Positions 1 to 64,000 of a stretch of DNA of 64,000 bases are shown here, piece by piece. The notes under the pieces were generated by a model. That model ran no database searches. It was not told where the DNA came from and saw only the letters and a program-made list of their open reading frames with translations. The stretch lies in NCBI GenBank assembly GCA_947454705.1, contig CANGKZ010000021.1:472-64471 (forward strand), written 5' to 3'. Position numbers and translations under genes: made by a program. Each line of letters begins with the position of its first letter. The stretch's first letter is position 1. The stretch is from Verrucomicrobiota bacterium. GTDB lineage: Bacteria; Verrucomicrobiota; Verrucomicrobiia; Limisphaerales; UBA9464.

Positions 1-412
1 AGAGCGGCGTGCTCAGGGGTTTGTCGCGGTTGCGGCGGACGTCCTGATCGAAGGCTCCCACGATTTCGAAACCCTCCTGTTCGAATCCGCGATAGCTCAA
101 CAGCGCAGTCCCGAGATTGCCGACGCCGATCAGCACTACGGGCTGGAGCCGGTTGGTGCCGAGCAGATCGGTGATCATCGTGGCCAGCTGGTCCACGTCG
201 TAGCCAAGCCCGCGGGTTCCAAACTGACCGAAGTAGGTGAGATCCTTGCGGAGCTGGGTGGGCTTCACCCCGGCGGCGCGGGCGAGGGCCTCGCTGCTGA
301 CGGTCTGGAGCTGATTCTGACGCAGGCGTTGAAGACAGCGCAGGTACACCGAGAGGCGATAGATCGTCTTTCGGGGAATTTCAGGCCGGCCCAGTTTCTT
401 CACGTTCCGCAT
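1..412 (-). CDS. rex: Redox-sensing transcriptional repressor Rex (N-terminal ~137 codons; C-terminus runs off the window edge)
   Basis: Own reverse-strand translation from the ATG at 412-410: MRNVKKLGRPEIPRKTIYRLSVYLRCLQRL..VSSEALARAAGVKPTQLRKDLTYFGQFGTRGLGYDVDQL..VVLIGVGNLGTALLSYRGF. This gives a winged-helix domain plus the start of the Rossmann GxGxxG, the typical Rex layout. It is absent from the ORF track because it is open at position 1. Confidence 0.8.
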   Translation of the reverse strand, partial: MRNVKKLGRPEIPRKTIYRLSVYLRCLQRLRQNQLQTVSSEALARAAGVKPTQLRKDLTYFGQFGTRGLGYDVDQLATMITDLLGTNRLQPVVLIGVGNLGTALLSYRGFEQEGFEIVGAFDQDVRRNRDKPLSTPL

Positions 413-483
413 ACGTTAGGGAAGGCACTGGCCGTGGAGCAAGAGATGGTGTGGAGAATTGCCGGTAGGAACCGGGCCCGGGC

Positions 484-3318
484 TCAATCGACGAACACGA
501 ACTCGTTCGCCGATAGCAGCACCTGCGCGTACTGCTCGAGCGGCGTGAGCGAATTTGCCTCGCTGCCGGAGCGCTTGAGGAATTCGCGTCCGAGCGCGCG
601 CTCGGTGTCCGCCGGGCGGCGTTGGAAGGCGACCTGGTACATCCGCTCCAGTTTTTCCTCGGGCGTGGCGGCGGAGGCGACGGCGGGTTGCGACACAAAC
701 TCGCGGGCCCGCGCGGCCATGAACGGGCTGTTCAACAGGAACAACGCCTGCTGCGGCACCGTGGTTTGAAAGCGCATCGGCGCGGTGCTGTCGGGACTCG
801 CGAAATCAAACGCCCGCAGCAGCCCTGGGAGGTTCTGTCGGTCGATGAATCCATAGAGTGTCCGGCGCGGCACGCCTGCACCTTCGAACACCGTGACCGG
901 TTGTCCGCCGACGGTTCCATCGAGGGAGCCCGACGCGGCCAGGAGGCTGTCGCGCAGCGCCTCGAAGTCGGCGCGCTTTCGGTTCATCCGCCACAGATCC
1001 TGGTTGCTGGAATCGATCGTTTCATTCTTCGCAAACGCGGCGCGCACAGCGGGGTCGGATCCTGGATCGCTCGCCTGCTGGTAGGTTGCCGACAGCAGCA
1101 AATACCGGTGCAGCGCCTTGAGGGACCAGCCGTGATCCATGAACCAAACGGCCAGATGATCCAGCAGTTCCGGATGCGTGGGCGGATCGCTGCGGACTCC
1201 GAAATCGCCCGGCGTGCGAACCAACGGAGCGCCGAAATGGAGCGCCCATACGCGGTTCACCAGCACTCGTGCGGTGAGCGGATTGTCCCGGCTTGCGATG
1301 GCCTCGGCGAGTTCGAGTCGTCCGCTGCCTTTGGTGAACGGCTTGCGCTTGGATCCGGAGACCACTTCGAGGAACTGCCTCGGTACCCGCGGACCGTGGT
1401 TCCCTGGATTGCCACGTTTGAAGACCACCGGTTCGACGGGATTGGGTTTGTCCAAAAGCGCCATGGCTCGCAGGGGGGCGCCAGGATCCGTGGCTTCCAA
1501 CTCCTCGATCTTCCGTCTCAGCGCGCGCGTCTTCTGCGCGACCGGCGTGGCAAAGAAGCGGTCGATCCCGCCCACCGATTCCTGAATCGGAGAATTCGCC
1601 GCATAGAGAACTTGTCGGAGTTCCTCGGCGTCGGGATTGGCGAGGGCCTTCGGGAGGGGTTGTGATTGAGCCTTGGCGGTCTGGACCTGATTGGTCCAGT
1701 CGGCATCCACCCGCTGAAAGACCGATTGGTATTGCTTGGACAGATCTTCGAGCGATTGCGGCGGATGCGCCCGCAGGGCCTCGGCCACCAGCGGATTCAC
1801 CGTGGGTTGTGCGCCCGGCGCGAGATGGGAGTCGATCCACGACCGCGCCTGGTTGGTGAAGCCCGCGGCAGGTAGCGCAGCGAGGGCAGTCCAGGGACCA
1901 AAGACGCGATGGGGCGCCGCCTTCCACGATTCGATGCGCGACTTCCACGCGTTGGCGAGTCCGGGATCGAGGCTGCGGGTTCGGGCCAGTTCCTCGGCTT
2001 TTCCGCCGTCGAGGGCCATGGATTCCTGCGCGGTGCGGAGATACTCGCCGATCTGGCTGCGGAGTTTCGCGAGGATTTCCTCCGTGCGATCGGCCCGGTA
2101 TTTCGCCAGCTCGTTTTCGCGACGCTGGTGTTCTTCCGCGTACTTTGCGGCGAGGAAGGGATTGGGATTCGGCCCGAGCAGCGGTTTTTCCGACGGCTCC
2201 TGGCTGCTGTCGAGAATGCCGTAAAGCGAGTAGTAATCCTCGGTGGGAATGGGATCGAACTTGTGATCGTGACAGCGCGCGCAGGCGACGGTGAGTCCCA
2301 TGGTGCCACGGCAGATGACGTCGATCCGGTCGTCGATGATGTCCGTGTTGTTGTTGAGGAATCGCCGCCCGAGGGTGAGGAATCCCTGGGCCGCCATGGG
2401 CCAGGGGTTTTCCTTGGTGGCGATCTGATCGCCTGCGATCTGCGCCACCAGGAACCGGTCGTACGGCAAATCCTCATTGATCGCCCGAACCACCCAGTCG
2501 CGATAGGTGTAGGCGTAGGCGTATCGGCGCTCCTCTTCGAAGACGTATCCCTTGGAATCGGCATACCGAGCCACGTCGAGCCAGTGGCGTCCCCAGCGTT
2601 CGCCGTATCGGGGGGATGCCAGCAGTCGGTCGATGGCGTTGGCATACGCGGCGGGGGAAGGGTCCGACACAAATGCCTCCATCTCGGCGGGAGTCGCCGG
2701 CAAGCCTGTGAGGTCGTAGGTGATCCGACGCAGCAAGGTGCGCCGATCGGCCTTGGGCATCGATTGAAGACCCGCCTTCTCCAATTTGGCCCGGACCAAT
2801 CGATCCAACGGGCTCAGCGATTCCTGGGCCTTCGCCTGCAGCTCGGGAATTGGAGGAGCCACGGGGCGCTGAAACGCCCAATGGGAATCCTGCGGACGCA
2901 CCACGGTGGAGTCGTCCCGCGGATCCGCAGCTCCGGAACGAACCCAATGCGTGAGGTCCGCGATTTCGGCGGGCGTGAGTCCGTCGCCCTTTGGCGGCAT
3001 CCGATCCAGGTCCTTGGCTGCGCCCTTGATCGATTGAATCAGCAGGCTGTCCTCCGGTTTTCCGGGAACCAAGACCGGGCCGGATGCGCCACCCTTTTGG
3101 ATTCCGGAACGCAGATCCAGTCGCAGGTTACCCTTAACGGACTTTGCTTTGGCACTGTGGCAGGAATAGCATTTTTCAGCCAAAAGGGGGCGGATCTTGT
3201 TCTCGAAGAACTCGACCTGCTCGGCGGGAAGCGCTGCGGCCGAAGCGGTTTCCAACGACAACACCGCGAGGAGGGAAACTCCGAGTCGGAGGAAGAGTGT
3301 TCGAGTAGATGACATCAT
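484..3318 (-). CDS. Secreted PSCyt1 / DUF1549 (PSCyt2) / DUF1553 (PSD1) family protein
   Basis: 944-aa ORF with signal peptide MMSSTRTLFLRLGVSLLAVLSLETASA and a CxxCH motif (EKCYSCHS) near the N-terminus. The long conserved body and the C-terminus ..LLSANEFVFVD are typical of planctomycete/verrucomicrobial PSD1 proteins. Confidence 0.9.
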   Translation of the reverse strand: MMSSTRTLFLRLGVSLLAVLSLETASAAALPAEQVEFFENKIRPLLAEKCYSCHSAKAKSVKGNLRLDLRSGIQKGGASGPVLVPGKPEDSLLIQSIKGAAKDLDRMPPKGDGLTPAEIADLTHWVRSGAADPRDDSTVVRPQDSHWAFQRPVAPPIPELQAKAQESLSPLDRLVRAKLEKAGLQSMPKADRRTLLRRITYDLTGLPATPAEMEAFVSDPSPAAYANAIDRLLASPRYGERWGRHWLDVARYADSKGYVFEEERRYAYAYTYRDWVVRAINEDLPYDRFLVAQIAGDQIATKENPWPMAAQGFLTLGRRFLNNNTDIIDDRIDVICRGTMGLTVACARCHDHKFDPIPTEDYYSLYGILDSSQEPSEKPLLGPNPNPFLAAKYAEEHQRRENELAKYRADRTEEILAKLRSQIGEYLRTAQESMALDGGKAEELARTRSLDPGLANAWKSRIESWKAAPHRVFGPWTALAALPAAGFTNQARSWIDSHLAPGAQPTVNPLVAEALRAHPPQSLEDLSKQYQSVFQRVDADWTNQVQTAKAQSQPLPKALANPDAEELRQVLYAANSPIQESVGGIDRFFATPVAQKTRALRRKIEELEATDPGAPLRAMALLDKPNPVEPVVFKRGNPGNHGPRVPRQFLEVVSGSKRKPFTKGSGRLELAEAIASRDNPLTARVLVNRVWALHFGAPLVRTPGDFGVRSDPPTHPELLDHLAVWFMDHGWSLKALHRYLLLSATYQQASDPGSDPAVRAAFAKNETIDSSNQDLWRMNRKRADFEALRDSLLAASGSLDGTVGGQPVTVFEGAGVPRRTLYGFIDRQNLPGLLRAFDFASPDSTAPMRFQTTVPQQALFLLNSPFMAARAREFVSQPAVASAATPEEKLERMYQVAFQRRPADTERALGREFLKRSGSEANSLTPLEQYAQVLLSANEFVFVD

Positions 3319-3500
3319 GAACGCGGCCGGGGCAGGGGAGCCATTCTCCTGAACGGGTGCCGGAAGTCAAAACGCCGACGCAAGGAACGGTATTCAATCC
3401 CATCCCGGGATTCTCCTTCCGGTCCGGGAAATCGTTCGCTGTTGATGGGGGGATTCTGCCCGGGAATTGACCTTATGCGCACGAAAGGCACACTCAGGCG

Positions 3501-5117
3501 ATGGCTGAATCGATCGTCGCAGGTGGCTCGAATTCGTCCGGGGGTGGAATTGCCTCCTCGGTGAATCGTTCGTTTTTGCTGCTGCTCGGCGGTTTGTGGG
3601 CTTGGGCGGTTTCAATCAATCTGCCGTTCTGGGATACGGATCCCAACTACTCCTACGGATTTGTGGTCCCGCCGTTGGTGGTGTTTTTCCTGTGGAAACG
3701 GCTCGGTAATGAACCGCCGGAGTTTTGGAATTTTTCGTCTGCGGGTACTCCCGGACGAACCTTTCCCGCGTGGCTTCTGGCGTTGCCGGGGTTGGCTCTG
3801 TTTCCGGTGGAGGTCTATCGAATCGAATACCACCAGTCCGGAATCGTGCTCTGGGCGATCAACCTCTCCACGGTTCTTTTCACCCTTGCCGGGGCCTACT
3901 GGCTGGGAGGACGGGTCTTGTTGGGGCGCGTGCTATTTCCAGTCCTGTTCTTTCTGACTGCGGTGCCGTGGCCCGCCAAGATTGCCGTTCCGTTTCAGCA
4001 GATGCTGATGACGGGAGTCGCCCAGGTGGTGGCTGAACTTCTGTTGTGGTGTGGGATTCCTGTGAGCCTCGACGGAGCGGTTCTTCATCTGTCGAAGGGC
4101 ACGGTGGGCATCGTGGAGGCCTGCAGCGGGATTCGTTCGATTCAGTCCGGACTCATGGTGAGTCTTGCCGTGGGCGAGCTTTTGGGGATTGTCCGATCCC
4201 GGCGCTATGCGTTGGTGACGTTCGCGCTCTCACTGGCGCTGCTCAGCAACCTGGCCCGAACCTTCACCCTGTGCTGGATCATGGAGCATCAGGGGGACGA
4301 GGCGATGCACCATCGTCACGATATGGTGGGCAACATCGCCATGTATTCGCTTTATGCGCTGATCTACCTGATCGGAAAACTACAGGAGCCGAAGGGAGGC
4401 GCGCCCTGGCCGGATGGCTCCGGCAGCTGGAAGGAGCGGATGATTCGGCTTCGTTGGAGTCAGGTTCCGGATGTCCGTCCGCTGCTGGGTATCACGGTTG
4501 CAATGTTCGCGGTCGTTCATGGCTGGTATTACGTGCTGAAGGTTCGCGCGAATCCGCAGACCACCCCGTACTTCACGCTTCGCCCCGGGTTTGAAACCAA
4601 CGGCGTCGTGAAGACGGAATTCGACTCGGATGTCTGGCGCCGGCTTGGGGCGAACGATGGCGAACAGGTTCGTAAGAAGACGGCGCTCGCGCCCATGGGA
4701 ATTGCCGATGCATATCACCTGTTCTGGCGCCCTTCCCCCATGAGCAAGATCGCGCTCCACCATCGGCCGGACATTTGCATGCCCGGTTCCGGTTGGGTTC
4801 AGAAAGGGGAGGTGGAATCCATGGAGGTCATGCTCGATGGTCGATCCCTTCGGTTCCTGGTGTTCCGCTTCGAACGTGGAGATCTTCGCGCCGTGCAGGT
4901 CTGGGGCGTTTGGAGAAATGGAAAGCCGGTGGAGATGGATTACTCGAATCGGTTGACCGCATTGCCGGAAAAGTACCGGCCCGTTCCCAGCGAACGTCAT
5001 TTGATGGGCGTGGAGCTGGTTTCGCTGTTCATTCCGTATCAAGGCGAAACCCGGCCTCCGGCTTCATTGATTCAAACGCTGCTGCCTCAGCTCTTTTCGT
5101 ATCACGCCCCGGAGTGA
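3501..5117 (+). CDS. Exosortase (EpsH/Xrt family) fused to a C-terminal EpsI-like domain
   Basis: 538 aa. The polytopic N-terminal half carries the exosortase active-site motif IVEACSGIRS (Cys208), NLAR (Arg253) and an HHRHD histidine cluster. After another TM (aa ~328-346), the C-terminal ~210 aa carry HRPDICMPGSGW, the signature I associate with EpsI (DUF3485/TIGR02914). Confidence 0.85.
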   Translation: MAESIVAGGSNSSGGGIASSVNRSFLLLLGGLWAWAVSINLPFWDTDPNYSYGFVVPPLVVFFLWKRLGNEPPEFWNFSSAGTPGRTFPAWLLALPGLALFPVEVYRIEYHQSGIVLWAINLSTVLFTLAGAYWLGGRVLLGRVLFPVLFFLTAVPWPAKIAVPFQQMLMTGVAQVVAELLLWCGIPVSLDGAVLHLSKGTVGIVEACSGIRSIQSGLMVSLAVGELLGIVRSRRYALVTFALSLALLSNLARTFTLCWIMEHQGDEAMHHRHDMVGNIAMYSLYALIYLIGKLQEPKGGAPWPDGSGSWKERMIRLRWSQVPDVRPLLGITVAMFAVVHGWYYVLKVRANPQTTPYFTLRPGFETNGVVKTEFDSDVWRRLGANDGEQVRKKTALAPMGIADAYHLFWRPSPMSKIALHHRPDICMPGSGWVQKGEVESMEVMLDGRSLRFLVFRFERGDLRAVQVWGVWRNGKPVEMDYSNRLTALPEKYRPVPSERHLMGVELVSLFIPYQGETRPPASLIQTLLPQLFSYHAPE

Positions 5118-5144
5118 TCGCTCCCTGCAATCGGATCTCAGACC

Positions 5145-6908
5145 ATGGAACCCAATCCTTCTTCTTCGCGCCGTCCCTCGAGCCGGGTGCGGGTGGTAAA
5201 AGCCAGCGGCATGCTCGAGGATGCCACCGTATGGATTCGCCGCATCGGAATCGCTTTTGCGGTGATTGCAGCGCTCGCCCTGGTGGCAAAGTTGGTCTAT
5301 GGACCGGCCAAGGTGGTGTGGGGGCGTCGCTACGCTGCGGCCTCGGAAGAGCTGTGGAAGGCTGGGAAGTACGAAGATTCAGGGCAGAAACTGCGCGCCG
5401 CTCTCCAGTTCGCGCCGCGTGACACCTCGGTGCTTCGATGGGCGGCAAAGTATTGCGCCCAGGCGGGGCTCGCCCAGGGGCTTAACTACTACGAAATGCT
5501 GATCGGGAGCCGGCAGGCATCCCGGGAGGATCGGGTCGCCTACGTCGAACTTGCGCTCCGGCTCAATCGGGTCGATCTGGGCGGACGGGAATTGACCCAA
5601 CTGTTGGGCGTTGAACCGGAATCCATCGATCTCCTCGTTCTCCTTGCCAGTCAGCAACGGATGGCCCGCGACATGGATGCGGCAGTCCGTACTGCCCGTC
5701 GGGCCCTCCAGCTGAGCCCTTCGTCCCTCCGGCTTCAGCTGCTCCTCGGATCCCTCCTGCTGGAGCATCGGAGCCACCCCGAACTCGCTCCTGAGGCTCG
5801 TCGCCTCTTGATGGGGGTGGTGGTGTCGCATGGTCCGGAGTCCGCCGATGCCGCGATTCGCCTGGCCTCCACCCGTGGCTTGGCCCGGGGGGATATCGAG
5901 GTGCTCATCAAGTATTTCAACGAGTTCCCCCCTCGCTCGATGTCTGAGCGTCTCCTGGCGATGGATCTCAAGCTGATGTCCAATCCCTCAGCCAGCAATC
6001 GGATGGTTTCCGACACTGTGATCTCGCTGCTGCCGGAGCTGAAAACGACCAACGTGGCTGCGGTGATCAATTGGTCCATTCTCCGGGGCGGCGCCGCTCA
6101 ACTTCTTCAAGGACTCCCCGGAGGCCCATCCCAGACCAACGTCACCGTTCTCGCGCTTCGTGGCGTGGCGCTCGCCGAGATGGAGAATTGGAACGAGCTG
6201 GACGCCCTTCTTGAAAGTCACGCGAGCAAGTTCGAACCCTTCATCGTGGAAAAGCTCCGCGGGCAGTCGGCCATGGGACGCGGCAAAACCGCCGAGGCTC
6301 AAACCCACTTCCAGGCGGCGATTGCGGCCAACGGAGTCCAGGGCTCGCAACTCCGGGCCTTTGCCAGGGAACTGGAGGCCATGCGGCTTCCCGTGGTGGC
6401 GGCGCAGGCCGATCTCCGGGCGATGAGCCTCGGCACCCGGTCGGGCGATGCCTCGGTGGTCTTGAACGCCGGATTGGAAGTGCTCCGCCTTCTCGCGCCG
6501 ACCGACGAGGCGCAAACGATCCGCGACACCCTACTTCAATTGAGCAAGGCGCTCCCCGGGGACGACGCCCTCGCCGGGGAACGAGCCTGGTATGACCTGA
6601 TGTTCCGGGATCAAATTGACTACTCCACCGGCGTTGCCCGCCGTCTTCACAAGAACAATCCCAACGAGGTCCAGTGGCGCGTGCTTCTCGCGCTCGCCGA
6701 ACTTCAATCCAACCGGCCCAACGAGGCCTTGCAACTGTTGGAGGAGCCGCCGATCGATTGGTCCAGGGCGCGGCCGCGTTGGAAGGCGGTTTATGTCGGA
6801 GCCCTTGGAGCGGCTCAGCGACGCGAGGCGGCCCGCCGTTTTGCTTCGCAGATTCCCGAGGGAAGTCTCAAGTCAGTGGAGCTGCAGCTCGTGACTCCCT
6901 GGCGCTGA
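5145..6908 (+). CDS. Membrane-anchored TPR-like repeat protein (possible PrsT-like exosortase-system partner)
   Basis: 587 aa, starting 27 nt after the exosortase stop. It has one N-terminal TM (IGIAFAVIAALALVAKLVYG). The rest is Leu/Ala-rich helical repeats with TPR-like periodicity. Confidence 0.6.
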   Translation: MEPNPSSSRRPSSRVRVVKASGMLEDATVWIRRIGIAFAVIAALALVAKLVYGPAKVVWGRRYAAASEELWKAGKYEDSGQKLRAALQFAPRDTSVLRWAAKYCAQAGLAQGLNYYEMLIGSRQASREDRVAYVELALRLNRVDLGGRELTQLLGVEPESIDLLVLLASQQRMARDMDAAVRTARRALQLSPSSLRLQLLLGSLLLEHRSHPELAPEARRLLMGVVVSHGPESADAAIRLASTRGLARGDIEVLIKYFNEFPPRSMSERLLAMDLKLMSNPSASNRMVSDTVISLLPELKTTNVAAVINWSILRGGAAQLLQGLPGGPSQTNVTVLALRGVALAEMENWNELDALLESHASKFEPFIVEKLRGQSAMGRGKTAEAQTHFQAAIAANGVQGSQLRAFARELEAMRLPVVAAQADLRAMSLGTRSGDASVVLNAGLEVLRLLAPTDEAQTIRDTLLQLSKALPGDDALAGERAWYDLMFRDQIDYSTGVARRLHKNNPNEVQWRVLLALAELQSNRPNEALQLLEEPPIDWSRARPRWKAVYVGALGAAQRREAARRFASQIPEGSLKSVELQLVTPWR

Positions 6909-6986
6909 CCCGCGCTCCGGTCCTTCTCTGGTCGGGCGGCGTTTCCGGGCATTGAAAAGTGCCGGAAACCCCGCCACGTTGACTCC

Positions 6987-7766
6987 GTGTTCGCCCTATT
7001 CGACGAATTCCGAAATCCTTCCCTGCTTCTCGGCAACCCGGTTGCCTGGATTCTCATTGGATTTCAGTTGTGGATGATCATCGATGCCGTGCGTCGAGAG
7101 GAGTGGATCTGGGCCGTCTGCATCTTCTTCTTCTCGGTCATCAGCGCGTTGCTCTACTTCTTCCTCGTGTATCGAGCCCAGGGACCTGCGGCGGGCGCGG
7201 GACTCACCCGGGGATTCGAGCTCCCCGGGGCGCAGGAACGACGACGTATCCGGGAGCTTCAGGGACGGATCCACCATCTTGACAAGGCCCGCGATCACCT
7301 CGACCTCGCCGACATCTTTTTCAGCCAGGGCAAACTCAAGCAGGCCGAGGCCAGTTACCGAGCCTCGCTCGAACGGGATGGCGAGGACATCGATGCCATC
7401 GCCCATCTCGGCCAATGCCTCCAACGTCAGGGCCGGTCCGCCGAAGCCCTGCCGCTGCTCGAGCGGGCCATTGCCTCGGATTCCCGTCACGACTATGGGC
7501 ACACCCTGATGGCCCTCGCGGAAACCCAGACCGCCCTCGGAAATCCCGGGGCCGCCTTCACCACCTGGCAGCGCGTGCTGGAGAATCATGGATACGCCCG
7601 CGCCCGGGTTCAATTTGCCGAACTCCTCATCGCCCGCGACGATCGCGACCGGGCCCGCGCCGAGTTGAATGAAGTCGTGTCCGATGACGAACACGCCCCG
7701 CGGTTCCAACGGGGACGCGACAAACCCTGGATTCGCAAGGCCCGCGCCTTGCTGGCCCGATTGTGA
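6987..7766 (+). CDS. PLDc_N (cardiolipin-synthase N-terminal membrane module) fused to TPR repeats
   Basis: 259 aa. The N-terminal two-TM segment WILIGFQLWMIIDAVRREEWIWAVCIFFFSVISALLYFFLVY matches my memory of the PLDc_N domain. TPR-like repeats follow (..LADIFFSQGKLKQAEASYRASLERDGEDIDAIAHLGQCL..). The stop overlaps the next start (GTGA at 7763-7766). Confidence 0.65.
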   Translation: MFALFDEFRNPSLLLGNPVAWILIGFQLWMIIDAVRREEWIWAVCIFFFSVISALLYFFLVYRAQGPAAGAGLTRGFELPGAQERRRIRELQGRIHHLDKARDHLDLADIFFSQGKLKQAEASYRASLERDGEDIDAIAHLGQCLQRQGRSAEALPLLERAIASDSRHDYGHTLMALAETQTALGNPGAAFTTWQRVLENHGYARARVQFAELLIARDDRDRARAELNEVVSDDEHAPRFQRGRDKPWIRKARALLARL

Positions 7767-8905
7767 CCGGCACCGCTCCGAACCACGACCGATGGCTGCC
7801 CGACGGGCGTACCTATTTTGATTCGCTCGAAGCGGGCCTGCGTGCCGCGGTTCGTTCCATCCGGCTAGAAACCTATATCGTTGCGAACGATTCGACCGGA
7901 TGCCGCATTCGCGACGCACTGGTTGCCGCCGCCCGGCGCGGGGTGTCGGTGTCGGTGCTGGTCGATGGACTCGGGGCGGGTGAGCTTCCCTCCGATTGGT
8001 GGAACCCCCTGGCCGATGCGGGCGGAAAGGTGCAGGTGTTCAATCCCACCACCTCGCGGCGCATCGGCATCCGGGACCACCGGAAGCTCGTGGTGACCGA
8101 TGACCAGCACGCTTGGATTGGAGGAATCAATCTCGCGGACGAATACGCGGGAGACGGTCTGCACCAAGGCTGGGCGGATCTCGGCTACAAACTTCACGGG
8201 GCCCCCGCGGCGCAGCTTGCCGCGGAGTTCGATGCCATGTCGGCCGAATGTTCCGAGACCCAACCCAAGGTGGTCATCGGACGTATCCGACGCGGCCCGC
8301 GTCCTCCCGCCCGCGACCTTGCCCCGGGAATGCAGTTGATGCTCAGCGGCCCCGGCCGCATGGCCAACGCGTTCCAGAAAGCCCTGCGTGCGGATGTTTC
8401 CTCCGCCCAGCGCGTCCAGTTTGCCGTTGCCTATTTTCTTCCGGGCTACCGCATGCGCCGGTTGCTGCGCGGCATTTCCGTTCGTGGGGTGCCCGTGCAG
8501 ATCCTGGTGCCGGGGCGCAGCGATGTGGCCATCGCTCGGCGTGCTGCGCGTCATCTCTATGCCAGCCTGCTTCGATCGGGCATCGAACTGTGGGAGTACC
8601 AACCGCAGGTGCTGCACGCCAAACTCTTCCTGACCGAGCGTGCTGCGTATGTGGGTTCGTCAAACCTCGACACCCGGAGCCTCCACATCAATTACGAGCT
8701 GATGCTTCGTCTGACTGATCCCGTCCGAGTGGCCGAGGGACGTCAGATTTTCGAGACCCTTCGTTCCCGCGCGAAACGCGTGGATCCGGTCGCCTGGTTT
8801 CATTCCCGTTCCTGGCTCGAACGTTGGCGGGATGGGCTGGCCTATTGGATTCTCTCCCGCGCCGATCCTTACGTCACGCGCTGGCTGGCGATGGATCCGC
8901 GCTGA
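7763..8905 (+). CDS. Phospholipase D / cardiolipin synthase-like phosphatidyltransferase (two HKD motifs, no TM)
   Basis: 380 aa. First HKD is DHRKLVVTDDQHAWIGGINL. Second is VLHAKLFLTERAAYVGSSNLD (HxKx4E variant plus GSSN). There is no N-terminal TM, giving a ClsB-like soluble architecture. Confidence 0.85.
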   Translation: MTGTAPNHDRWLPDGRTYFDSLEAGLRAAVRSIRLETYIVANDSTGCRIRDALVAAARRGVSVSVLVDGLGAGELPSDWWNPLADAGGKVQVFNPTTSRRIGIRDHRKLVVTDDQHAWIGGINLADEYAGDGLHQGWADLGYKLHGAPAAQLAAEFDAMSAECSETQPKVVIGRIRRGPRPPARDLAPGMQLMLSGPGRMANAFQKALRADVSSAQRVQFAVAYFLPGYRMRRLLRGISVRGVPVQILVPGRSDVAIARRAARHLYASLLRSGIELWEYQPQVLHAKLFLTERAAYVGSSNLDTRSLHINYELMLRLTDPVRVAEGRQIFETLRSRAKRVDPVAWFHSRSWLERWRDGLAYWILSRADPYVTRWLAMDPR

Positions 8906-8944
8906 GTTCGCGCCGACGCCAACGCCGGGTCGATCCTCCGTGGA

Positions 8945-10663
8945 TCAAGCCTGGAACAGCGAGGTTGACCGTCGACCGAGCAGCCGTCCCGCAGCGAAGA
9001 GACTCACCGCCAGCAGGGCCATTCCCAACACGCCGAGCGCGCAGGCGACCGCAGGTGCGCCGGGATCGATGCGCCCGGTCAGCTGCCAAATCTGTTTCGT
9101 GATGGGGTAGAAACGGTCCCGCTGCGCGAGGATCAGGCTGTCGCTCACCTCCAGCATGGCGAAGGAGAAGGTCAGAATCATTCCCGCAATCAAGTGGGGT
9201 CCCAGGAGGGGCAGGGTGATTCGCAGAAAGGTTCGGGAAGGCCCGGCCCCCAATCCTGTGCTCGCTTCTTCGAGGGCTGGATTCACCTGCTGAAATCCCG
9301 CGAATGCGGCGCGAACCATGTACGGCAGGCGGCGAATGGCGTAGCTGATGATCAGAAGAAAGGTGGGATTGGTGCGCGGATCCACCCAGGAATCGAGCCA
9401 CGGATGCCGCCGGTCGTTCACCTCGAAGCCGGCAAAAAATCCGAACGCGAGTACCAATCCTGGAATGGCCAGGGGCAGCATGGCCATGGCGTCCATCCAA
9501 CCGGCGAAGCGGAAATCGCGTCGGCACAACAACCAGGCAATTCCCAGTCCGAGTGCAAAATCCACCACGCTGCTCACGCTGGCGTAGCGGAGGCTGTTGA
9601 CCACCGACGATGCGGTGAGGCCGTGCTGGGTCACTTCCCTGAAATTGGCCAGCGTCCAGGCATCCGGAAGCACGCTGAAAAACCAATGCTGCGACAGCGA
9701 CACCACGAGCACCGCGAGGTGCGGCGCGAGCGCAGCGGCCAGGAGTACCCCGAAGCCAGCCCAGATCCACCCGGTTCGAATCGGACCCGAGACCCTGCGA
9801 ATGGCGCGTATTCCTCGGGCGGGAGTGGAGTTCACCGTCGTGCCGGCAAACCGACGCGTGGCGACAAACAGCAGGGCAATGACCAGCAGCGTGGTGGCCA
9901 CCAGCGCGTAGCCCTGGGAGCTCGTGTTGAGATCATTGAGCGAGTCAAAAATCTGTACCGGCAGCACCCGGCTGTATCCGGTGATCAACGGCGTCCCCAA
10001 ATCGGTGAACGCCCCAATCCAAACAATGATCGCGCCATTCATCCAACCCGGGCGGATGAGGGGGAGCGTGATGGTCCTAAACTCCCGCCATCGGGAGGCC
10101 CCCAGGCTCGATGCGCATTCGTACAGCGACGGATCCAACTGATTCAGTGCCGCGGTCAGCGTGAGGAAAAGCACCGGATAGAAATGCAGCACCTGCAGCA
10201 CCACGATGCCGGGCACGCCGCCAGCGCCCAGCCAATCGATCGGGTTTGCGGAATCCATCCATCCCCGGTGAATGAGAAACAGGTTCAGCGCCCCGTAGCG
10301 CGCCAAGACCTGCTGCAACCCGATCGCGCCGACGAACGGAGGCAAGAGGATGGGAGCCAGCAGCGCGGCGGAGAAGAACCCGCGTCCGACGAACTCCAGT
10401 CGTGTGGTGATCAGTGCCAGCGCCAGTGCAATCGCCGACGCCAGCAACACGGTTACCGTGGCAATTCCCAACGAGTTCCAAAGCGATTGACGCAGCAGGG
10501 GATTGGTGAGGACCAAGGTGAGTGGATTGCTCAGCGGTTCGCCCGGAAGCCCGAAGGCGTTGCGCAGGGTGAAGATGAGCGGGTAGGCGAGAAACGCCGC
10601 GAAAAACAGGAGCACCCCTCCGAGGAGGAGGCGGTCGGGAGATCCCAGCGGACGGCGGCGCAT
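8945..10663 (-). CDS. ABC transporter permease with two tandem permease domains (FbpB/ThiP-like, iron(III) or thiamine type)
   Basis: 572 aa and about 12 TM. Two internally repeated halves each have the EAA-like loop (..ECASSLGASRWREFRTITLPLIRP.. and ..EEASTGLGAGPSRTFLRITLPLLGP..). Confidence 0.85.
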   Translation of the reverse strand: MRRRPLGSPDRLLLGGVLLFFAAFLAYPLIFTLRNAFGLPGEPLSNPLTLVLTNPLLRQSLWNSLGIATVTVLLASAIALALALITTRLEFVGRGFFSAALLAPILLPPFVGAIGLQQVLARYGALNLFLIHRGWMDSANPIDWLGAGGVPGIVVLQVLHFYPVLFLTLTAALNQLDPSLYECASSLGASRWREFRTITLPLIRPGWMNGAIIVWIGAFTDLGTPLITGYSRVLPVQIFDSLNDLNTSSQGYALVATTLLVIALLFVATRRFAGTTVNSTPARGIRAIRRVSGPIRTGWIWAGFGVLLAAALAPHLAVLVVSLSQHWFFSVLPDAWTLANFREVTQHGLTASSVVNSLRYASVSSVVDFALGLGIAWLLCRRDFRFAGWMDAMAMLPLAIPGLVLAFGFFAGFEVNDRRHPWLDSWVDPRTNPTFLLIISYAIRRLPYMVRAAFAGFQQVNPALEEASTGLGAGPSRTFLRITLPLLGPHLIAGMILTFSFAMLEVSDSLILAQRDRFYPITKQIWQLTGRIDPGAPAVACALGVLGMALLAVSLFAAGRLLGRRSTSLFQA

Positions 10664-10809
10664 CGCGGCCGAAGGGTGAGCGAATTTCCCGGTGGGCGGC
10701 GAGCCGGAAGATCCTGTCGGGAACGTGTCAAAATCGATTGCGATTCCAACTCAGGTGTTTCTTGACGGTAAACCGCCCGCCAAGCACGCTTCGCCCGTCG
10801 GTTCGCAGA

Positions 10810-10883
10810 GCGGGTGTAGCTCAATGGTAGAGTTCTAGTCTTCCAAACTAGCCATACGGGTTCGATTCCCGTCACCCGCTCCA
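10810..10883 (+). tRNA. tRNA-Gly (anticodon UCC), CCA encoded
   Basis: Hand-folded cloverleaf. Acceptor gcgggtg/cacccgc, D stem gctc/gagt, anticodon stem ctagt/actag with loop CUUCCAA (34-36 = UCC), T arm with ggttcgattcc, discriminator U plus CCA. It is 74 nt, as is usual for Gly tRNAs. Confidence 0.85.
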
Positions 10884-11039
10884 ATTTTTCAATCCGATGG
10901 CACTCACCGCGGGCCATTGCTGTTTCATCCGCTTGTCGATTGCCACCTCCTCAGGGTCGTTTTGGTTTGGAGGGCAGGAGGGCAGTTAATCGACGTACGT
11001 TTTTACGATCTCATCTCGGATCCGCAGGATTCATCAGCC

Positions 11040-11255
11040 ATGGAAAAACCGACCCCTAAGACTCCGGAAGAGCCTCGTCCCAGAGTGGTGCAAACGTGGC
11101 GCCCGGAGGAGGATCGTCCGAGTAAGACCTTCCAATGGCTGGTCGGCCTTCCCGACAAGTTCGCCTCCCGGAAATTCAACGGCTACCAGGCTGCCCTGGT
11201 GGTGCTGATCGGAGTGCTTTTCTACGTGCTCGTTCTCGATCGGCTCGGGGGCTAG
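11040..11255 (+). CDS. Small hypothetical membrane protein (71 aa, C-terminal TM)
   Basis: First ATG (M42) of ORF 10917..11255. The upstream TTG-started part runs straight out of the tRNA flank and is unlikely to be coding. The product has a charged Pro/Glu-rich N-terminus and one TM (AALVVLIGVLFYVLVL). No recognisable family. Confidence 0.3.
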   Translation: MEKPTPKTPEEPRPRVVQTWRPEEDRPSKTFQWLVGLPDKFASRKFNGYQAALVVLIGVLFYVLVLDRLGG

Positions 11256-11330
11256 TGGATTGCGCCGCATCGAGTCGATCCGATGTCTTGCGCGCTTTTG
11301 GTCTTTCGTTGAACGCGGATTTGGCGCACG

Positions 11331-14300
11331 ATGCGACTTGTGGATTCCGCCGCTGCCGCATCGGGCGCATTCAGGATTCGTTCCAATCATTCCGGCCCGT
11401 TGTCTCCGCATTCTTCTTCGGGAGAATCGACCTTGTTCGATCTCTACCGTGCCATGTATTCCGCCCGGGTCGTCGACCAGGTGGAAATGGAGTTGGTGAA
11501 CCGCGGAGAGGCCTTCTTCCATGTCGGAGGTGCCGGTCACGAATCCAGCGCCGTTCTGGCACTCCATCTGGGACCCCAGGATTGGCTGCATCTTCACTAT
11601 CGGGACAAGGCCCTGATGCTCGCCCGCGGCGTTTCCGCGGAGATGTTTTTTCACAGTTCCATCTGCACCGCCGCTTCCCATTCGGCCGGTCGGCAGATGA
11701 GCGCCCACTTGAGCGCGCCGGAGTTGAACCTTCTGAGTCTGGTGGGGCCGGTTGGAAACAATGCCCTGCAGGCCGTCGGAGTGGCGCTCGAGGTCAAACA
11801 ACGGGAAGGGAATCCCTGTGTTGTTTGCGCCGTTGGCGATGGCACCAGTCAGCAGGGGGAATTTCTTGAAGCGGTATCCGAGGCGGTTCGATCCGAGGCG
11901 CCGGTCCTCTTTTGGATTGAGGACAACGGGCTCGCGATCTCCACCCACACGCGTGGAAAAACGCTCTATGACCTGCCGTCCGGGCCGGCGGAACAATTTC
12001 TCGGCCTCCCCATCCACCGACTCGACGGGCGTGATCCACTGAGCTGCCTCGAAGCTTCGGGCAAGATTCTCGCTTCAATGCGGGTGAATCGGGGCCCGGC
12101 CTTGGTGGTGTTTCAGGTCGATCGTCTCACGCACCACACGAACGCGGACGACGAGCGGGTGTACCGTTCCGAGGTCGAGCGTCAGAAGGTGCGTGCGGAA
12201 GCCGATCCGCTGGTGGTATTGCGCCGCTTGATCCTCGAGCAGGGGTTGAAGGAATCCTCGCTTGTGACCTCCGAAGCCGGTTGGGCTGCGGAAATCCGTG
12301 AGGCGGCGGATCGTGCCCTTCAGGCTCCGAATCCCCGGGCGAATCTGGATGCCCGGCAGCCGCTCCCCAGCCATTGCACGGGGCGGAGCGAGTATACCGG
12401 AACGGCTGGAGGCACCCGCGTGTCCATGCTGGAAGCACTCAGGGCGGTGCTGCGGAACCGTTTGGAGGGAGATTCCCGGGTCACCGTTTCCGGACAGGAT
12501 CTTGAGGATCCCAAGGGGGACGTCTTCGGTCTAACCCGGGGATTGTCCACCGCCTTCCCCGGGCGCGTTCGCAACTCACCGCTCGCGGAAAGTACGATCG
12601 CGGGCGTGGGCGTGGGACGCGCGCTTGCGGGAGGACGGCCGGTGGCCTGCATCCAGTTCGCGGATTTCATTCCGATTGCCTTCAATCAGATCGCCAGCGA
12701 AATGGGATCGATGCACTGGCGCACGGACGGCGGATGGCGCGTTCCCCTGGTGCTGATGGCCCCCTGCGGTGGCTACCGTCCGGGACTCGGACCGTTCCAC
12801 GCGCAGACCTTCGAATCCATCCTGGCGCATGTTCCCGGAATTGATGTCGCGATTCCCAGTTCCGCCCGAGATGCAGCAGGGCTGCTCAACGCGGCCCTGG
12901 AGTCGGGCCGGCCCACGGTTTTTCTCTATCCAAAAGTTTGCCTCAACGATCCCGCCCTCGCCACGAGCTCGGACATCGCCGCGCACTGGGTCGCCCCGGG
13001 CGTTGCCCGTCGGATCCGATCCGGGGACGCCCTCACATTGGTCACTTGGGGCGGAACCGTTCCCTTGGTTGCGCGGGTCGCGGACCTTCTTCAGATCGCA
13101 GGAGTCCCATGCGATCTCCTCGACCTCCGAACGGTCAGTCCTTGGGACGCGGAGGCGGTGTTGGCCAGCGCGGAGCGGACCGGAAGATTGCTCGTGGTTC
13201 ACGAGGACAACCTCACCTGCGGTTTTGGTGCTGAGATCCTGGCAACGATTGCGGAGCGGGCCAGCCGACCGGTCCGGATGCGAAGAGTCACCCGGCCCGA
13301 CACCTACGTTCCGTGCAACTACGTCAACCAGCTCGAAGTGCTGCCGAGCCTTCGACGAATTCTCGAGGTGGCGGGAGAGCTGTGCGGATTGGACGTCGGC
13401 TGGGAATCCGACGTGGTGCCGGAAGCCGGCGTTTTCAATCTGGAAGCGGTGGGATCCAGTCCGGCCGATCAAACCGTGGCGGTCGTCGAATGGAAGGTCC
13501 GCAGCGGCCAGACGATCTCCGCCGGTGATCTTCTTGCCGATTGCGAAGCGGACAAGGCCACCTTCGAGCTTCGAGCTCCCGTGGGCGGCGTCATCCAGGA
13601 TCTCCTGCCTGCCGATGAAAAGGTTCCGGTCGGATCGATTCTTGCCCGAATCATCACCTCCAGCACGCGAGCTCCTCTGCCGCGCCGGGTGCCCTTGGAC
13701 CCAGTCCCCCGTTTGACTCGGAGCTTGGTGGCACCGTCGCCCGGGTCGGTTCGGGTTGTCGAAGGCGGGGCCGAAGCAGATCGGCGATTCGTGGTGGGGA
13801 TTCGCTCCGTGGTGGGAGTTCCCGCCGGGCGCGTGGTGGACAATGCCGAAATCATCCGCCGGTTTCCGGGGCGGACTGCCGCCGACATCCTGCAACGCAC
13901 CGGAATTGAGTCGCGTCGGTTGCTGGCCCCGGGCGAAAGCGTGGTGACCCTTGCCGCCGCTGCTGCGGTTCGCGCCTTGGGGCAGTCGGGCATGACTGCT
14001 TCCGACTTGGACGCCATTTTCGTCAGCACGAGCTCGCCAGTCTCGTTGAGCCCGAGCCTTGCTTGCCTGCTGCATCACCAGCTTTCTGCGGGTGGGCCGG
14101 CCAAGGACATGCCGGCCGTAGATCTGCTCGCCGCGTGCACCGGGTACCTTTATGCCCTCCAGGCCGCGCACGATTTCTGCCGCGCACGGCCGGAGTCGCG
14201 GGTTCTCGTGGTCACCGCCGAGGCCATGAGCACGTTCACCGATCCCTCGGACTTTGATACGGCGATCGTGTTTGCCGACGCCGCCACGGCCACCGTTGTC

Positions 14301-14753
14301 TGCGGGCCTCTTGCCCCAGGTTTCTCGAACGTTCGCGCGCGGCTGCATCGTCCCGTGCTCAGCGCCCGGGGCGAAGATGGCACCATTCTCAACCACGGGC
14401 GCCGGGACCATCCGAACGTCAACATGGACGGTCTGAAGGTGTTCCCCATGGCGGTTCGCCAGCTGATTGCGCTCATGAAACGTGCGTGCGACGAATGTCA
14501 GGTTCCCATGGAATCGTTGGAGTACATCATTCCGCATCAGGCGAACGGTCGGATTCTGGACGCCGTGGACCAGCGGCTGCGGCTCCCGGCGGGACGACTG
14601 ATCAACCGGGTTCGCCATTCAGGCAACACCAGCAGCAGCTCGATTCCCCTGGTCCTTGCCGAAGTGCTTCAAGAATCGCCGAAAGGCCGCGCAGGAATGT
14701 GCGCATTCGGCGGTGGTTTTACTTTCGGGGCAGCCGTTCTTGAATTCACCTGA
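11331..14753 (+). CDS. Fusion protein: 2-oxoacid dehydrogenase E1-alpha + E1-beta + lipoyl domain + 3-oxoacyl-ACP synthase III (FabH-like)
   Basis: One uninterrupted 1140-aa ORF. aa ~35-335 is E1-alpha with the TPP motif GDG(169-171)..EDN(197-199). aa ~365-680 is E1-beta (..RNSPLAESTIAGVGVGRALAGGRPV..QFADFI..). aa ~702-775 is a lipoyl domain with ..CEADKATFEL.. (Lys742, nt 13554-13556). aa 776-818 is a Pro/Arg linker. aa ~819-1140 is KAS III with AAC(936)TGY, IPH(1069)QAN and HSGN(1099)TSS, i.e. a Cys-His-Asn triad. Confidence 0.85.
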   Translation: MRLVDSAAAASGAFRIRSNHSGPLSPHSSSGESTLFDLYRAMYSARVVDQVEMELVNRGEAFFHVGGAGHESSAVLALHLGPQDWLHLHYRDKALMLARGVSAEMFFHSSICTAASHSAGRQMSAHLSAPELNLLSLVGPVGNNALQAVGVALEVKQREGNPCVVCAVGDGTSQQGEFLEAVSEAVRSEAPVLFWIEDNGLAISTHTRGKTLYDLPSGPAEQFLGLPIHRLDGRDPLSCLEASGKILASMRVNRGPALVVFQVDRLTHHTNADDERVYRSEVERQKVRAEADPLVVLRRLILEQGLKESSLVTSEAGWAAEIREAADRALQAPNPRANLDARQPLPSHCTGRSEYTGTAGGTRVSMLEALRAVLRNRLEGDSRVTVSGQDLEDPKGDVFGLTRGLSTAFPGRVRNSPLAESTIAGVGVGRALAGGRPVACIQFADFIPIAFNQIASEMGSMHWRTDGGWRVPLVLMAPCGGYRPGLGPFHAQTFESILAHVPGIDVAIPSSARDAAGLLNAALESGRPTVFLYPKVCLNDPALATSSDIAAHWVAPGVARRIRSGDALTLVTWGGTVPLVARVADLLQIAGVPCDLLDLRTVSPWDAEAVLASAERTGRLLVVHEDNLTCGFGAEILATIAERASRPVRMRRVTRPDTYVPCNYVNQLEVLPSLRRILEVAGELCGLDVGWESDVVPEAGVFNLEAVGSSPADQTVAVVEWKVRSGQTISAGDLLADCEADKATFELRAPVGGVIQDLLPADEKVPVGSILARIITSSTRAPLPRRVPLDPVPRLTRSLVAPSPGSVRVVEGGAEADRRFVVGIRSVVGVPAGRVVDNAEIIRRFPGRTAADILQRTGIESRRLLAPGESVVTLAAAAAVRALGQSGMTASDLDAIFVSTSSPVSLSPSLACLLHHQLSAGGPAKDMPAVDLLAACTGYLYALQAAHDFCRARPESRVLVVTAEAMSTFTDPSDFDTAIVFADAATATVVCGPLAPGFSNVRARLHRPVLSARGEDGTILNHGRRDHPNVNMDGLKVFPMAVRQLIALMKRACDECQVPMESLEYIIPHQANGRILDAVDQRLRLPAGRLINRVRHSGNTSSSSIPLVLAEVLQESPKGRAGMCAFGGGFTFGAAVLEFT

Positions 14754-14847
14754 CCGGCTTCGCGGGGCGCGCTTAGGTCAAATGGAGGGATAATCCTTGG
14801 TCACTTGCGCCAAGGCAGGCGGATCGCCTACGGTCGTTGTTCAATTT

Positions 14848-16086
14848 ATGGCGCTTCTCAACGAGAACTATCTCAAACTCAAAGCAGGGTATCTGTTTCC
14901 GGAAATCGGCCGGCGGGTCAAAGCCTTTACCGAGGCCAATCCCACGGCTGCGGCTCGATTGATCCGTTGCGGCATTGGCGATGTGACCGAACCACTGCCC
15001 CCCGCGGTGATTGCGGCCTTGCATCGCGCGGTCGATGAAATGGGGCAGCGCTCCACGTTCCGCGGATACGGTCCGGAGCAGGGGTACGATTTCCTCCGTT
15101 CCGCGATCGCCCAAAACGACTACCGCGCCCACGGAATGGACATCGCAGATGACGAAATCTTCGTCAGCGACGGTTCCAAATGCGATTGCGGTGCCATTCT
15201 GGATATTCTCGGCGACCGTAATCGGATCGCCATTTCCGATCCGGTGTACCCGGTTTACGTCGATACCAACGTCATGGTGGGACACACCGGGGCGTGCGAC
15301 CCCTCCGGCGCCTATGCCGGTCTGGTCTATCTTCCCTGCACCCCGTCGAATGGCTTCATCCCGGAGCCGCCGTCGGAGGCGGTGGATGTGGTGTACCTCT
15401 GCTCTCCCAACAATCCGACCGGAGCCGCCGCCACGCGGCCCCAGCTGGAAGCCTGGGTCGACTATGCCCTGCGTCACAAGGCCATCCTGCTCTTCGATGC
15501 CGCCTATGAAGCCTACATCACCGAGCCGGGTGTTCCCCACTCGATCTATGAGATTCCCGGGGCCAGGGAATGTGCGATTGAGTTCCGCAGCTTCTCCAAG
15601 AATGGCGGTTTCACCGGGACTCGTTGCGCCTTCACTGTGGTTCCGAAGTCGCTTAAGGCATTTTCCAGCACTGGTGAAGCGCTTCCGCTTCACCCGCTTT
15701 GGTCGCGTCGCATGACCACCAAGTTCAACGGCGTTCCGTACCTCGTTCAACGCGCGGCCGAGGCGCTCTATTCTCCGGAAGGCAAGGCGCAGGTTCGTGG
15801 ACTGATTGAGCACTACCTCGGCAATGCAGCCGTGTTGGTGGCCGGGGCCCGCGCCGCAGGACTTACGGTGTACGGCGGCGTCAACGCGCCCTACATCTGG
15901 GTGGCAACGCCCTCCGGCGTGACCAGCTGGCAGGCCTTTGACCGCATTCTCAATGACGCCAATGTCGTCATCACCCCCGGAAGCGGGTTCGGTTCCAAGG
16001 GCGAAGGCTACTTCCGGGTGAGTGCCTTCAACTCCAGAGCCAACGCCGAGGAAGTCTCGCGCCGCCTCCAATTGTTGAAGTGGTAG
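14848..16086 (+). CDS. dapL: LL-diaminopimelate aminotransferase
   Basis: Starts at ATG M18 of ORF 14797..16086. [37 protein letters not shown].. is the characteristic DapL N-terminus. The fold-type I aminotransferase body includes ..[13 protein letters not shown].. (PLP lysine). Confidence 0.9.
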
Positions 16087-16114
16087 GCCCGCGAACCGCG
16101 GAAGTGCCAAAAGC

Positions 16115-16148
16115 AAAAAGCGTATCGGAGCGATCCGATACGCTTTTT
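16115..16148. terminator. Bidirectional rho-independent terminator between convergent dapL and the DUF1501 gene
   Basis: aaaaAGCGTATCGGAgcgaTCCGATACGCTtttt. An 11-bp perfect stem with a 4-nt loop, flanked by an A-run on one side and a T-run on the other. Confidence 0.65.
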
Positions 16149-16180
16149 CGTTGGAGGTACGTGGGTTCTGCGAACCTCGT

Positions 16181-17566
16181 TCAAGTGGTGAGTTGACTGA
16201 GACGTCCCGTGCTGTCGCCGAATCGCTCGCCCGGAACACCCATGCGGTCGAGCATGGAGAGAAACAGGTTCGCCATTGGGGTTTCCTTGGGCAGGCGGAT
16301 GTGGCGGCCCGGTTGAATCGATCCGCCGCCCCGACCTGCCAGCAGGATTGGGAGATTGTCGTGGGCGTGGGCGTTGCCGTCCGCAAGACCGCTGCCGTAC
16401 ATGATCATCGATTGGTCGAGCAGGTTACCGGAGCCCTCTTGGATTGATTTCAGTTTTCCGAGGAAATAGGCCAATTGTTCAAGGTGGAACCGATTGATCT
16501 TGGCGATCTTCTTCTTTTTCTCCTCGTCGTTCTGGTGGTGGGAGAGGGTGTGGTGGCCGTCTGGAACTCCGATTTGAGGGTAGGACTCGTCACTCCCGTC
16601 GTGCTTCATCACGAAGGTGGCGACCCGGGTCGAGTCGGTCTGAAACGCGAGCGCCAGGATATCCAGCATCAGGCGAGAATGGGGCTGGAAATCGGGACGC
16701 CCTCGATCATTTCGAGGGATTCCCGTGGGTTTCTGGAATCCAGGCATGTCTTTGCCTACGCGCTTCGCCATTTCGATGCGGCGTTCCAAATCACGCACGG
16801 AGGTCAGGTATTCGTCCAATTTGCGCTGATCGGTCCTTCCGAGCCGGGCGTTCAGCGTGCGCGCATCTTCCAAGACGAAATCGAGGATGCTTCGTTCCGA
16901 GCGTTCCCGGCGAATCCGGCGTTCGTCGGTCTCCTCCCGGTTCGAAGACGCGAACAGGCGTTCGAACGCCAGCGCAGGATCCACTTCCGGCGGAAGCGGG
17001 GAAGAAGGGGTGCGCCAGGCAATGTTGAAGGAGTAGGCACAACTGTAGCCTGAGTCGCAGTTGCCGGAGGTCTGTCCCCGGTCGCATCCCAATTCGAGCG
17101 AGGCGAACCGGGTTTCCCGCCCGAGGCGCTGCGCCGCGACCTGATCCACCGAAACGCCGGCATGGATATCCACACCGTTGGTTTTTCGGATCCGGGTGGA
17201 AGTCAGCCAAGTTGCGGACGCCCGGGCGTGATCGCCCGCTCCGTCCAATTTGGCTCGCCCCGCGTCCTGAGTCAGCCCGGAGAGAATGCTGAACTCGGAG
17301 CGCAGTTCTCGCAGGGGTTCAAGAATCGGAGGGAGTTCGAAATGGCTTCCTACGTCCTTTGGTGTCCAGTCGGCCATGTTGATTCCGTTCGGGACATAGA
17401 TGAAGGCCATGCGTTTTGGAGCCGCGCCACCTGCAGCGGCTTGAAGCGCGCCGGACGCCTCAGCAAGAACTCTTGCGCTTCCGAGCGATTCAAGAGCGGG
17501 CAGGGCAACCAGAGTGCCCAGTCCGCGAAGAAATTGACGTCGGGCGATGGGAAGGGCCGTTTTCAT
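16181..17566 (-). CDS. DUF1501 domain protein (sulfatase-like fold, Tat signal)
   Basis: 461 aa with a twin-arginine leader MKTALPIARRQFLRGLGTLVALPALES. The conserved DUF1501 body ends ..GNAHAHDNLPILLAGRGGG..MANLFLSMLDRMGV..FGDSTG. Confidence 0.9.
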   Translation of the reverse strand: MKTALPIARRQFLRGLGTLVALPALESLGSARVLAEASGALQAAAGGAAPKRMAFIYVPNGINMADWTPKDVGSHFELPPILEPLRELRSEFSILSGLTQDAGRAKLDGAGDHARASATWLTSTRIRKTNGVDIHAGVSVDQVAAQRLGRETRFASLELGCDRGQTSGNCDSGYSCAYSFNIAWRTPSSPLPPEVDPALAFERLFASSNREETDERRIRRERSERSILDFVLEDARTLNARLGRTDQRKLDEYLTSVRDLERRIEMAKRVGKDMPGFQKPTGIPRNDRGRPDFQPHSRLMLDILALAFQTDSTRVATFVMKHDGSDESYPQIGVPDGHHTLSHHQNDEEKKKKIAKINRFHLEQLAYFLGKLKSIQEGSGNLLDQSMIMYGSGLADGNAHAHDNLPILLAGRGGGSIQPGRHIRLPKETPMANLFLSMLDRMGVPGERFGDSTGRLSQLTT

Positions 17567-17702
17567 GGGGTGGTCGGAAATGGGAGTAGCGTTGGACGTT
17601 ACGGCGCGAAGTTCGGATTACAAGTCGGGACCACCGGAACCGACGCGGAAACGCGCCAGTTCTTCAACGGCAACAACAAGCAGATTTTTTCCACATTTTC
17701 TA

Positions 17703-17731
17703 TTGACCCTAAGACCCCTTTCCGGTGAAAT
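17703..17731 (+). promoter_or_regulatory. Sigma70-like promoter candidate for the PEP-CTERM/CHRD gene
   Basis: TTGACC (17703-17708), a 17-nt spacer, then TGAAAT (17726-17731), about 55 nt upstream of the ATG at 17788. Pattern match only. Confidence 0.3.
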
Positions 17732-17787
17732 GCCCCCAGAAGTTGGTGCGAGTGGGCCAACCTGAACTCTAAGATAAACCGTAAAAC

Positions 17788-18333
17788 ATGAAAAAAGTAC
17801 TCATCCTTGGAGCCGCTGCCGCTAGCGCTGTTGCTGCGAACGCTGCTCTCCTCACTGTTGACTTCGTGGGCGGGGCCGGTGGCCCAGGCCTCGAGGTTCC
17901 TGCCGTCACCGCTCCGGGCGCCACCCTCACCGTGGGTTCCGGTCTGGTGTACTTCAATGAGTCTTCTTTGGCTCTCTCCGTGAACAACGTGTTGTTCAAC
18001 AACCTCACTGGTTCTGCGACCGGTGCTGGTCTGTACAACGCTCCTGCTGGCGCCAACGGCCCGAAATTCGCTGATCTCTCGATCAGCACCCTCGTTCCGG
18101 GATCCACCTCGGGCACCCTCAACGGTGTTGTGTCCCTGGGCTCGATCGGCTATCAGCAGCTGCTCCTCGGTAACCTCTACATCAACGTCTTGACTGCCAA
18201 GAACCCCACTGGTGAGGTTCGTGGTCAGCTGACCTTGACCGGTGGTTCCGTTCCGGAACCCGCTGAGACTGCCGCCGTCGTCGGCCTCGGTCTCGCTGGC
18301 TTCGCCCTCTGGCGCCGCCGTCAGGCCAAGTAA
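17788..18333 (+). CDS. PEP-CTERM sorting-domain protein with a CHRD-like domain
   Basis: 181 aa with signal peptide MKKVLILGAAAASAVAANA. CHRD-like segment ..LLLGNLYINVLTAKNPTGEVRGQL... The C-terminal VPEPAETAAVVGLGLAGFALWRRRQAK is PEP motif + TM + basic tail. Confidence 0.85.
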   Translation: MKKVLILGAAAASAVAANAALLTVDFVGGAGGPGLEVPAVTAPGATLTVGSGLVYFNESSLALSVNNVLFNNLTGSATGAGLYNAPAGANGPKFADLSISTLVPGSTSGTLNGVVSLGSIGYQQLLLGNLYINVLTAKNPTGEVRGQLTLTGGSVPEPAETAAVVGLGLAGFALWRRRQAK

Positions 18334-18370
18334 GGTCTGTACGACCTGAGTTTCAGGTCCCTCCACTTAG

Positions 18371-18405
18371 AAAAGCGCAGGCGAAAGCCTGCGCTTTTTG
18401 TTTTT
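18371..18405 (+). terminator. Rho-independent terminator
   Basis: aaaaGCGCAGGCgaaaGCCTGCGCtttttgttttt. An 8-bp GC stem with a GAAA loop and a long T tract, 38 nt after the stop. Confidence 0.75.
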
Positions 18406-18680
18406 GGTGGATGCTGCTTTTTCAAGGGCTTCTGAGGTGGTTCCAAACTGGTTGTAATCGGTGCACGGGAGAACTGGCCCCAGTGGCCTCAATTGGAGGT
18501 CGAATCCGCGCTCTTGTGCGGACTTACTTGGATCGGGAAAAAGAATAAGGCGTTGTGCGGCGAGTCATGGATCGAGCGTGGATTCAGTCCTTCTCAGAAC
18601 ACGTTTTCGCCGCTGAATCGAATCTTCAGCATCGGTGTTTGTATGTCGTAGATGCACTCCTAAAGTGCATTGAGTTCTGC

Positions 18681-20114
18681 ATGAGCACCGCCATCCCAAA
18701 TCGTTTCGGTTCGATCCGGCGATGGGGCTTCTTTTTTGCATTCGGACTGGCTGCATCCGTGAGTGTGTTTTCCGGTGACCTGCGGGGATCCGGATCGATG
18801 CAGATCCGATGGAATTCGGAGGCCTCGCAGCTCTCCGCGAGCATTGAGCGGGTGCCGCTGAGTCGGGTGCTGGGACGTGTGGCCCGCCTGACTGGTTGGA
18901 AGGTGTTGATAGAACCTGGATCAGACCGTCTCGTCAGCGTTGTCCTCACGAATCAACCGACCGGAGTGTGGCTGCCCCGGGTTCTTGGGGACTTCAGTTT
19001 CGCTTTCGTTCCCGGATCGACTGCCGGGGGGCGCACCCTTCGGATCTATCGAACCCAAGCCGAAGCGGCTACGGATACGATCGCCCCTCTGGAGGAAGAG
19101 GAATATCAGATCCGTCCCGGGCCGATTCCAAATGAGCTGATTGTACGCTTCAAACCTGGGGCCAAACTGACTCCTGAGGAACTGGCAAAACGTCTCGGCG
19201 CCAAGCTGGTGGGGCGCTTGGACGATCTCAACACCTATCGCCTGCGCTTCGAGACGGCCGCGGACGCCACCGCTGCGCGTGAGCAGTTGAGGGGAATCTC
19301 AGAGATTGCAGGCGTTGAATCCAATGTGCGATTGCCGATTCCAGAGGCTGGCGCAGCAGGGGCTGGAAATGGCGCATCGATCTCGCTCCGCGCTCGGGGC
19401 GGAAGCGAAAAAGACCAGGTTGTCGTGGCATTGATCGACACGGCGGTTCAACCGCTCGGCAATTCACTTGAGTCGTTTCTGCTGAGTCGCGTGAGCGTCG
19501 CGGATGGAACCCCGGTCAACGATGGTTCGCCCACCCATGGGACGGTGATGTCGCAAAATATCCTCCAAGGGGTCAGCCAGATCGAGGCGTCTGGTGATGG
19601 GACCAAGGTGCGGATTTTGCCTGTGGATGTTTACGGTTCCGAACCCGCCACCACGACTTGGAATGTCATCCGAGGGTTGGAGGCCGCTGCGGCGAAGGGA
19701 GCGACCGTTTTCAACCTAAGCTTGGGCGGTACCGAGGATAGCCCGCTTCTGGATTCGGTGATCGCATCGATCCGGGCTCAGGGCGGGTTGGTGTTGGCGG
19801 CTACGGGGAATTCTCCGGGAACCTTTCTGACGTATCCGGCAGCCAGTCCGGGCGCGCTGGGAGTCACGGCTGTGGATGCTTCGGGGATTCCGGCTGATTA
19901 CGCCAACACAGGGCCGCAGGCGCGTCTGGCGGGGCCTGGGAGCACGCTGATCCAGTACGGTGGGCAGACTTGGCTTACCAAGGGGACTTCCGGGGCGACC
20001 GCGTGGGTTTCGGGACTCGCTGCTGGATGGATGTCCAAGACTGGATCCGGCTCGATCCAAGCCGGGCAGTGGCTTCAGGTTGCCGTTCCGTTTAAGCCGC
20101 CCGGATCCCCTTGA
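18681..20114 (+). CDS. Secreted subtilisin-like serine peptidase (S8) with an N-terminal STN-like domain and I9-like propeptide
   Basis: Starts at ATG M43 of ORF 18555..20114, which gives a signal-like N-terminus. Catalytic triad contexts: VVVALIDTAV (Asp), PTHGTVMSQ (His), GTSGATAWVSGLAAG (Ser). An I9-like block ..LIVRFKPGAKLT..YRLRF.. lies upstream. Confidence 0.85.
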   Translation: MSTAIPNRFGSIRRWGFFFAFGLAASVSVFSGDLRGSGSMQIRWNSEASQLSASIERVPLSRVLGRVARLTGWKVLIEPGSDRLVSVVLTNQPTGVWLPRVLGDFSFAFVPGSTAGGRTLRIYRTQAEAATDTIAPLEEEEYQIRPGPIPNELIVRFKPGAKLTPEELAKRLGAKLVGRLDDLNTYRLRFETAADATAAREQLRGISEIAGVESNVRLPIPEAGAAGAGNGASISLRARGGSEKDQVVVALIDTAVQPLGNSLESFLLSRVSVADGTPVNDGSPTHGTVMSQNILQGVSQIEASGDGTKVRILPVDVYGSEPATTTWNVIRGLEAAAAKGATVFNLSLGGTEDSPLLDSVIASIRAQGGLVLAATGNSPGTFLTYPAASPGALGVTAVDASGIPADYANTGPQARLAGPGSTLIQYGGQTWLTKGTSGATAWVSGLAAGWMSKTGSGSIQAGQWLQVAVPFKPPGSP

Positions 20115-20204
20115 TCCGCCAGCGGATCCAAAGGTGCGATTCCTGACGTGCAGGCGGATCGCACTTCTCTTAGCTTCGCTCTCGAACTCTCAATTGATCT
20201 AAAC

Positions 20205-21134
20205 ATGAGCGAACGCATTGCAGTGGTTGGGGTGGGGCGAATGGGGGCCAACATGGCGCGCCGGCTTCAGGAAGCTGGCTACTCGGTGACCGCCGTCTAT
20301 GACGCACGGCCCGAATCCGCCGAAGCCCTGGCCAAGGAGCTGAATTGTGCGAATCCCCTCAAGCTGGAGGACGTAACCGCCCTGGCCGATGTGGTGATCA
20401 CCGTGGTCACCGACGACAAGGCGATGCATCAGATTTTTGCTCCTCGCGGCGACAGCCTTCTCAACAACGCCAAGGGGCGCATCTTCATCAACTGCGCGAC
20501 CGTCTCTCCGGCCGTGCATGTGGACATCGAGAAGCGCGCTCGGCGCGTGAAGGCGTCCTCGCTGGAGGCCTGCATGGCTTCCAGCATCAATCAGGCGCGG
20601 GCCGGAACCCTGTACCTGATGGTGGGCGGGGACTCGAAGGTGTTTGAACGGGCAAAGCCGATTCTCGATGCGCTCTCGGACCAAGGAAAACTACTTCGTT
20701 ACATCGGTCGCGCAGGGCAGGCGGCCCAGGTGAAGGCGCTGGTCAACATGGTCATGAACATCAACACCGCTGGCCTCGCTGAAGGTCTGGGGTTGGGATC
20801 CGCGTTGGGGTTAGATCTCAAGGTGCTGATGGAAGTGTTTTCCCAAACCGGGGCCAACAGCCGCGTGCTGGTGACCGACGGCGAGGACATGTTGAACCGG
20901 GATCACTCCTGCTTCTTCAGCGCGGCCCACGCCGCCAAGGACAGCGGGATTGCGTATGCGCTCGGCCAGCAGGCCAAGCTCGAACTGCCGCTCGCCAAAG
21001 CGGCGCTCGGACAGTTCCGCAAGATGGTGAAAGTCGGGTTGGGCGAACTGGACAAGTCGGGCGTAGCCGAATTGACCTTCAAGGGGCGCGGCCCACGGAA
21101 AAAACGCTCCGCCTCCAAAAAGGCGAAGCGATAA
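20205..21134 (+). CDS. NAD(P)-dependent oxidoreductase, 3-hydroxyisobutyrate/6-phosphogluconate dehydrogenase-like family
   Basis: Starts at ATG M20 of ORF 20148..21134. MSERIAVVGVGRMGANMARRL is the Rossmann GxGxxG. The HIBADH-like body ends in a Lys/Arg-rich tail. Confidence 0.85.
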   Translation: MSERIAVVGVGRMGANMARRLQEAGYSVTAVYDARPESAEALAKELNCANPLKLEDVTALADVVITVVTDDKAMHQIFAPRGDSLLNNAKGRIFINCATVSPAVHVDIEKRARRVKASSLEACMASSINQARAGTLYLMVGGDSKVFERAKPILDALSDQGKLLRYIGRAGQAAQVKALVNMVMNINTAGLAEGLGLGSALGLDLKVLMEVFSQTGANSRVLVTDGEDMLNRDHSCFFSAAHAAKDSGIAYALGQQAKLELPLAKAALGQFRKMVKVGLGELDKSGVAELTFKGRGPRKKRSASKKAKR

Positions 21135-21144
21135 GTGGCCTCAC

Positions 21145-23247
21145 TCAGGGCGCCGTGATGAATTCCGCAGCGGCCTTCCCATCGTTGGCGGCGGCAATCT
21201 GTTTTAGGGCTCCAGATCCCAGTTCGAGCAACGCAGTGACGTCGCCGTATTTGGCCGCTCCTGGAACGAGGTTCGGGGAACGCCAGTCGAGGATCTTGCC
21301 AAAGCGGAACTCTCCGATGTGGATGGCGGCGCGCTCGATCGTCTTACCCGATTGAGCGCGGGCGGCGGCGGCGATGGGGCCGGTGCCGTCGAGCGCAACG
21401 ATGCTTACGCGCTTGGACTGGTGTTCGTGCGTCTGGATGAGGCGCAGGGCGGTGAGGACATCCTGCATGCGTTGCACGAACACCGGCGGATTGTAGCCCA
21501 GGGTGAACGCGGTGGCTTCGCGGGGATTCTTGACCTTTGGCGCGACGGTCAGCGGAGTTCCGTTCGCGAGGAATTCACCCTGATAGAGAAGGTCTAGTCC
21601 GAGAACCGTTGCGCCGGAGTCCACCACCTTCTGCACCGCGGAGTTCAGAGATCCGTCGGCGTTGTAGATGCCGGATTTTCCCTGCTCGTTGAGCCAGATC
21701 ACGGTGTGTCCGTTCCACTGCTTGGGATAGGCGAACACCGCGGGAATTTCCTCGTGGTAGCTGGTGTTGTGGATCAGGCCGGCCATTTCGATCCAGGCGC
21801 CCTTGTCCGCCTTCGCCTTGAGCTCCCAGGAGGCGTTGCCGGCGGTTTCCAAAGTTCCATCGAGCACCACATCCCATCCGCCTCGGAGAGTCTTCAGATA
21901 TTCCTCCGGGGAATTCGATTTCATGCGGGACAGCTGCGATTCCGAATCCTTGTGCCAGGATTGGAGCAGGCTGCGCTCAAATTCGGGATCGCCTGATTTG
22001 GGGGCCGGATGGGCCGCGTCCCAGACCGTCAACTGCTCGCGGGTGAGGAAGGTGTAATCCTTTTCAATCACGGGCTCGGTTTGACCCAGTTTGAAGTGTC
22101 GATTGAGCCAGGTGTAAAACGCCGAACGCGAAACCGCGTTGTAGTTGTGTGGAAAGTGTTCCCCGCGCTTGAGCATCACATTCTCCGGGGATCCGAGCAG
22201 GGCGTAGAGTTGTTTGAGTTCCGGGAATCCCTTGGTGGAAACCTCCTTGGTCCAGTCATTCGCGCAGGTGATGCCAAGCGGTTTCGGTGCGAACAGGGCT
22301 GCGAATTCCACGTTGCCCGTTCCCACGCGCAGCAGGCTCGCGTTTTCACAGGTGCAGCCGCCTTGCATGGCGGTGCTCACCATCACTGCCGGGAATGACA
22401 GCGCGATTCGGGAGTCCACGGCCGAAAGAAGCATGGTTTGCGTTCCACCGCCGCTCGCGCCGGTCATGGCGATTCGTGTGGGATCGACTTCCGGGAGACT
22501 CAGGACGAAGTCGAGCGAGCGTTCGGCATTCCACGTCTGGAGTCCCATCGCGCTCTGCAGATGCGCCTCGGCCTGCGGGCTAAATAATCCCCAGTTTTCC
22601 TCGGTGTTCATCTCCGGGCGCTGCTTGGAAAAGCCGTGAATGAAGTCGCGGGTGAACTGCTGAGAATCGGAATCCCCAAGCATGTCCCACTGCCACACCA
22701 CGCAGCCCATGCGCGCGAGCTGGACGCACATGGATTGGAATCGGCTGCGGCCGCCGTTTTCGAAACGTTCCGCGCCGTCGGCGATTTCCTCACGAAGTTC
22801 CTTGGGCGAGGTTTCGGAGAGTCGCGCGTCCTTCCAATGCCCGTGGGCGAACAGAACGGCAGGTGCTTTCCCCGAGAGTTTCGCCGGACGATAGAGGTTG
22901 CCGGTGACGAAGAACCCGGGCGCGCTTTCGAAGTAAACTTTTTCGACGGAATAATCCCCTTGGTCGATGCGGCCGTGGATTACCGGGTTGAGCGGCGTCT
23001 TGGTGGGAAGGGGCCAGAGGCCTTGGGAGACCAAGATTTGCCGCCGAACCTGTGCCGCGCGCTTAGTCCAGGCCTCGGCCGACGTGGGGGGCGTGAACGG
23101 GAAGTAGCCGTCGAGATCCTTGACTGGTTCGAGCCGGTGATCCTTGGGCAGCGTTCCTTCAGGGAGGACTCGTGGAGCTCCGGCAGCGATCAGGACCGAG
23201 GCAGAAGCAGCGGCCGTGGCGAGGGTGGTCAGGGCGCGGTGGAACAT
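21145..23247 (-). CDS. Secreted alpha/beta hydrolase (acetyl-xylan-esterase/dienelactone-hydrolase-like) with a C-terminal extension
   Basis: 700 aa with a signal peptide. Nucleophile elbow MTGASGGGTQT (GxSxG). Upstream ..VLFAHGHW.. is typical of this PVC hydrolase family. Confidence 0.75.
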   Translation of the reverse strand: MFHRALTTLATAAASASVLIAAGAPRVLPEGTLPKDHRLEPVKDLDGYFPFTPPTSAEAWTKRAAQVRRQILVSQGLWPLPTKTPLNPVIHGRIDQGDYSVEKVYFESAPGFFVTGNLYRPAKLSGKAPAVLFAHGHWKDARLSETSPKELREEIADGAERFENGGRSRFQSMCVQLARMGCVVWQWDMLGDSDSQQFTRDFIHGFSKQRPEMNTEENWGLFSPQAEAHLQSAMGLQTWNAERSLDFVLSLPEVDPTRIAMTGASGGGTQTMLLSAVDSRIALSFPAVMVSTAMQGGCTCENASLLRVGTGNVEFAALFAPKPLGITCANDWTKEVSTKGFPELKQLYALLGSPENVMLKRGEHFPHNYNAVSRSAFYTWLNRHFKLGQTEPVIEKDYTFLTREQLTVWDAAHPAPKSGDPEFERSLLQSWHKDSESQLSRMKSNSPEEYLKTLRGGWDVVLDGTLETAGNASWELKAKADKGAWIEMAGLIHNTSYHEEIPAVFAYPKQWNGHTVIWLNEQGKSGIYNADGSLNSAVQKVVDSGATVLGLDLLYQGEFLANGTPLTVAPKVKNPREATAFTLGYNPPVFVQRMQDVLTALRLIQTHEHQSKRVSIVALDGTGPIAAAARAQSGKTIERAAIHIGEFRFGKILDWRSPNLVPGAAKYGDVTALLELGSGALKQIAAANDGKAAAEFITAP

Positions 23248-23383
23248 GTCGCGACGCTACCGGATCGAAGCGCGGACACAATCCCCGGAACTGCGGAACC
23301 GAAAGGAAGATCGGGAGGTCCGCGAAAACCGGTCGCCAAACGTCTGCCCGAATGGTAACTCTCCGCCCGCACGCGGAGGGTTT

Positions 23384-23459
23384 GGGCGAGTGGCGCAGTG
23401 GTTAGCGCAGCTGCTTTACACGCAGTTGGTCGGGGGTTCGAATCCCTCCTCGCCCACCA
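23384..23459 (+). tRNA. tRNA-Val (anticodon UAC), CCA encoded
   Basis: Hand-folded. Acceptor gggcgag/ctcgccc, D stem gcgc/gcgc, anticodon stem gctgc/gcagt with loop UUUACAC (34-36 = UAC), T loop ttcgaat, discriminator A plus CCA. 76 nt. Confidence 0.9.
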
Positions 23460-23510
23460 TCCCGTCGGTTGGAAATCGACGTTCGTTCCTTTCCAACCAT
23501 CGCCGGCGAT

Positions 23511-24959
23511 TCACGGCTTCGACAGGGCTTCCGCGCGAAGCTTGGTTTCCGACAGGACCCGCAGTTGCAAATTGCGAACCACCGGAGTGCACCACCATCC
23601 CCAATATTCCGCGGGCCAGAGACCGTGCTGAAATCGCGTGGTGCCACGGAGAAGGGTTCCGCTGGGAACCGGCGTGAGTTCGAACGACGCGTGGTTGACC
23701 TGATAATAGCCGTCAAGATGCCGGGGATGCAGATGGCGATAAGGCGTCCACTCCTCCATCGGAACCGGGGTGGAATCCACCCGGAGTTCGAGTCGTCGCG
23801 GGGGATCCCAGACCTCCACCGTCTCCTGCGCGACGCCAGTATGGAATTCGCACACGCGGGTCGCTCCCTTTCCGACGCCGGAGGTCCAGGCTCGATGGAA
23901 GGTGGCGATGTTCACCTTGGCCCACAGGCTTTGCGCGCGCGGGAGTTCGTCCACGTCCACAATCAGGGGCCAGATGCGCTCTGCGGGCGCAGCGATCAAC
24001 ACGCTGCTGCTTACGGTGAATTCAGGGGCGGATTCGGAACGGTTTTGCTCGGTCACCCAGAGCAGGGGAATCGAGAACAAGGCTACGCACATGACTTTCG
24101 GGTCCCGGGTACGTCCCGTTGCGACGAGCAACGCCTGGCCGGTCAGTCCGCCGAGGATTGCCAACGCGCTTGCAATCGGGGCTGCCATCACCAGACAAAT
24201 GATTCCCTCGACCGCCAAACCGAACAGAAGGATCCCGGACAGGATGACCGTCATCATGCTCAACCGGACGGCATCCCATCGACGCAGACCGTGCTGCCAT
24301 CCGTAGAGCGTGGTGGAGAACAGTCCGAGCAGAAACGGAGTCGCTGCAAACAAGGCCCAGCCGTAGTCCCCAAACACCTCGGTGCTGATGGCGGTGAATG
24401 ACACGCCGATGCAGGCGGAGATCAACACCACCGTGAGCGCGCAGCCCCAGGGCGACTTCGGAAGCAGCCCCAAAGGTTGCCTGGAGAGGGATCCGAACTC
24501 AGAGAGCGATTTCTTGGCGTGAATCGAAGTGGGAACGATCCCCAGCAACAGGAGGACGATCAGGCGAACTCCGGGGATGAGGAGCAGCAGTCCCCAGGGT
24601 AAAGCGATGCCGATGTCGCGGAGGCGTCCCACGGTGGCAAGAATTCCGACTGCGAACACCGGAAGGGTGTAAAAGTGAATCCGTGACCCGAGGATTCCCG
24701 ATGTATCCCCGGAGGCTCCGGGTACCCAGTGGAACAGGGAATCGTAAAGCGTCGTCGCCACTGTCGAAGGGACCAAGCTGATTTCCGCCGGCGTGCGGAA
24801 ACGATGCAAGTTGTAGTGCGTGAGTGCTGCGAGCAGACACACGAACAGATATCCACTGCGGCCAAAGCGGAATCCCTCGGTTGCGAAGCGAGGGTGGTCG
24901 GGTTTACGCACGTCGCTCGACTCCGGATTGGAGGGCGGGATGGGAGATGGCTCGCTCAC
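23511..24959 (-). CDS. Polytopic membrane protein (DUF805-like segment) fused to a C-terminal SRPBCC (START/polyketide-cyclase-like) domain
   Basis: 482 aa. TM region with ..GRLRDIGIALPWGLLLLIPGVRLIVLLLLG.. (DUF805-like). The C-terminal ~150 aa ..IAAPAERIWPLIVDVDELP..ATRVCEF..ETVEVWDPPRRLELRV.. looks like SRPBCC. Confidence 0.7.
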   Translation of the reverse strand: MSEPSPIPPSNPESSDVRKPDHPRFATEGFRFGRSGYLFVCLLAALTHYNLHRFRTPAEISLVPSTVATTLYDSLFHWVPGASGDTSGILGSRIHFYTLPVFAVGILATVGRLRDIGIALPWGLLLLIPGVRLIVLLLLGIVPTSIHAKKSLSEFGSLSRQPLGLLPKSPWGCALTVVLISACIGVSFTAISTEVFGDYGWALFAATPFLLGLFSTTLYGWQHGLRRWDAVRLSMMTVILSGILLFGLAVEGIICLVMAAPIASALAILGGLTGQALLVATGRTRDPKVMCVALFSIPLLWVTEQNRSESAPEFTVSSSVLIAAPAERIWPLIVDVDELPRAQSLWAKVNIATFHRAWTSGVGKGATRVCEFHTGVAQETVEVWDPPRRLELRVDSTPVPMEEWTPYRHLHPRHLDGYYQVNHASFELTPVPSGTLLRGTTRFQHGLWPAEYWGWWCTPVVRNLQLRVLSETKLRAEALSKP

Positions 24960-25428
24960 GTGGTTGTCCGGTCTGGATCAGGGCAGGGCATGACGCGGTC
25001 CGATGGCTTCCTTTACGACGGGGTGGTGGGCAGGGAATACGTGGGAGCTGGGCAGGTGTCAAAACGGTTTATTTTTGACGGGAAATGATTCTAGCGCGCC
25101 CGCGGGGAGGAGATTCGCTTTGAGGCACGGCAAGAACCGCAATTGTGGAAAGCCGGGGCTTCGATTCCACGACGGTGGAAACCGGGTTCAGAAAAACCAA
25201 CCTGAGGTGCGGGAAATAGATGTGGAATTGATCGTGTAAGTGGTTTGTTTGAAGTGTGATAGGACGAATGATAGTTTCGGCTATCCTCGCGGATCTCCGG
25301 CATTTTGCTGCCCCGGCTTCCGGATGTTGGCACTGAATGAAACCCAGTAACCCCGCGTCCACTCGGCACTTGACCGGGGGCCTCGAGTGACGAGGTTGGT
25401 CCCGCGGTTCGGTTGAAACAGTTTGTTT

Positions 25429-26133
25429 ATGAACGCGAATTCTTCTGTGTCGGCGTTTCGTTGGATTTCTGTCGGTCTTGCCGGTTGTGTGGCTCTGGCG
25501 GTTTGCGAGGCGGCTGAAAATGCCACCGCAAGTTCCTCGGCGACGACCGCGCCCGCAGTCACCAAGCCTGCGCGGCTCAGCTACGCAGCGGGTGAAGTCC
25601 TGAAATTGGCCCGGGCCAAGGTGGGCGACGAAACCATCGTCGCCTTCGTCAAGCAGTCCTCCTCTTCCTACGACCTCACCGCTGAGGACATCGTCTATCT
25701 CCGAAGCGAAGGGGTCACCGATCGCGTGGTGAGCGCGATGCTCACCGCACGCCCTGTGGGAGGTTCGACCGCCGAGTATGCGTCCGCCCCTGCGCCGGCT
25801 CCCGCTCAGCAGGTGGCTGCAGCTGCGCCCGCACCCGCACCCGCACCCGCTCCTTCCGTTGCACCGGGTCAGACGGTTTATCCCGGCGGCGCCGTTCAGC
25901 AACCCACGACCACCACGGTGGTTCAACCCGCAGTGACTTACGTGCAGTCGCCTCCCACCGTGGTGTATGCGCCTCCGGTGGTGACTGAATATTACTACGG
26001 CGGCCCCTACTACTATGGCTGGGGATATCCCCGTCCCGGGATCTCGGTGAGTCTCGGATTTGGTGGACGGTTCCACGGCGGCGGATGGCACGTCGGGGTG
26101 CCGGTTTATCGCGGTGGATTCCATCATCGATAA
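25429..26133 (+). CDS. Secreted hypothetical protein with a Pro/Ala/Val/Tyr-rich repeat and Gly/His/Tyr tail
   Basis: ATG at 25429 (third codon of ORF 25423..26133). Signal peptide ..WISVGLAGCVALAVCEA. Small conserved-looking block ETIVAFVKQSSSSYDLTAEDIVYLRSEGVTDRVVSAML, then APAPAPAPAP and ..PPTVVYAPPVV..YYYGWGYP..GGFHHR. Confidence 0.55.
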   Translation: MNANSSVSAFRWISVGLAGCVALAVCEAAENATASSSATTAPAVTKPARLSYAAGEVLKLARAKVGDETIVAFVKQSSSSYDLTAEDIVYLRSEGVTDRVVSAMLTARPVGGSTAEYASAPAPAPAQQVAAAAPAPAPAPAPSVAPGQTVYPGGAVQQPTTTTVVQPAVTYVQSPPTVVYAPPVVTEYYYGGPYYYGWGYPRPGISVSLGFGGRFHGGGWHVGVPVYRGGFHHR

Positions 26134-26166
26134 GAATCGTTCACTTAAGTAAACGATCTTCATAAA

Positions 26167-26197
26167 CCCCTCGTTTTCCTAGGAAACGAGGGGTTTT
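26167..26197 (+). terminator. Rho-independent terminator
   Basis: CCCCTCGTTT(t)cctaggAAACGAGGGGtttt. A ~10-bp stem with one bulged T, followed by T4, 34 nt after the stop. Confidence 0.6.
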
Positions 26198-26409
26198 GCG
26201 TGCCTGGACCCATCGGTTCGGAAAAACGCCGCAGCGGCTGGTTCTTTCTGTTCACCCTGCATCCATGGTCGGGGCGTTCTCCCCGAAAAACCCCAGTTTC
26301 CGACCGGATGAGTCGTTCCAGCGCCAGGGCAATGCGTCGGCAGGACTTCTGCTTCGTGACAGCGGTTCGTCCCTACCCGACGAATGCCTGCGCGGTACAG
26401 TTGTAAACT

Positions 26410-27327
26410 ATGAAGACCGGATACCTCATCGACATGGACGGTGTGATCTACCGTGAGAACCAATTGATCCCGGGGGCGGTGGAATTTGTTCAAGCGTTGA
26501 ACAGCACCGGAACGCCCTTTCTTTTCCTGACCAACAATTCGGCCCCGACTCCGGAGGATCTTTCCGTGAGATTGAAGCACCTCGGAATTCACGGGCTTTC
26601 GGCGAGGCATTTTTACACGTCGGCCCTCAACACGGCGGATTTCCTCAGCGAGACCGATCCGGACTGCACCGTCTTCGTCATCGGTGAAGGCGGATTGCTC
26701 ACCGCGTTGCACGAACGGAAGATCGCGAATGATGGCATTCGTCCACGCTACGTGGTGGTGGGGGAGGGAATGACCACGATGGAAAAGCTGGTGAAGGCGC
26801 ACGAGTGCATCGAACGCGGTGCACGCCTGCTCGCGACCAATCCTGACAATTGGTGTCCGGTGTCGAGTGAGAAGACGCGTCCGGGTGCAGGTTCAACCGC
26901 GGCATTTCTCGAGGCGAGCACCGGGCGTCACGCCTACTATTTGGGCAAGCCCAACGGCTACATGTTCCACCGCGCACGCCGCAAGCTGGCGGAGCTGTCG
27001 CTGTGCGAACCCGAGCAGACGGTGATGATCGGCGACACGATGGAGACCGACATTCGCGGAGCCATGGAGGCCGGGATGCAGTCGTTCCTGGTGTTGAGCG
27101 GATCGACGCAGTTGGAGGTGCTCGGCGACTACGTGTACCAACCCACGCGCGTGCTGCAGTCGGTCGCGGATTTGACCGAGGAAATCAAAACCGGCCGCGC
27201 CTCGGACCGGCTCAACAGTCCGGTCTACGGAACCGGAAACGGGGCGGGCCCCAAGGCGGGGCACCGCCACCAGACGGACATCTTCGCACTGCACAAGCCG
27301 CGTCCGCGTCCTGCGATGACGAAGTAG
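26410..27327 (+). CDS. HAD-superfamily hydrolase, subfamily IIA (NagD-like sugar-phosphatase)
   Basis: 305 aa. MKTGYLIDMDGVIYRENQLIPGAVEFVQAL has the DxDG motif I. ..FLTNNS.. is motif II and ..MIGDTMETDIRGA.. is motif IV. The last ~45 aa are a low-complexity tail. Confidence 0.85.
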   Translation: MKTGYLIDMDGVIYRENQLIPGAVEFVQALNSTGTPFLFLTNNSAPTPEDLSVRLKHLGIHGLSARHFYTSALNTADFLSETDPDCTVFVIGEGGLLTALHERKIANDGIRPRYVVVGEGMTTMEKLVKAHECIERGARLLATNPDNWCPVSSEKTRPGAGSTAAFLEASTGRHAYYLGKPNGYMFHRARRKLAELSLCEPEQTVMIGDTMETDIRGAMEAGMQSFLVLSGSTQLEVLGDYVYQPTRVLQSVADLTEEIKTGRASDRLNSPVYGTGNGAGPKAGHRHQTDIFALHKPRPRPAMTK

Positions 27328-27338
27328 TCCGGTGTTCC

Positions 27339-28034
27339 TCAGAACCCGACGGTGTCGAGCTGTTCGTAGGCGTGGCGCAGCCACACCTTGACGCGTTGAC
27401 GCTCGAGCAGGCCGAGTCCATTGACGTTGGATTCGGTCCGGTTCTTGGCCGCCCAGAAGCTCGTGCTGCCGGCATCAATTTTGGTGATCACGGTGTCGTG
27501 CAGACGGCGCAGCGTGATGACCTTCGCATTCAACTCGGCGGCACGCTCGCGTTCGCCGGAGGCTTCGAAAATCGGGAACTGCTCGCCGCGAAGCTGGTTG
27601 AGAACCAGTACGTAGTTGAGGCGGGAACCGAAACGGTCGAAGAGTTTCTTCAGCAGGTCCACGGAGTCCTTGCCCGAGTCCATGACGTGCCAGTAGTGCA
27701 GGGTGATTCCGAGTTCGGACGCCATTTCTAGAACTCCGGATTCGTCCATCCACTTGGCCAGCGGGTCGTGGGTTTGGGCGGCGAGATCCACGAGGACGCG
27801 CTTTTCCGGGTTCTCGCTCGCGGCCTCCACAATGGCGTCGAGGCTTTCATAGCGGTCCACCACGACGGGGGAGGCGAAGTCCGTGTAGAAGCGCAGGAGC
27901 GAGCCGTGGGACCGGTCGGTATCAAAACCGATAAAGGGAAGTTCGTGGTCGATCAGGTACTGGGCAACCACGCGGGCTACGACGGATTTGCCGACGCCGC
28001 CTTTTTCGCCGCCGATGAGATGGATTTGAGACAT
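27339..28034 (-). CDS. ParA/MinD-superfamily P-loop ATPase, solo (TraL/MobD-like)
   Basis: Starts at ATG M43 of ORF 27339..28160. MSQIHLIGGEKGGVGKSVVARVVAQYLID.. is a deviant Walker A, and ..VLVDLAAQ.. is Walker-B-like. At 231 aa it is similar in size to plasmid TraL-type proteins as I remember them. Confidence 0.7.
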   Translation of the reverse strand: MSQIHLIGGEKGGVGKSVVARVVAQYLIDHELPFIGFDTDRSHGSLLRFYTDFASPVVVDRYESLDAIVEAASENPEKRVLVDLAAQTHDPLAKWMDESGVLEMASELGITLHYWHVMDSGKDSVDLLKKLFDRFGSRLNYVLVLNQLRGEQFPIFEASGERERAAELNAKVITLRRLHDTVITKIDAGSTSFWAAKNRTESNVNGLGLLERQRVKVWLRHAYEQLDTVGF

Positions 28035-28289
28035 GTGTTTGTTGGAAAAGAATGGAATCGAGTGGAACTGGAGCCGGTCAGCGAAGCCCTTGATGGGGCG
28101 ATTCAAGTACGACGAAAAGACCGAGTTGCGTCGCATCACGGCAGATCCGTGCGCGGCCACCAGGAGTTGGGTTAGTAATCCGCAGCGGTGGTCGCTACGA
28201 ACTGGGAAGGAGCCTACGGGGCCGCGGTCGCAGGTCCAATGGAATCGTGGGCCCGCTGCAGGACCCCGGCGCTGCCGAACGGACTGAGC

Positions 28290-29819
28290 TTAGCGTCCGA
28301 GCATTGTATCAATCTTGGCACGTACCGCCGGGTCCATGCGGATCAAGGGCGGCCAGGTGCGCTTGAATCCTTCGCCCGGCAGCTTTCGGGTGGCATCGAA
28401 CCCCAGCTTTCCACCGATCGCGATGTCGCTCGTCGCGTGATCCAGGACGTCTGCCGGCCCGCGCGTGAGCAGGGTGTCCCGGCCGGGGTCGGTGTTGGCG
28501 CAGAGGCGAAACATCACATCGCTGGTGTTGTGCACATCGACATCGTCATCCACCACCACGATGTATTTCGTGAACATCATCTGCCCCATGCCCCAGAGCC
28601 CGTGCATGATTTTGTAGGCCTGCATCGGGTAGGTTTTTCGGATGCTGACGAACACCAGGTTGTGAAACACGCCTTCAGCCGGCAGCGCGATGTCCACGAT
28701 CTCAGGAAAGTTCATCTTGAACATCGGGAGGAACAACCGCACCGACGCGGCTCCAATGTAGAAATCCTCCATCGGCGGAATTCCGACGACGGTGCTCGGA
28801 TAGATCGCGTCGTTGCGGTGGGTGATCGCCGTGACGTGAAACACCGGATACGGCTCGGGCAGGGTGTAGAATCCCGTGTGGTCGCCGAACGGTCCTTCAT
28901 CCCGGAGGGGTTCAGTCGGGTCGATGTAGCCCTCGATGATGATGTCCGCATTGGCCGGAACCTCCAGATCGTTGGTCTCGCATTTGACGAGGTCGATCGA
29001 TTTCCGACGGAGGTAACCGGCGAGCAGAAATTCGTCGATCCCGTCCGGAAGCGGTGCCGTCGCGGCAAAGGGAAACAGCGGGTCGCCCCCCAGAACGATG
29101 GCCACCGGCATGCGGCTCTTGGTTTCGTAGTAACGACGTCCGTGCCGGGCAGCGACCTTCTGAAGCTGCCAGTGCATTCCGGTGGTTTGATTGTCGTACA
29201 CTTGAACGCGGTACATGCCGACATTGCGCTCGCCGGTGTCCGGATCCTGGGTGACCACGCAGGGCAGGGTGATGAACCGTCCGCCATCGAGCGGCCAGCA
29301 TTTCAAGATGGGGAGATTGAGCAGCGTTGCGGGATTCGCGGGGAGCGTCTCCGGACGTTTCCAATCGGGCGCGGCGGGCCAGGGCGCGGTGTGGGACGCG
29401 CGTTCCTCGAAGCGATGGATCTTCTCCTTGCATGGACCGTCTTTGACCCGGCGCGGGCGGGCGTGACGCAGCTCTGCGGCTCGGGCGAGCAGTTGAAACG
29501 CGTCTCGGAAGGTCGTCGGCGGCTTTGCCTTCATCAGGGCACCGAGCTCGGCGGCGACCTCGTCCACGCTGGCCGCGCCCATGCTCATGGCCATGCGGCG
29601 GTTCGATCCCAGCGTGTTGATCGCTACCGGAAACGGAGAAACAACCCCGTTGATCGTGGGTTTCTCGATCAGCAGGGCCTTGCCGCCGCCGGGCGACTTC
29701 ATCTCGCGGTCCGCCAGCTCGGTGATTTCCAGTTCGGTCGCAACGGGAGTGGAGATGCGGGTCAGCTCTCCCGCGCGATCCAACGCGGTGATCCAGTCCC
29801 GAAACGAGTCGTACGCCAT
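28290..29819 (-). CDS. UbiD-family (prenylated-FMN dependent) decarboxylase, menaquinone/ubiquinone-type
   Basis: 509 aa. MAYDSFRDWITALDRAGELTRISTPVATELEITELADREMKSPGGGKALL.. is the canonical UbiD N-terminus, and the UbiD body is conserved throughout. Confidence 0.9.
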   Translation of the reverse strand: MAYDSFRDWITALDRAGELTRISTPVATELEITELADREMKSPGGGKALLIEKPTINGVVSPFPVAINTLGSNRRMAMSMGAASVDEVAAELGALMKAKPPTTFRDAFQLLARAAELRHARPRRVKDGPCKEKIHRFEERASHTAPWPAAPDWKRPETLPANPATLLNLPILKCWPLDGGRFITLPCVVTQDPDTGERNVGMYRVQVYDNQTTGMHWQLQKVAARHGRRYYETKSRMPVAIVLGGDPLFPFAATAPLPDGIDEFLLAGYLRRKSIDLVKCETNDLEVPANADIIIEGYIDPTEPLRDEGPFGDHTGFYTLPEPYPVFHVTAITHRNDAIYPSTVVGIPPMEDFYIGAASVRLFLPMFKMNFPEIVDIALPAEGVFHNLVFVSIRKTYPMQAYKIMHGLWGMGQMMFTKYIVVVDDDVDVHNTSDVMFRLCANTDPGRDTLLTRGPADVLDHATSDIAIGGKLGFDATRKLPGEGFKRTWPPLIRMDPAVRAKIDTMLGR

Positions 29820-29870
29820 GGGCGGACGCTACCACGCGATGGCGTCGCGGCAAACGGCGGCGAAATTCGA

Positions 29871-30761
29871 TTACCCGTCGATGCCGTTCCGAAGAATTCC
29901 CCTTCGGGCCTGACGACGCACAAGGGTCACGAGGGATTTCAGGCTGCGGGCAAGGAATCGGGGCTCGGAGAGGGCTTCCACGGCGTACTTCCGCGTCGCC
30001 CTGGAGAGATCCAGATCGGCGATCAACAAGGCCTCAGAGGTGTTGCCGGCAAGTTGGAGAACGGTGCCGTCGGAATCCACAATCTTCGAATCTCCGGCCG
30101 ACCAAAGACCGCCGCCCTGGGGGCCGACGGAGTTGGCGAACACGTAGGGAACCGCGTTTTCAAAGGCCCGTGCGGCAATGCCGTCGCGCCCTCCCCGCTT
30201 TTTCCGCGACACGGCCAGGGAATCGAGTCCGGCGTTGGGATGAAAAATGATTCGCGCCCCGGCCATGACCGGAAGGCGTACCAATTCTGGATACCTGCGT
30301 TCGTGGCAAATCAGGGCCGTTGCTGGAATGCCGTCGAGCTCGAAGAGGGCGAGGGCGTTGCCGGGGGTGAAAGTCTCCCGGTCCCGCGGCGTGAGGTGGC
30401 ACTTCGAATACTGGTAAACCGCGCGACCCGATCGGTTGAAGACCACTAGGGAGTTGTGAAGACGACGCCCGTTGAACCAAGGAGTACCCGCCAGTAAGTG
30501 AATGCCGTATTTGCCGGCGAGCGATCCGAGTTGGAGCAGGGCATCGTGGAGTTCCGATCGGTCGAGCCGCCGAAAATCGATGGCGTACCCGGTGGTGGCG
30601 CACTCGGGAAGGAGTACCACATCCGCCCCGCGGTCGGCGGCACGACCAATCACCGATTCGATCCGCTCGATGTTTTCGCGAAGCGTGGGTCGAAACTTGA
30701 GTTGGGCAGCAGCCACGCGAAGGGTTGAGCGTCCTGGAGAGGCGGGTGCGGGCTTGGCCAT
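29871..30761 (-). CDS. Carbon-nitrogen hydrolase family protein (nitrilase/amidase superfamily)
   Basis: 296 aa. ..LRVAAAQLKF.. , ..ADVVLLPECATTGY.. (catalytic Glu context) and ..ALICHERRYPE.. (catalytic Cys context). Confidence 0.85.
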   Translation of the reverse strand: MAKPAPASPGRSTLRVAAAQLKFRPTLRENIERIESVIGRAADRGADVVLLPECATTGYAIDFRRLDRSELHDALLQLGSLAGKYGIHLLAGTPWFNGRRLHNSLVVFNRSGRAVYQYSKCHLTPRDRETFTPGNALALFELDGIPATALICHERRYPELVRLPVMAGARIIFHPNAGLDSLAVSRKKRGGRDGIAARAFENAVPYVFANSVGPQGGGLWSAGDSKIVDSDGTVLQLAGNTSEALLIADLDLSRATRKYAVEALSEPRFLARSLKSLVTLVRRQARRGILRNGIDG

Positions 30762-30821
30762 GACGTGAAGAATACGTCATCGACCCCGGCGATTCCAAGC
30801 CGGTCAGCTGCCCGCAAGTCG

Positions 30822-31889
30822 ATGGCGCACCATCACTTTTTTTTATTCCTTTTGATTTCCTGCCGATGGGTCGCGACAAGATCGCGTGTGCCGTCGAACT
30901 GGACAGACACATCCTGTGCCGTATGTGGCAAATTGGATGGAGCCATGATTCTTGAAATGCCGCATCGCGACTCCGTGTTTGGGGTGGCGTCGGTCTGGCG
31001 GTGTGGCCAGTGCGGATTGCGGCGGTTGCGTCCGCGTCCGGTCGGGGAGCAATTGGGTCGCTACTACGACGAAGCCGCGGGCTACAACGCCTTTGTCGGC
31101 CGCAAACGCAGTGCGAAGGCGCAACGCTGGTGGGACTTTCTCCGGGATTGCCGGTCGCAACCCGCCGGCGTGCACGGTTGGGCACGGCATTTTCGTTTTC
31201 TCGGCGGGCTCATTGCCGATTGGGCCTTCGACATCAATGTTCCACTCAACGGAAAGCGCGGGCTTCGGGTGCTGGAGGTGGGATCGGGCTATGGCGACAT
31301 CCTGATTTATCTGAAGTCGCGCGGATGCGAGGTGTTGGGAATCGACTTGAGCGAAGCCGCCGCCAAGAAGGGCGCGGAAGCCGGGGTGGAAATCCGGGTG
31401 GGCAATCTTGCGGACATGAACCTTCCCGCGGCTTCCTTTGACGTCGCGATCCTCTGTCACAGTCTGGAGCACGTGCCCGATCCCAATGTGGAACTGGCCG
31501 AGCTTGCCCGCGTGTTGAAGCCCGGCGGACGCATCCACATCGCCGTTCCGAACGGCAACGCCGTCCGGCTCGCCCTCGACGGCCGCGAATGGGCGCACCT
31601 CTCATTCCCGTTCCATTTTTGGTACTTCGATCCCCGGACGATCCAGAAGCTGCTGGGGCGGCACGGGTTTGTGCCGGTGGAGGGACCGACCACGACCACG
31701 CGGCATCATGCCTTGATGAGCTGGCGTCATCACATCCGAAGAGACGGGTTCTGGCCGGCGACCAAGGAGTTCATGGCGTACCTGAAGGCGTCGCGACGGA
31801 GGCCGGATGGCGGGGACGTGCTGCGCGTGGTGGCCGAGTTTCAGGGAAAAGAAGCGGGCGAGCGCCTGCTGGCTCGACTCGAAAGCTAG
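30822..31889 (+). CDS. Class I SAM-dependent methyltransferase with an N-terminal zinc-ribbon
   Basis: ..CAVCG..(x23)..CGQCG.. is the Zn ribbon and LRVLEVGSGYGDILIYL is SAM motif I. The start is uncertain. The GTG at 30765 lies only 4 nt from the divergent nitrilase start. The ATG at 30822 is chosen here, and the GTG at 30888 is also possible. Confidence 0.75.
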   Translation: MAHHHFFLFLLISCRWVATRSRVPSNWTDTSCAVCGKLDGAMILEMPHRDSVFGVASVWRCGQCGLRRLRPRPVGEQLGRYYDEAAGYNAFVGRKRSAKAQRWWDFLRDCRSQPAGVHGWARHFRFLGGLIADWAFDINVPLNGKRGLRVLEVGSGYGDILIYLKSRGCEVLGIDLSEAAAKKGAEAGVEIRVGNLADMNLPAASFDVAILCHSLEHVPDPNVELAELARVLKPGGRIHIAVPNGNAVRLALDGREWAHLSFPFHFWYFDPRTIQKLLGRHGFVPVEGPTTTTRHHALMSWRHHIRRDGFWPATKEFMAYLKASRRRPDGGDVLRVVAEFQGKEAGERLLARLES

Positions 31890-31924
31890 GCGGGTGGTAC
31901 GTAACGGGCCGAATTCAAAATCAC

Positions 31925-32386
31925 ATGAGTGCCGAAGCCCGTCTCCGCGACCTTCATCTCGAACTTCCCAAAGCCCCGAAACCGGTGGCGGTGTACAAGC
32001 CGCTGGTGGTCAGTGGCAATCACGCCTACGTGTCCGGACACGGACCGCTCCGCACCGACGGATCGTTGATCCAGGGGGTGGTGGGGCGTGACCTGACCCT
32101 CGAGGAGGGCAAGCTCGCGGCCCGCCAGGTCGGCCTGGCCATTCTCGCCACGCTCAAGGAAAACCTCGGCTCGCTCGATCGCGTGAACCGCGTGGTCAAG
32201 ATCCTCGGCATGGTGAACACCGCCCAGGATTTCTACGATCATCCCAAGGTGATCAATGGGTGCAGCGAGCTGTTCGCCGAGATTTGGGGATCGGACAAGG
32301 GAATCGGCGCCCGGAGCGCGGTGGGAATGGGGCCGCTGCCCGGCAACATTGCGGTGGAGATTGAAGTGATTTTCGAACTCGTCTGA
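31925..32386 (+). CDS. RidA/YjgF-family reactive-intermediate (enamine/imine) deaminase
   Basis: Starts at ATG M113 of ORF 31589..32386. The 153-aa product MSAEARLRDLHLELPKAPKPVAVYKPLVVSGNHAYVSGHGP..ARSAVGMGPLPGNIAVEIEVIFEL is typical of the YjgF/RidA fold. Confidence 0.85.
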   Translation: MSAEARLRDLHLELPKAPKPVAVYKPLVVSGNHAYVSGHGPLRTDGSLIQGVVGRDLTLEEGKLAARQVGLAILATLKENLGSLDRVNRVVKILGMVNTAQDFYDHPKVINGCSELFAEIWGSDKGIGARSAVGMGPLPGNIAVEIEVIFELV

Positions 32387-32388
32387 CC

Positions 32389-33498
32389 ATGGATTCCGCC
32401 TGGTACGCCGTGCGGAACGTGGACGAAATCCCGTCCCCCGCGCTTCTAGTTTATCCCGAGCGCATCGAACGCAATTTCGCCGCGATGATTCGCATCGCGG
32501 GGGATGTGTCCCGGCTGCGTCCGCACATCAAGACCCACAAGCTCCCGGAATTGGTACGGCGTCAGGTGGAGCTCGGGATCACCAAGGTGAAGTGTGCGAC
32601 GATCGCCGAGGCGGAGATGGCGGTTCTAGCCGGGGCGGAGGATGTCCTGCTGGCGTGTCAGCCGGTGGGACCGAATTGCGATCGCTTGGTTGAGCTGGCG
32701 GTTCGTCATCCGGGGGCGCGGTTGTCCGCGGTGCTCGACAATGAGCACTCGGCGCGGGCCCTCTCGGATTCGGCCTTGAAGGCGTCGATTCGCATTGGGG
32801 CGTGGATGGATCTCGATATCGGACAGCATCGCACCGGTGTGGAACCTGGGGATGCGGCGGTGGAGTTGTACCAGCTGATTGCGAAGCTGCCGGGATTGGA
32901 GCCGCGCGGGCTCCACGCCTACGACGGACATTTGCACGATCCCGATCTTTCGGCGCGCAAGGAGGCCTGCGATGCCGCGTTTGCGCCGGTGCAGGCGGTG
33001 CGACAGATCCTGCTCGCGCTCGGGCTCCCAGTGCCGGCCGTGGTGGCGGGCGGAACTCCGACGTTCCCGATTCACGCGCAACGCAGCGATGTGGAGCTGA
33101 GTCCGGGGACATGCGTGCTGTGGGACGCCGGCTATGCCAAGAAGCTGCCGGATCTGGTGTTTGAACCCGCGGCGGTGGTGTTGACCCGCGTGGTCAGCAA
33201 GCCGACGCCGGAGCGCGTGTGCCTGGATCTCGGACACAAGGCGGTGGCGTCCGAAATGCAGCAACCCCGCGTGGTTTTTCTCAATTTGCCCCGCGCGAAT
33301 CCGGTCGCGCACAACGAGGAGCATCTCGTGGTGGAAGGGGTGGATGCTTCCGCGTTGTCGATCGGCGACGCCATCTACGGAATCCCGTGGCACGTCTGCC
33401 CGACGGTTGCCCTACACCAAGAGGTGTGGGTGGTTCGCGAGGGGCTGGCGTCCACGCGATGGACGGTCACGGCGCGGGCGCGACGGATTCAGATTTGA
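32389..33498 (+). CDS. D-threonine aldolase / DSD1-type D-serine dehydratase-like PLP enzyme (alanine-racemase N-domain fold)
   Basis: 369 aa, starting 2 nt after the ridA stop. ..LRPHIKTHKLPEL.. is the PLP-lysine context. The C-terminal ..NEEHLVVEG..GDAIYGIPWHVCPTV.. is typical of the D-TA/DSD1 family. Confidence 0.8.
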   Translation: MDSAWYAVRNVDEIPSPALLVYPERIERNFAAMIRIAGDVSRLRPHIKTHKLPELVRRQVELGITKVKCATIAEAEMAVLAGAEDVLLACQPVGPNCDRLVELAVRHPGARLSAVLDNEHSARALSDSALKASIRIGAWMDLDIGQHRTGVEPGDAAVELYQLIAKLPGLEPRGLHAYDGHLHDPDLSARKEACDAAFAPVQAVRQILLALGLPVPAVVAGGTPTFPIHAQRSDVELSPGTCVLWDAGYAKKLPDLVFEPAAVVLTRVVSKPTPERVCLDLGHKAVASEMQQPRVVFLNLPRANPVAHNEEHLVVEGVDASALSIGDAIYGIPWHVCPTVALHQEVWVVREGLASTRWTVTARARRIQI

Positions 33499-33581
33499 GC
33501 ATTGAGCTCCGCGGAATTTCTGCCGATCTGTTGAGGGCACCGACGGTGCGGCCGCATGCTGCGGCGCGATCAGCTCTGTAA

Positions 33582-34682
33582 TTGGGACCACACATGTTTG
33601 TTTTTGACGCACACCTCGACCTAGCGATGAACGCCGTCGAGTGGAATCGTGACCTCACCCGCCCGCTGGCGGAAATCCGCGCCGCTGAATCCCGCTTGAA
33701 GGATAAGCCGGACCGCGGGCACGGAACGGTGTCCTTTACCGAGATGCGGCGGGGCGGCATCGGGCTGTGCGTTGCCACGCAGATCGCCCGCGTGGAGCAC
33801 AATGCGTGGAGCCCCGTGGCAGGATGGCGTTCCCCCGCGCAGGCGTGGGCCATGACTCAGGCGCAGCTGGCGTGGTACCGCGAAATGGAAGAGGCGGGGG
33901 AGTTGGTTCAGATCCGCGATAGGGTCGCGCTGGAGGCGCATCTGGCTGGTTGGCCGGCCGACGCCACCCAGACGGGCCACTCGGCTCCGAAACTTCCGCT
34001 GGGTTACATTCTGTCGCTGGAGGGAGCCGATTCCCTCGTGACGCTGCATCATTTGGAGCGGGCCTACGGATACGGCCTTCGGGCGATCGGGCCTGCGCAT
34101 TACGGACCGGGGATTTATGCCAACGGCACCCATTCGTCCGGCGAACTGAACGCCCGAGGACGTGAACTGCTGGTGGAAATGCGGCGATTGGGAATCATCC
34201 TCGACGCCACCCATCTGTGCGACGACGCCTATTGGGACGCGATGAAGCGCTGGGACGGTCCGGTCTGGGCGAGCCATCAGAATTGTCGCTCGCTGGTGCC
34301 TGACACGCGTCAGTGGACCGACGAGCAGATCCGCGAACTGATCCGGCACGATGGCGTGCTGGGGGCGGTGTTCGACGCCTGGATGATGGTGCCCGGTTGG
34401 GAACGTGGAAAAACCACCCCCGCCTCGGCGCATTTGAAACTGGAACGGATTGTGGAGCACATCGACCACATCTGCCAAATCGCGGGCAATGCGCGTCATG
34501 TGGGGATCGGTTCCGATCTCGACGGCGGGTTCGGCATTGAGCAAACGCCGCAGGATCTGCAATCGATTGCCGATCTGCAGCATCTGCCGGTTCTGCTGCG
34601 GGCGCGCGGTTTTAGCGAAGCCGATGTCGCCGGACTGGCGCATGGCAATTTCCTGCGCGTGCTCCGAAACGCCTGGGCCTGA
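33582..34682 (+). CDS. Membrane (renal-type) dipeptidase, peptidase family M19
   Basis: 366 aa. ..FVFDAHLDLAMN.. (His-x-Asp metal site), ..ILSLEGADSL.. and ..HVGIGSDLDGGF.. are M19 signature blocks. Confidence 0.85.
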   Translation: MGPHMFVFDAHLDLAMNAVEWNRDLTRPLAEIRAAESRLKDKPDRGHGTVSFTEMRRGGIGLCVATQIARVEHNAWSPVAGWRSPAQAWAMTQAQLAWYREMEEAGELVQIRDRVALEAHLAGWPADATQTGHSAPKLPLGYILSLEGADSLVTLHHLERAYGYGLRAIGPAHYGPGIYANGTHSSGELNARGRELLVEMRRLGIILDATHLCDDAYWDAMKRWDGPVWASHQNCRSLVPDTRQWTDEQIRELIRHDGVLGAVFDAWMMVPGWERGKTTPASAHLKLERIVEHIDHICQIAGNARHVGIGSDLDGGFGIEQTPQDLQSIADLQHLPVLLRARGFSEADVAGLAHGNFLRVLRNAWA

Positions 34683-34699
34683 TCCGAAACTCCGTCGCG

Positions 34700-34735
34700 A
34701 AAAACAAAAACGGCACCGGATGGATACCGGTGCCG
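34700..34735 (-). terminator. Rho-independent terminator for infA (read on the minus strand)
   Basis: The plus strand reads aaaaacaaaaaCGGCACCGGatggataCCGGTGCCG. On the minus strand this is a 9-bp GC stem followed by TTTTTGTTTTT. It may also stop the convergent dipeptidase transcript. Confidence 0.6.
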
Positions 34736-34826
34736 TGATTGAACGAACGTACTTTTTCTCGAAGCGGATTCAGGTCATCCCGCGATCCGTTCAGATCTTA
34801 TTGCGGGCGATGGTGGATCGGCGGGA

Positions 34827-35039
34827 TTAGCCGAGCCGGTAGGTGATCCGGGCCTTGTTCAGGTCGTACGGGGACATTTCCAATCGCACACGATCGCCCG
34901 GGGTGAGCCGGATGAACCGCTTGCGCATCTTGCCGGAAATGTGGGCGAGAACGATGTGCTTGTTGTCGAGTTCGACGCGAAACATCGTCCCGGCGAGAAC
35001 CGTGAGGATTTTTCCTTCGAGTGAAATGTGTTCTTCCAT
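34827..35039 (-). CDS. infA: Translation initiation factor IF-1
   Basis: 70 aa. [69 protein letters not shown] is near-canonical IF-1. Confidence 0.95.
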
Positions 35040-35137
35040 GATTTGACGTCTAACGCGGTCCAGCCAGAGCCATCAGGTGCCATCGGGCTTTTGGGATTCG
35101 GTTTGGGGCTGGGGCCAACCGGATCACGGTTTCGGCC

Positions 35138-35174
35138 AAAAGCGGCGCGGGGTGGAATAAACCGACCCCGCGCC
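35138..35174 (-). terminator. Rho-independent terminator for the RRM-protein gene (minus strand)
   Basis: Plus-strand arms GGCGCGGGGT (35144-35153) and ACCCCGCGCC (35165-35174). On the minus strand this is a 10-bp GC stem followed by gcTTTT. Confidence 0.55.
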
Positions 35175-35222
35175 GTTGAAAACTTAAATCAAGCCGAACG
35201 TGCGGCTTGGTCCCGGGCTAAC

Positions 35223-35567
35223 TTAGTAGCGGGGACGGAATCCGCCTTCGCGGCGAGGGCCACGGCTTCCGCCGCCGCCGCCACCACCACCGAAGCCGCC
35301 GCCGCCACCGGAGCGTTCTTCCTTCGGACGCGCTTCATTGACGGTCAGGGGACGGCCGTCGAGCTGCTTGCCGTGCATGGAGTCGATAGCAGCCTTGGCG
35401 CCATCGGCAGTGGCCATGGTGACGAAGGCAAATCCGCGGGAGCGGCCAGTCATACGATCAACCATGAGGTTGACTTCGGAGACATCACCGTGGGCGGCAA
35501 AAGCGTCCTGGAGGTCGTTCTCAGTGGTGTTGAACGACAGGTTCCCCACGTACAGTTTCGTGTTCAT
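35223..35567 (-). CDS. RRM-type RNA-binding protein with a glycine-rich tail
   Basis: 114 aa with RNP2 KLYVGNL and RNP1 RGFAFVTM. The C-terminus is [28 protein letters not shown]. Confidence 0.9.
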
Positions 35568-36106
35568 TAATGATTCCTAGCTCGACTCGCAGTGATTTCT
35601 CAGACTGTTCCCGACCATCGGGTTTCAAATCATCACTGAAGCACGTTCAACTGAAGATTTACCACGCCTGGACTTTCGCTCGCTATCTTGCAGGGCGGCC
35701 GCAAGCTGACCGGTTTGGTTGAATGAGCAAGGCTAATCTTTTGGAAAAACGGGGGTAACAACTTCAGTCCGAGGGCGGAAAAGGAGGTGAATCGGGCGGC
35801 CCGCCGAGGCGGTTTGATGGATTCGTGGACAACTGCTGTTCTGATTCGACACCGAAAAAAGCCTTGTCCCTCGCCGTCATCCCCGTACTTTCCTCGGCGC
35901 CTGGTGTCGCGTGTGCGGCATCGTTTTAGGCTGAGAAAAGACCGTTAAACGCACAACCTGACCTCTAACCTCCGTTGCCAACCGCAACGCGGTGAACAGT
36001 TGGGCATCGGAGTCTTCGCGCGGGGCCGCGCTTTCTTCACGTCCCCCCTCCTAGACCTCCCGTTTACTCAGAGTCAGTCCGTCCGTCGGTATATCGTTTG
36101 TTGATT

Positions 36107-37786
36107 ATGGCAGCGACCACGCAGTCCTTTGCCGAGCTTCTGAAGCAGTACGATCGTTCGCTTCAGACCGGCCAAATCGTTAAGGGAACCATCATTGAAG
36201 TCCGTCCGAAAGAAGCCCTCGTGGACATCGGCGGAAAATCCGAAGGCGTTGTTTCCGCTTCGGAGTTCGTTGATTTCACCACCGTGAAGGTGGGCGACCT
36301 CATCGACGTGCTCATCGAGCGCGCCGAAGACAAAGATGGAAATGTCCATCTCTCGAAGGAAAAGGCCGAGTTCCAGCAGAACTGGGACCGCATCCAAACC
36401 ATCTGCAACGAAGGCGGCACGGTCACCGGCAAGGTGAAGGGTGTCGTCAAGGGTGGTCTCGTGGTGAACATCGGTGTCGAGGCGTTCTGCCCTTCGAGCC
36501 AGGTGGACATCACTCCTCCGAAGAACCTGGGCGCCTATGTGGGCAATGCCTATGAGTTCAAGGTCGTGAAGCTCAATCCGGACCGCCAGAACGTGGTCCT
36601 CAGCCGTCGCGAACTCGTCGAGGCTGAACGCAATGCGCGCCGTGCGTCGTTGCTCTCCGAAATGGTTCCGGGCGACATCCGCAAGGGCACCGTCAAGAAC
36701 CTCACCGACTTCGGCGCGTTCATCGACCTCAACGGTCTGGACGGCCTCCTCCACATCACCGACATGTCCTGGGGCCGGCTCAGCCACCCGAGCGAGATGC
36801 TCCGCGTGGGCCAGGAAATCGACGTCGTCGTCCTCGACATCAACCGCGAGAAGGAACGCGTCTCCCTCGGCCTCAAGCAGAAGGAAGCGAATCCCTGGGA
36901 CAGCATCGAAGCCAAGTACCCCCTCGGCACCAAGGTCAAGGGCAAGGTCGTCAACCTCGTTCCCTACGGCGCGTTCGTCGAAGTGGAGCCGGGTGTCGAA
37001 GGCCTCGTGCACGTCACCGAACTCAGCTGGACCAAGCGCATCGCGAAGCCCTCGGACGTCCTCAAGGTCGGCCAGGACATCGAAGCGGTCGTGCTCGGCA
37101 TCAACCGCGAGGAGCAGAAGATCTCCCTCGGTATCCGTCAGCTCGAGACCAACCCGTGGGACATCGCCCACGAGAAGTATCCTCCTGGCACCAAGGTCAA
37201 GGGAGCGATCCGCAACCTCACCAGCTACGGCGCGTTCATCGAACTCGAGGAAGGTCTCGACGGTATGATCCACGTGTCCGACATGAGCTGGACCCGCAAG
37301 ATCAACCACCCGAGCGAAGTCGTGAAGAAGGGCGACGTCGTCGAAGCCGTCGTGCTCGAAGTCGACAAGGCCAACCAGCGCATCAGCGTTGGCATGAAGC
37401 AGCTCGCCGTGGATCCCTGGGAGCAGATCGACCAGTTCTTCAAGGTGGGCGATCTGGTTGCCGGCAAGGTCACGAAGCTCGCGAGCTTCGGTGCCTTCGT
37501 CGGACTGCCCCACGACATCGACGGCCTGGTGCACATTTCCCAGGTCAGCGAAGAGCGCGTGGACAAGATCAAGAACGTGCTCAAGGTCGGTGACGACGTG
37601 AGCGCCCGCGTGATCAAGATTGATCGCGCCGACCGCCGCATCGGTCTGTCGATCAAGGCTGCGAACTACTCGCAGGAGCAGCTCAAGGCCGAGCAGGCCG
37701 TGCTCGACTCCCTCAAGCCGGGCGAAGACCTCGTGGCGCTCGAACACGCGTTCGCCGCTGCCGAGGAGAAGTTCGGCAAGCAGTAA
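36107..37786 (+). CDS. rpsA: 30S ribosomal protein S1
   Basis: ATG M4 of ORF 36098..37786. Six S1 (OB-fold) repeats are recognisable (..GQIVKGTIIEV.., ..GGTVTGKVKGVVKGGLVV.., ..IRKGTVKNLTDFGAFIDL.., ..KVKGKVVNLVPYGAFVEV.., ..KVKGAIRNLTSYGAFIEL.., ..LVAGKVTKLASFGAFVGL..). Confidence 0.95.
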   Translation: MAATTQSFAELLKQYDRSLQTGQIVKGTIIEVRPKEALVDIGGKSEGVVSASEFVDFTTVKVGDLIDVLIERAEDKDGNVHLSKEKAEFQQNWDRIQTICNEGGTVTGKVKGVVKGGLVVNIGVEAFCPSSQVDITPPKNLGAYVGNAYEFKVVKLNPDRQNVVLSRRELVEAERNARRASLLSEMVPGDIRKGTVKNLTDFGAFIDLNGLDGLLHITDMSWGRLSHPSEMLRVGQEIDVVVLDINREKERVSLGLKQKEANPWDSIEAKYPLGTKVKGKVVNLVPYGAFVEVEPGVEGLVHVTELSWTKRIAKPSDVLKVGQDIEAVVLGINREEQKISLGIRQLETNPWDIAHEKYPPGTKVKGAIRNLTSYGAFIELEEGLDGMIHVSDMSWTRKINHPSEVVKKGDVVEAVVLEVDKANQRISVGMKQLAVDPWEQIDQFFKVGDLVAGKVTKLASFGAFVGLPHDIDGLVHISQVSEERVDKIKNVLKVGDDVSARVIKIDRADRRIGLSIKAANYSQEQLKAEQAVLDSLKPGEDLVALEHAFAAAEEKFGKQ

Positions 37787-37810
37787 GCTTCCGCCGCTTC
37801 GAATTCCAAA

Positions 37811-37849
37811 CGGGCGCATCCGAAAGGGTGCGCCCGTTTTTTCTTTTTT
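37811..37849 (+). terminator. Rho-independent terminator after rpsA
   Basis: CGGGCGCATCCgaaaGGGTGCGCCCGttttttctttttt. An 11-bp stem with a GAAA tetraloop and a long T tract. Confidence 0.8.
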
Positions 37850-37937
37850 AGGTGCCTCGGGAGAATCGGAACGAATGCCCGTCGCGGATCGCATTCGTGG
37901 TTTGTCCTGCTCGCGGGAATTCCGTAGGCTCGTTCCC

Positions 37938-39293
37938 ATGTTCGATTCCCTGAGCGGCAAGCTTCAGAACGTCTTTCGCAATCTGCGCGGACTCGGAAAG
38001 ATCTCCGAATCCAACGTCAGTGATGCGTTGCGGGATGTTCGCCTCGCGCTGCTGGACGCCGACGTCCAGTTTGGCGTGGCACGCGATTTCATCGAGCGGG
38101 TCAAATCCAAGGCCCTCGGCGAGCAGGTCATCCAGTCCGTCCAGCCGGGACAGCAGATGATCAAAATCATCCACGATGAACTCGTGGGACTGCTCGGATC
38201 CGAGAACGCCGGTCTGCAGCTCAATGCGAGTCCGTCGTGCATTTTGATGTGCGGTCTGCACGGCTCGGGCAAGACCACCAGTTCCGGCAAGCTGGCCAAG
38301 ATGCTCCAGAAACAGGGGCGTCACGTCCTGCTGGTTGCGGCCGATGTTTACCGTCCCGCGGCCATGGATCAGCTCGCCACCCTCGGCAAGCAGATCGATG
38401 TGCCGGTGTTCCTCAAGCCCGGGGAGATGGACGTGATCAAGATCGCCCGCGAGGCCCTCGACTACGCCGCGGCGCACCAGAAGACGACGATCATTTTTGA
38501 TACCGCCGGTCGGTTGCAGATCGATGAGCCGCTGGTGCAGGAGCTCGTGCGGTTGCGCGATGTCATCAAACCGCAGGAGATCCTCCTCGTGCTCGATGCC
38601 GCCACCGGCCAGGAGGCGGTCAATGTGGCGACCCACTTTGACAAGGCGCTCGGAGTGACCGGAGCCATTCTCACCAAGCTCGACGGCGATGCCCGCGGCG
38701 GCGCGGCGCTCTCGTTCCGGACGGTGGTGGGCAAGCCGGTGAAGTTCATGGGCGTGGGCGAGAAGCTTGAAGACTTCGAACCGTTCCACCCCGAACGCAT
38801 GGCCCAGCGTATTTTGGGCATGGGCGACGTGGTCACCCTGGTGGAGAAGGCGGCTGAAGCCATCGACCAGCAGAAGGCGATGGAGCTTGAAGAGAAGATG
38901 CGTCGCGGGTTGTTCACGCTCGACGACTTCCTCATGCAGCTGCGCGAGATGAAGAAGATGGGCCCGTTGGAAAACCTGGTGGGACTCCTGCCCGGCGGAA
39001 GCGACATGGTGAAGGGCGTGGACATGTCGAAGAGCGAAAAGGAATTTCGCCGCATGGAGGGCATCCTGTGCGCCATGACTCCCAAGGAACGCGCGACCCC
39101 GCAGCTGCTGAATGCGAAGCGGCGTCAACGCATTGCCAAGGGCTCGGGCGTGAACGTGGCCGAGGTAAACAACGTGCTGCGCCGATTCGACGAGATGCAG
39201 GGCATGATGAAGAAGCTCGGCAAGATGCAGAAGATGCTCGGCAAATTCGGCGGCAAGATCCCGGGCATGCCGGGGATGAATTTCGGTCGCTAG
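37938..39293 (+). CDS. ffh: Signal recognition particle protein Ffh
   Basis: ATG M107 of ORF 37620..39293. MFDSLSGKLQNVFRNLRGLGKISESNVSDALRDVRLALLDADV.. is the N domain. GLHGSGKTTSSGKLA is the G-domain P-loop. DTAGRL and TKLDGDARGG are present, and the M domain is Met-rich. Confidence 0.95.
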   Translation: MFDSLSGKLQNVFRNLRGLGKISESNVSDALRDVRLALLDADVQFGVARDFIERVKSKALGEQVIQSVQPGQQMIKIIHDELVGLLGSENAGLQLNASPSCILMCGLHGSGKTTSSGKLAKMLQKQGRHVLLVAADVYRPAAMDQLATLGKQIDVPVFLKPGEMDVIKIAREALDYAAAHQKTTIIFDTAGRLQIDEPLVQELVRLRDVIKPQEILLVLDAATGQEAVNVATHFDKALGVTGAILTKLDGDARGGAALSFRTVVGKPVKFMGVGEKLEDFEPFHPERMAQRILGMGDVVTLVEKAAEAIDQQKAMELEEKMRRGLFTLDDFLMQLREMKKMGPLENLVGLLPGGSDMVKGVDMSKSEKEFRRMEGILCAMTPKERATPQLLNAKRRQRIAKGSGVNVAEVNNVLRRFDEMQGMMKKLGKMQKMLGKFGGKIPGMPGMNFGR

Positions 39294-39322
39294 TCTTCGG
39301 CGTTTTGAAACCTTGTCGCCTC

Positions 39323-40030
39323 ATGAACTCCCCTGAACCGGTCCGCGCCTCCACGTTGTTCTCCCTGGTGCTGGGGGTTGGAGTGTTGGTTGCCGGTTGC
39401 GCAGGAGGCCATGTTTTCGGCGGGGGATCCAAGCCGATGTTCAACGGGCGGGATCTCTCGGGATGGGTTCGCAAGGGCGGCAATGCAAATTACCGCATTG
39501 AGGGAAACGAGATCGTTGGATCTCCCGTGCAGGGAACCGCGAACACGTTTCTGTGCACGGAGCGGAGCTACACCAATTTCATTCTCGAGCTGGAGTTCAA
39601 GCCGATGGTGAACCTCAATTCCGGGGTGCAGGTTCGCAGCGAAGTGTCCGACACGGCGACGGTGGCCCAGGTTGGCGGAAAGCAGTACCGATTCCCGGCG
39701 AATCGCGTGCACGGGTATCAGATCGAGATTGATCCGAGCCCGCGGGCATGGACCGGAGGCCTCTATGACGAGGCGCGTCGCGGATGGCTGCAATCGCTCG
39801 AGAACAATGAGCCCGCGCGCAAGGCCTTCAAGGCGGGGAAGTGGAACCGCCTGCGCATCGAGTGTCGCGGAGATTCCCTGCGCAGTTGGTTAAACGGCGT
39901 TCCGGCGACCGACTATCACGACTCGGTGACGCCGTCGGGCCTCATCGGTCTGCAGGTGCACGCGGTGAAGACCAACGCAGCGGGACTCGAAATCCGCTGG
40001 CGCAATGTGCGCATTCAAGAACTGCCCTGA
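39323..40030 (+). CDS. DUF1080 (3-keto-disaccharide hydrolase-like) lipoprotein
   Basis: ATG M86 of ORF 39068..40030. Lipobox LVAGC. ..FNGRDLSGWV..NYRIEGNEIVG..GTANTFLCTERSYTNFILELEFK..NSGVQVRS..GLIGLQVH..IRWRNVRIQEL is a typical DUF1080 pattern. Confidence 0.8.
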   Translation: MNSPEPVRASTLFSLVLGVGVLVAGCAGGHVFGGGSKPMFNGRDLSGWVRKGGNANYRIEGNEIVGSPVQGTANTFLCTERSYTNFILELEFKPMVNLNSGVQVRSEVSDTATVAQVGGKQYRFPANRVHGYQIEIDPSPRAWTGGLYDEARRGWLQSLENNEPARKAFKAGKWNRLRIECRGDSLRSWLNGVPATDYHDSVTPSGLIGLQVHAVKTNAAGLEIRWRNVRIQELP

Positions 40031-40153
40031 CGGCAGAATCCCTGCAGCGCAGGGCCAGGAATTTTTCGGAGACCCCGCGTCACCGCGCGATCTCCCTTCA
40101 TCCCCTTCCTGCTTTCATGCTTTCCAAATTTGATCCCTCTGTCGGTAGGAAGA

Positions 40154-40390
40154 TCAGTGAGAATGCGGCTTGCCCGTGCCGCACATGCCGCAGGAGGAGG
40201 GCACGCCGCTGCAGGAGCCGGCGAGATCTGCAGCGCCTCCACCTGCCACGCTGGCGGCGAAGGTGGAGAACTTCTTTTCGAGGCGCGTGGAACCGCACTT
40301 GGGGCAGAGGGTTCCCTTCCAATCGCTCGAGCGGACCAGGACTTCGCTGTCCTTGTTGCACGCTTCGCAGTGAAATTCGTAAATCGGCAT
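40154..40390 (-). CDS. FmdB-family zinc-ribbon protein
   Basis: ATG M24 of ORF 40154..40459. MPIYEFHCEACNKDSEVLVRSSDWKGTLCPKCGSTRLEKKFS.. is CxxC..CxxC with a Gly/Cys tail. The longer GTG start at 40459 lies inside the repeat element and is rejected. Confidence 0.8.
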   Translation of the reverse strand: MPIYEFHCEACNKDSEVLVRSSDWKGTLCPKCGSTRLEKKFSTFAASVAGGGAADLAGSCSGVPSSCGMCGTGKPHSH

Positions 40391-40434
40391 GCGGGCGAGA
40401 ATAGCCGAGCCGCATTCCGAGGCAACGGAGTTGG

Positions 40435-40527
40435 AGACACGGATTGCACGGATTTTCACGGATTCAGAGGGAGCGCTCCGGGAATGCGTTCCTCATCAAT
40501 CTGTGAAAATCCGTGAAATCCGTGTCT
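40435..40527. repeat. Palindromic intergenic element built from phased CACGGAT units (copy A, complete)
   Basis: The left arm is AGACACGGATTGCACGGATTTTCACGGATT (40435-40464). The reverse complement of the right arm (40498-40527) is AGACACGGATTTCACGGATTTTCACAGATT. The arms match 28/30 with a 33-nt spacer. The right arm overlaps the TAG stop of the MBL gene by 2 nt. Confidence 0.75.
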
Positions 40528-41479
40528 AAAACTTCTCCGGCACTCCTTCTTCCAGCACACGAAGGTGCCGGGTGAGTTTTTCGGCGGCGGCGAGTTCGCG
40601 GATCCAGCGCTCCGGCTCCTCCATTTCCTCGAAGCTCAGCTTGAAGGTTCCGTAGTGCATGGGCACGAGCCACTCGGACTTCAAATCCCGAAACGCCCGG
40701 ACCGCCTCATCGGGTCCCATGTGAACGTGGCGGAAGGAATCGGGGAAATAGGCACCGATGGGGAGCAGGGCAATCTCGGGTTTGAGGCGTTCCCCGATTT
40801 CAGCAAAGCCGTCGAAGTACGCGGAATCTCCGGCGTGGTAGATCGTGCGTCCGCGGTGCTCGAGCACGAACCCGCCCCAGCCGCGGTGCGCATCGCGAAG
40901 GGTTCGCGCGCCCCAGTGTTTTCCGGGAACGAGGGTCACCTTCCAGTCGCCATGTCCGAAGCTTTCCCACCACTTGAGTTCGACAATGCGTTCAAACCCC
41001 ACCCGCTTCGCCAGCGAGCCGCATCCCCAAGGCATGACGGCGATCTTGGGGGAGGGGAGTTTTCGCAGGCTGGGTTTGTGGAAGTGATCGAAGTGCGCGT
41101 GGGTGAGCAGCACGAGGTCGATCGGCGGCAGGTCGCTCGCCTTGAGTCCGGGCCGCTTCAGTCGCTTCAGCAGAAAGAGCCAGTTGGCAAAGTTTGGATC
41201 GACGACCGCGTTCAGATCCTCGAACTGGATCAAAAATGAGGCGTGCCCGATCCATGTCAGCGCGGCTTCGGATCCCTTCAAATGCGGGAAGGCGGGGATC
41301 TTGGTCGATCCGCTCCGGGCGGTGAAGAAGGCCTTCCACACCATCTCGCGAAAAAACGTCCGCGGACTGAAGTGGTTGCTCGGGGTGAGCTCCTTGAAGG
41401 ACCGGGGAATGCGCCGCTTGACCTGTCGGGCATCAACGGGCTTCGGGGGGCCGGAGGGGTGGCTCACGCGAGTCATCAT
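40526..41479 (-). CDS. MBL-fold metallo-hydrolase (NAPE-PLD / UlaG-like)
   Basis: 317 aa with metal motif LLTHAHFDHF. Also ..TWIGHASFLIQ.. and ..YHAGDS... Confidence 0.85.
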   Translation of the reverse strand: MMTRVSHPSGPPKPVDARQVKRRIPRSFKELTPSNHFSPRTFFREMVWKAFFTARSGSTKIPAFPHLKGSEAALTWIGHASFLIQFEDLNAVVDPNFANWLFLLKRLKRPGLKASDLPPIDLVLLTHAHFDHFHKPSLRKLPSPKIAVMPWGCGSLAKRVGFERIVELKWWESFGHGDWKVTLVPGKHWGARTLRDAHRGWGGFVLEHRGRTIYHAGDSAYFDGFAEIGERLKPEIALLPIGAYFPDSFRHVHMGPDEAVRAFRDLKSEWLVPMHYGTFKLSFEEMEEPERWIRELAAAEKLTRHLRVLEEGVPEKF

Positions 41480-41632
41480 GGACCTGATCCGGGGTGAATC
41501 AATGCTGGGGAAGCTGTTGGATCAGGGAATGAAATGACCTGAATAAACAAACCTATCCTCCGTCGGACAGGGCGTGGGTCGGAATGAATCTTCAAACCGG
41601 CCCGAAGAACGCGGTTTAACCTTCATTTCATT

Positions 41633-42019
41633 ATGAAAACTGCAGTGTTCGCGGTGACGGTGGCGGCCCTAAGTTCGGCGGCAATGTTGCCCGCCAGCGC
41701 CGGGGATCGCGAGTGGGCGACGGCGGGGAAAGTCCTGACCGGTGTGGCGGTGGCGGGGGTTCTGGCGGATGCCTTCCGCCCTCATTACGAGCCTCCGGTG
41801 GTTTACACTACGGTTTCCGCCCCGGCTCCGGTGGTTTATGCCCCGGCTTGTCATCCCACGACGGTGGTGTATGCGGCTCCGGCTCCTGTCTGCTACACCC
41901 CGGCTCCCCGGGTGGTGTATGTGCCAGCTCCGGTCGTGTATGCCCGCCCAGTGGTGTACGGAGGTTACTGGCACGGACCCCATGCGGTTCACGGTCACTA
42001 TGAAGGACGCCGCTGGTGA
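41633..42019 (+). CDS. Small secreted protein with (A/P)PVVY repeats and a His-rich C-terminus
   Basis: 128 aa with signal peptide MKTAVFAVTVAALSSAAMLPASA. Repeats: PPVVYTT, PAPVVYAP, PTTVVYAAP, PRVVYVP, PAPVVYARPVVYGG. The tail is YWHGPHAVHGHYEGRRW. It has its own terminator. Confidence 0.55.
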   Translation: MKTAVFAVTVAALSSAAMLPASAGDREWATAGKVLTGVAVAGVLADAFRPHYEPPVVYTTVSAPAPVVYAPACHPTTVVYAAPAPVCYTPAPRVVYVPAPVVYARPVVYGGYWHGPHAVHGHYEGRRW

Positions 42020-42046
42020 TTGAAGTCTGAGTTGATCCATAGGTCG

Positions 42047-42085
42047 CGACCCGTCGGAGAGTTCTTCGACGGGTCGTTTTGTTTT
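42047..42085 (+). terminator. Rho-independent terminator
   Basis: CGACCCGTCGgagagttcttCGACGGGTCGttttgtttt. A 10-bp perfect stem plus a T tract. Confidence 0.7.
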
Positions 42086-42142
42086 CCGATTCGAAGGGGG
42101 GCTGGAGGGCGATCCGAAGTTTGATGGCGTTTTGGAAACGTT

Positions 42143-44926
42143 TTGCGAATGAGGATGAAGAGGCCTTGGGGATCGGCCGTCGGACTCCCCAACGGTGAAT
42201 CCGGCGTGTCTTGCGCAATGTTGGGTTCTTCCTGCACCATGACCGCTGATGCGATTGCCTTTCGCCGTCCCGGATTTCCGGTACTGCCCGGCCGCACCGG
42301 AGCGGCCCGGGCGCCGCGGCTCCCGTCTGTGCAACGCGCGCTCCCCACAGCGCGCGGTCCGTTTGTTCGTCCTGTGCCCCGGACGAATCCCTCTGTGAGC
42401 GAACCGATCGTCAGTGTTCGCGCGCGGGTGACCGTGGATGGGAAGTTCTTCCGCGTGGGGGCGAAGAAATTTTTCCCCAAGGGCGTGGTCTACGGACCGT
42501 TTCCTCCCAACGGACGCGGAGAACCTTTTCCGGAGCCCGCTTCGGTGGCCCGGGATTTCCAGCAGATTTCGAGTCTCAACGCCAATTTGGTCCGCGTGTA
42601 CCACGTGCCTCCGCGCTGGTTCCTGGATCTGGCTTCGGAACACGGGTTGAAGGTCCTGGTGGACGTGCCGTGGAACAAGCATCTGTGCTTCCTGGAGAAT
42701 GATCGCACGCGTCAGGAGGCGATCGATGCCGTTCGCAGCGCCGCCCGGGCTTGCGCGGCGCATCCCGCGGTATTTGCCCTGTCGGTGGTGAACGAGATCC
42801 CGGCCGACATCGTGCGATGGAGCGGCGGCACGGCGGTCTGCGATTTCATCGATGATCTGGTGGCCGTGGCCCGGGCGGAGGATCCCGAGTGTCTGTGCAC
42901 GTTCGGCAACTTTCCCCCGACCGAATTTCTCAGCCCGCGGAACATCGATTTCTTCTGCTGGAATCTCTACCTGCACCAGCAGCGGGCGTTCGAGAATTAC
43001 CTCTCGCGTCTGCAAATGCTCGCCGACACGAAGCCGGTGATGCTGGGGGAATTTGGCATCGACACGCTGCGCGAGGGAACGGAGCGGCAGGCAGAGATTC
43101 TAGGATGGACGATCGAAACCGCATTCCGATCGGGCTGTGCGGGCACGGTGATTTTTTCTTACACGGACGAGTGGTTTAAGGACAACCGGCTGGTCGAAGA
43201 TTGGCGGTTTGGCCTCACCACTCAGGACCGCACGCCGAAGGCCGCATTCGAGGTGGTCCGAGCCCAGTACGCGCTCGCGCCCCGATTCCCGCTGGCGCAG
43301 ACCCCGCGGGTGTCCGTGGTGGTGGCCAGCTACAACGGCGCGGCAACGCTGAAGGCCTGCCTGCAATCGCTCGAGCTGCTGAATTATCCCAACTACGAGG
43401 TGATCCTGGTGGATGACGGATCCTCGGATTCGACGCCGCAGATTGCCTCGTTGTTCCCCGGAGTGCGCACCATCCGGCATCCGAAAAACGAGGGTCTCTC
43501 GGTGGCGCGCAACACCGGCATCTATGCGGCAACGGGCGACATCGTCGCCTTCACCGACAGCGATTGCCGCGCTGATGAGGACTGGCTGCATTACCTCGTC
43601 GGCGATTTGCTGAACTCACGGTTCGCCGGCATTGGCGGGCATAATCTGCTTCCGCCGGATGACTCTCCGGCGGCGGCGGCGGTGATGGTGTCACCCGGCG
43701 GCCCGGCCCACGTGATGCTCACCGATCGTCTCGCGGAGCACATTCCCGGCTGCAACATGGCGTTCTACAAATGGGCGCTGTTGGAGATCGGCGGATTTGA
43801 TCCGGTGTATCGCAAGGCGGGCGACGATGTGGACGTGTGCTGGCGATTGCAGCAGCGCGGCTATCGGATCGGGTTCAGCCCCGGCGGGTTCGTCTGGCAT
43901 TATCGTCGCAACACCATTCAGGCCTATCTGCGTCAACAAGCCGGATACGGCGAGGCCGAGGCCATGTTGGAGCGGCGGCATCCGGAGAATTTCAACCGCT
44001 TCGGCGGTTCGCGGTGGCAGGGACGGATCTATTCACCGGCCAAGATCGGCGTCGAGACGCGCGGTCCGGTGATCTACCACGGCCTGTTCGGTAGTGCCTT
44101 TTTTCAGAGCATCTATTCCGGATCCCCGAGCTTCCTGCTCACGGTGGTGACCAGCCTGGAGTACTACGTTCTCGTCACGCTGCCGCTGCTTTCGTTGGGC
44201 TCCGTGGTGCCGCATCTGACGGCCTTTGGTCTCGCGAGCCTCGGGTTTTCGGTGGCCCTTTGTGTGGTCGCTGCGTGGCAGGCGGATATCGCCCGCACCC
44301 GGTCGCGGATCTGGTCACGTCCGCTGGTGGCCCTGCTGTTCCTACTTCAGCCGATCGTGCGCGGCGGGGCGCGGCATCGCGGGCATCTGCGCGGACAGCA
44401 GACGCGCCTGAGTGATCGCGAGAATCTGGAATCGATGAGCCGCACCGGGACGGATGCCGATCTGGGGTCGGTGGCGTACTGGAGCGAGACGGGTGCCGAC
44501 CGGTTGGCCTTCCTGTCGCGCGTGCTCGAACGCCTGGACCAGCGCGGCTGGCCCAACAAGCCGGACTCCGGGTGGTCCAAATTTGATGTCGAAGTCTATG
44601 GATCTCGGTGGGCGCGCCTCCAGTTGATCACGGTGTCGGAGTTTCATCCGGGTGGACGCGAGGTGCTCCGGTGCCGGTTGAACGGCGAGTGGAGTTTCTT
44701 TGCGCGGGCCATCTTCTGGTCCGTGGCCGGTCTCTCATTGGTGATTATCGGGTTCCTCTCGAAGACCTGGGGCTGGAAAGCCTGGACGCTTCTGGCCCTG
44801 CTGCCGCTGCTGGTGTGGAGCCTCGAAGCGGCGCGGCGGGATCTGCAGCGCGTGTTCGCCACCTTCCTCGACGGATGCGCCAAGGATTTCGGAATGGTGA
44901 AGCTCGAAGGCGCGAGCCGTCGTTGA
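42143..44926 (+). CDS. Bifunctional-looking membrane protein: clan GH-A glycoside-hydrolase-like domain + family 2 glycosyltransferase + C-terminal TM bundle
   Basis: The maximal ORF is 927 aa. The start is uncertain, and ATGs at 42149/42218/42239 are possible. The TIM-barrel-like N-domain has ..SVVNEIP.. (acid/base NE) and ..VMLGEFGID.. (nucleophile E). GT2 motifs: VSVVVASYN, ILVDDGSSD, FTDSDC, GCNMAF, AGDDVDVCWRL, LRQQAGYG. At least 4 C-terminal TM helices. Confidence 0.8.
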   Translation: MRMRMKRPWGSAVGLPNGESGVSCAMLGSSCTMTADAIAFRRPGFPVLPGRTGAARAPRLPSVQRALPTARGPFVRPVPRTNPSVSEPIVSVRARVTVDGKFFRVGAKKFFPKGVVYGPFPPNGRGEPFPEPASVARDFQQISSLNANLVRVYHVPPRWFLDLASEHGLKVLVDVPWNKHLCFLENDRTRQEAIDAVRSAARACAAHPAVFALSVVNEIPADIVRWSGGTAVCDFIDDLVAVARAEDPECLCTFGNFPPTEFLSPRNIDFFCWNLYLHQQRAFENYLSRLQMLADTKPVMLGEFGIDTLREGTERQAEILGWTIETAFRSGCAGTVIFSYTDEWFKDNRLVEDWRFGLTTQDRTPKAAFEVVRAQYALAPRFPLAQTPRVSVVVASYNGAATLKACLQSLELLNYPNYEVILVDDGSSDSTPQIASLFPGVRTIRHPKNEGLSVARNTGIYAATGDIVAFTDSDCRADEDWLHYLVGDLLNSRFAGIGGHNLLPPDDSPAAAAVMVSPGGPAHVMLTDRLAEHIPGCNMAFYKWALLEIGGFDPVYRKAGDDVDVCWRLQQRGYRIGFSPGGFVWHYRRNTIQAYLRQQAGYGEAEAMLERRHPENFNRFGGSRWQGRIYSPAKIGVETRGPVIYHGLFGSAFFQSIYSGSPSFLLTVVTSLEYYVLVTLPLLSLGSVVPHLTAFGLASLGFSVALCVVAAWQADIARTRSRIWSRPLVALLFLLQPIVRGGARHRGHLRGQQTRLSDRENLESMSRTGTDADLGSVAYWSETGADRLAFLSRVLERLDQRGWPNKPDSGWSKFDVEVYGSRWARLQLITVSEFHPGGREVLRCRLNGEWSFFARAIFWSVAGLSLVIIGFLSKTWGWKAWTLLALLPLLVWSLEAARRDLQRVFATFLDGCAKDFGMVKLEGASRR

Positions 44927-45019
44927 GATCGAAGTTGAGGTCCGATTCCCCTTCTGCGTCCGCGTCGGGGTCTGCGTCCGGCACTTGCCGTTCTCCATCC
45001 CGGGTTCACTCTACCGCCC

Positions 45020-45430
45020 ATGGCAAAGCAATGGTGGCTGGTGAAGTCGGAACCCGAGGCCTATTCCTTCGCGCAGCTTGAAAAGGACGGATCCACGGCG
45101 TGGACCGGAGTCCGCAATTTCCAGGCGCGGAACAATCTTCGTGCGATGAAGAAGGGCGACTCCGTCCTGTTTTATCACAGCGTGTCGGACAAGCAGGTCG
45201 TCGGCGTGGCCAAAGTGTTGCGCGAGGCTTATCCGGATCCGACCGCCACCGAGGGCGACTGGAGCTGCGTGGATCTCGAGCCTGCGAAAGCATTGGCCAA
45301 ACCGGTGCCTCTGGATGCGTTGAAGGCGGATGCGGTGACGCAGAACCTCCCGCTCATTCGTCAGTCGCGATTGAGCGTCACGCCGGTCACGAAGGAGCAG
45401 TTTGATCGGATTATCAAATTGGGTACATAG
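45020..45430 (+). CDS. EVE (PUA-like) domain protein
   Basis: 136 aa. MAKQWWLVKSEPEAYSFAQLEKDGSTAWTGVRNFQARNNLRAMKKGDSVLFYHS.. is the characteristic EVE/thymocyte-nuclear-protein-1-like N-terminus. Confidence 0.85.
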   Translation: MAKQWWLVKSEPEAYSFAQLEKDGSTAWTGVRNFQARNNLRAMKKGDSVLFYHSVSDKQVVGVAKVLREAYPDPTATEGDWSCVDLEPAKALAKPVPLDALKADAVTQNLPLIRQSRLSVTPVTKEQFDRIIKLGT

Positions 45431-45516
45431 TCCCTTCTCCCATTAGCCCGGGGACTTTGTTGAGTTCCGTCGCGTCCGGGGCTGGACGTCGCCGGGGCCG
45501 CGGTCATTCTTGGCGC

Positions 45517-47478
45517 ATGAGCTGGACCCGGCCCGGACTTCGCACCCTTTCGCGCAGCCTCCAAACCCTACTCGTCGGCCTCGCCGGCTTTGCCGCGCTC
45601 GGTTCGCTTCAGGCGCGTCCGTCGTATGTGGACGGATCCGAGCAGTTGCGCGTCGAGGACAAACCCGCCAGCGACACGGTGCAGTGGCTGGCCGAGCACT
45701 ATGTGAAGTACGAGCACCGGATCCCCATGCGGGATGGGGTGCGGTTGTTTACCAGGGTGTACGTGCCCAAGGATGATTCGACGAATTATCCGATCGTCCT
45801 CACCCGGACGCCCTACGCCATCAAGCCCTACGGGTCCGACAATTTCCAAAAGCCCGGCGGTTCATTCGAAGCATTGGCGAAGGACCGCTTCATTCTGGTG
45901 AGCCAGGATGTGCGGGGCCGCTTTGGATCCGAGGGCGAGTACGTCCACGTGCGTCCGCACCGTCCCAACAAGCGGGGACCTCAGGAAATCGACGAAAGCT
46001 CCGACACTTGGGACACGATCGATTGGCTGGTGAAGAACGTGCCGGGCAACAACGGGAAGGTGGGCATGTTCGGGATTTCGTATCCCGGCTTCTACACCGC
46101 GATGGGGATGATCGACAGTCATCCCGCACTGAAAGCGGCGTCCCCGCAGGCGCCGATTTCGGACTGGTTCATGGGGGATGACATCCACCACAACGGCGCG
46201 TTTTTCCTCACTCAAAACTTCGGGTTCTTCTACTGGATGGATCAGAAGGTGCGGGATCCGAAGCGTGAGGAGTTGAAGAATTTCTACTACGGCACGGAGG
46301 ACAGTTATGACTTCTTCATGCGCCTCGGTTCCCTGGCCAACGGAGACAAGCGTTACTTCAAGGGGGCCGCCCCGATTTGGAACGAGTTTCTCCAGCACAC
46401 CACCTACGACGCGTGGTGGCAGGCGCGGAACATTCGTCCGCATTTGAAGAACGTGAACTGCGCCGTGATGACGGTGGGCGGCTGGTTTGATGCGGAGGAT
46501 TTGTTCGGCCCGCTCCAGGTGCATCAGTGGGTGGGAAAATTGAATCCCGGAACCACGAATCTGCTGGTGATGGGGCCGTGGTCGCATGGCGCGTGGGGTG
46601 GTTCTTCGGGCGATCGCCTGGGCGCGGTTTCGTTCAGTGAAAAGACCGGCGAGTATTATCGCGAGAAGTTGGAGCTGCCGTTTTTCCGCCGGTATTTGAA
46701 GGGCGACACGAATCCGGTGCTGGCCAACGCGACGGTCTTCGAAACCGGAATGAACCGTTGGCGGAAGTTTGATGCGTGGCCTCCGCGGGAATCGGTGGCG
46801 AAAACGCTCTACCTGCAGCCCTCGGGCGGACTTTCCTTTCAACCGGCCAATGGGGGCGATGCCGTGGATGAATTCATCAGCGACCCGGCCAAGCCGGTTC
46901 CCTACACGCTGGAAATGCAGACCGGGTATCCGCGGTCGTATCCGCTCCACGATCAGCGGTTCGTTTCCAGCCGCACCGACGTGTTGGTGTACCAGACTCC
47001 GCCGTTGGAGGAGGACCTCACGCTGTCGGGGCCGTTGCGCGCGGCGCTGGAAGTCTCCACCAGCGGGACCGATGCCGACTGGGTGGTGAAGGTGGTGGAT
47101 GTGTATCCAGATGACTTTCCGAATCCCTCGCCGAATCCCGCCTCGATTCAAATGGGAGGCTATCAGCAGCTCGTTCGTGGCGATGTGATTCGCGGACGGT
47201 TCCGCAACAGCTTTGAGAAACCGGAGCCGTTCCAGCCCGGCAAGCGGTCTTCGGTGGCGTTTGATGTTCCCGACGTGTTCCACACCTTCCGTCGCGGACA
47301 CCGTCTGATGGTCCACGTGCAAAGCAGCTGGTTTCCTCTGGTGGACCGGAACCCCCAGACCTACGTGAACATTCCCACGGCGACCGAGGCGGACTTCAAG
47401 AAGGCCACCCATCGCGTGTTCCTCGGCGGACCGCAGGGGTCGCGGATCGACGTTCGCGTGCTCGGTGCGAGCAAATGA
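45517..47478 (+). CDS. CocE/NonD-family hydrolase (X-Pro dipeptidyl-peptidase, S15)
   Basis: ATG M21 of ORF 45457..47478 gives a signal peptide. ..LTRTPY.., the nucleophile context GMFGISYPGFY, and the C-terminal beta-sandwich ..RGHRLMVHVQSSWFP... Confidence 0.85.
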   Translation: MSWTRPGLRTLSRSLQTLLVGLAGFAALGSLQARPSYVDGSEQLRVEDKPASDTVQWLAEHYVKYEHRIPMRDGVRLFTRVYVPKDDSTNYPIVLTRTPYAIKPYGSDNFQKPGGSFEALAKDRFILVSQDVRGRFGSEGEYVHVRPHRPNKRGPQEIDESSDTWDTIDWLVKNVPGNNGKVGMFGISYPGFYTAMGMIDSHPALKAASPQAPISDWFMGDDIHHNGAFFLTQNFGFFYWMDQKVRDPKREELKNFYYGTEDSYDFFMRLGSLANGDKRYFKGAAPIWNEFLQHTTYDAWWQARNIRPHLKNVNCAVMTVGGWFDAEDLFGPLQVHQWVGKLNPGTTNLLVMGPWSHGAWGGSSGDRLGAVSFSEKTGEYYREKLELPFFRRYLKGDTNPVLANATVFETGMNRWRKFDAWPPRESVAKTLYLQPSGGLSFQPANGGDAVDEFISDPAKPVPYTLEMQTGYPRSYPLHDQRFVSSRTDVLVYQTPPLEEDLTLSGPLRAALEVSTSGTDADWVVKVVDVYPDDFPNPSPNPASIQMGGYQQLVRGDVIRGRFRNSFEKPEPFQPGKRSSVAFDVPDVFHTFRRGHRLMVHVQSSWFPLVDRNPQTYVNIPTATEADFKKATHRVFLGGPQGSRIDVRVLGASK

Positions 47479-47482
47479 GGGG

Positions 47483-47512
47483 AGACACGGATTTCACGGA
47501 TTCACACTGATT
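47483..47512 (+). repeat. CACGGAT-unit element, single arm (copy B)
   Basis: AGACACGGATTTCACGGATT-CACACTGATT begins 5 nt after the TGA of the S15 peptidase gene. The first 20 nt are identical to the copy A right-arm consensus. The third unit is degenerate, and there is no convincing inverted partner. Confidence 0.55.
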
Positions 47513-47664
47513 ATCGGAAATGCCCGGTGGGTGTTTTTTCTGAACCCCGGGTGAAATGAAAAAGGGATGGCAGGCAGAGCCCGCCATCCCCGTTCCACAG
47601 ATCTCCCGTCCCTCCGGTGGTGTAGGAGATGAAATGAGTTTCGTCTTCGAAGCCGCGCGTTGGT

Positions 47665-48294
47665 TTACTTCGCGGGCTTTGCTTCAGCCGCTTTTGCGGC
47701 CTTGGCCGCCTTGTCGTAGGCGCTCTTCAACGCGGCGGGATATCCCTTTTCCAGTGCCGGATAAATCGTGATGGCGGTGGCGAGGGCCTTGTTGAATTCG
47801 CCGTCGTTGCCGTGCTTCACGTGGAGGTACACGGCGAAGTCTTCGAGCGAGTTGAACGAGAGATCCGAGCTGGACTTGATGTATTCGAGTCCGCCGACGG
47901 CGGCGATGGCGCCGAGTTCCTTGCCCTTGCTCTTGGCGGTTCCGCCGAGAAGCCCACCAAACGGAACCTTCGAGGCCAGCGCCTTGCCGGCTTCCTCGCC
48001 TGCCTTTTCACCCACGGCGGCGCCGATCTGCGCGTTGATCGCCTTGCTCGCCCATCCGGTCAGCTCGCCCTTCGAAGTGAAGGGTAGAAAATACGCTCCA
48101 GCCTGATTGGTCAGTGGCGTGGGGGCGGTGAGTTTGAGATCGGGTTGATTCAGCTTGGCCACCACTTCGGCAACGCCCTTCAAAATCTTCTGAGCCCGCG
48201 CGATATCCTCGGCGCTGAGGGCGTGGACGCGTTGAGGAGAAACCAGCGCCAGGGCGGCGAGCAGGCTGAGGGCGAAAGGGACTAGGCGTTTCAT
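47665..48294 (-). CDS. Secreted hypothetical protein (Ala/Lys-rich)
   Basis: ATG M23 of ORF 47665..48360 gives signal peptide MKRLVPFALSLLAALALVSPQRVHA. No family recognised. Confidence 0.5.
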   Translation of the reverse strand: MKRLVPFALSLLAALALVSPQRVHALSAEDIARAQKILKGVAEVVAKLNQPDLKLTAPTPLTNQAGAYFLPFTSKGELTGWASKAINAQIGAAVGEKAGEEAGKALASKVPFGGLLGGTAKSKGKELGAIAAVGGLEYIKSSSDLSFNSLEDFAVYLHVKHGNDGEFNKALATAITIYPALEKGYPAALKSAYDKAAKAAKAAEAKPAK

Positions 48295-48456
48295 AGGACT
48301 GGGCAACGTGGAGGAGTTCTCGGGCGGTTCCATTTTTGAAACCGATGCCCAAATTCTCACGAGAAACGGCCTCTCCGGGCCATACGCAGTCCTACGTAGC
48401 GCATCGGGATGCGGTCCGTGGCGCTGGATCTGGATCCGCGTGGGGTTTACCGGCGC

Positions 48457-49269
48457 TCAGCGAACGCAGCGTTGGCGGCGGACTTCGGCGAGGAAGACTG
48501 CGGCCGCACTGGCCACGTTGAGGGAATCCACTCCGGCCAGCATGGGAAGCGCGACGGTGTCGGAGCAGGCGGCGAGGACTTCGGGACGGATCCCGTTTCC
48601 CTCGGCTCCCAGGACAAGGCAGGTGTCTCCCGTGAACTCCGCCTGCCAGAGCGTTCGGCCCTCCACGTGCGGATGCGCGGCGACGCAGTGAAATCCCATC
48701 GCCCTCAACTCACGAAGCGTGTCGGCGAGCGACGTGGCGCAGAAATAGGGCATCCGGAAAACGGCGCCCATGGAGCTGCGGACGGAGCGACGCATGTACG
48801 GATGCGAGGCGGTTTCCCCGGCAATCAGCGCCTGGACACCGAGGGCGGTGGCGGTGCGGATGATGGTGCCGGTGTTCTCCGAGTTGCCCACGCCGTCGAG
48901 GGCGAGGATCAATTTTGGGGCAGGCAACGCCGCGAATGAATCGAGCGTGCAAGGGCGGGGGACGCGTCCGAGGGCGAGCACGCCCTGGTAGAGGTTGTAG
49001 CCGGTCAGTTGATCCAGCGTGGCCAGCGGGGCGACGAAGAGGTCGAGGTCGCGTCCGCACGCCTGCAGCCGTGCCTCAAAATCGGGCAGCCACTCGGGCG
49101 GCATGAGGACGGAAAGGACTTCGATTTCGGAATCGAGGAGGCGCTCCACGACCTTGGGTCCCTCGGTGACGAACACACCGTCGTTCAAGTGCCCGGTTTG
49201 GGCCCGCATGTTGCGATAGGGCGCGAGGCGCGGGTCCTCGATGTCGTGAATGGAAAGGGTGCGGACCAT
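48457..49269 (-). CDS. TrmH/SpoU-family RNA 2'-O-methyltransferase (RlmB-like)
   Basis: 270 aa. SPOUT motifs ..LILALDGVGNSENTGTIIRTA.., ..LVLGAEGNGI.. and ..LPMLAGVDSLNVASAAAVFL... Confidence 0.85.
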   Translation of the reverse strand: MVRTLSIHDIEDPRLAPYRNMRAQTGHLNDGVFVTEGPKVVERLLDSEIEVLSVLMPPEWLPDFEARLQACGRDLDLFVAPLATLDQLTGYNLYQGVLALGRVPRPCTLDSFAALPAPKLILALDGVGNSENTGTIIRTATALGVQALIAGETASHPYMRRSVRSSMGAVFRMPYFCATSLADTLRELRAMGFHCVAAHPHVEGRTLWQAEFTGDTCLVLGAEGNGIRPEVLAACSDTVALPMLAGVDSLNVASAAAVFLAEVRRQRCVR

Positions 49270-49286
49270 CGGCGCCGTTCAGGGAG

Positions 49287-49784
49287 TCAGGCCGATTTGC
49301 CGGCGACGCGGTTCCGACAGTACTGGATGAGCTGATTCCAGTGGGTGGCATCGGGCAGGGCGCGACGCGGGATCATCAGCATTTGTCCGGGGCCGAGGTC
49401 GAGGTAGAGGCGTTCCGATCCGGCGTTCACTTGTTTAATCGTGTTCCACTTGAACTCGGTGGCGGCGAGCGCGTGGGAGACTTTGAGCTGGGATTTCAGC
49501 ACATCGACGGTGAGCTCGAGTCCGGCGGTGCGGGCGCGTCGGAGCATGGCCATGAGCGGGATGGCGGTGAAATAAATCAGCACCAGCACTACGAACATCT
49601 GCAGCGCCGAGGCGAAGGCGGCGCCGTAGTCGGCGTGCTGGTTGATGCGGGTCCAAAAATGGAACGCGCTGAGGGTGGTGGCTGCGATCCACAGAAGCTT
49701 CTGCCGCAGCGTCAGCCGCAGGGTGACCGTGAGGAGGTCCCACCAGGTCAGGGTGAACTTCAGCTGGAAGACGGGGTATTCCAC
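49287..49784 (-). CDS. Hypothetical two-TM membrane protein (YcxB-like)
   Basis: 165 aa with two TM helices followed by a small soluble domain. It sits between cysS and the TrmH gene with 24- and 17-nt gaps. Confidence 0.5.
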   Translation of the reverse strand: MEYPVFQLKFTLTWWDLLTVTLRLTLRQKLLWIAATTLSAFHFWTRINQHADYGAAFASALQMFVVLVLIYFTAIPLMAMLRRARTAGLELTVDVLKSQLKVSHALAATEFKWNTIKQVNAGSERLYLDLGPGQMLMIPRRALPDATHWNQLIQYCRNRVAGKSA

Positions 49785-49808
49785 GGCACGACGCAGGGTC
49801 CAACCGAA

Positions 49809-51245
49809 CTACAGTCGTTTGAGCTTCGGTCCCTTGGCGGTGTCTTCGACGGCCCAGCCGAGGGCTTTCAGCTCGTTGCGAATGGCGTCGGCCCGGGCAA
49901 AATCCTTGGCCTTTTTGGCTGCGACGCGTGCCTCGGCCAGGGCCACGATCTCCGCGGGAGCTTCCGGGGCGGCGGCGGCGCTGATGCCGAAGACGGTGTT
50001 CACGTGTTTCCACGCGGCGAGTTCCGCGGCGGCGAGGGCGGGCGTCATCTGGCCTGCTGCAAGGAGACGGTTCTGCTCGCGGACCCACTCAAACACCGCG
50101 GCCCAGGCGGAGGAGACGTTGAGGTCATCGTCCATGGCCTGGGTGAATCGATCGACCAATCCAGCAGCGGGAGCGGTGGCCTGAGTGGATCCGGCGATTT
50201 CCTGGAGTTTGCCGATGCACTCATCGAGTCGCGCGAGGGCGGTGCGGGCGCCATCGAGTCCGGCGAGGGTGAAGTTGAAGGTCTCGCGATACGCCGCGCT
50301 GAGGAGCAGGAAGCGGACTTCGCGTCCGGTGTAGCCCTTGGCGACCAGGTCGCGGACGGTGAAGAAATTCCCGAGCGACTTGCTCATTTTCTTCCCCTCG
50401 ACGAGCAGGTGCGCGCCGTGCATCCAGTGCTTCACGAAGGGGCGTCCGGGCACCTGCACCCCAGCGCCTTCGCTCTGGGCGATTTCGTCTTCGTGATGCG
50501 GGAAGGCGAGGTCCTCACCTCCGAGGTGAAGGTCAAAGCTCGGTCCAAGGATTGCCATGCTCATGGCGCTGCACTCGATGTGCCATCCGGGGCGTCCCTC
50601 GCCCCACGGGCTGGGCCAGAACACCGGACCATCCTCGGGCACGCGGGCCTTCCAAAGCGCGAAGTCGGCGAGCGATTCCTTGTCGTATTCGTCATTGGCC
50701 ACGCGCTCGCCCACGCGCATGGCTTCAAAATTCAGGTTCACCAGCTGGCCGTACTTGCAGCCGCAGCCCTGGTATTTCTCGATGCTGAAATAGACCGAGC
50801 CGTCCGAGGTTTTATACGCGATGCCCCGGGCGACGAGCTTCTCGATCAGCGCAATGATCTGCCCGATGTAGTTGGTGGCGCGGGGAAGCTCCTTCGGACG
50901 GAGGCAGCTCAGGGAATCGAGATCCTGGAGAAAGAGGTCGGTGTACTTGGCGGTGAATTCGAGCAGCGGGAGCCCGGTTTCGCGGACCTTGCGGATGATT
51001 TTATCCTCCACGTCCGTGATGTTCATCACGTGCTGGACGGAGTATCCGCGGAACTCGAGGTAGCGCCGGACCAGGTCGGCGAAGACGAAGGTGCGGAAGT
51101 TTCCGATGTGGCCGTAGTCGTAAACGGTCGGTCCGCAGCAGTACAGGCCCACCACCTGTTTGCCGTCCGCGTCGCGGTGGTCGGGAAACAGGGGTTCAAA
51201 GGGAACGATGCTTCGGGTGAGCGTGTTGTAGAGCTGCAAGGCCAT
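49809..51245 (-). CDS. cysS: Cysteine--tRNA ligase
   Basis: 478 aa. ..CGPTVYDYGHIGNFR.. is the HIGH region and KMSKSLGN is KMSKS. Confidence 0.95.
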   Translation of the reverse strand: MALQLYNTLTRSIVPFEPLFPDHRDADGKQVVGLYCCGPTVYDYGHIGNFRTFVFADLVRRYLEFRGYSVQHVMNITDVEDKIIRKVRETGLPLLEFTAKYTDLFLQDLDSLSCLRPKELPRATNYIGQIIALIEKLVARGIAYKTSDGSVYFSIEKYQGCGCKYGQLVNLNFEAMRVGERVANDEYDKESLADFALWKARVPEDGPVFWPSPWGEGRPGWHIECSAMSMAILGPSFDLHLGGEDLAFPHHEDEIAQSEGAGVQVPGRPFVKHWMHGAHLLVEGKKMSKSLGNFFTVRDLVAKGYTGREVRFLLLSAAYRETFNFTLAGLDGARTALARLDECIGKLQEIAGSTQATAPAAGLVDRFTQAMDDDLNVSSAWAAVFEWVREQNRLLAAGQMTPALAAAELAAWKHVNTVFGISAAAAPEAPAEIVALAEARVAAKKAKDFARADAIRNELKALGWAVEDTAKGPKLKRL

Positions 51246-51286
51246 GCGGATGCGGCGGGACGTTAGGCGGCCCTGGCGGGGGAATC

Positions 51287-51338
51287 GACACGGATTTCAC
51301 GGATTTTCACGGGGAAGGCGGAACCGGTTCCCCGTGAA
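51287..51338. repeat. CACGGAT-unit element (copy C) with a local hairpin
   Basis: GACACGGATTTCACGGATTTTCACGG (51287-51312) matches the copy A consensus over 24 nt. The third unit pairs in a hairpin, TTCACGGGGA (51306-51315) with TCCCCGTGAA (51329-51338). It lies between the ClpX-like stop and the cysS start. Confidence 0.6.
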
Positions 51339-51367
51339 TTTCGGCGATGTCCGGGCGCGCCCGGGGC

Positions 51368-52639
51368 CTAACGGCGGGAGGTTTTCTTGAGCAGCGTGGC
51401 GAGGCTGGACTTCGGATCCTGCACCAGCTCGCGGGTGACGGCGAATTCATCGACGGAGCTCGATGGAAGCTCGAACTTGAAGTCGCGCAGGACGCGTTCG
51501 CAGACGGTCATGAGTCCGCGGGCGCCGGTGCCTTCCGCCGCGGCAAGACGCGCGATCTGGCGCAGTCCGTCGGCACGCCATTTGACCGTGATGCCGTAGG
51601 CCTTGAACGCGCGTTCGTACTGGCGCAGGAGGCTGCTCTCGCTGCGGCGCATGACGTCGAAGAGATCCTTCTCCGCCAGCGGCTGGCAGGCCACACGAAC
51701 CGGGAGGCGTCCGATGAACTCGGGCTCGAAACCAAAATTGATAAAGTCGGCGGTCATCGCCTGGTCCATCAGGGCGGCCTCTCCCCCCGGCGGAATGGTG
51801 CCCGCGGCCGAGGCGAGACGATTGCGAATGATCGCCGGGAGTCCGGCGAAGGCACCGCTGACGATGAACAGGATGTGCCGCGTGTTGATGGTTTCGCCGG
51901 GAGGGCGGGGCGGCTGACCGGGGCGCGGCATCACGGCCTGGACCTGGCCCATGATGTCATTGGGCGAGACCACCGCCACGTCAGCATCCTCCATGAGCTT
52001 GAGCAGGTTGGTCTGCACGCCCTTGCCGCTGACGTCGCGTCCGCCGGAATCGCGTCCGGCGATCTTGTCGATTTCATCCAGGTAGATGATGCCGTGCTCG
52101 GCCTTTTCGACGTCGCCACCGGTCCGGCGAATGAGATCGCGAACCAGATCCTCCACATCGCCGCCCACGTAGCCGGTTTCGCTGAACTTCGTGGCATCGG
52201 CCTTCACGAATGGAACGCCGATCAATTCCGCCGCGGAGCGGATGAGATGCGTCTTGCCCACACCGGTGGGGCCGAGGAGGAGCACGTTTTGCTTGGTGTA
52301 GAAGGGCGCCTTGAGTCCGGCGCGGGTCATCCGCACGTGCTGGAAATGATCGCACAGGGCGACGCTCAACACCTTTTTCGCTTCGTCCTGTTTGATGACA
52401 AACCGGTCGAGATGGGCCTTCACCTCCTTGGGCTTGAGGTTGAAATGGAATTCGTTGGAGGAGGTATCGACGGGAGCGGCCGCGGGAACTTCCTCGGGAA
52501 TGACATGCCGCGGCACCTTGCGTCCACGCGGCATGGAGGCGGTGATCGGGGTGGTGGTGGTGAGGGTGGAGGAAATGGTTCCCGGACCCTTGGAAACGGG
52601 GCCCAGGTCGGATTCGGCGACAAGCGAGGACGACGGCAT
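51368..52639 (-). CDS. ClpX-like AAA+ unfoldase lacking the N-terminal zinc-binding domain and the IGF loop
   Basis: ATG at 52639 (internal Met of ORF 51368..53068, whose upstream part overlaps proC). 423 aa. Walker A GPTGVGKT, pore loop GYVGGDVE, Walker B IIYLDEIDKI, and ..EPEFIGRLPV.. are all present. The N-terminal 70 aa have no Cys. The segment aligned with the E. coli GSGIGFGA loop reads ASAAGTIPPGGEAA. Confidence 0.85.
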   Translation of the reverse strand: MPSSSLVAESDLGPVSKGPGTISSTLTTTTPITASMPRGRKVPRHVIPEEVPAAAPVDTSSNEFHFNLKPKEVKAHLDRFVIKQDEAKKVLSVALCDHFQHVRMTRAGLKAPFYTKQNVLLLGPTGVGKTHLIRSAAELIGVPFVKADATKFSETGYVGGDVEDLVRDLIRRTGGDVEKAEHGIIYLDEIDKIAGRDSGGRDVSGKGVQTNLLKLMEDADVAVVSPNDIMGQVQAVMPRPGQPPRPPGETINTRHILFIVSGAFAGLPAIIRNRLASAAGTIPPGGEAALMDQAMTADFINFGFEPEFIGRLPVRVACQPLAEKDLFDVMRRSESSLLRQYERAFKAYGITVKWRADGLRQIARLAAAEGTGARGLMTVCERVLRDFKFELPSSSVDEFAVTRELVQDPKSSLATLLKKTSRR

Positions 52640-52789
52640 GCGAGGGGACGTTAGGCGATTCCGCCGAAAGGGCAACGGGCGCGGGCGCGTTCGCGCCCGC
52701 GAAGGCAAAGGGAGAACGGAAAAAGGGAAAAGGCGAACGATGGAAAATCGCGGTCGCCCCGAGAGGCGTGGGGTGTTACAACGCGGTCG

Positions 52790-53602
52790 ATGTCTGGAAC
52801 AACGATCGGATTTCTCGGTGCCGGAAAGATGGCCACCGCGCTGGCCAAGGGTTTTCTCCGCGCAGGATTGGTAAAATCGTCGAACCTCTTTGCCAGCGAT
52901 GTGGCCAAGGGGGCGCTCGACGCCTTTTCCGCCGAAACGCAGGCCACCGTCAGCACTACCAACACTGCGACGGTGTCTGCTGCTGACATTCTGTTCCTCG
53001 CGGTGAAGCCGGATCAGGTGGCGGACGTGCTCCAGCAGCTGAAGCCCACGTTGGATCCTTCCCGCCATTTGCTCATTTCCATCGCTGCCGGCGTGTCGCT
53101 GGCCCGGTTGGAAGCGGCGGCGCCGGGGCAGCGGTTCATCCGCGTGATGCCCAATACGCCGGCCCTGGTGGGTGCGAGCGCGAGCGCTTTTTCGGCCGGA
53201 TCGCTGGCCACGGCGGCGGACACCACGCTGGCGCGGAAATTGTTGTCGAGTGTCGGGATCGCCTTCGAGGTGAAGGAAAAATTGCTCGATGCCGTGACCG
53301 GTCTGAGCGGCAGCGGCCCCGCTTATGCCTTCATGATGATTGAAGCGCTGGCCGACGGCGGCGTGGCGGCGGGTTTACCCCGCACGATCGCACAGCAGTT
53401 GGCCGCACAGACCTTGCTCGGCGCGGCCCGCATGGTTTTGGAAACCGGGGAACATCCCGGGGCGCTCAAGGACGCGGTTTGCAGCCCGGGGGGCACCACG
53501 ATCGAGGCGGTGCATGAGCTGGAGAAGGGCGGACTTCGCGCGGCCCTGATCACGGCGGTGCGCGCTTCGGCGGAGAAGTCGAAGAAGCTCGGTCAATCCT
53601 GA
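52790..53602 (+). CDS. proC: Pyrroline-5-carboxylate reductase
   Basis: 270 aa. ..IGFLGAGKMATALAKG.. is the Rossmann motif. ..RVMPNTPALVG.. and ..GSGPAYAFMMIEALADGGV..SPGGTTI.. are present. Confidence 0.9.
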   Translation: MSGTTIGFLGAGKMATALAKGFLRAGLVKSSNLFASDVAKGALDAFSAETQATVSTTNTATVSAADILFLAVKPDQVADVLQQLKPTLDPSRHLLISIAAGVSLARLEAAAPGQRFIRVMPNTPALVGASASAFSAGSLATAADTTLARKLLSSVGIAFEVKEKLLDAVTGLSGSGPAYAFMMIEALADGGVAAGLPRTIAQQLAAQTLLGAARMVLETGEHPGALKDAVCSPGGTTIEAVHELEKGGLRAALITAVRASAEKSKKLGQS

Positions 53603-53613
53603 GCCTTCCGACG

Positions 53614-54978
53614 ATGGATTTCCGCGGCCCCACCGAGAAGCAGGCGACCTTGATCTGGTTCGCGATCACGGCGTTCGCCGTGGCCGTGACCCTGGCGATC
53701 ATTGGCGTGGTCCTCTGGGGATTTGGAATCGCGCTGCGTCAATTGTCCCCGGTGCTGTGGCCGCTCGCGGCGGCCGGTGTGCTGGCCTATTTGCTCGATC
53801 CCGTGGTGGATGCCCTGGTGGCGCGTCGCGTGCCCCGCGTGAGGGCGATCGGATGCGTATTCGCACTCGCCTTGCTGGCGGTGGTGGTGGTGCTGGGAAA
53901 CATCATTCCCCGGGCCGTCGCCGAAGGCCGCGACCTGGTGGTGAAGATTCCCACCTACATGGAGCAGACCCAGCAGAAGGTGGAACACTGGATCAATCAT
54001 CCGCCCGCACCTCTGGCACGCTGGGTTCCTCCCTCGATTCGCGACCGACTGGCAGGGTATCTCGGAGAAACGAATGCGCTTGCGACACCGGTGGATCACG
54101 GGGTCGCATCTGATGCGGCGGGTTCCGCCACCAATGCCCCCGGCACGGGCACCGGGGCAGTCGGAGCCGGAGCCGGTGCCAATGCGGGCAATGGGAGGGC
54201 TTCGAATCTGTTCAAAAAGGCGATCGCGTCCGGAACCAGCGGTTCAGGCGGCACGTGGATGGCGACCATCATGCGCCAGATTGGCGACTGGATCTTTGGT
54301 CAGGTGGGGCGGGTGGCGTCGTGGTTCGGGGTGCTTGCGGGACTCGCGTTGATCCCGGTGTACACGTTTTACTTCCTGTTGGAGAAACGCGGCATCGAGC
54401 GTCAATGGACCGATTATCTTCCGGTGGCGAATTCGCGCTTCAAGGACGAGCTGGTGTTCGTCATCAGCAACATCAATGACTGCCTGATCGTGTTCTTCCG
54501 CGGACAGGTGCTGGTCGCCTTGTGCGACGGCGTACTTTACGGGCTCGGGTTCCTGATCATCGGCCTGCCGTATGCCTTGCTGATCGGCGTCATGGGGACG
54601 TTTCTCACCATGATTCCGTTCCTCGGGGCGATTACCACCTGTGGTACAGCCTTGGTGATTGCGCTGGTTCAATACGGCGACTGGCTGCATCCGGCACTGG
54701 TGCTTGCGGTGTTTGGCTTTGTGCAGTTGATGGAGGCGCTGGTGTTCCAGCCCAAGATCATCGGGGACCGGGTGGGTCTGCATCCGATGACCATCATCGT
54801 CGCGCTGATGGTGGGGACGAATCTGCTAGGCGGTGTTTTGGGCGGAATTCTGGCCATTCCGCTTACGGCCGCGCTGCGGGTGTTGATGTTCCGCTACGTT
54901 TGGAAGCGCCGGGAGGCGAGCCCTGCCGCAGAAGCGCTGGGGTCGGAGACGGCTGCGGTTTCACCGCCTCAGGGTTAG
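53614..54978 (+). CDS. AI-2E family transporter (PerM/UPF0118)
   Basis: 454 aa and polytopic. The conserved C-terminal block is ..IPFLGAITTCGTALVIAL..QPKIIGDRVGLHPMTIIVALM..GGILAIPLTA... Confidence 0.85.
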   Translation: MDFRGPTEKQATLIWFAITAFAVAVTLAIIGVVLWGFGIALRQLSPVLWPLAAAGVLAYLLDPVVDALVARRVPRVRAIGCVFALALLAVVVVLGNIIPRAVAEGRDLVVKIPTYMEQTQQKVEHWINHPPAPLARWVPPSIRDRLAGYLGETNALATPVDHGVASDAAGSATNAPGTGTGAVGAGAGANAGNGRASNLFKKAIASGTSGSGGTWMATIMRQIGDWIFGQVGRVASWFGVLAGLALIPVYTFYFLLEKRGIERQWTDYLPVANSRFKDELVFVISNINDCLIVFFRGQVLVALCDGVLYGLGFLIIGLPYALLIGVMGTFLTMIPFLGAITTCGTALVIALVQYGDWLHPALVLAVFGFVQLMEALVFQPKIIGDRVGLHPMTIIVALMVGTNLLGGVLGGILAIPLTAALRVLMFRYVWKRREASPAAEALGSETAAVSPPQG

Positions 54979-55087
54979 TTGCGCGGGCGGGTTACCGGGT
55001 GGCCTGAATTCACGGACTTTATCCCTGCGGATCTGAACACAAAGTCCCCGCTGGCGTCTGACTCCGCACGATGCATATTCGCCGCGC

Positions 55088-57619
55088 ATGAAGCTCCACA
55101 TCCTGCCGTTGTTGATCCTGGCCACTTGGGTGGGGTGGGCCGCCGATCCCAAGCCGTCGGATCCCTTCACGATTTCGGCCAAATACACCAACACCCTCAC
55201 GCTCGAGGCGGGTGCCGATGATCCGAAGATTTCCCGCATGGTGGCCCGCTTCCTCAGCAGCGCCCACTACAGCCGCCATCGGTTCGATGCCGGGCTGGGT
55301 CAGAAGATGTTCGACCGCTACCTCGACGCGCTCGATCCCCAGAAGCTGTACTTTCTCCAGTCGGATATCGCCGCCTTCTCGAACGTCCGGACGAACCTCG
55401 ATGACATCACCCTGCGCCAGGGCGACACCTCGGCGGCCTACAGCCTCTTCAACCGGTTCCTCAAGCGCTACGACGAATCGTACGCGCTGGCCATGGACCG
55501 CCTCAAAAATGGGAAGTTCGATTTCACGACCGACGCCTCCTATCTGGTGAACCGCAAGGACGCCGAGCGTCCCAAGACCCTGGAGGAAGCCCGGAAGCTC
55601 TGGAACGACCGCCTTTCCTTCGAGTATCTGGCGGAAAAGCTGAACGAGGGCGACCGCACCAACACGTTGGCCCAGTTCACCTCGCATCTGCGGAACGGAA
55701 CCCTGGACAAGCTCACCACGGGGCTTACCAACAAGTTCAGCCCGGAGAAGGCGGCCGACCTGACCGCCTTTGCCAAGGCTCAGTTCACTGCAGCGCTTCC
55801 GGCCGGTACCAACGCCGCCGTGGAAAAGGCCACCGAGGCGGTGAGCCGCCGTCTCGACACCGACATTCACGAGGAGATCGTTCGCAAGTTGGCCCGCCGG
55901 TATCAGCGGACGCTGCGGAATCTGAAGCAGTTTGAATCGGACGAAGTGTTGCAGCTCTGGCTCGATGCAATGGGTCACGCCTACGACCCGCACACCGATT
56001 ACCTCGGCAAGCGCGACCTCGAGCAGTTCGCCATGCAGATGAATCTCCGCCTCTTCGGCATTGGAGCCACCTTGCAGGCGGAAGACGGCTACACCGTCAT
56101 TCGCGAGATTCGCCCCGGCACTCCGGCCGAACGCTCCAAGCAGATCAAAGTCGGCGACAAGGTGGTTGCCGTGGCGCAGGGGCAGGGTGAGTTCGTGGAC
56201 GTGATCGACGAAAAGCTCAGCAAAGTGGTGGCCCAGATCCGCGGCGAGAAGGGCACCGAAGTTCGCCTGTCGATTATTCCCGCGGGAGCCGATTCCTCGG
56301 TTCGCAAGGTGGTGTCGATCCTGCGCGATGAGATCCGCCTCGAGGACCAGGAAGCCAAGGCCAAGCTGGTGGAACTGCATCAGCCCGATGGCAAGACGAC
56401 CCGGGTGGGCGTGATCGATCTCCCGAGCTTCTACGCAAATTTCCCGGTGCAGGGTACCCGTGGCTCCGGCAAGACCACGACGGGTGACGTGCTCAAGCTG
56501 CTCAAGAAACTCACCGCGGAAGGTGCGGAGGGAATCATTCTGGATCTGCGTCGCAATGGCGGCGGTTCACTTCCCGAGGCGATCAATCTCGCCGGGTTGT
56601 TTGTGAAGTCGGGTCCGATCGTTCAGGTGCGCGGCTTTGATGGCAGCGTGGAAGTGGATGAGGACTACGACGAATCGATTGCCTATGACGGTCCGATGCT
56701 GGTGCTCACGAGCCGTTTCAGCGCGAGCGCGAGCGAGATCGTGGCGGCGGCGTTGCAGGATTATGGACGCGCCCTGGTGGTGGGTGATTCCACGACCCAC
56801 GGCAAGGGAACGGTCCAGACCGTGCAGGAACTCAACCGCACGCTGCCCGATGTGGAGAATCCCGGCGCCCTCAAGGTGACCATCCGCAAGTTCTATCGCG
56901 CGAGCGGCGGCAGCACCCAGTTGAAGGGCGTCACGCCGGACATGACTCTGCCGAGCATCAATGATTATGCGGAAATCGGCGAAGGTTCGCTCGAGAACGC
57001 GCTGGCCTGGGACACCATTCCGGGCGCGAAGTTCACCAAGATGAACCGGATACAGCCCTGGCTTGCGGAGCTGACCAAGCGGTCGAATGAACGCATCGCC
57101 AAGGACAAGGATTTTGCCTATGTGAACGAGGACATCGCCCGCTTCCGCAAGGTGCTGGCCGATAAATCGGTTTCGCTGAATGAGGCGCGTCGCCGTGCGG
57201 AAAAGGCGGCGGACGAAGCCCGGGTTGCCGCTCGCAAGAAGGAGCTGGCGGAACGCAACGAACCCCAGCCAACCACGTGGGAAATCACCCTCAAGCTCGC
57301 CGACAAACCGGGCCTGCCGCCGGCGATGACCAACAAGGTGGTGGTCGCGGTGAACAAGGCTGACGAGCGCGTGCTGAAGACTGCCAAGGCCAACGCCGCA
57401 CCCGCTACGGGCGCGGGAGCAACGGCGACGAATCGGGTGGATTCAGTTTCTGCACTGGCCCTGCCTCATGCGGCCGATGACGCCGATGGCGAGGAGCCTG
57501 AAGATGCCGGTGTGGCGGCCGATGTGCATCTCAAGGAAGCCGAACGCATCCTGCTCGACCTGATCCGCCTCTCGAGCGGTCGCGGCGGCGTGGTCACGGC
57601 TTCAACGCCTCCACGCTGA
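55088..57619 (+). CDS. prc: Tail-specific (C-terminal processing) protease, S41 family
   Basis: 843 aa with a signal peptide and a PDZ region (..GIGATLQAEDGYTVIREIRPGTPA..). S41 core ..ILDLRRNGGGSL.. and ..SASASEIVAAALQDYGRALVVGDSTTHGKGTVQ.. gives the Ser/Lys dyad contexts. Confidence 0.9.
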   Translation: MKLHILPLLILATWVGWAADPKPSDPFTISAKYTNTLTLEAGADDPKISRMVARFLSSAHYSRHRFDAGLGQKMFDRYLDALDPQKLYFLQSDIAAFSNVRTNLDDITLRQGDTSAAYSLFNRFLKRYDESYALAMDRLKNGKFDFTTDASYLVNRKDAERPKTLEEARKLWNDRLSFEYLAEKLNEGDRTNTLAQFTSHLRNGTLDKLTTGLTNKFSPEKAADLTAFAKAQFTAALPAGTNAAVEKATEAVSRRLDTDIHEEIVRKLARRYQRTLRNLKQFESDEVLQLWLDAMGHAYDPHTDYLGKRDLEQFAMQMNLRLFGIGATLQAEDGYTVIREIRPGTPAERSKQIKVGDKVVAVAQGQGEFVDVIDEKLSKVVAQIRGEKGTEVRLSIIPAGADSSVRKVVSILRDEIRLEDQEAKAKLVELHQPDGKTTRVGVIDLPSFYANFPVQGTRGSGKTTTGDVLKLLKKLTAEGAEGIILDLRRNGGGSLPEAINLAGLFVKSGPIVQVRGFDGSVEVDEDYDESIAYDGPMLVLTSRFSASASEIVAAALQDYGRALVVGDSTTHGKGTVQTVQELNRTLPDVENPGALKVTIRKFYRASGGSTQLKGVTPDMTLPSINDYAEIGEGSLENALAWDTIPGAKFTKMNRIQPWLAELTKRSNERIAKDKDFAYVNEDIARFRKVLADKSVSLNEARRRAEKAADEARVAARKKELAERNEPQPTTWEITLKLADKPGLPPAMTNKVVVAVNKADERVLKTAKANAAPATGAGATATNRVDSVSALALPHAADDADGEEPEDAGVAADVHLKEAERILLDLIRLSSGRGGVVTASTPPR

Positions 57620-57634
57620 GCGATTCAAATCCGG

Positions 57635-57649
57635 TCAGACCACGTTTGG
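57635..57649 (+). repeat. 15-nt direct repeat, copy 1 (TCAGACCACGTTTGG)
   Basis: Identical 15-mer at 59600-59614, or 16/17 if extended by 2 nt. Copy 1 supplies the last four sense codons and the stop (PNVV*) of the low-GC ORFan. A 9-mer CAAATCCGG lies directly upstream of copy 1 (57626-57634) and 7 nt downstream of copy 2 (59622-59630). Confidence 0.55.
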
Positions 57650-58441
57650 AGTCTTGCGGGTCTCTAGCTCGTAGACCCTTCGTGCTACAGTATTGAGAAC
57701 GAAGATTCGATCAAAACTGGAGGTGTATGTTCGTGAGAGAATCTCTTTGGAGATCTCAATCATTGAGTGAATTCCTTTGGTACCCGTTAGGATGAGCAGC
57801 CATTTGGCTTTGAACTTGGTTTCACCTGAGATCCATTTTGAGCCGGATTTTTTGCTTATTTTTTCTTGGATAGAATCGGGTTGAAAATCTGGAAGAAACC
57901 CGACGGGAGGTATGTTCCATTGGACGTCGGTAACGCTAGCAGATCGAAAAATCGAGATGCTGTGGACTCCTTCAGTTTGTAGGGAATTGGTGAGCTGATG
58001 CTCTTCAAAGCTAAGAAGCCCATGCCCGGGAGGTACGCGATCTGCGATGAAACTGACGAGTTCCCCACAGAGCCTTTTGCGGTCGATTTCTTGTTGGATC
58101 GTGGCACTCGGGTAAAGAAGCACCGAGATTCTTGAGGGAGGTAAGCCTCGTTTCGAATGCTCTTTCGCAAGCTGAGCTTCCAGCTTCTCACGGTTCGTCT
58201 CGTAGGCTTGCGGACTGGGCCCTTGATGGTGGGGAAAGAACAGCCTCGTTAGTTCGACCCCGATAGTTCCTTGGTCGATCGTGCATTCGATATCTGGCGG
58301 GTTCCCGCCGTGCCGAATATCAGCGATTCCGAGGGTGGGTTGTAGATCCGCAAAGCTTCGAAACCACTGCAGCTCCTGCAGTGCTTTTTCCCCAGAGTTA
58401 TCCGTTTGACGGCCTGACTTTTGATGTCGAGCACGGGCCAT
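57635..58441 (-). CDS. Hypothetical protein, compositionally foreign ORFan (weak PD-(D/E)xK-like motif)
   Basis: 268-aa ORF. Hand counts over 57661-57780 give 40-45% GC against ~60-62% around it. Its ATG (58441-58439) lies 3 nt after the TAG of the upstream LOG gene. ..NPPDIECTIDQGTIGVELTRLF.. loosely resembles a nuclease D..ExK core, but the Lys is replaced. No family recognised. Confidence 0.55.
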   Translation of the reverse strand: MARARHQKSGRQTDNSGEKALQELQWFRSFADLQPTLGIADIRHGGNPPDIECTIDQGTIGVELTRLFFPHHQGPSPQAYETNREKLEAQLAKEHSKRGLPPSRISVLLYPSATIQQEIDRKRLCGELVSFIADRVPPGHGLLSFEEHQLTNSLQTEGVHSISIFRSASVTDVQWNIPPVGFLPDFQPDSIQEKISKKSGSKWISGETKFKAKWLLILTGTKGIHSMIEISKEILSRTYTSSFDRIFVLNTVARRVYELETRKTPNVV

Positions 58442-58444
58442 GGC

Positions 58445-59476
58445 CTAAAACCCGTTGAGCACGTCGATGAGTTGGCGGAGGCGGCCGTAATTTCGGCGGT
58501 TGAAGCCGAAGGAAAGCCGGGCGAGCCCGACGTGGTCGCTGTCTTCGTGTTCCTCGGGGGTTGGAGGAATGACCCGGAAAGGCTCTCCGGCCACGATGTC
58601 TTTGAAGTCCTCGTTCAAGCCTTCCACGGCCGATGCCGTTGGAGCGTTTTGCAACCGGATCACCAGCTGATCGCGGACGAATCGGACTGAGTGGAAATTC
58701 CGGTAGAAGCGTTTGATCCAGCGGACCGCCTCCGATGCGTCGGTGGTGACCTGGTACAGATGAAGATCGTCGGGCGAGACCAGGCCCGAGCGGAGCAGGT
58801 GCGCTTCGACATAGTGCTGGAAGGACTTCCAGTACGTGCCTCCGGGGCGATCCACGAGGATGAGCGGCATGAGGCGGCTCTTCCCAGTTTGCATCAGCGT
58901 GAGGGCCTCGAAGCCTTCATCGAGCGTTCCGAATCCTCCGGGGAACAGCACCACGGCATCGCTTTGCCGGATGAAGGTGAACTTGCGGGTGAAGAAGTAT
59001 TTGAAGGTGATGAGCTTCTTGTCGGCTTCGAGTACGGGATTCGCGGCCTGTTCCCAAGGCAGGCGGATGTTGCATCCGAAGCTTTGCTCCGGTCCGGCAC
59101 CCTCGTTGCCCGCCTGCATGATGCCGGGGCCTGCACCAGTGATGACCATGAATCCGGCTTCGACAATTTGACGCGCGAATTCCTTGGCGAGCAGATATTC
59201 GGGTTCGTTGGAATGCGTGCGCGCGGATCCAAAGATGCAGACCCGCCGGTGTCCTGAATACGCGGTGAACAGGCGGTACTGGTAGCGGAGCTCCCGAAGC
59301 GCCGTCTGGATCACGCGTGCATCCCCGCGGGACCGGACATCGGTCAGCATCTTGAGCGCGGTCTCCACCACATCGGCAACAATACCCTCGTTGTATCCGC
59401 CCCCCTTGAAGCGGATGAGTTCCTCAATGCGACTGCGGAGTTCAGCGTCCTGGGCGGAGCGTTTTGCGGGGTCCAT
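58445..59476 (-). CDS. LOG-family (TIGR00730, lysine-decarboxylase-like) nucleotide 5'-monophosphate nucleosidase, long form
   Basis: The signature ..AVVLFPGGFGTLDEGFEALTLMQTGK.. (PGGxGTxxE) and ..FGSARTH..GFMVITGAGPGIMQAGNEGA.. are present. The start is taken at ATG M24 (59476), and the ORF can extend to 59545. A ~100-aa C-terminal extension lies beyond the LOG core. Confidence 0.85.
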   Translation of the reverse strand: MDPAKRSAQDAELRSRIEELIRFKGGGYNEGIVADVVETALKMLTDVRSRGDARVIQTALRELRYQYRLFTAYSGHRRVCIFGSARTHSNEPEYLLAKEFARQIVEAGFMVITGAGPGIMQAGNEGAGPEQSFGCNIRLPWEQAANPVLEADKKLITFKYFFTRKFTFIRQSDAVVLFPGGFGTLDEGFEALTLMQTGKSRLMPLILVDRPGGTYWKSFQHYVEAHLLRSGLVSPDDLHLYQVTTDASEAVRWIKRFYRNFHSVRFVRDQLVIRLQNAPTASAVEGLNEDFKDIVAGEPFRVIPPTPEEHEDSDHVGLARLSFGFNRRNYGRLRQLIDVLNGF

Positions 59477-59599
59477 GGGAGGAGTGAAACTTGAGTTAAG
59501 ACGAAGCGATCCGCTGCGGGACTCGCGTCGGGTAAGTGCCGGCACTCTAGGAGTTCACCGATGAAACGCAAACCAGCGCGGGGCATCATTCGTTCGAGT

Positions 59600-59614
59600 T
59601 CAGACCACGTTTGG
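59600..59614 (+). repeat. 15-nt direct repeat, copy 2 (TCAGACCACGTTTGG)
   Basis: See copy 1. It lies in the non-coding region upstream of the LOG gene. Confidence 0.55.
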
Positions 59615-59940
59615 GGACGGACAAATCCGGCTCCCGACGTTCGCGCCGGACATGCGGTAGGTATTCTCCGTAGCAGCACTACCAAAACGGCCCCAATTGT
59701 AGCCTAGACCAAAAGTGGTACGAAGGAGGGTGTCGGATCATTAATTGATTTGATGCGGATTGCCCCCATGGGGCCGCTCGTTTCAAGAGGCTGGCAGTTC
59801 TTTCTGAACGGCCGTTCGAGCCGATTGAAAACAAAAATTAACCATTCTGATGGATTGCCTGTTGTGTCTTCACGATGCGGGAAGTTCGTTGGGAGTCGGT
59901 CCCGAGTGCCGCAGAAAACGTTAAGAATTAATCAGTACTT

Positions 59941-60651
59941 ATGAAACCAGTTCGATTGGATCGGCCATTTCCAACGTTGATGCGCAATGGCCTTTTTGTG
60001 GGTGGATCCGGCCTGTTGCTGGCGGTTCAAGCCCAGGTGTTCAACGTGAACCCGGGAAGTGTGGTGAACGCCGAGCAAGCGGCGGGCACGTATGGCATGG
60101 TGTTCACGGCGGATGCGGATGCTCAGGTTACGGAACTCGGGGCGTTTGATTTCGGCTCGTACAGCTCGGGAACCGCGAACATCCAATTGTGGCGACAGGG
60201 GGATGCGAGCGCTCTGGCTTCGGCAACGGTTGATCTCTCCGGGGGGACAGACAGTTCCGCGACGTGGAAGTTTGTCTTCACATCGATTTCTCCCGTATCC
60301 CTTCAGTCGGGCGTCCAGTACGCGCTGGTGTGGAGCAACAATGCCGGGCAGGCCGTTCAACCCATGAGCCAGGCGGTGGCTCTGTCGGTGGTTTCCAATC
60401 CAGGGATTTCGATCACGCAGAGTTTCAATCACTCCGGTTTGGGGCTGGTGGGAAATCCGTTGGATGACTCGGCCTCACTCTCGTTCAGCAGCAACAGCAA
60501 CCTGCAGATCAAGGCGAGTGTGGATCTCGTGATTTCACCGGCTGCGGTTCCAGAGCCGGCGGAGACGCTGGCGGTGACGGCTGGAGGACTCTTCCTCTTC
60601 CAGTGGATGCGTCGCGCCGGGCGGTCAAAGGCCGGCCTCGAGAAGGTGTAG
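59941..60651 (+). CDS. PEP-CTERM sorting-domain protein (DUF4082-like N-domain)
   Basis: 236 aa. The C-terminal VPEPAETLAVTAGGLFLFQWMRRAGRSK is PEP motif + TM + basic tail. The N-domain ..AAGTYGMVFTADADAQVTELGAFDFGS..ANIQLWRQGD.. resembles DUF4082. Confidence 0.8.
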   Translation: MKPVRLDRPFPTLMRNGLFVGGSGLLLAVQAQVFNVNPGSVVNAEQAAGTYGMVFTADADAQVTELGAFDFGSYSSGTANIQLWRQGDASALASATVDLSGGTDSSATWKFVFTSISPVSLQSGVQYALVWSNNAGQAVQPMSQAVALSVVSNPGISITQSFNHSGLGLVGNPLDDSASLSFSSNSNLQIKASVDLVISPAAVPEPAETLAVTAGGLFLFQWMRRAGRSKAGLEKV

Positions 60652-60914
60652 TTGACCGTACGGTAAGGACTCTAGGGGCGGGATCGGTGAGACTTTGCGG
60701 AAACACCGATTCCGCCTGCCTAGTAGTGAGGAGGGAGTGGGAAAGGAGCGATTCTCTCGCCCGATCGCAATACCGCGGTCCTACGGCTCAGCGGTGAGCT
60801 TGGCGGAGCGCTGGAGTTCAATCCTTTGTTGATCTCACACGCGCCCGCCTGAACCGTCCGAAGATCGGACACCAAACAAATGAGGAGGGCTTCATTGAGG
60901 AGTCGAATACCCCT

Positions 60915-61925
60915 TCAGTTCTGAGGGTCCAGGTTCCCGGTCGCAACCCATCGAACCGCGTAGTGAATCAAGGTCGCGGCATCCTTCAGGTTCAGCTTCT
61001 TCTTGATGCGGCCGCGAAAGATATCGACGGTCTTTGTGCTGATTCCCAAGACGTCTGCTGCTTCCTTGGTGCTCATCCCCCGACCAAACAGGCAGAATAC
61101 TTCGAACTCACGATCGCTGAGCGATTGAATCGGGGATCGCGAACCCGGGGAGCGCCTGCCAGAGAAATTCTCAAGCATCCGTTTGGACATTTCCGGACTC
61201 ACATAGGAGCCGCCGTTCAAAAGAATTCGAATTGCCTCCACCAGGCGGCTTACTGAGTTGTTCTTCATCACGTAGCCTTGCGCTCCGGCCCGCAACGAGC
61301 GTTCGGCGTAGAGGGTTTCGTCGTGCATGGACAACACCAGGATGGGGAGTCTGGGGAACTGGTTGTGGACTTCCTTGATAAGCTGCAATCCGCCTCCGCC
61401 GGGAAGGTTGAGATCGGTGATCATGAGATCGGCCTTTCCTTTTTGGAGTAGGGAGATTGCTTCCGTTGGGGTTGAAGCTTCGCAGCAGATCTTAAGATCG
61501 GGCGCGCGCTCCACGATTGCCGCGACGCCTGCGCGGGTGATCGGATGGTCATCGACCAGGAGAATATGACGCGCGGTGGACTGATGGTCGTGGGCTGAAC
61601 GGTTGGTGCCGGAAGGTGAGGTGGGAATCGGCAGAATTGCCTGCGGTGCCCCGAACGCTTGAAGGACCTGTTCCCCGCCGGGGCGTGGTTCCACACCCGC
61701 CTCGGATCCGAAGGTGCATCGGAGGACCAGGGCAGGGTGGGAGCGGGACGTCGGGTTTGCGTCGAGCCGGGCGAAGGCGCAGTGGAACCCGCCGCGAGAT
61801 TTGTTGGGGCAGGCTTGTAATCCCGTCGAGGTGTTGAAGGGATCGGCTTTGGAGGTTGCTGCACTGGGCAACGGAGACTGAGTCGGGGATGACGGCATAA
61901 TCGGTTCGCAATCGTCTGAGTTCAC
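60915..61925 (-). CDS. LuxR/NarL-family response regulator with a ~110-aa low-complexity N-terminal extension
   Basis: REC domain ILLVDDHPITRAG..DLMITDLNLPGGGG..PILVLSMHDE.. and HTH_LuxR ..LSDREFEVFCLFGRGMSTKEAADVLGISTKTVDIFRGRIKKKL... No start codon lies close to the REC domain, so the long N-terminus appears to be real, although the exact start is uncertain. Confidence 0.85.
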   Translation of the reverse strand: MNSDDCEPIMPSSPTQSPLPSAATSKADPFNTSTGLQACPNKSRGGFHCAFARLDANPTSRSHPALVLRCTFGSEAGVEPRPGGEQVLQAFGAPQAILPIPTSPSGTNRSAHDHQSTARHILLVDDHPITRAGVAAIVERAPDLKICCEASTPTEAISLLQKGKADLMITDLNLPGGGGLQLIKEVHNQFPRLPILVLSMHDETLYAERSLRAGAQGYVMKNNSVSRLVEAIRILLNGGSYVSPEMSKRMLENFSGRRSPGSRSPIQSLSDREFEVFCLFGRGMSTKEAADVLGISTKTVDIFRGRIKKKLNLKDAATLIHYAVRWVATGNLDPQN

Positions 61926-62090
61926 TGCTCAACGAACCGAGGAGAGAATTCGACATGGAATGCCCACCCGCCTTCCTTGACTTGCGCAATGCTTCGCAGC
62001 GATTGCATTCAGGGGTGAGGTGGTGTGAGAACCAATTTGCAGGAGAATCGACTGCGAAACGGGACGGGCCGAGTCGGCTAACAGGCCGGC

Positions 62091-62327
62091 CTATGCGGCG
62101 CTGCGCGGCCACTTCATGAATTCGGTGAAGCTCGTGCAGACGAGCTCCATTTTACCGGTTTCGTGATCCAAAAACTGTATCGCCGGATCGGTCTGGGTCG
62201 GATCAATCAGGTACTCGTTGCCACACCCGTCGTTCGCGAAGGCGAACAAGCGTTTGCCCGTATCCCAGACGTCCCGCGCGCTTTGTCCGTCGGCCGGGTT
62301 GTAGTAGGCGATGTGCCAACGTGGATT
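62091..62327 (-). pseudogene. Truncated SMI1/KNR4 (SUKH-1) family immunity-protein remnant (C-terminal ~78 codons, no start)
   Basis: Own translation between the in-frame stops at 62328-62330 and 62091-62093: NPRWHIAYYNPADGQSARDVWDTGKRLFAFANDGCGNEYLIDPTQTDPAIQFLDHETGKMELVCTSFTEFMKWPRSAA*. The F(A)xDGxGNxYxxD .. V..xDHE .. xSFxEF pattern is the C-terminal half of SMI1/KNR4 domains. There is no start codon and no N-terminal half. Confidence 0.45.
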
Positions 62328-62344
62328 CTAAGCACGGCATTTGA

Positions 62345-62488
62345 AACCACAGATGGACACAGAATCACACAGATCGAGAGTGAAACGGATGCTTCGACTG
62401 GGCTCAAACGGTCTCACCTTCTGGGTGATCCATGAATCCTTCCGTCCCGCGCATTTCAATCGGTGTTCATCCGTGTCCATCTGTGGTT
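62345..62488. repeat. Inverted-repeat element of phased CACAGAT/CACGGAT units (copy D, variant)
   Basis: The left arm is AACCACAGATGGACACAGAATCACACAGATCG (62345-62376). The reverse complement of the right arm (62457-62488) is AACCACAGATGGACACGGATGAACACCGATTG. The first 16 nt are identical and the arms match 25/32 overall, with an 80-nt spacer. Confidence 0.55.
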
Positions 62489-62524
62489 GAACTTTTCTTT
62501 AACTGCCGAACTTGGGTTGATGCC

Positions 62525-63436
62525 TCAGTCCTCCGTGATCTTGCGGGCGTCGATCCAGTAGCTGGCCTGGAAGGATTCGCCGGGCGGGAGGATGATCACC
62601 TCGCCATCGGGACGACCCAGTGAGTTGGGAAGGGCGGTCCAGGGTTCGATGCAGTAGAACGGATCCTCCGGGCTCCGGGCCCAAAGCGCGACGAAGCGGT
62701 AGGCCGGGTGTGTTTCAAAATTGATCACCGCTTCGACGCCGCCGTCGGGATCCACCAGCGCGATCTCGCGGGTCGCAAAATCGCCGAGAAACACGGTTCC
62801 GCTGACATCCACGCCGGTGCTCAGGCGCGACGCGGGCATGGGTTCCTCGAAGAAACTCTCCGCCTTTCCCACCGGATTGAACCGCGTGGCGCGGGGAAGC
62901 CGCAGATACGAGCGGTTTCGATTGCCGGCGGCGGTGAGGGGCAGTCGGAAATACGGATGAAACCCGGTGCTGAACGGCAGAGGGGCCTGGTCACGATTCT
63001 CGATGCGTTGTTCGCACACGAGGCGTCCTCCGCTGAGGCGATAGGTGACGCGGTGACTGAAGGCGAACGGGTAGCTGGGGCGGGTGAGTTCGGAGTCGCA
63101 GATCTCCTGAGTTACGAAGTTTTCGCCCTGTTCCACCACGGTCCAGGGGATGCGCCGGGCGAATCCGTGTTGAACCGAATGGTAGGTGGTGCCGTTGAGT
63201 TCGTAGGTGCCTTCCTTGCCGCCGGACACGTTGTAGCTGACGTGCGGGAACAGGATCGGATTGCCACCCCACATGCGGTCGGGATAGCGGGCGACCACTG
63301 CGGGATCATCCTGGAGCACGTCCACCCAGCCCCGGCCTTCGACCTGCCGGGCGTAGCGCACGAGCCATCCGCCGAGTTTGGGATGAATGACAGCGAGGGC
63401 TTTGTCGCCATCGCGAAGGGTGATCGGTTCCGTCAT
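62525..63436 (-). CDS. Aldose 1-epimerase (galactose mutarotase-like) family protein
   Basis: 303 aa. ..GGNPILFPHV.., ..QHGFAR.., ..YPFAF.. and ..FSTGFHPYF.. are the typical mutarotase-fold blocks. Confidence 0.8.
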   Translation of the reverse strand: MTEPITLRDGDKALAVIHPKLGGWLVRYARQVEGRGWVDVLQDDPAVVARYPDRMWGGNPILFPHVSYNVSGGKEGTYELNGTTYHSVQHGFARRIPWTVVEQGENFVTQEICDSELTRPSYPFAFSHRVTYRLSGGRLVCEQRIENRDQAPLPFSTGFHPYFRLPLTAAGNRNRSYLRLPRATRFNPVGKAESFFEEPMPASRLSTGVDVSGTVFLGDFATREIALVDPDGGVEAVINFETHPAYRFVALWARSPEDPFYCIEPWTALPNSLGRPDGEVIILPPGESFQASYWIDARKITED

Positions 63437-63463
63437 GCCGCAAGGCTAGCGGAAACGGCGCGA

Positions 63464-64000
63464 TCAGGAAAAGAGATCGAGCTGCGGGGGCGGAGGAAGT
63501 TCCTGAAGCCGCTCGCGCTTCGGGCTCGTCCGCGTGGCGCGTCGAACCGGAGCCCCACCGGTTGCGGGCACGTCGGAGGGAGCCGGATTGCCGGCGAGTT
63601 GATGCACGTTGAGCTCTGCGTCCTCGAGCACCTGGAGAATCTCCTTGGCCCGATCGATGACCGGAATGGGTACGCCGGCGAGGCGCGCCACCTGGATGCC
63701 GTGGCTCTTGTCGGTGGGGCCGGGGAGGACCTTGCGCAGGAAGATGAGCTGATCGTTCCAATCGCGGACGGCGACGTGGTAATTGCGGACGCGCGGGAGT
63801 TTCGGACCCGCGGCCGGCGCCGCTTCGGAAACCGCAGCCGGGGTGGAACCTGGGGCGATGGGATTGGAGCCGAGCTCGGTGAGTTCGTGGTAGTGCGTGG
63901 CGAAGAGGGTCTTGGCGCCGACCTGTTGGTGCAGGTGTTCGACGATGCTCCAGGCGAGGCTCAATCCATCGAAGGTGCTCGTGCCGCGGCCGATTTCATC
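63464..64000 (-). CDS. mutS: DNA mismatch repair protein MutS (C-terminal part; N-terminus beyond the window)
   Basis: The reverse strand reads ..[44 protein letters not shown].., the MutS ATPase domain V. The C-terminal tail follows to the stop at 63464. Confidence 0.9.

Follow-up and report, generated by a model that had tools for sequence, protein, structure and literature searches.

The question raised by this locus is whether one polypeptide, in which a 2-oxoacid dehydrogenase E1, a lipoyl domain and a FabH-like condensing enzyme (KAS III) are joined, could start acyl chains on a 2-oxoacid while bypassing coenzyme A (CoA). We lean towards reading it as a self-contained primer synthase of this kind, at a probability of approximately 0.55; the reading is inferred from sequence alone, with no biochemical or genetic evidence. 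If true, it would represent a new non-canonical start of type II fatty-acid synthesis, directly from 2-oxoacids. A preliminary description of the locus did not recognise the architecture as a described enzyme, and no paper describing such a fusion was found in the literature searched.

Domain architecture of the fusion protein

The open reading frame (ORF; 11331..14753, + strand, as are all features of the protein given below) is complete, with an ATG start, 1140 codons, a TGA stop and zero internal stops, and encodes 1140 aa in the order E1alpha-E1beta-lipoyl-linker-KAS III. The E1alpha module corresponds to the Pfam domain E1_dh (aa 39–336, 11445..12338, E=1e-40) and aligns to 1um9_A and 1dtw_A. 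It contains the TPP/Mg motif GDG..EDN (aa 169–199, nt 11835–11927), spelled G169-D170-G171 ... E197-D198-N199 over 31 residues, and His269 (nt 12135–12137), which lines up with His291alpha, the reductive-acylation residue of human BCKDH. The E1beta module (12420..13334) comprises the Pfam domains Transket_pyr (aa 364–535) and Transketolase_C (aa 557–668), with PDB sequence matches to 1ik6 and 1um9_B and a Foldseek match to 1um9_B (TM 0.92). Its HAQT motif, which resembles the E1beta HSQS catalytic-histidine motif, holds the invariant His490 (nt 12798–12800), possibly the equivalent of His146beta', although this is inferred from the motif only.

The lipoyl domain was detected as Biotin_lipoyl (aa 716–774, 13476..13652, Pfam E=6e-12; E=1e-10 against PDB E2 lipoyl domains) within a fold spanning approximately aa 700–776, and carries the lipoyl-lysine Lys742 (nt 13554–13556) in the motif EADKA (CEADKATFE). 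A flexible, Ala/Pro/Ser/Thr/Arg-rich linker (aa ~777–821, 13659..13793; AlphaFold pLDDT below 50 at aa 799–817) leads to the KAS III condensing domain (aa 822–1140, 13794..14750), which was identified by Pfam (ACP_syn_III, aa 931–990; ACP_syn_III_C, aa 1053–1138), NCBIfam, PDB and Foldseek. Cys936 (nt 14136–14138), His1069 (nt 14535–14537) and Asn1099 (nt 14625–14627) align with Cys112/His244/Asn274 of E. coli FabH and form a triad of the decarboxylating, condensing KAS III type, and Arg1074 (nt 14550–14552) corresponds to Arg249, through which FabH docks ACP. A Pfam scan of the 1140-aa protein gave neither 2-oxoacid_dh nor E3_binding, and a motif search of the whole protein found neither DHR nor [DN]H[RK]xx[DE]G; DHRxxNG is present in those sister proteins with an E2 core. 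The preliminary description had proposed the uninterrupted ORF, this domain order, intact catalytic signatures in every module (TPP motif, Lys742 and Cys936/His1069/Asn1099), a Pro/Arg linker between lipoyl domain and condensing enzyme, and the lack of an E2 core and DHR motif. All of these held, the linker being Pro/Arg/Ser-rich and in part predicted to be disordered.

The fusion is widespread and conserved

A long ORF of this type could be an artefact, through misassembly or read-through of separate E1, lipoyl and fabH genes. In support of this, one related contig (L003) splits the region into three frames and two others (L060, L062) show one frame change each. Against it, 80 genome loci present a single frame/HSP, except for cuts at contig ends and the two frame-change loci, and these loci stem from numerous phyla, samples and laboratories; no fewer than 120 clusters (90% identity) carry the same full architecture. 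The L003 frameshifts are themselves the errors, as one break falls inside Transketolase_C (query residue ~600). The artefact was rejected on this recurrence and is all but excluded. A frameshift or assembly error, which the preliminary description had named as a refutation, thus did not apply; another refutation that it named, that the architecture is common and already characterised, was met only in its first half, as the fusion is frequent in metagenomes but not characterised.

The single-frame fusion was found in at least 80 species-level genomes, including Verrucomicrobiota, Planctomycetota, Actinomycetota and Spirochaetota, and approximately 35 full-length representatives of 50%-identity clusters were recovered, with identity down to 38%. 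Among many Verrucomicrobiota it is 55–77% conserved, and identity roughly follows taxonomy. Conservation was assessed in 157 family members (120 close homologues and 37 diverse representatives). G169, D170, D198, N199 and H269 were invariant in the homologue alignments, and across the family GDG..DN, His269, His490, Lys742, Cys936, His1069 and Asn1099 were invariant or nearly so, with Lys742 kept in 120/120 close and 36/37 diverse homologues. The linkers vary, have a high Ala/Pro content and are predicted to be disordered, resembling E2 swinging-arm linkers; that between lipoyl domain and KAS III ranges from 28 to 66 aa and is not conserved in sequence. The single frame in 80 genomes, the diverse clusters and the conserved catalytic residues show that the architecture is genuine and maintained by selection. 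This is an uncharacterised family, widespread in uncultured bacteria and also present in a cultured strain, Tautonia sp. JC769, and any mechanism for it is inferred and not shown.

The KAS III domain has lost CoA-adenine residues

The KAS III model has the fold of FabH, superposing on the E. coli, S. aureus and B. subtilis enzymes with TM 0.91–0.93 (Foldseek) at 30–37% identity, with the same triad, pantetheine tunnel and Arg249 equivalent. It differs in standing behind a lipoyl domain, where FabH is stand-alone, and in scoring below both curated NCBI FabH cut-offs (TIGR00747 / PRK09352; 238.5 vs 249 and 213.8 vs 292), hence FabH-like activity is not guaranteed.

In FabH, Trp32 and Arg151 sandwich the CoA adenine (PMC4606726). 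At the Trp32 position, which stacks on the adenine, the fusion has Asp852 (13884..13886); D occurs in 117/120 close homologues, and the 37 diverse representatives have E, D, Q, K or A, never W. The Arg151 position, on the other face of the sandwich, is occupied by Phe975 (14253..14255), with F in 120/120 close homologues and F, P, Y or others, never R, in the diverse set. Thr28, which forms an adenine hydrogen bond in FabH, is replaced by Arg, Trp or Lys. The canonical W and R were both present in 8vd9, 4nhd, 4ryb, 1hn9 and the FabH of locus L002, and 2ebd, read for Arg151 only, has the R; this background is small, at six sequences plus the literature. The loss of these residues is shown for the fusion family. 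Residues for the pantetheine tunnel (Met207, Gly209, Phe213, Ala246, Asn247 and Ile250) are kept in the 37 diverse representatives, the Arg249 equivalent is R in 33/37 and K in 3/37, and the Phe-Gly-Gly oxyanion region is invariant, as are His1069 and Asn1099. In place of FabH Phe87 there is Thr or Ser, a change by which the acyl pocket of M. tuberculosis FabH is opened, and this is one of the hints about the substrate. Given the missing CoA-adenine residues, CoA is probably not an intermediate.

The alternative is a conventional CoA-dependent route with its parts merely tethered, in which a separate E2 core or free CoA would yield acyl-CoA for the KAS III and the fusion would raise local concentration. 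Acyl-CoA primers are known for FabH enzymes, the pantetheine tunnel is retained, and the equivalent of Arg36, a CoA phosphopantetheine contact, is still Arg in 118/120 close homologues; this would suit the binding of ACP-pantetheine, yet leaves CoA possible. A separate E2 elsewhere in the genome is likewise not excluded, as our search was limited to the window (the whole 64-kb stretch of DNA analysed). Against this route, Trp32, Arg151 and Thr28 are replaced family-wide, no E2 gene adjoins the fusion in 81 loci (adjacent genes only, not whole genomes), a lipoyl domain without PSBD or core cannot join an E2 core, and in sister proteins the E2 core replaces the KAS III and is not added to it. 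We consider the tethered route unlikely.

Interchangeable acceptor domains on the E1-lipoyl chassis

Relatives without KAS III have an E1-lipoyl chassis 54–58% identical to that of the KAS fusions, which share a median of 45% among themselves. At the KAS III junction these relatives carry an E2 core (P0148), a thioesterase (P0156) or another domain, and further proteins are arranged as E1-lipoyl-KASIII-KR-ACP (P0128) or E1-lipoyl-E2core-ACP-KS-MT-C-A (P0180), with another E2core+ACP relative in P0204. The acceptor domain is thus interchangeable, and since the same chassis bears an E2 core, thioesterase or KASIII-KR-ACP at this point, the KAS III sits at the acyl-acceptor position. One E1-lipoyl-only relative (L004) adjoins WelO5-like and hydrolase genes.

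This position also allows the KAS III to be a surrogate E2, an acyltransferase only, by which lipoyl-bound acyl groups are handed over to CoA or holo-ACP without condensation in a compact 2-oxoacid dehydrogenase. FabH has side transacylase activity, KAS III-like enzymes of the CerJ and DpsC type are pure acyltransferases, and AcoC-type E2s have non-canonical folds as E2 catalytic domain, with PRK14875 the best full-E2 match of our lipoyl domain. However, the invariant His1069, Asn1099 and Phe-Gly-Gly are needed to decarboxylate malonyl groups and to condense them, which acyl transfer does not call for, and in acyltransferases of the KAS III type the triad is usually altered. The residues for CoA binding are missing, and KR and ACP after the KAS III in P0128 are sensible only with a 3-oxoacyl product. 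A surrogate E2 is thus very unlikely.

A putative CoA-independent route to 3-oxoacyl-ACP

In the primer-synthase reading, the fused E1alpha/beta would bind TPP and decarboxylate an aliphatic 2-oxoacid, and Lys742-bound lipoate, on the same chain or that of a dimer partner, would be reductively acylated by E1. The lipoyl domain, on two flexible linkers, would then swing to the KAS III, where the S-acyl-dihydrolipoyl thioester would be passed to Cys936 by thiol-thioester exchange, replacing both E2 core and acyl-CoA. Malonyl-ACP, docked in trans via Arg1074, would be decarboxylated with His1069 and Asn1099 and condensed with the acyl-Cys to 3-oxoacyl-ACP, which would enter type II fatty-acid or lipid synthesis. 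Finally, a free E3 (Lpd), the product of a gene at another locus, would re-oxidise the dihydrolipoyl arm, in the way known for the glycine-cleavage H protein; this is only assumed, as the protein lacks an E3-binding domain and no neighbouring gene encodes an E3. Every step after decarboxylation is inferred, as are the substrate, the fate of the product and a homodimeric (alpha-beta)2 plus KAS III dimer.

Transfer from acyl-dihydrolipoyl to the KAS III cysteine without CoA, as the preliminary description had suggested, has three independent but indirect supports: the replaced adenine residues alongside retained ACP-docking and decarboxylation residues, the KAS III at the position of an E2 core or thioesterase, and KR and ACP in cis in one relative. 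Transfer from lipoyl to a carrier protein without CoA has a precedent in QncN/QncL/QncM (PMC6335953). Against the proposal, the lipoyl-lysine arm is shorter than phosphopantetheine, and its reach to Cys936 through the FabH tunnel is an assumption.

The branched-chain substrate and fatty-acid fate of that description are plausible, again from sequence alone. A branched-chain 2-oxoacid is most likely, with pyruvate not excluded: the E1alpha is closest to BCKDH-type E1 (1um9_A, 124 bits; human BCKDHA, 100; Geobacillus PDH, 90) and its GRQM and HHTNADDxxYR motifs are BCKDH-like. A further hint is that cultured Limisphaera species have anteiso-C15:0 and iso-C16:0 among their major fatty acids. Planctomycetes make mostly straight-chain fatty acids yet carry the fusion, hence a branched-chain role may not be general.

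Gene neighbourhood and product fate

The fusion gene lies near a tRNA-Gly(tcc) (10810–10883) and is flanked by a small ORF (112 aa, no family match) and dapL (14797–16086; TIGR03542, 557 bits vs cut-off 365), as had been described. Also as described, no adjacent ACP, E2 or E3 gene was detected, nor was any found among the 20 window ORFs scanned, and tblastn of the 64-kb window found no AcpP-like or second FabH-like sequence. No conserved neighbour or partner was evident across 81 loci, and the solitary gene fits a self-sufficient unit using housekeeping ACP and E3.

The same chemistry could instead serve a specialised pathway, supplying the unit with which one particular lipid or polyketide-like product is started or first extended, while a canonical FabH is the housekeeping enzyme. 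This remains possible. It is favoured by chassis relatives inside PKS/NRPS-type megasynthases (P0180, and P0204 with its E2core+ACP), the KR and ACP in cis in P0128, the neighbours of L004, the KAS III scores below FabH family cut-offs, and the occurrence in planctomycetes with mainly straight-chain fatty acids. Against it, the 81 loci lack biosynthetic-cluster context or a conserved neighbour, the gene lies among housekeeping genes (here tRNA and dapL), and conservation across many Verrucomicrobiota, roughly tracking taxonomy, looks more core-like than accessory.

Comparison with known systems

The primer synthase we favour would share with the route of Bacillus, Staphylococcus and Listeria, where a BCKDH complex (E1alpha2beta2/E2/E3) feeds FabH via acyl-CoA, the heterotetramer-type TPP E1 motifs (1um9, 1dtw), the lipoyl-lysine swinging arm and a Cys-His-Asn KAS III as last acyl consumer. 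It differs in having all parts on one chain with E1alpha and E1beta fused, in lacking the E2 catalytic core, DHRxxDG motif and E3/E1-binding domain, and in a KAS III without CoA-adenine residues.

E1-type ThDP and lipoyl domains are also combined in QncN/QncL/QncM (and SclQ1-4), ThDP/lipoyl C2-unit loaders of non-ribosomal peptide pathways. QncL consists of E1beta, lipoyl and acyltransferase domains, and in Qnc a carrier protein, rather than free CoA, receives the acyl unit from lipoyl (PMC6335953). The E2core+ACP relatives of the chassis (P0204, P0180) resemble this type. Qnc has an E2-type acyltransferase domain, a dedicated ACP, a ketose phosphate donor and a biosynthetic cluster, whereas the fusion has a condensing enzyme as acceptor and a solitary gene.

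Alongside FabY of Pseudomonas and the MadA/MadB malonyl-ACP decarboxylases (for Mad, see PMC8666670), the fusion would be another non-canonical type II initiator, although of wholly different chemistry: those systems rely on a KAS I/II-type enzyme acting with acetyl-CoA, or on malonyl-ACP decarboxylation, and use neither TPP nor lipoate. AcoC-type acetoin dehydrogenase E2 likewise has a lipoyl domain followed by a non-classical catalytic domain. The catalytic part of AcoC is an alpha/beta-hydrolase making acetyl-CoA, whereas that of the fusion is a thiolase-fold condensing enzyme.

Domain architecture of the fusion protein

The fusion ORF (window 11331–14753, forward strand) runs uninterrupted from ATG through 1140 codons to TGA and is the longest ORF of its region. 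Pfam placed six domains along the protein, in the order that the preliminary description had claimed: E1_dh (aa 39–336, 1e-40), Transket_pyr (aa 364–535, 1e-24), Transketolase_C (aa 557–668, 2e-26), Biotin_lipoyl (aa 716–774, 6e-12), ACP_syn_III (aa 931–990) and ACP_syn_III_C (aa 1053–1138). The signatures which that description had read, namely G169-D170-G171...E197-D198-N199 for TPP, EADK(742)A for the lipoyl-lysine and Cys936/His1069/Asn1099 for the condensing enzyme (KAS III), all held at these positions. Its claim that the protein lacks an E2 core and a DHR-type motif also held: 2-oxoacid_dh (E2 core) and E3_binding gave no Pfam match in the fusion protein at E<=0.1, and a DHR-type motif (DHRxxDG) was absent across its entire length.

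An AlphaFold2 model of the fusion protein (69 homologues) reached a mean pLDDT of 86.5 and a pTM of 0.70, with low confidence only in the N-terminal 30 residues and in the linker at aa 799–817. Foldseek searches with this model returned no whole-chain counterpart among solved structures, while the E1beta part matched 1um9_B (TM 0.92) and the KAS III part superposed on FabH (TM 0.91–0.93). The two linkers of the fusion vary in sequence and length across the family (19–42 aa and 28–66 aa) and are rich in Ala, Pro, Ser, Thr and Arg, a composition similar to that of the swinging-arm linkers of E2 proteins.

The E1 and lipoyl modules

The lipoyl domain matched E2 lipoyl domains in the PDB at 1e-10, far better than it matched biotinyl domains. 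Lys742, a DKA-type lipoyl-lysine, is invariant or nearly so in 120 close and 37 diverse homologues and is the predicted lipoylation site, actual lipoylation being inferred.

In heterotetrameric E1 enzymes alpha and beta are separate subunits, whereas here they are joined in one chain; fused alpha-beta E1 proteins of ~660 aa were also found among the relatives in the HMMER scan. The nearest solved structures to the E1 half are BCKDH-type and Gram-positive-type E1 enzymes (1um9 A/B, 1ik6, 1dtw, 1w85). E1alpha is nearest BCKDH-type enzymes, with which it has the GRQM and HH..DD..YR motifs in common, and the PDB and NCBIfam scores for substrate class lean towards the BCKDH type without being decisive. 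The TPP/Mg motif of E1alpha reads GDG-X25-EDN where GDG-X(25-30)-NN is expected, hence its last two residues are DN, not NN. Because D198 and N199 (encoded at window 11922–11927) are both unchanged in 120 homologues, we regard the Asp-Asn ending as characteristic of the family and no sign of a defect.

Two histidines associated with reductive acylation in human BCKDH also appear to have counterparts. In the alignment with 1dtw_A, His269 falls on the HH of IGHHSTSDD, the reductive-acylation His291alpha of human BCKDH E1alpha, and His490, which lies in an HAQT sequence resembling the HSQS motif of E1beta, is the putative counterpart of His146beta', as inferred from the motif with no explicit alignment. 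Both are invariant in 69 aligned close homologues. With the TPP motif, Lys742, His269 and His490 all kept, the E1 would still appear able to acylate the lipoyl arm.

The KAS III domain keeps its catalytic residues and lacks the CoA-adenine site

The C-terminal 320 residues of the fusion match FabH of many bacteria among PDB sequences (E = 1e-44 to 1e-35), and Cys936/His1069/Asn1099 align with Cys112/His244/Asn274 of E. coli FabH. This triad, together with the TPP motif, is invariant or nearly so in the 120 close and 37 diverse homologues, and the oxyanion Phe-Gly-Gly region is also conserved. The domain falls under both curated cut-offs (PRK09352, 238.5 vs 249 bits; TIGR00747, 213.8 vs 292 bits), and by this measure it is FabH-like and not a bona fide member of the FabH family.

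FabH sandwiches the CoA adenine between Trp32 and Arg151, with a hydrogen bond to Thr28, and holds the pantetheine through Arg36, Asn209/210 and Asn246/247 (PMC4606726). A structure of W42A/R161A M. tuberculosis FabH (2aj9) reflects the same idea of an adenine sandwich. Within the small background set of canonical FabH proteins that we compared, Trp32 and Arg151 are both present in B. subtilis, V. cholerae, N. meningitidis and E. coli, as well as in a stand-alone FabH from locus L002 that served as a control only; for A. aeolicus the comparison covers Arg151 only, which is present. In contrast, the window protein has Asp852 at the Trp32 position and Phe975 at the Arg151 position. The former is D in 117/120 of the close set and the latter is F in all 120, while the diverse set (n = 37) shows E/D/Q/K/A and F/P/Y/K/I at the two positions, respectively. 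Not one of the 157 family members has Trp at the first or Arg at the second, and the Thr28 position is occupied by Arg, Trp or Lys in the fusion family.

The equivalents of the FabH tunnel residues Met207, Gly209, Phe213, Ala246, Asn247 and Ile250 are conserved in the 37 representatives. Furthermore, Arg1074, at the position of FabH Arg249, is R in 33/37 and K in 3/37 of them. Arg249 is a key ACP-docking residue of FabH, a role that reportedly comes from Zhang et al. 2001. Taken as inference, this residue pattern is the one expected of a domain that would receive malonyl-ACP through the pantetheine tunnel and would not recognise the nucleotide of an acyl-CoA, with condensation to 3-oxoacyl-ACP likewise inferred. 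A rival reading is that the protein is a conventional CoA-dependent relay whose parts are merely tethered, however, this is unlikely given the loss of the adenine site and the absence of any E2 gene beside the fusion in the 81 loci surveyed.

A putative CoA-free route from 2-oxoacid to 3-oxoacyl-ACP

We propose that the fusion protein makes 3-oxoacyl-ACP from a 2-oxoacid without CoA. As a whole this mechanism is inferred from sequence alone, nothing has been shown biochemically, and we hold it as the most likely reading with little better than even confidence (roughly 0.55). TPP-bound E1 would convert the 2-oxoacid to an acyl-TPP enamine, which would reductively acylate the lipoyl group on Lys742. 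The arm would then swing and pass its acyl group to Cys936 by thioester exchange, assuming that the lipoyl group can reach into the FabH tunnel, and decarboxylative Claisen condensation with malonyl-ACP would give the 3-oxoacyl-ACP. A free E3, itself an assumed partner, would re-oxidise the dihydrolipoyl arm. A homodimer of the fusion would reproduce both the (alpha-beta)2 arrangement of E1 and the FabH dimer.

Besides the BCKDH-type E1alpha, two points make branched-chain oxoacids our best guess for the substrate: the fusion family has Thr or Ser where FabH has Phe87, and anteiso-C15:0 and iso-C16:0 are major fatty acids of cultured Limisphaera species. Thr or Ser at the Phe87 position is as in the wide-pocket FabH of M. 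tuberculosis. Pyruvate or a longer oxoacid cannot be ruled out.

Interchangeable acceptor domains on the E1-lipoyl chassis

Relatives from the HMMER scan carry other acceptor domains on the same fused E1alpha-beta-lipoyl chassis. An E2 core with DHRxxNG occupies the same junction in P0148 (L086 6226–9540), P0181, P0189 and P0195–P0197, and P0222 has an E2 core at the KAS III junction without this motif. In P0204 the chassis is followed by an E2 core and ACP, in P0156 (L088 463–3738) by a thioesterase, and in P0128 (L085 10001–15829; 1942 aa) by KAS III and then KR and ACP, while in P0180 it heads a PKS/NRPS megasynthase (E2core-ACP-KS-MT-C-A). P0148 and P0128 are also solitary genes. The E1-lipoyl regions of P0148, P0151 and P0156 are 54–58% identical to those of the nearest KAS III fusions, above the median of 45% between KAS III fusions themselves; one chassis has hence received different acceptor domains.

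An E2 core or a thioesterase in this position can act only on the acyl-dihydrolipoyl arm and, by analogy, the same is most simply assumed for KAS III. The KR and ACP behind KAS III in P0128 would imply, from their order, a 3-oxoacyl product held on ACP. A further rival, in which the KAS III domain is purely an acyltransferase, is very unlikely, as its His and Asn are invariant and the KR-ACP variant P0128 also speaks against it. The chassis variants appear to form a modular family that loads acyl groups derived from oxoacids; we found no description of it in the literature searched.

Returning to the CoA-free condensing route, a bolder reading would extend it to lipoate-dependent, CoA-independent priming of type II fatty-acid synthesis, a homodimer taking 2-oxoacid to 3-oxoacyl-ACP, its lipoyl arm passing the acyl group to a ketosynthase cysteine, in Limisphaerales-type Verrucomicrobiota, in many Planctomycetota and in further lineages, most of them uncultured. 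Transfer from a lipoyl group to a ketosynthase would be without precedent, and fatty-acid synthesis would gain an initiator of a new class. The chassis would then be a general plug-in loader, with the C-terminal domain deciding whether a CoA ester, a free acid, an ACP ester or a condensed product is made. We consider the odds to lie slightly against this extended version.

At L004 6001–8346 (GCA_001720395.1, MDTU01000001.1), the gene for a 781-aa E1alpha-beta-lipoyl protein that lacks an acceptor domain is immediately followed by those for a SET-domain protein, a WelO5-like Fe/2OG halogenase and an alpha/beta-hydrolase. Together they may form a small natural-product cluster working on a lipoyl-bound substrate.

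Comparison with known systems

Each module comes from a known superfamily, yet the fusion fails the defining features of E2, FabH and classical E1. With E2 dihydrolipoyl acyltransferases it has in common the lipoyl domain with its DKA lysine, but the catalytic core and the peripheral-subunit-binding domain are missing. With FabH it has in common the thiolase fold, triad, tunnel and Arg249, but not the CoA-adenine site or the curated score. It would work like the BCKDH-plus-FabH pathway placed in one chain with CoA removed, an inferred likeness.

A precedent for CoA-free delivery from lipoyl to carrier protein is found in the characterised system QncN/QncL/QncM, where an E1beta-lipoyl-acyltransferase loads ACP (PMC6335953), a layout similar to that of the modular chassis family. 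The fusion resembles such a loader with a condensing enzyme in place of the acyltransferase; the E1-lipoyl fusion is common to both, whereas Qnc-type loaders have an acyltransferase domain, a dedicated ACP and a biosynthetic cluster, and the window fusion has no such domain, no ACP nearby and no cluster context. The verrucomicrobial lipid papers that we examined assume the textbook BCKDH-to-FabH route. Keyword searches of ~8.3 million full texts that were aimed at the fusion found no description of it, and no curated family model names it.

If the mechanism is true, it would be a new way to start fatty-acid or lipid chains, tying amino-acid or oxoacid metabolism to lipid synthesis outside the acyl-CoA pool. 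A condensing enzyme would here be served by a lipoyl arm for the first time. Genome-based reconstruction of lipid metabolism would change for abundant, poorly cultured soil and freshwater phyla (Verrucomicrobiota, Planctomycetota), and the fusion could explain the origin in such organisms of iso/anteiso lipids, which are used as biomarkers. The swappable acceptor domain suggests a modular loader that could aid the engineering of oxoacid-derived starters into fatty-acid and polyketide pathways.

Distribution and integrity of the fusion gene

Among 5.8 billion proteins, a word-indexed search returned at least 120 clusters (90% identity) with the same domain set, nearly all of them full length (1058–1207 aa) and 54–77% identical. 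An exhaustive HMMER scan covered 1.84 billion cluster representatives, and ~35 full-length representatives align end to end with the query at identities down to 38%. Among 575 candidate stretches (one genome per GTDB species), at least 80 loci carry the fusion. In these 80 loci the whole 1140-aa query is matched in one frame and one HSP, the exceptions being cuts at contig ends and two loci with a frameshift. The possibility that the fusion ORF is an artefact is thereby refuted and all but excluded, and we conclude that the family is real, widespread and uncharacterised.

By record title, carriers include many Verrucomicrobiota, among them a complete Limisphaerales chromosome, and Planctomycetota of the Pirellulaceae, Isosphaeraceae (including the cultured Tautonia sp. 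JC769) and Phycisphaeraceae. Further titles are Actinomycetota (Thermoleophilia/Miltoncostaeaceae), Spirochaetaceae, Hydrogenedentota, Sumerlaeia, Lentisphaerales, Kiritimatiellia and a few proteobacterial MAGs. Databases list the proteins under generic names ('transketolase', '2-oxoisovalerate dehydrogenase E1 component', 'beta-ketoacyl-ACP synthase 3').

Copies at loci L003, L060 and L062 lie in two or three frames and look like sequencing frameshifts or pseudogenes, not natural split genes. For L003 (3531–6951) a natural split was considered and rejected; one of its frame changes falls inside the Transketolase_C domain, hence these are taken as frameshift errors. Seven MAG contigs (L023, L030, L035, L036, L038, L041 and L078) are titled Cyanophyceae, Bdellovibrionales, Bifidobacterium breve/sp. 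or Neisseria sp. The fusions of L023 and L030 cluster with verrucomicrobial copies, those of L035, L036, L038 and L041 with Miltoncostaeaceae/Actinomycetota copies, and that of L078 falls among low-identity copies of mixed phyla; several of the seven taxon labels look mis-binned or mislabelled.

Genomic context

The fusion gene is preceded by tRNA-Gly and a 112-aa ORF (window 10917–11255, forward strand), and dapL starts 44 bp downstream. The 112-aa ORF has no homologue and no Pfam or NCBIfam match and is likely not a gene, in which case ~450 bp upstream of the fusion would be untranslated. The upstream region contains the tRNA but no recognisable riboswitch or leader, and no sigma-70-like promoter was found for the fusion gene. 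There are two terminator-like sites, both within the fusion ORF, fewer than the 4.8 expected from shuffles.

When all ORFs within 7 kb were clustered, no neighbour family occurred in more than 12 of 81 loci, and those that recur represent clade-local synteny or generic kinases. ACP, E2, E3 and lipoate ligase were not among the recurrent neighbour families in the 81 loci. A second FabH or ACP was not found near the fusion apart from in L002, which has a frameshift-ridden, actinobacterial-looking fabH-acpP-fabF segment (13700–15400). L002 encodes a fusion protein, P0070, identical to that of L001 (850-kb contig), with divergence past the downstream rhomboid gene, and because it differs from L001 it is probably chimeric or of low quality.

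As a solitary gene with no conserved partner, the fusion appears to encode a self-contained enzyme, which by inference must use ACP, a malonyl-ACP supply, E3 and a lipoylation system encoded elsewhere. It remains possible, though less likely, that the same chemistry feeds a specialised product, a lipid or polyketide, and not bulk fatty-acid synthesis. The chassis relatives embedded in PKS support this alternative, but it is weakened by the solitary housekeeping context and by broad conservation that tracks taxonomy.

Elsewhere in the window, a gene for a ClsB-like cardiolipin synthase with two PLD domains (7763–8905, forward strand; 202 bits vs a cut-off of 281) lies 2.4 kb upstream of the fusion, in a neighbourhood that is not conserved in other loci. 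A 482-aa ORF (23511–24959, reverse strand) with a weak SRPBCC (Polyketide_cyc2) match only at its C-terminus adjoins tRNA-Val (23384–23459). The window also encodes PSCyt1/PSCyt2/PSD1 (DUF1549/DUF1553; 484–3318, reverse strand), DUF1552 (16181–17566, reverse strand) and exosortase EpsH (3501–5117, forward strand). These genes are typical of the Planctomycetes-Verrucomicrobia (PVC) group and agree with the verrucomicrobial affinity of the best homologues.
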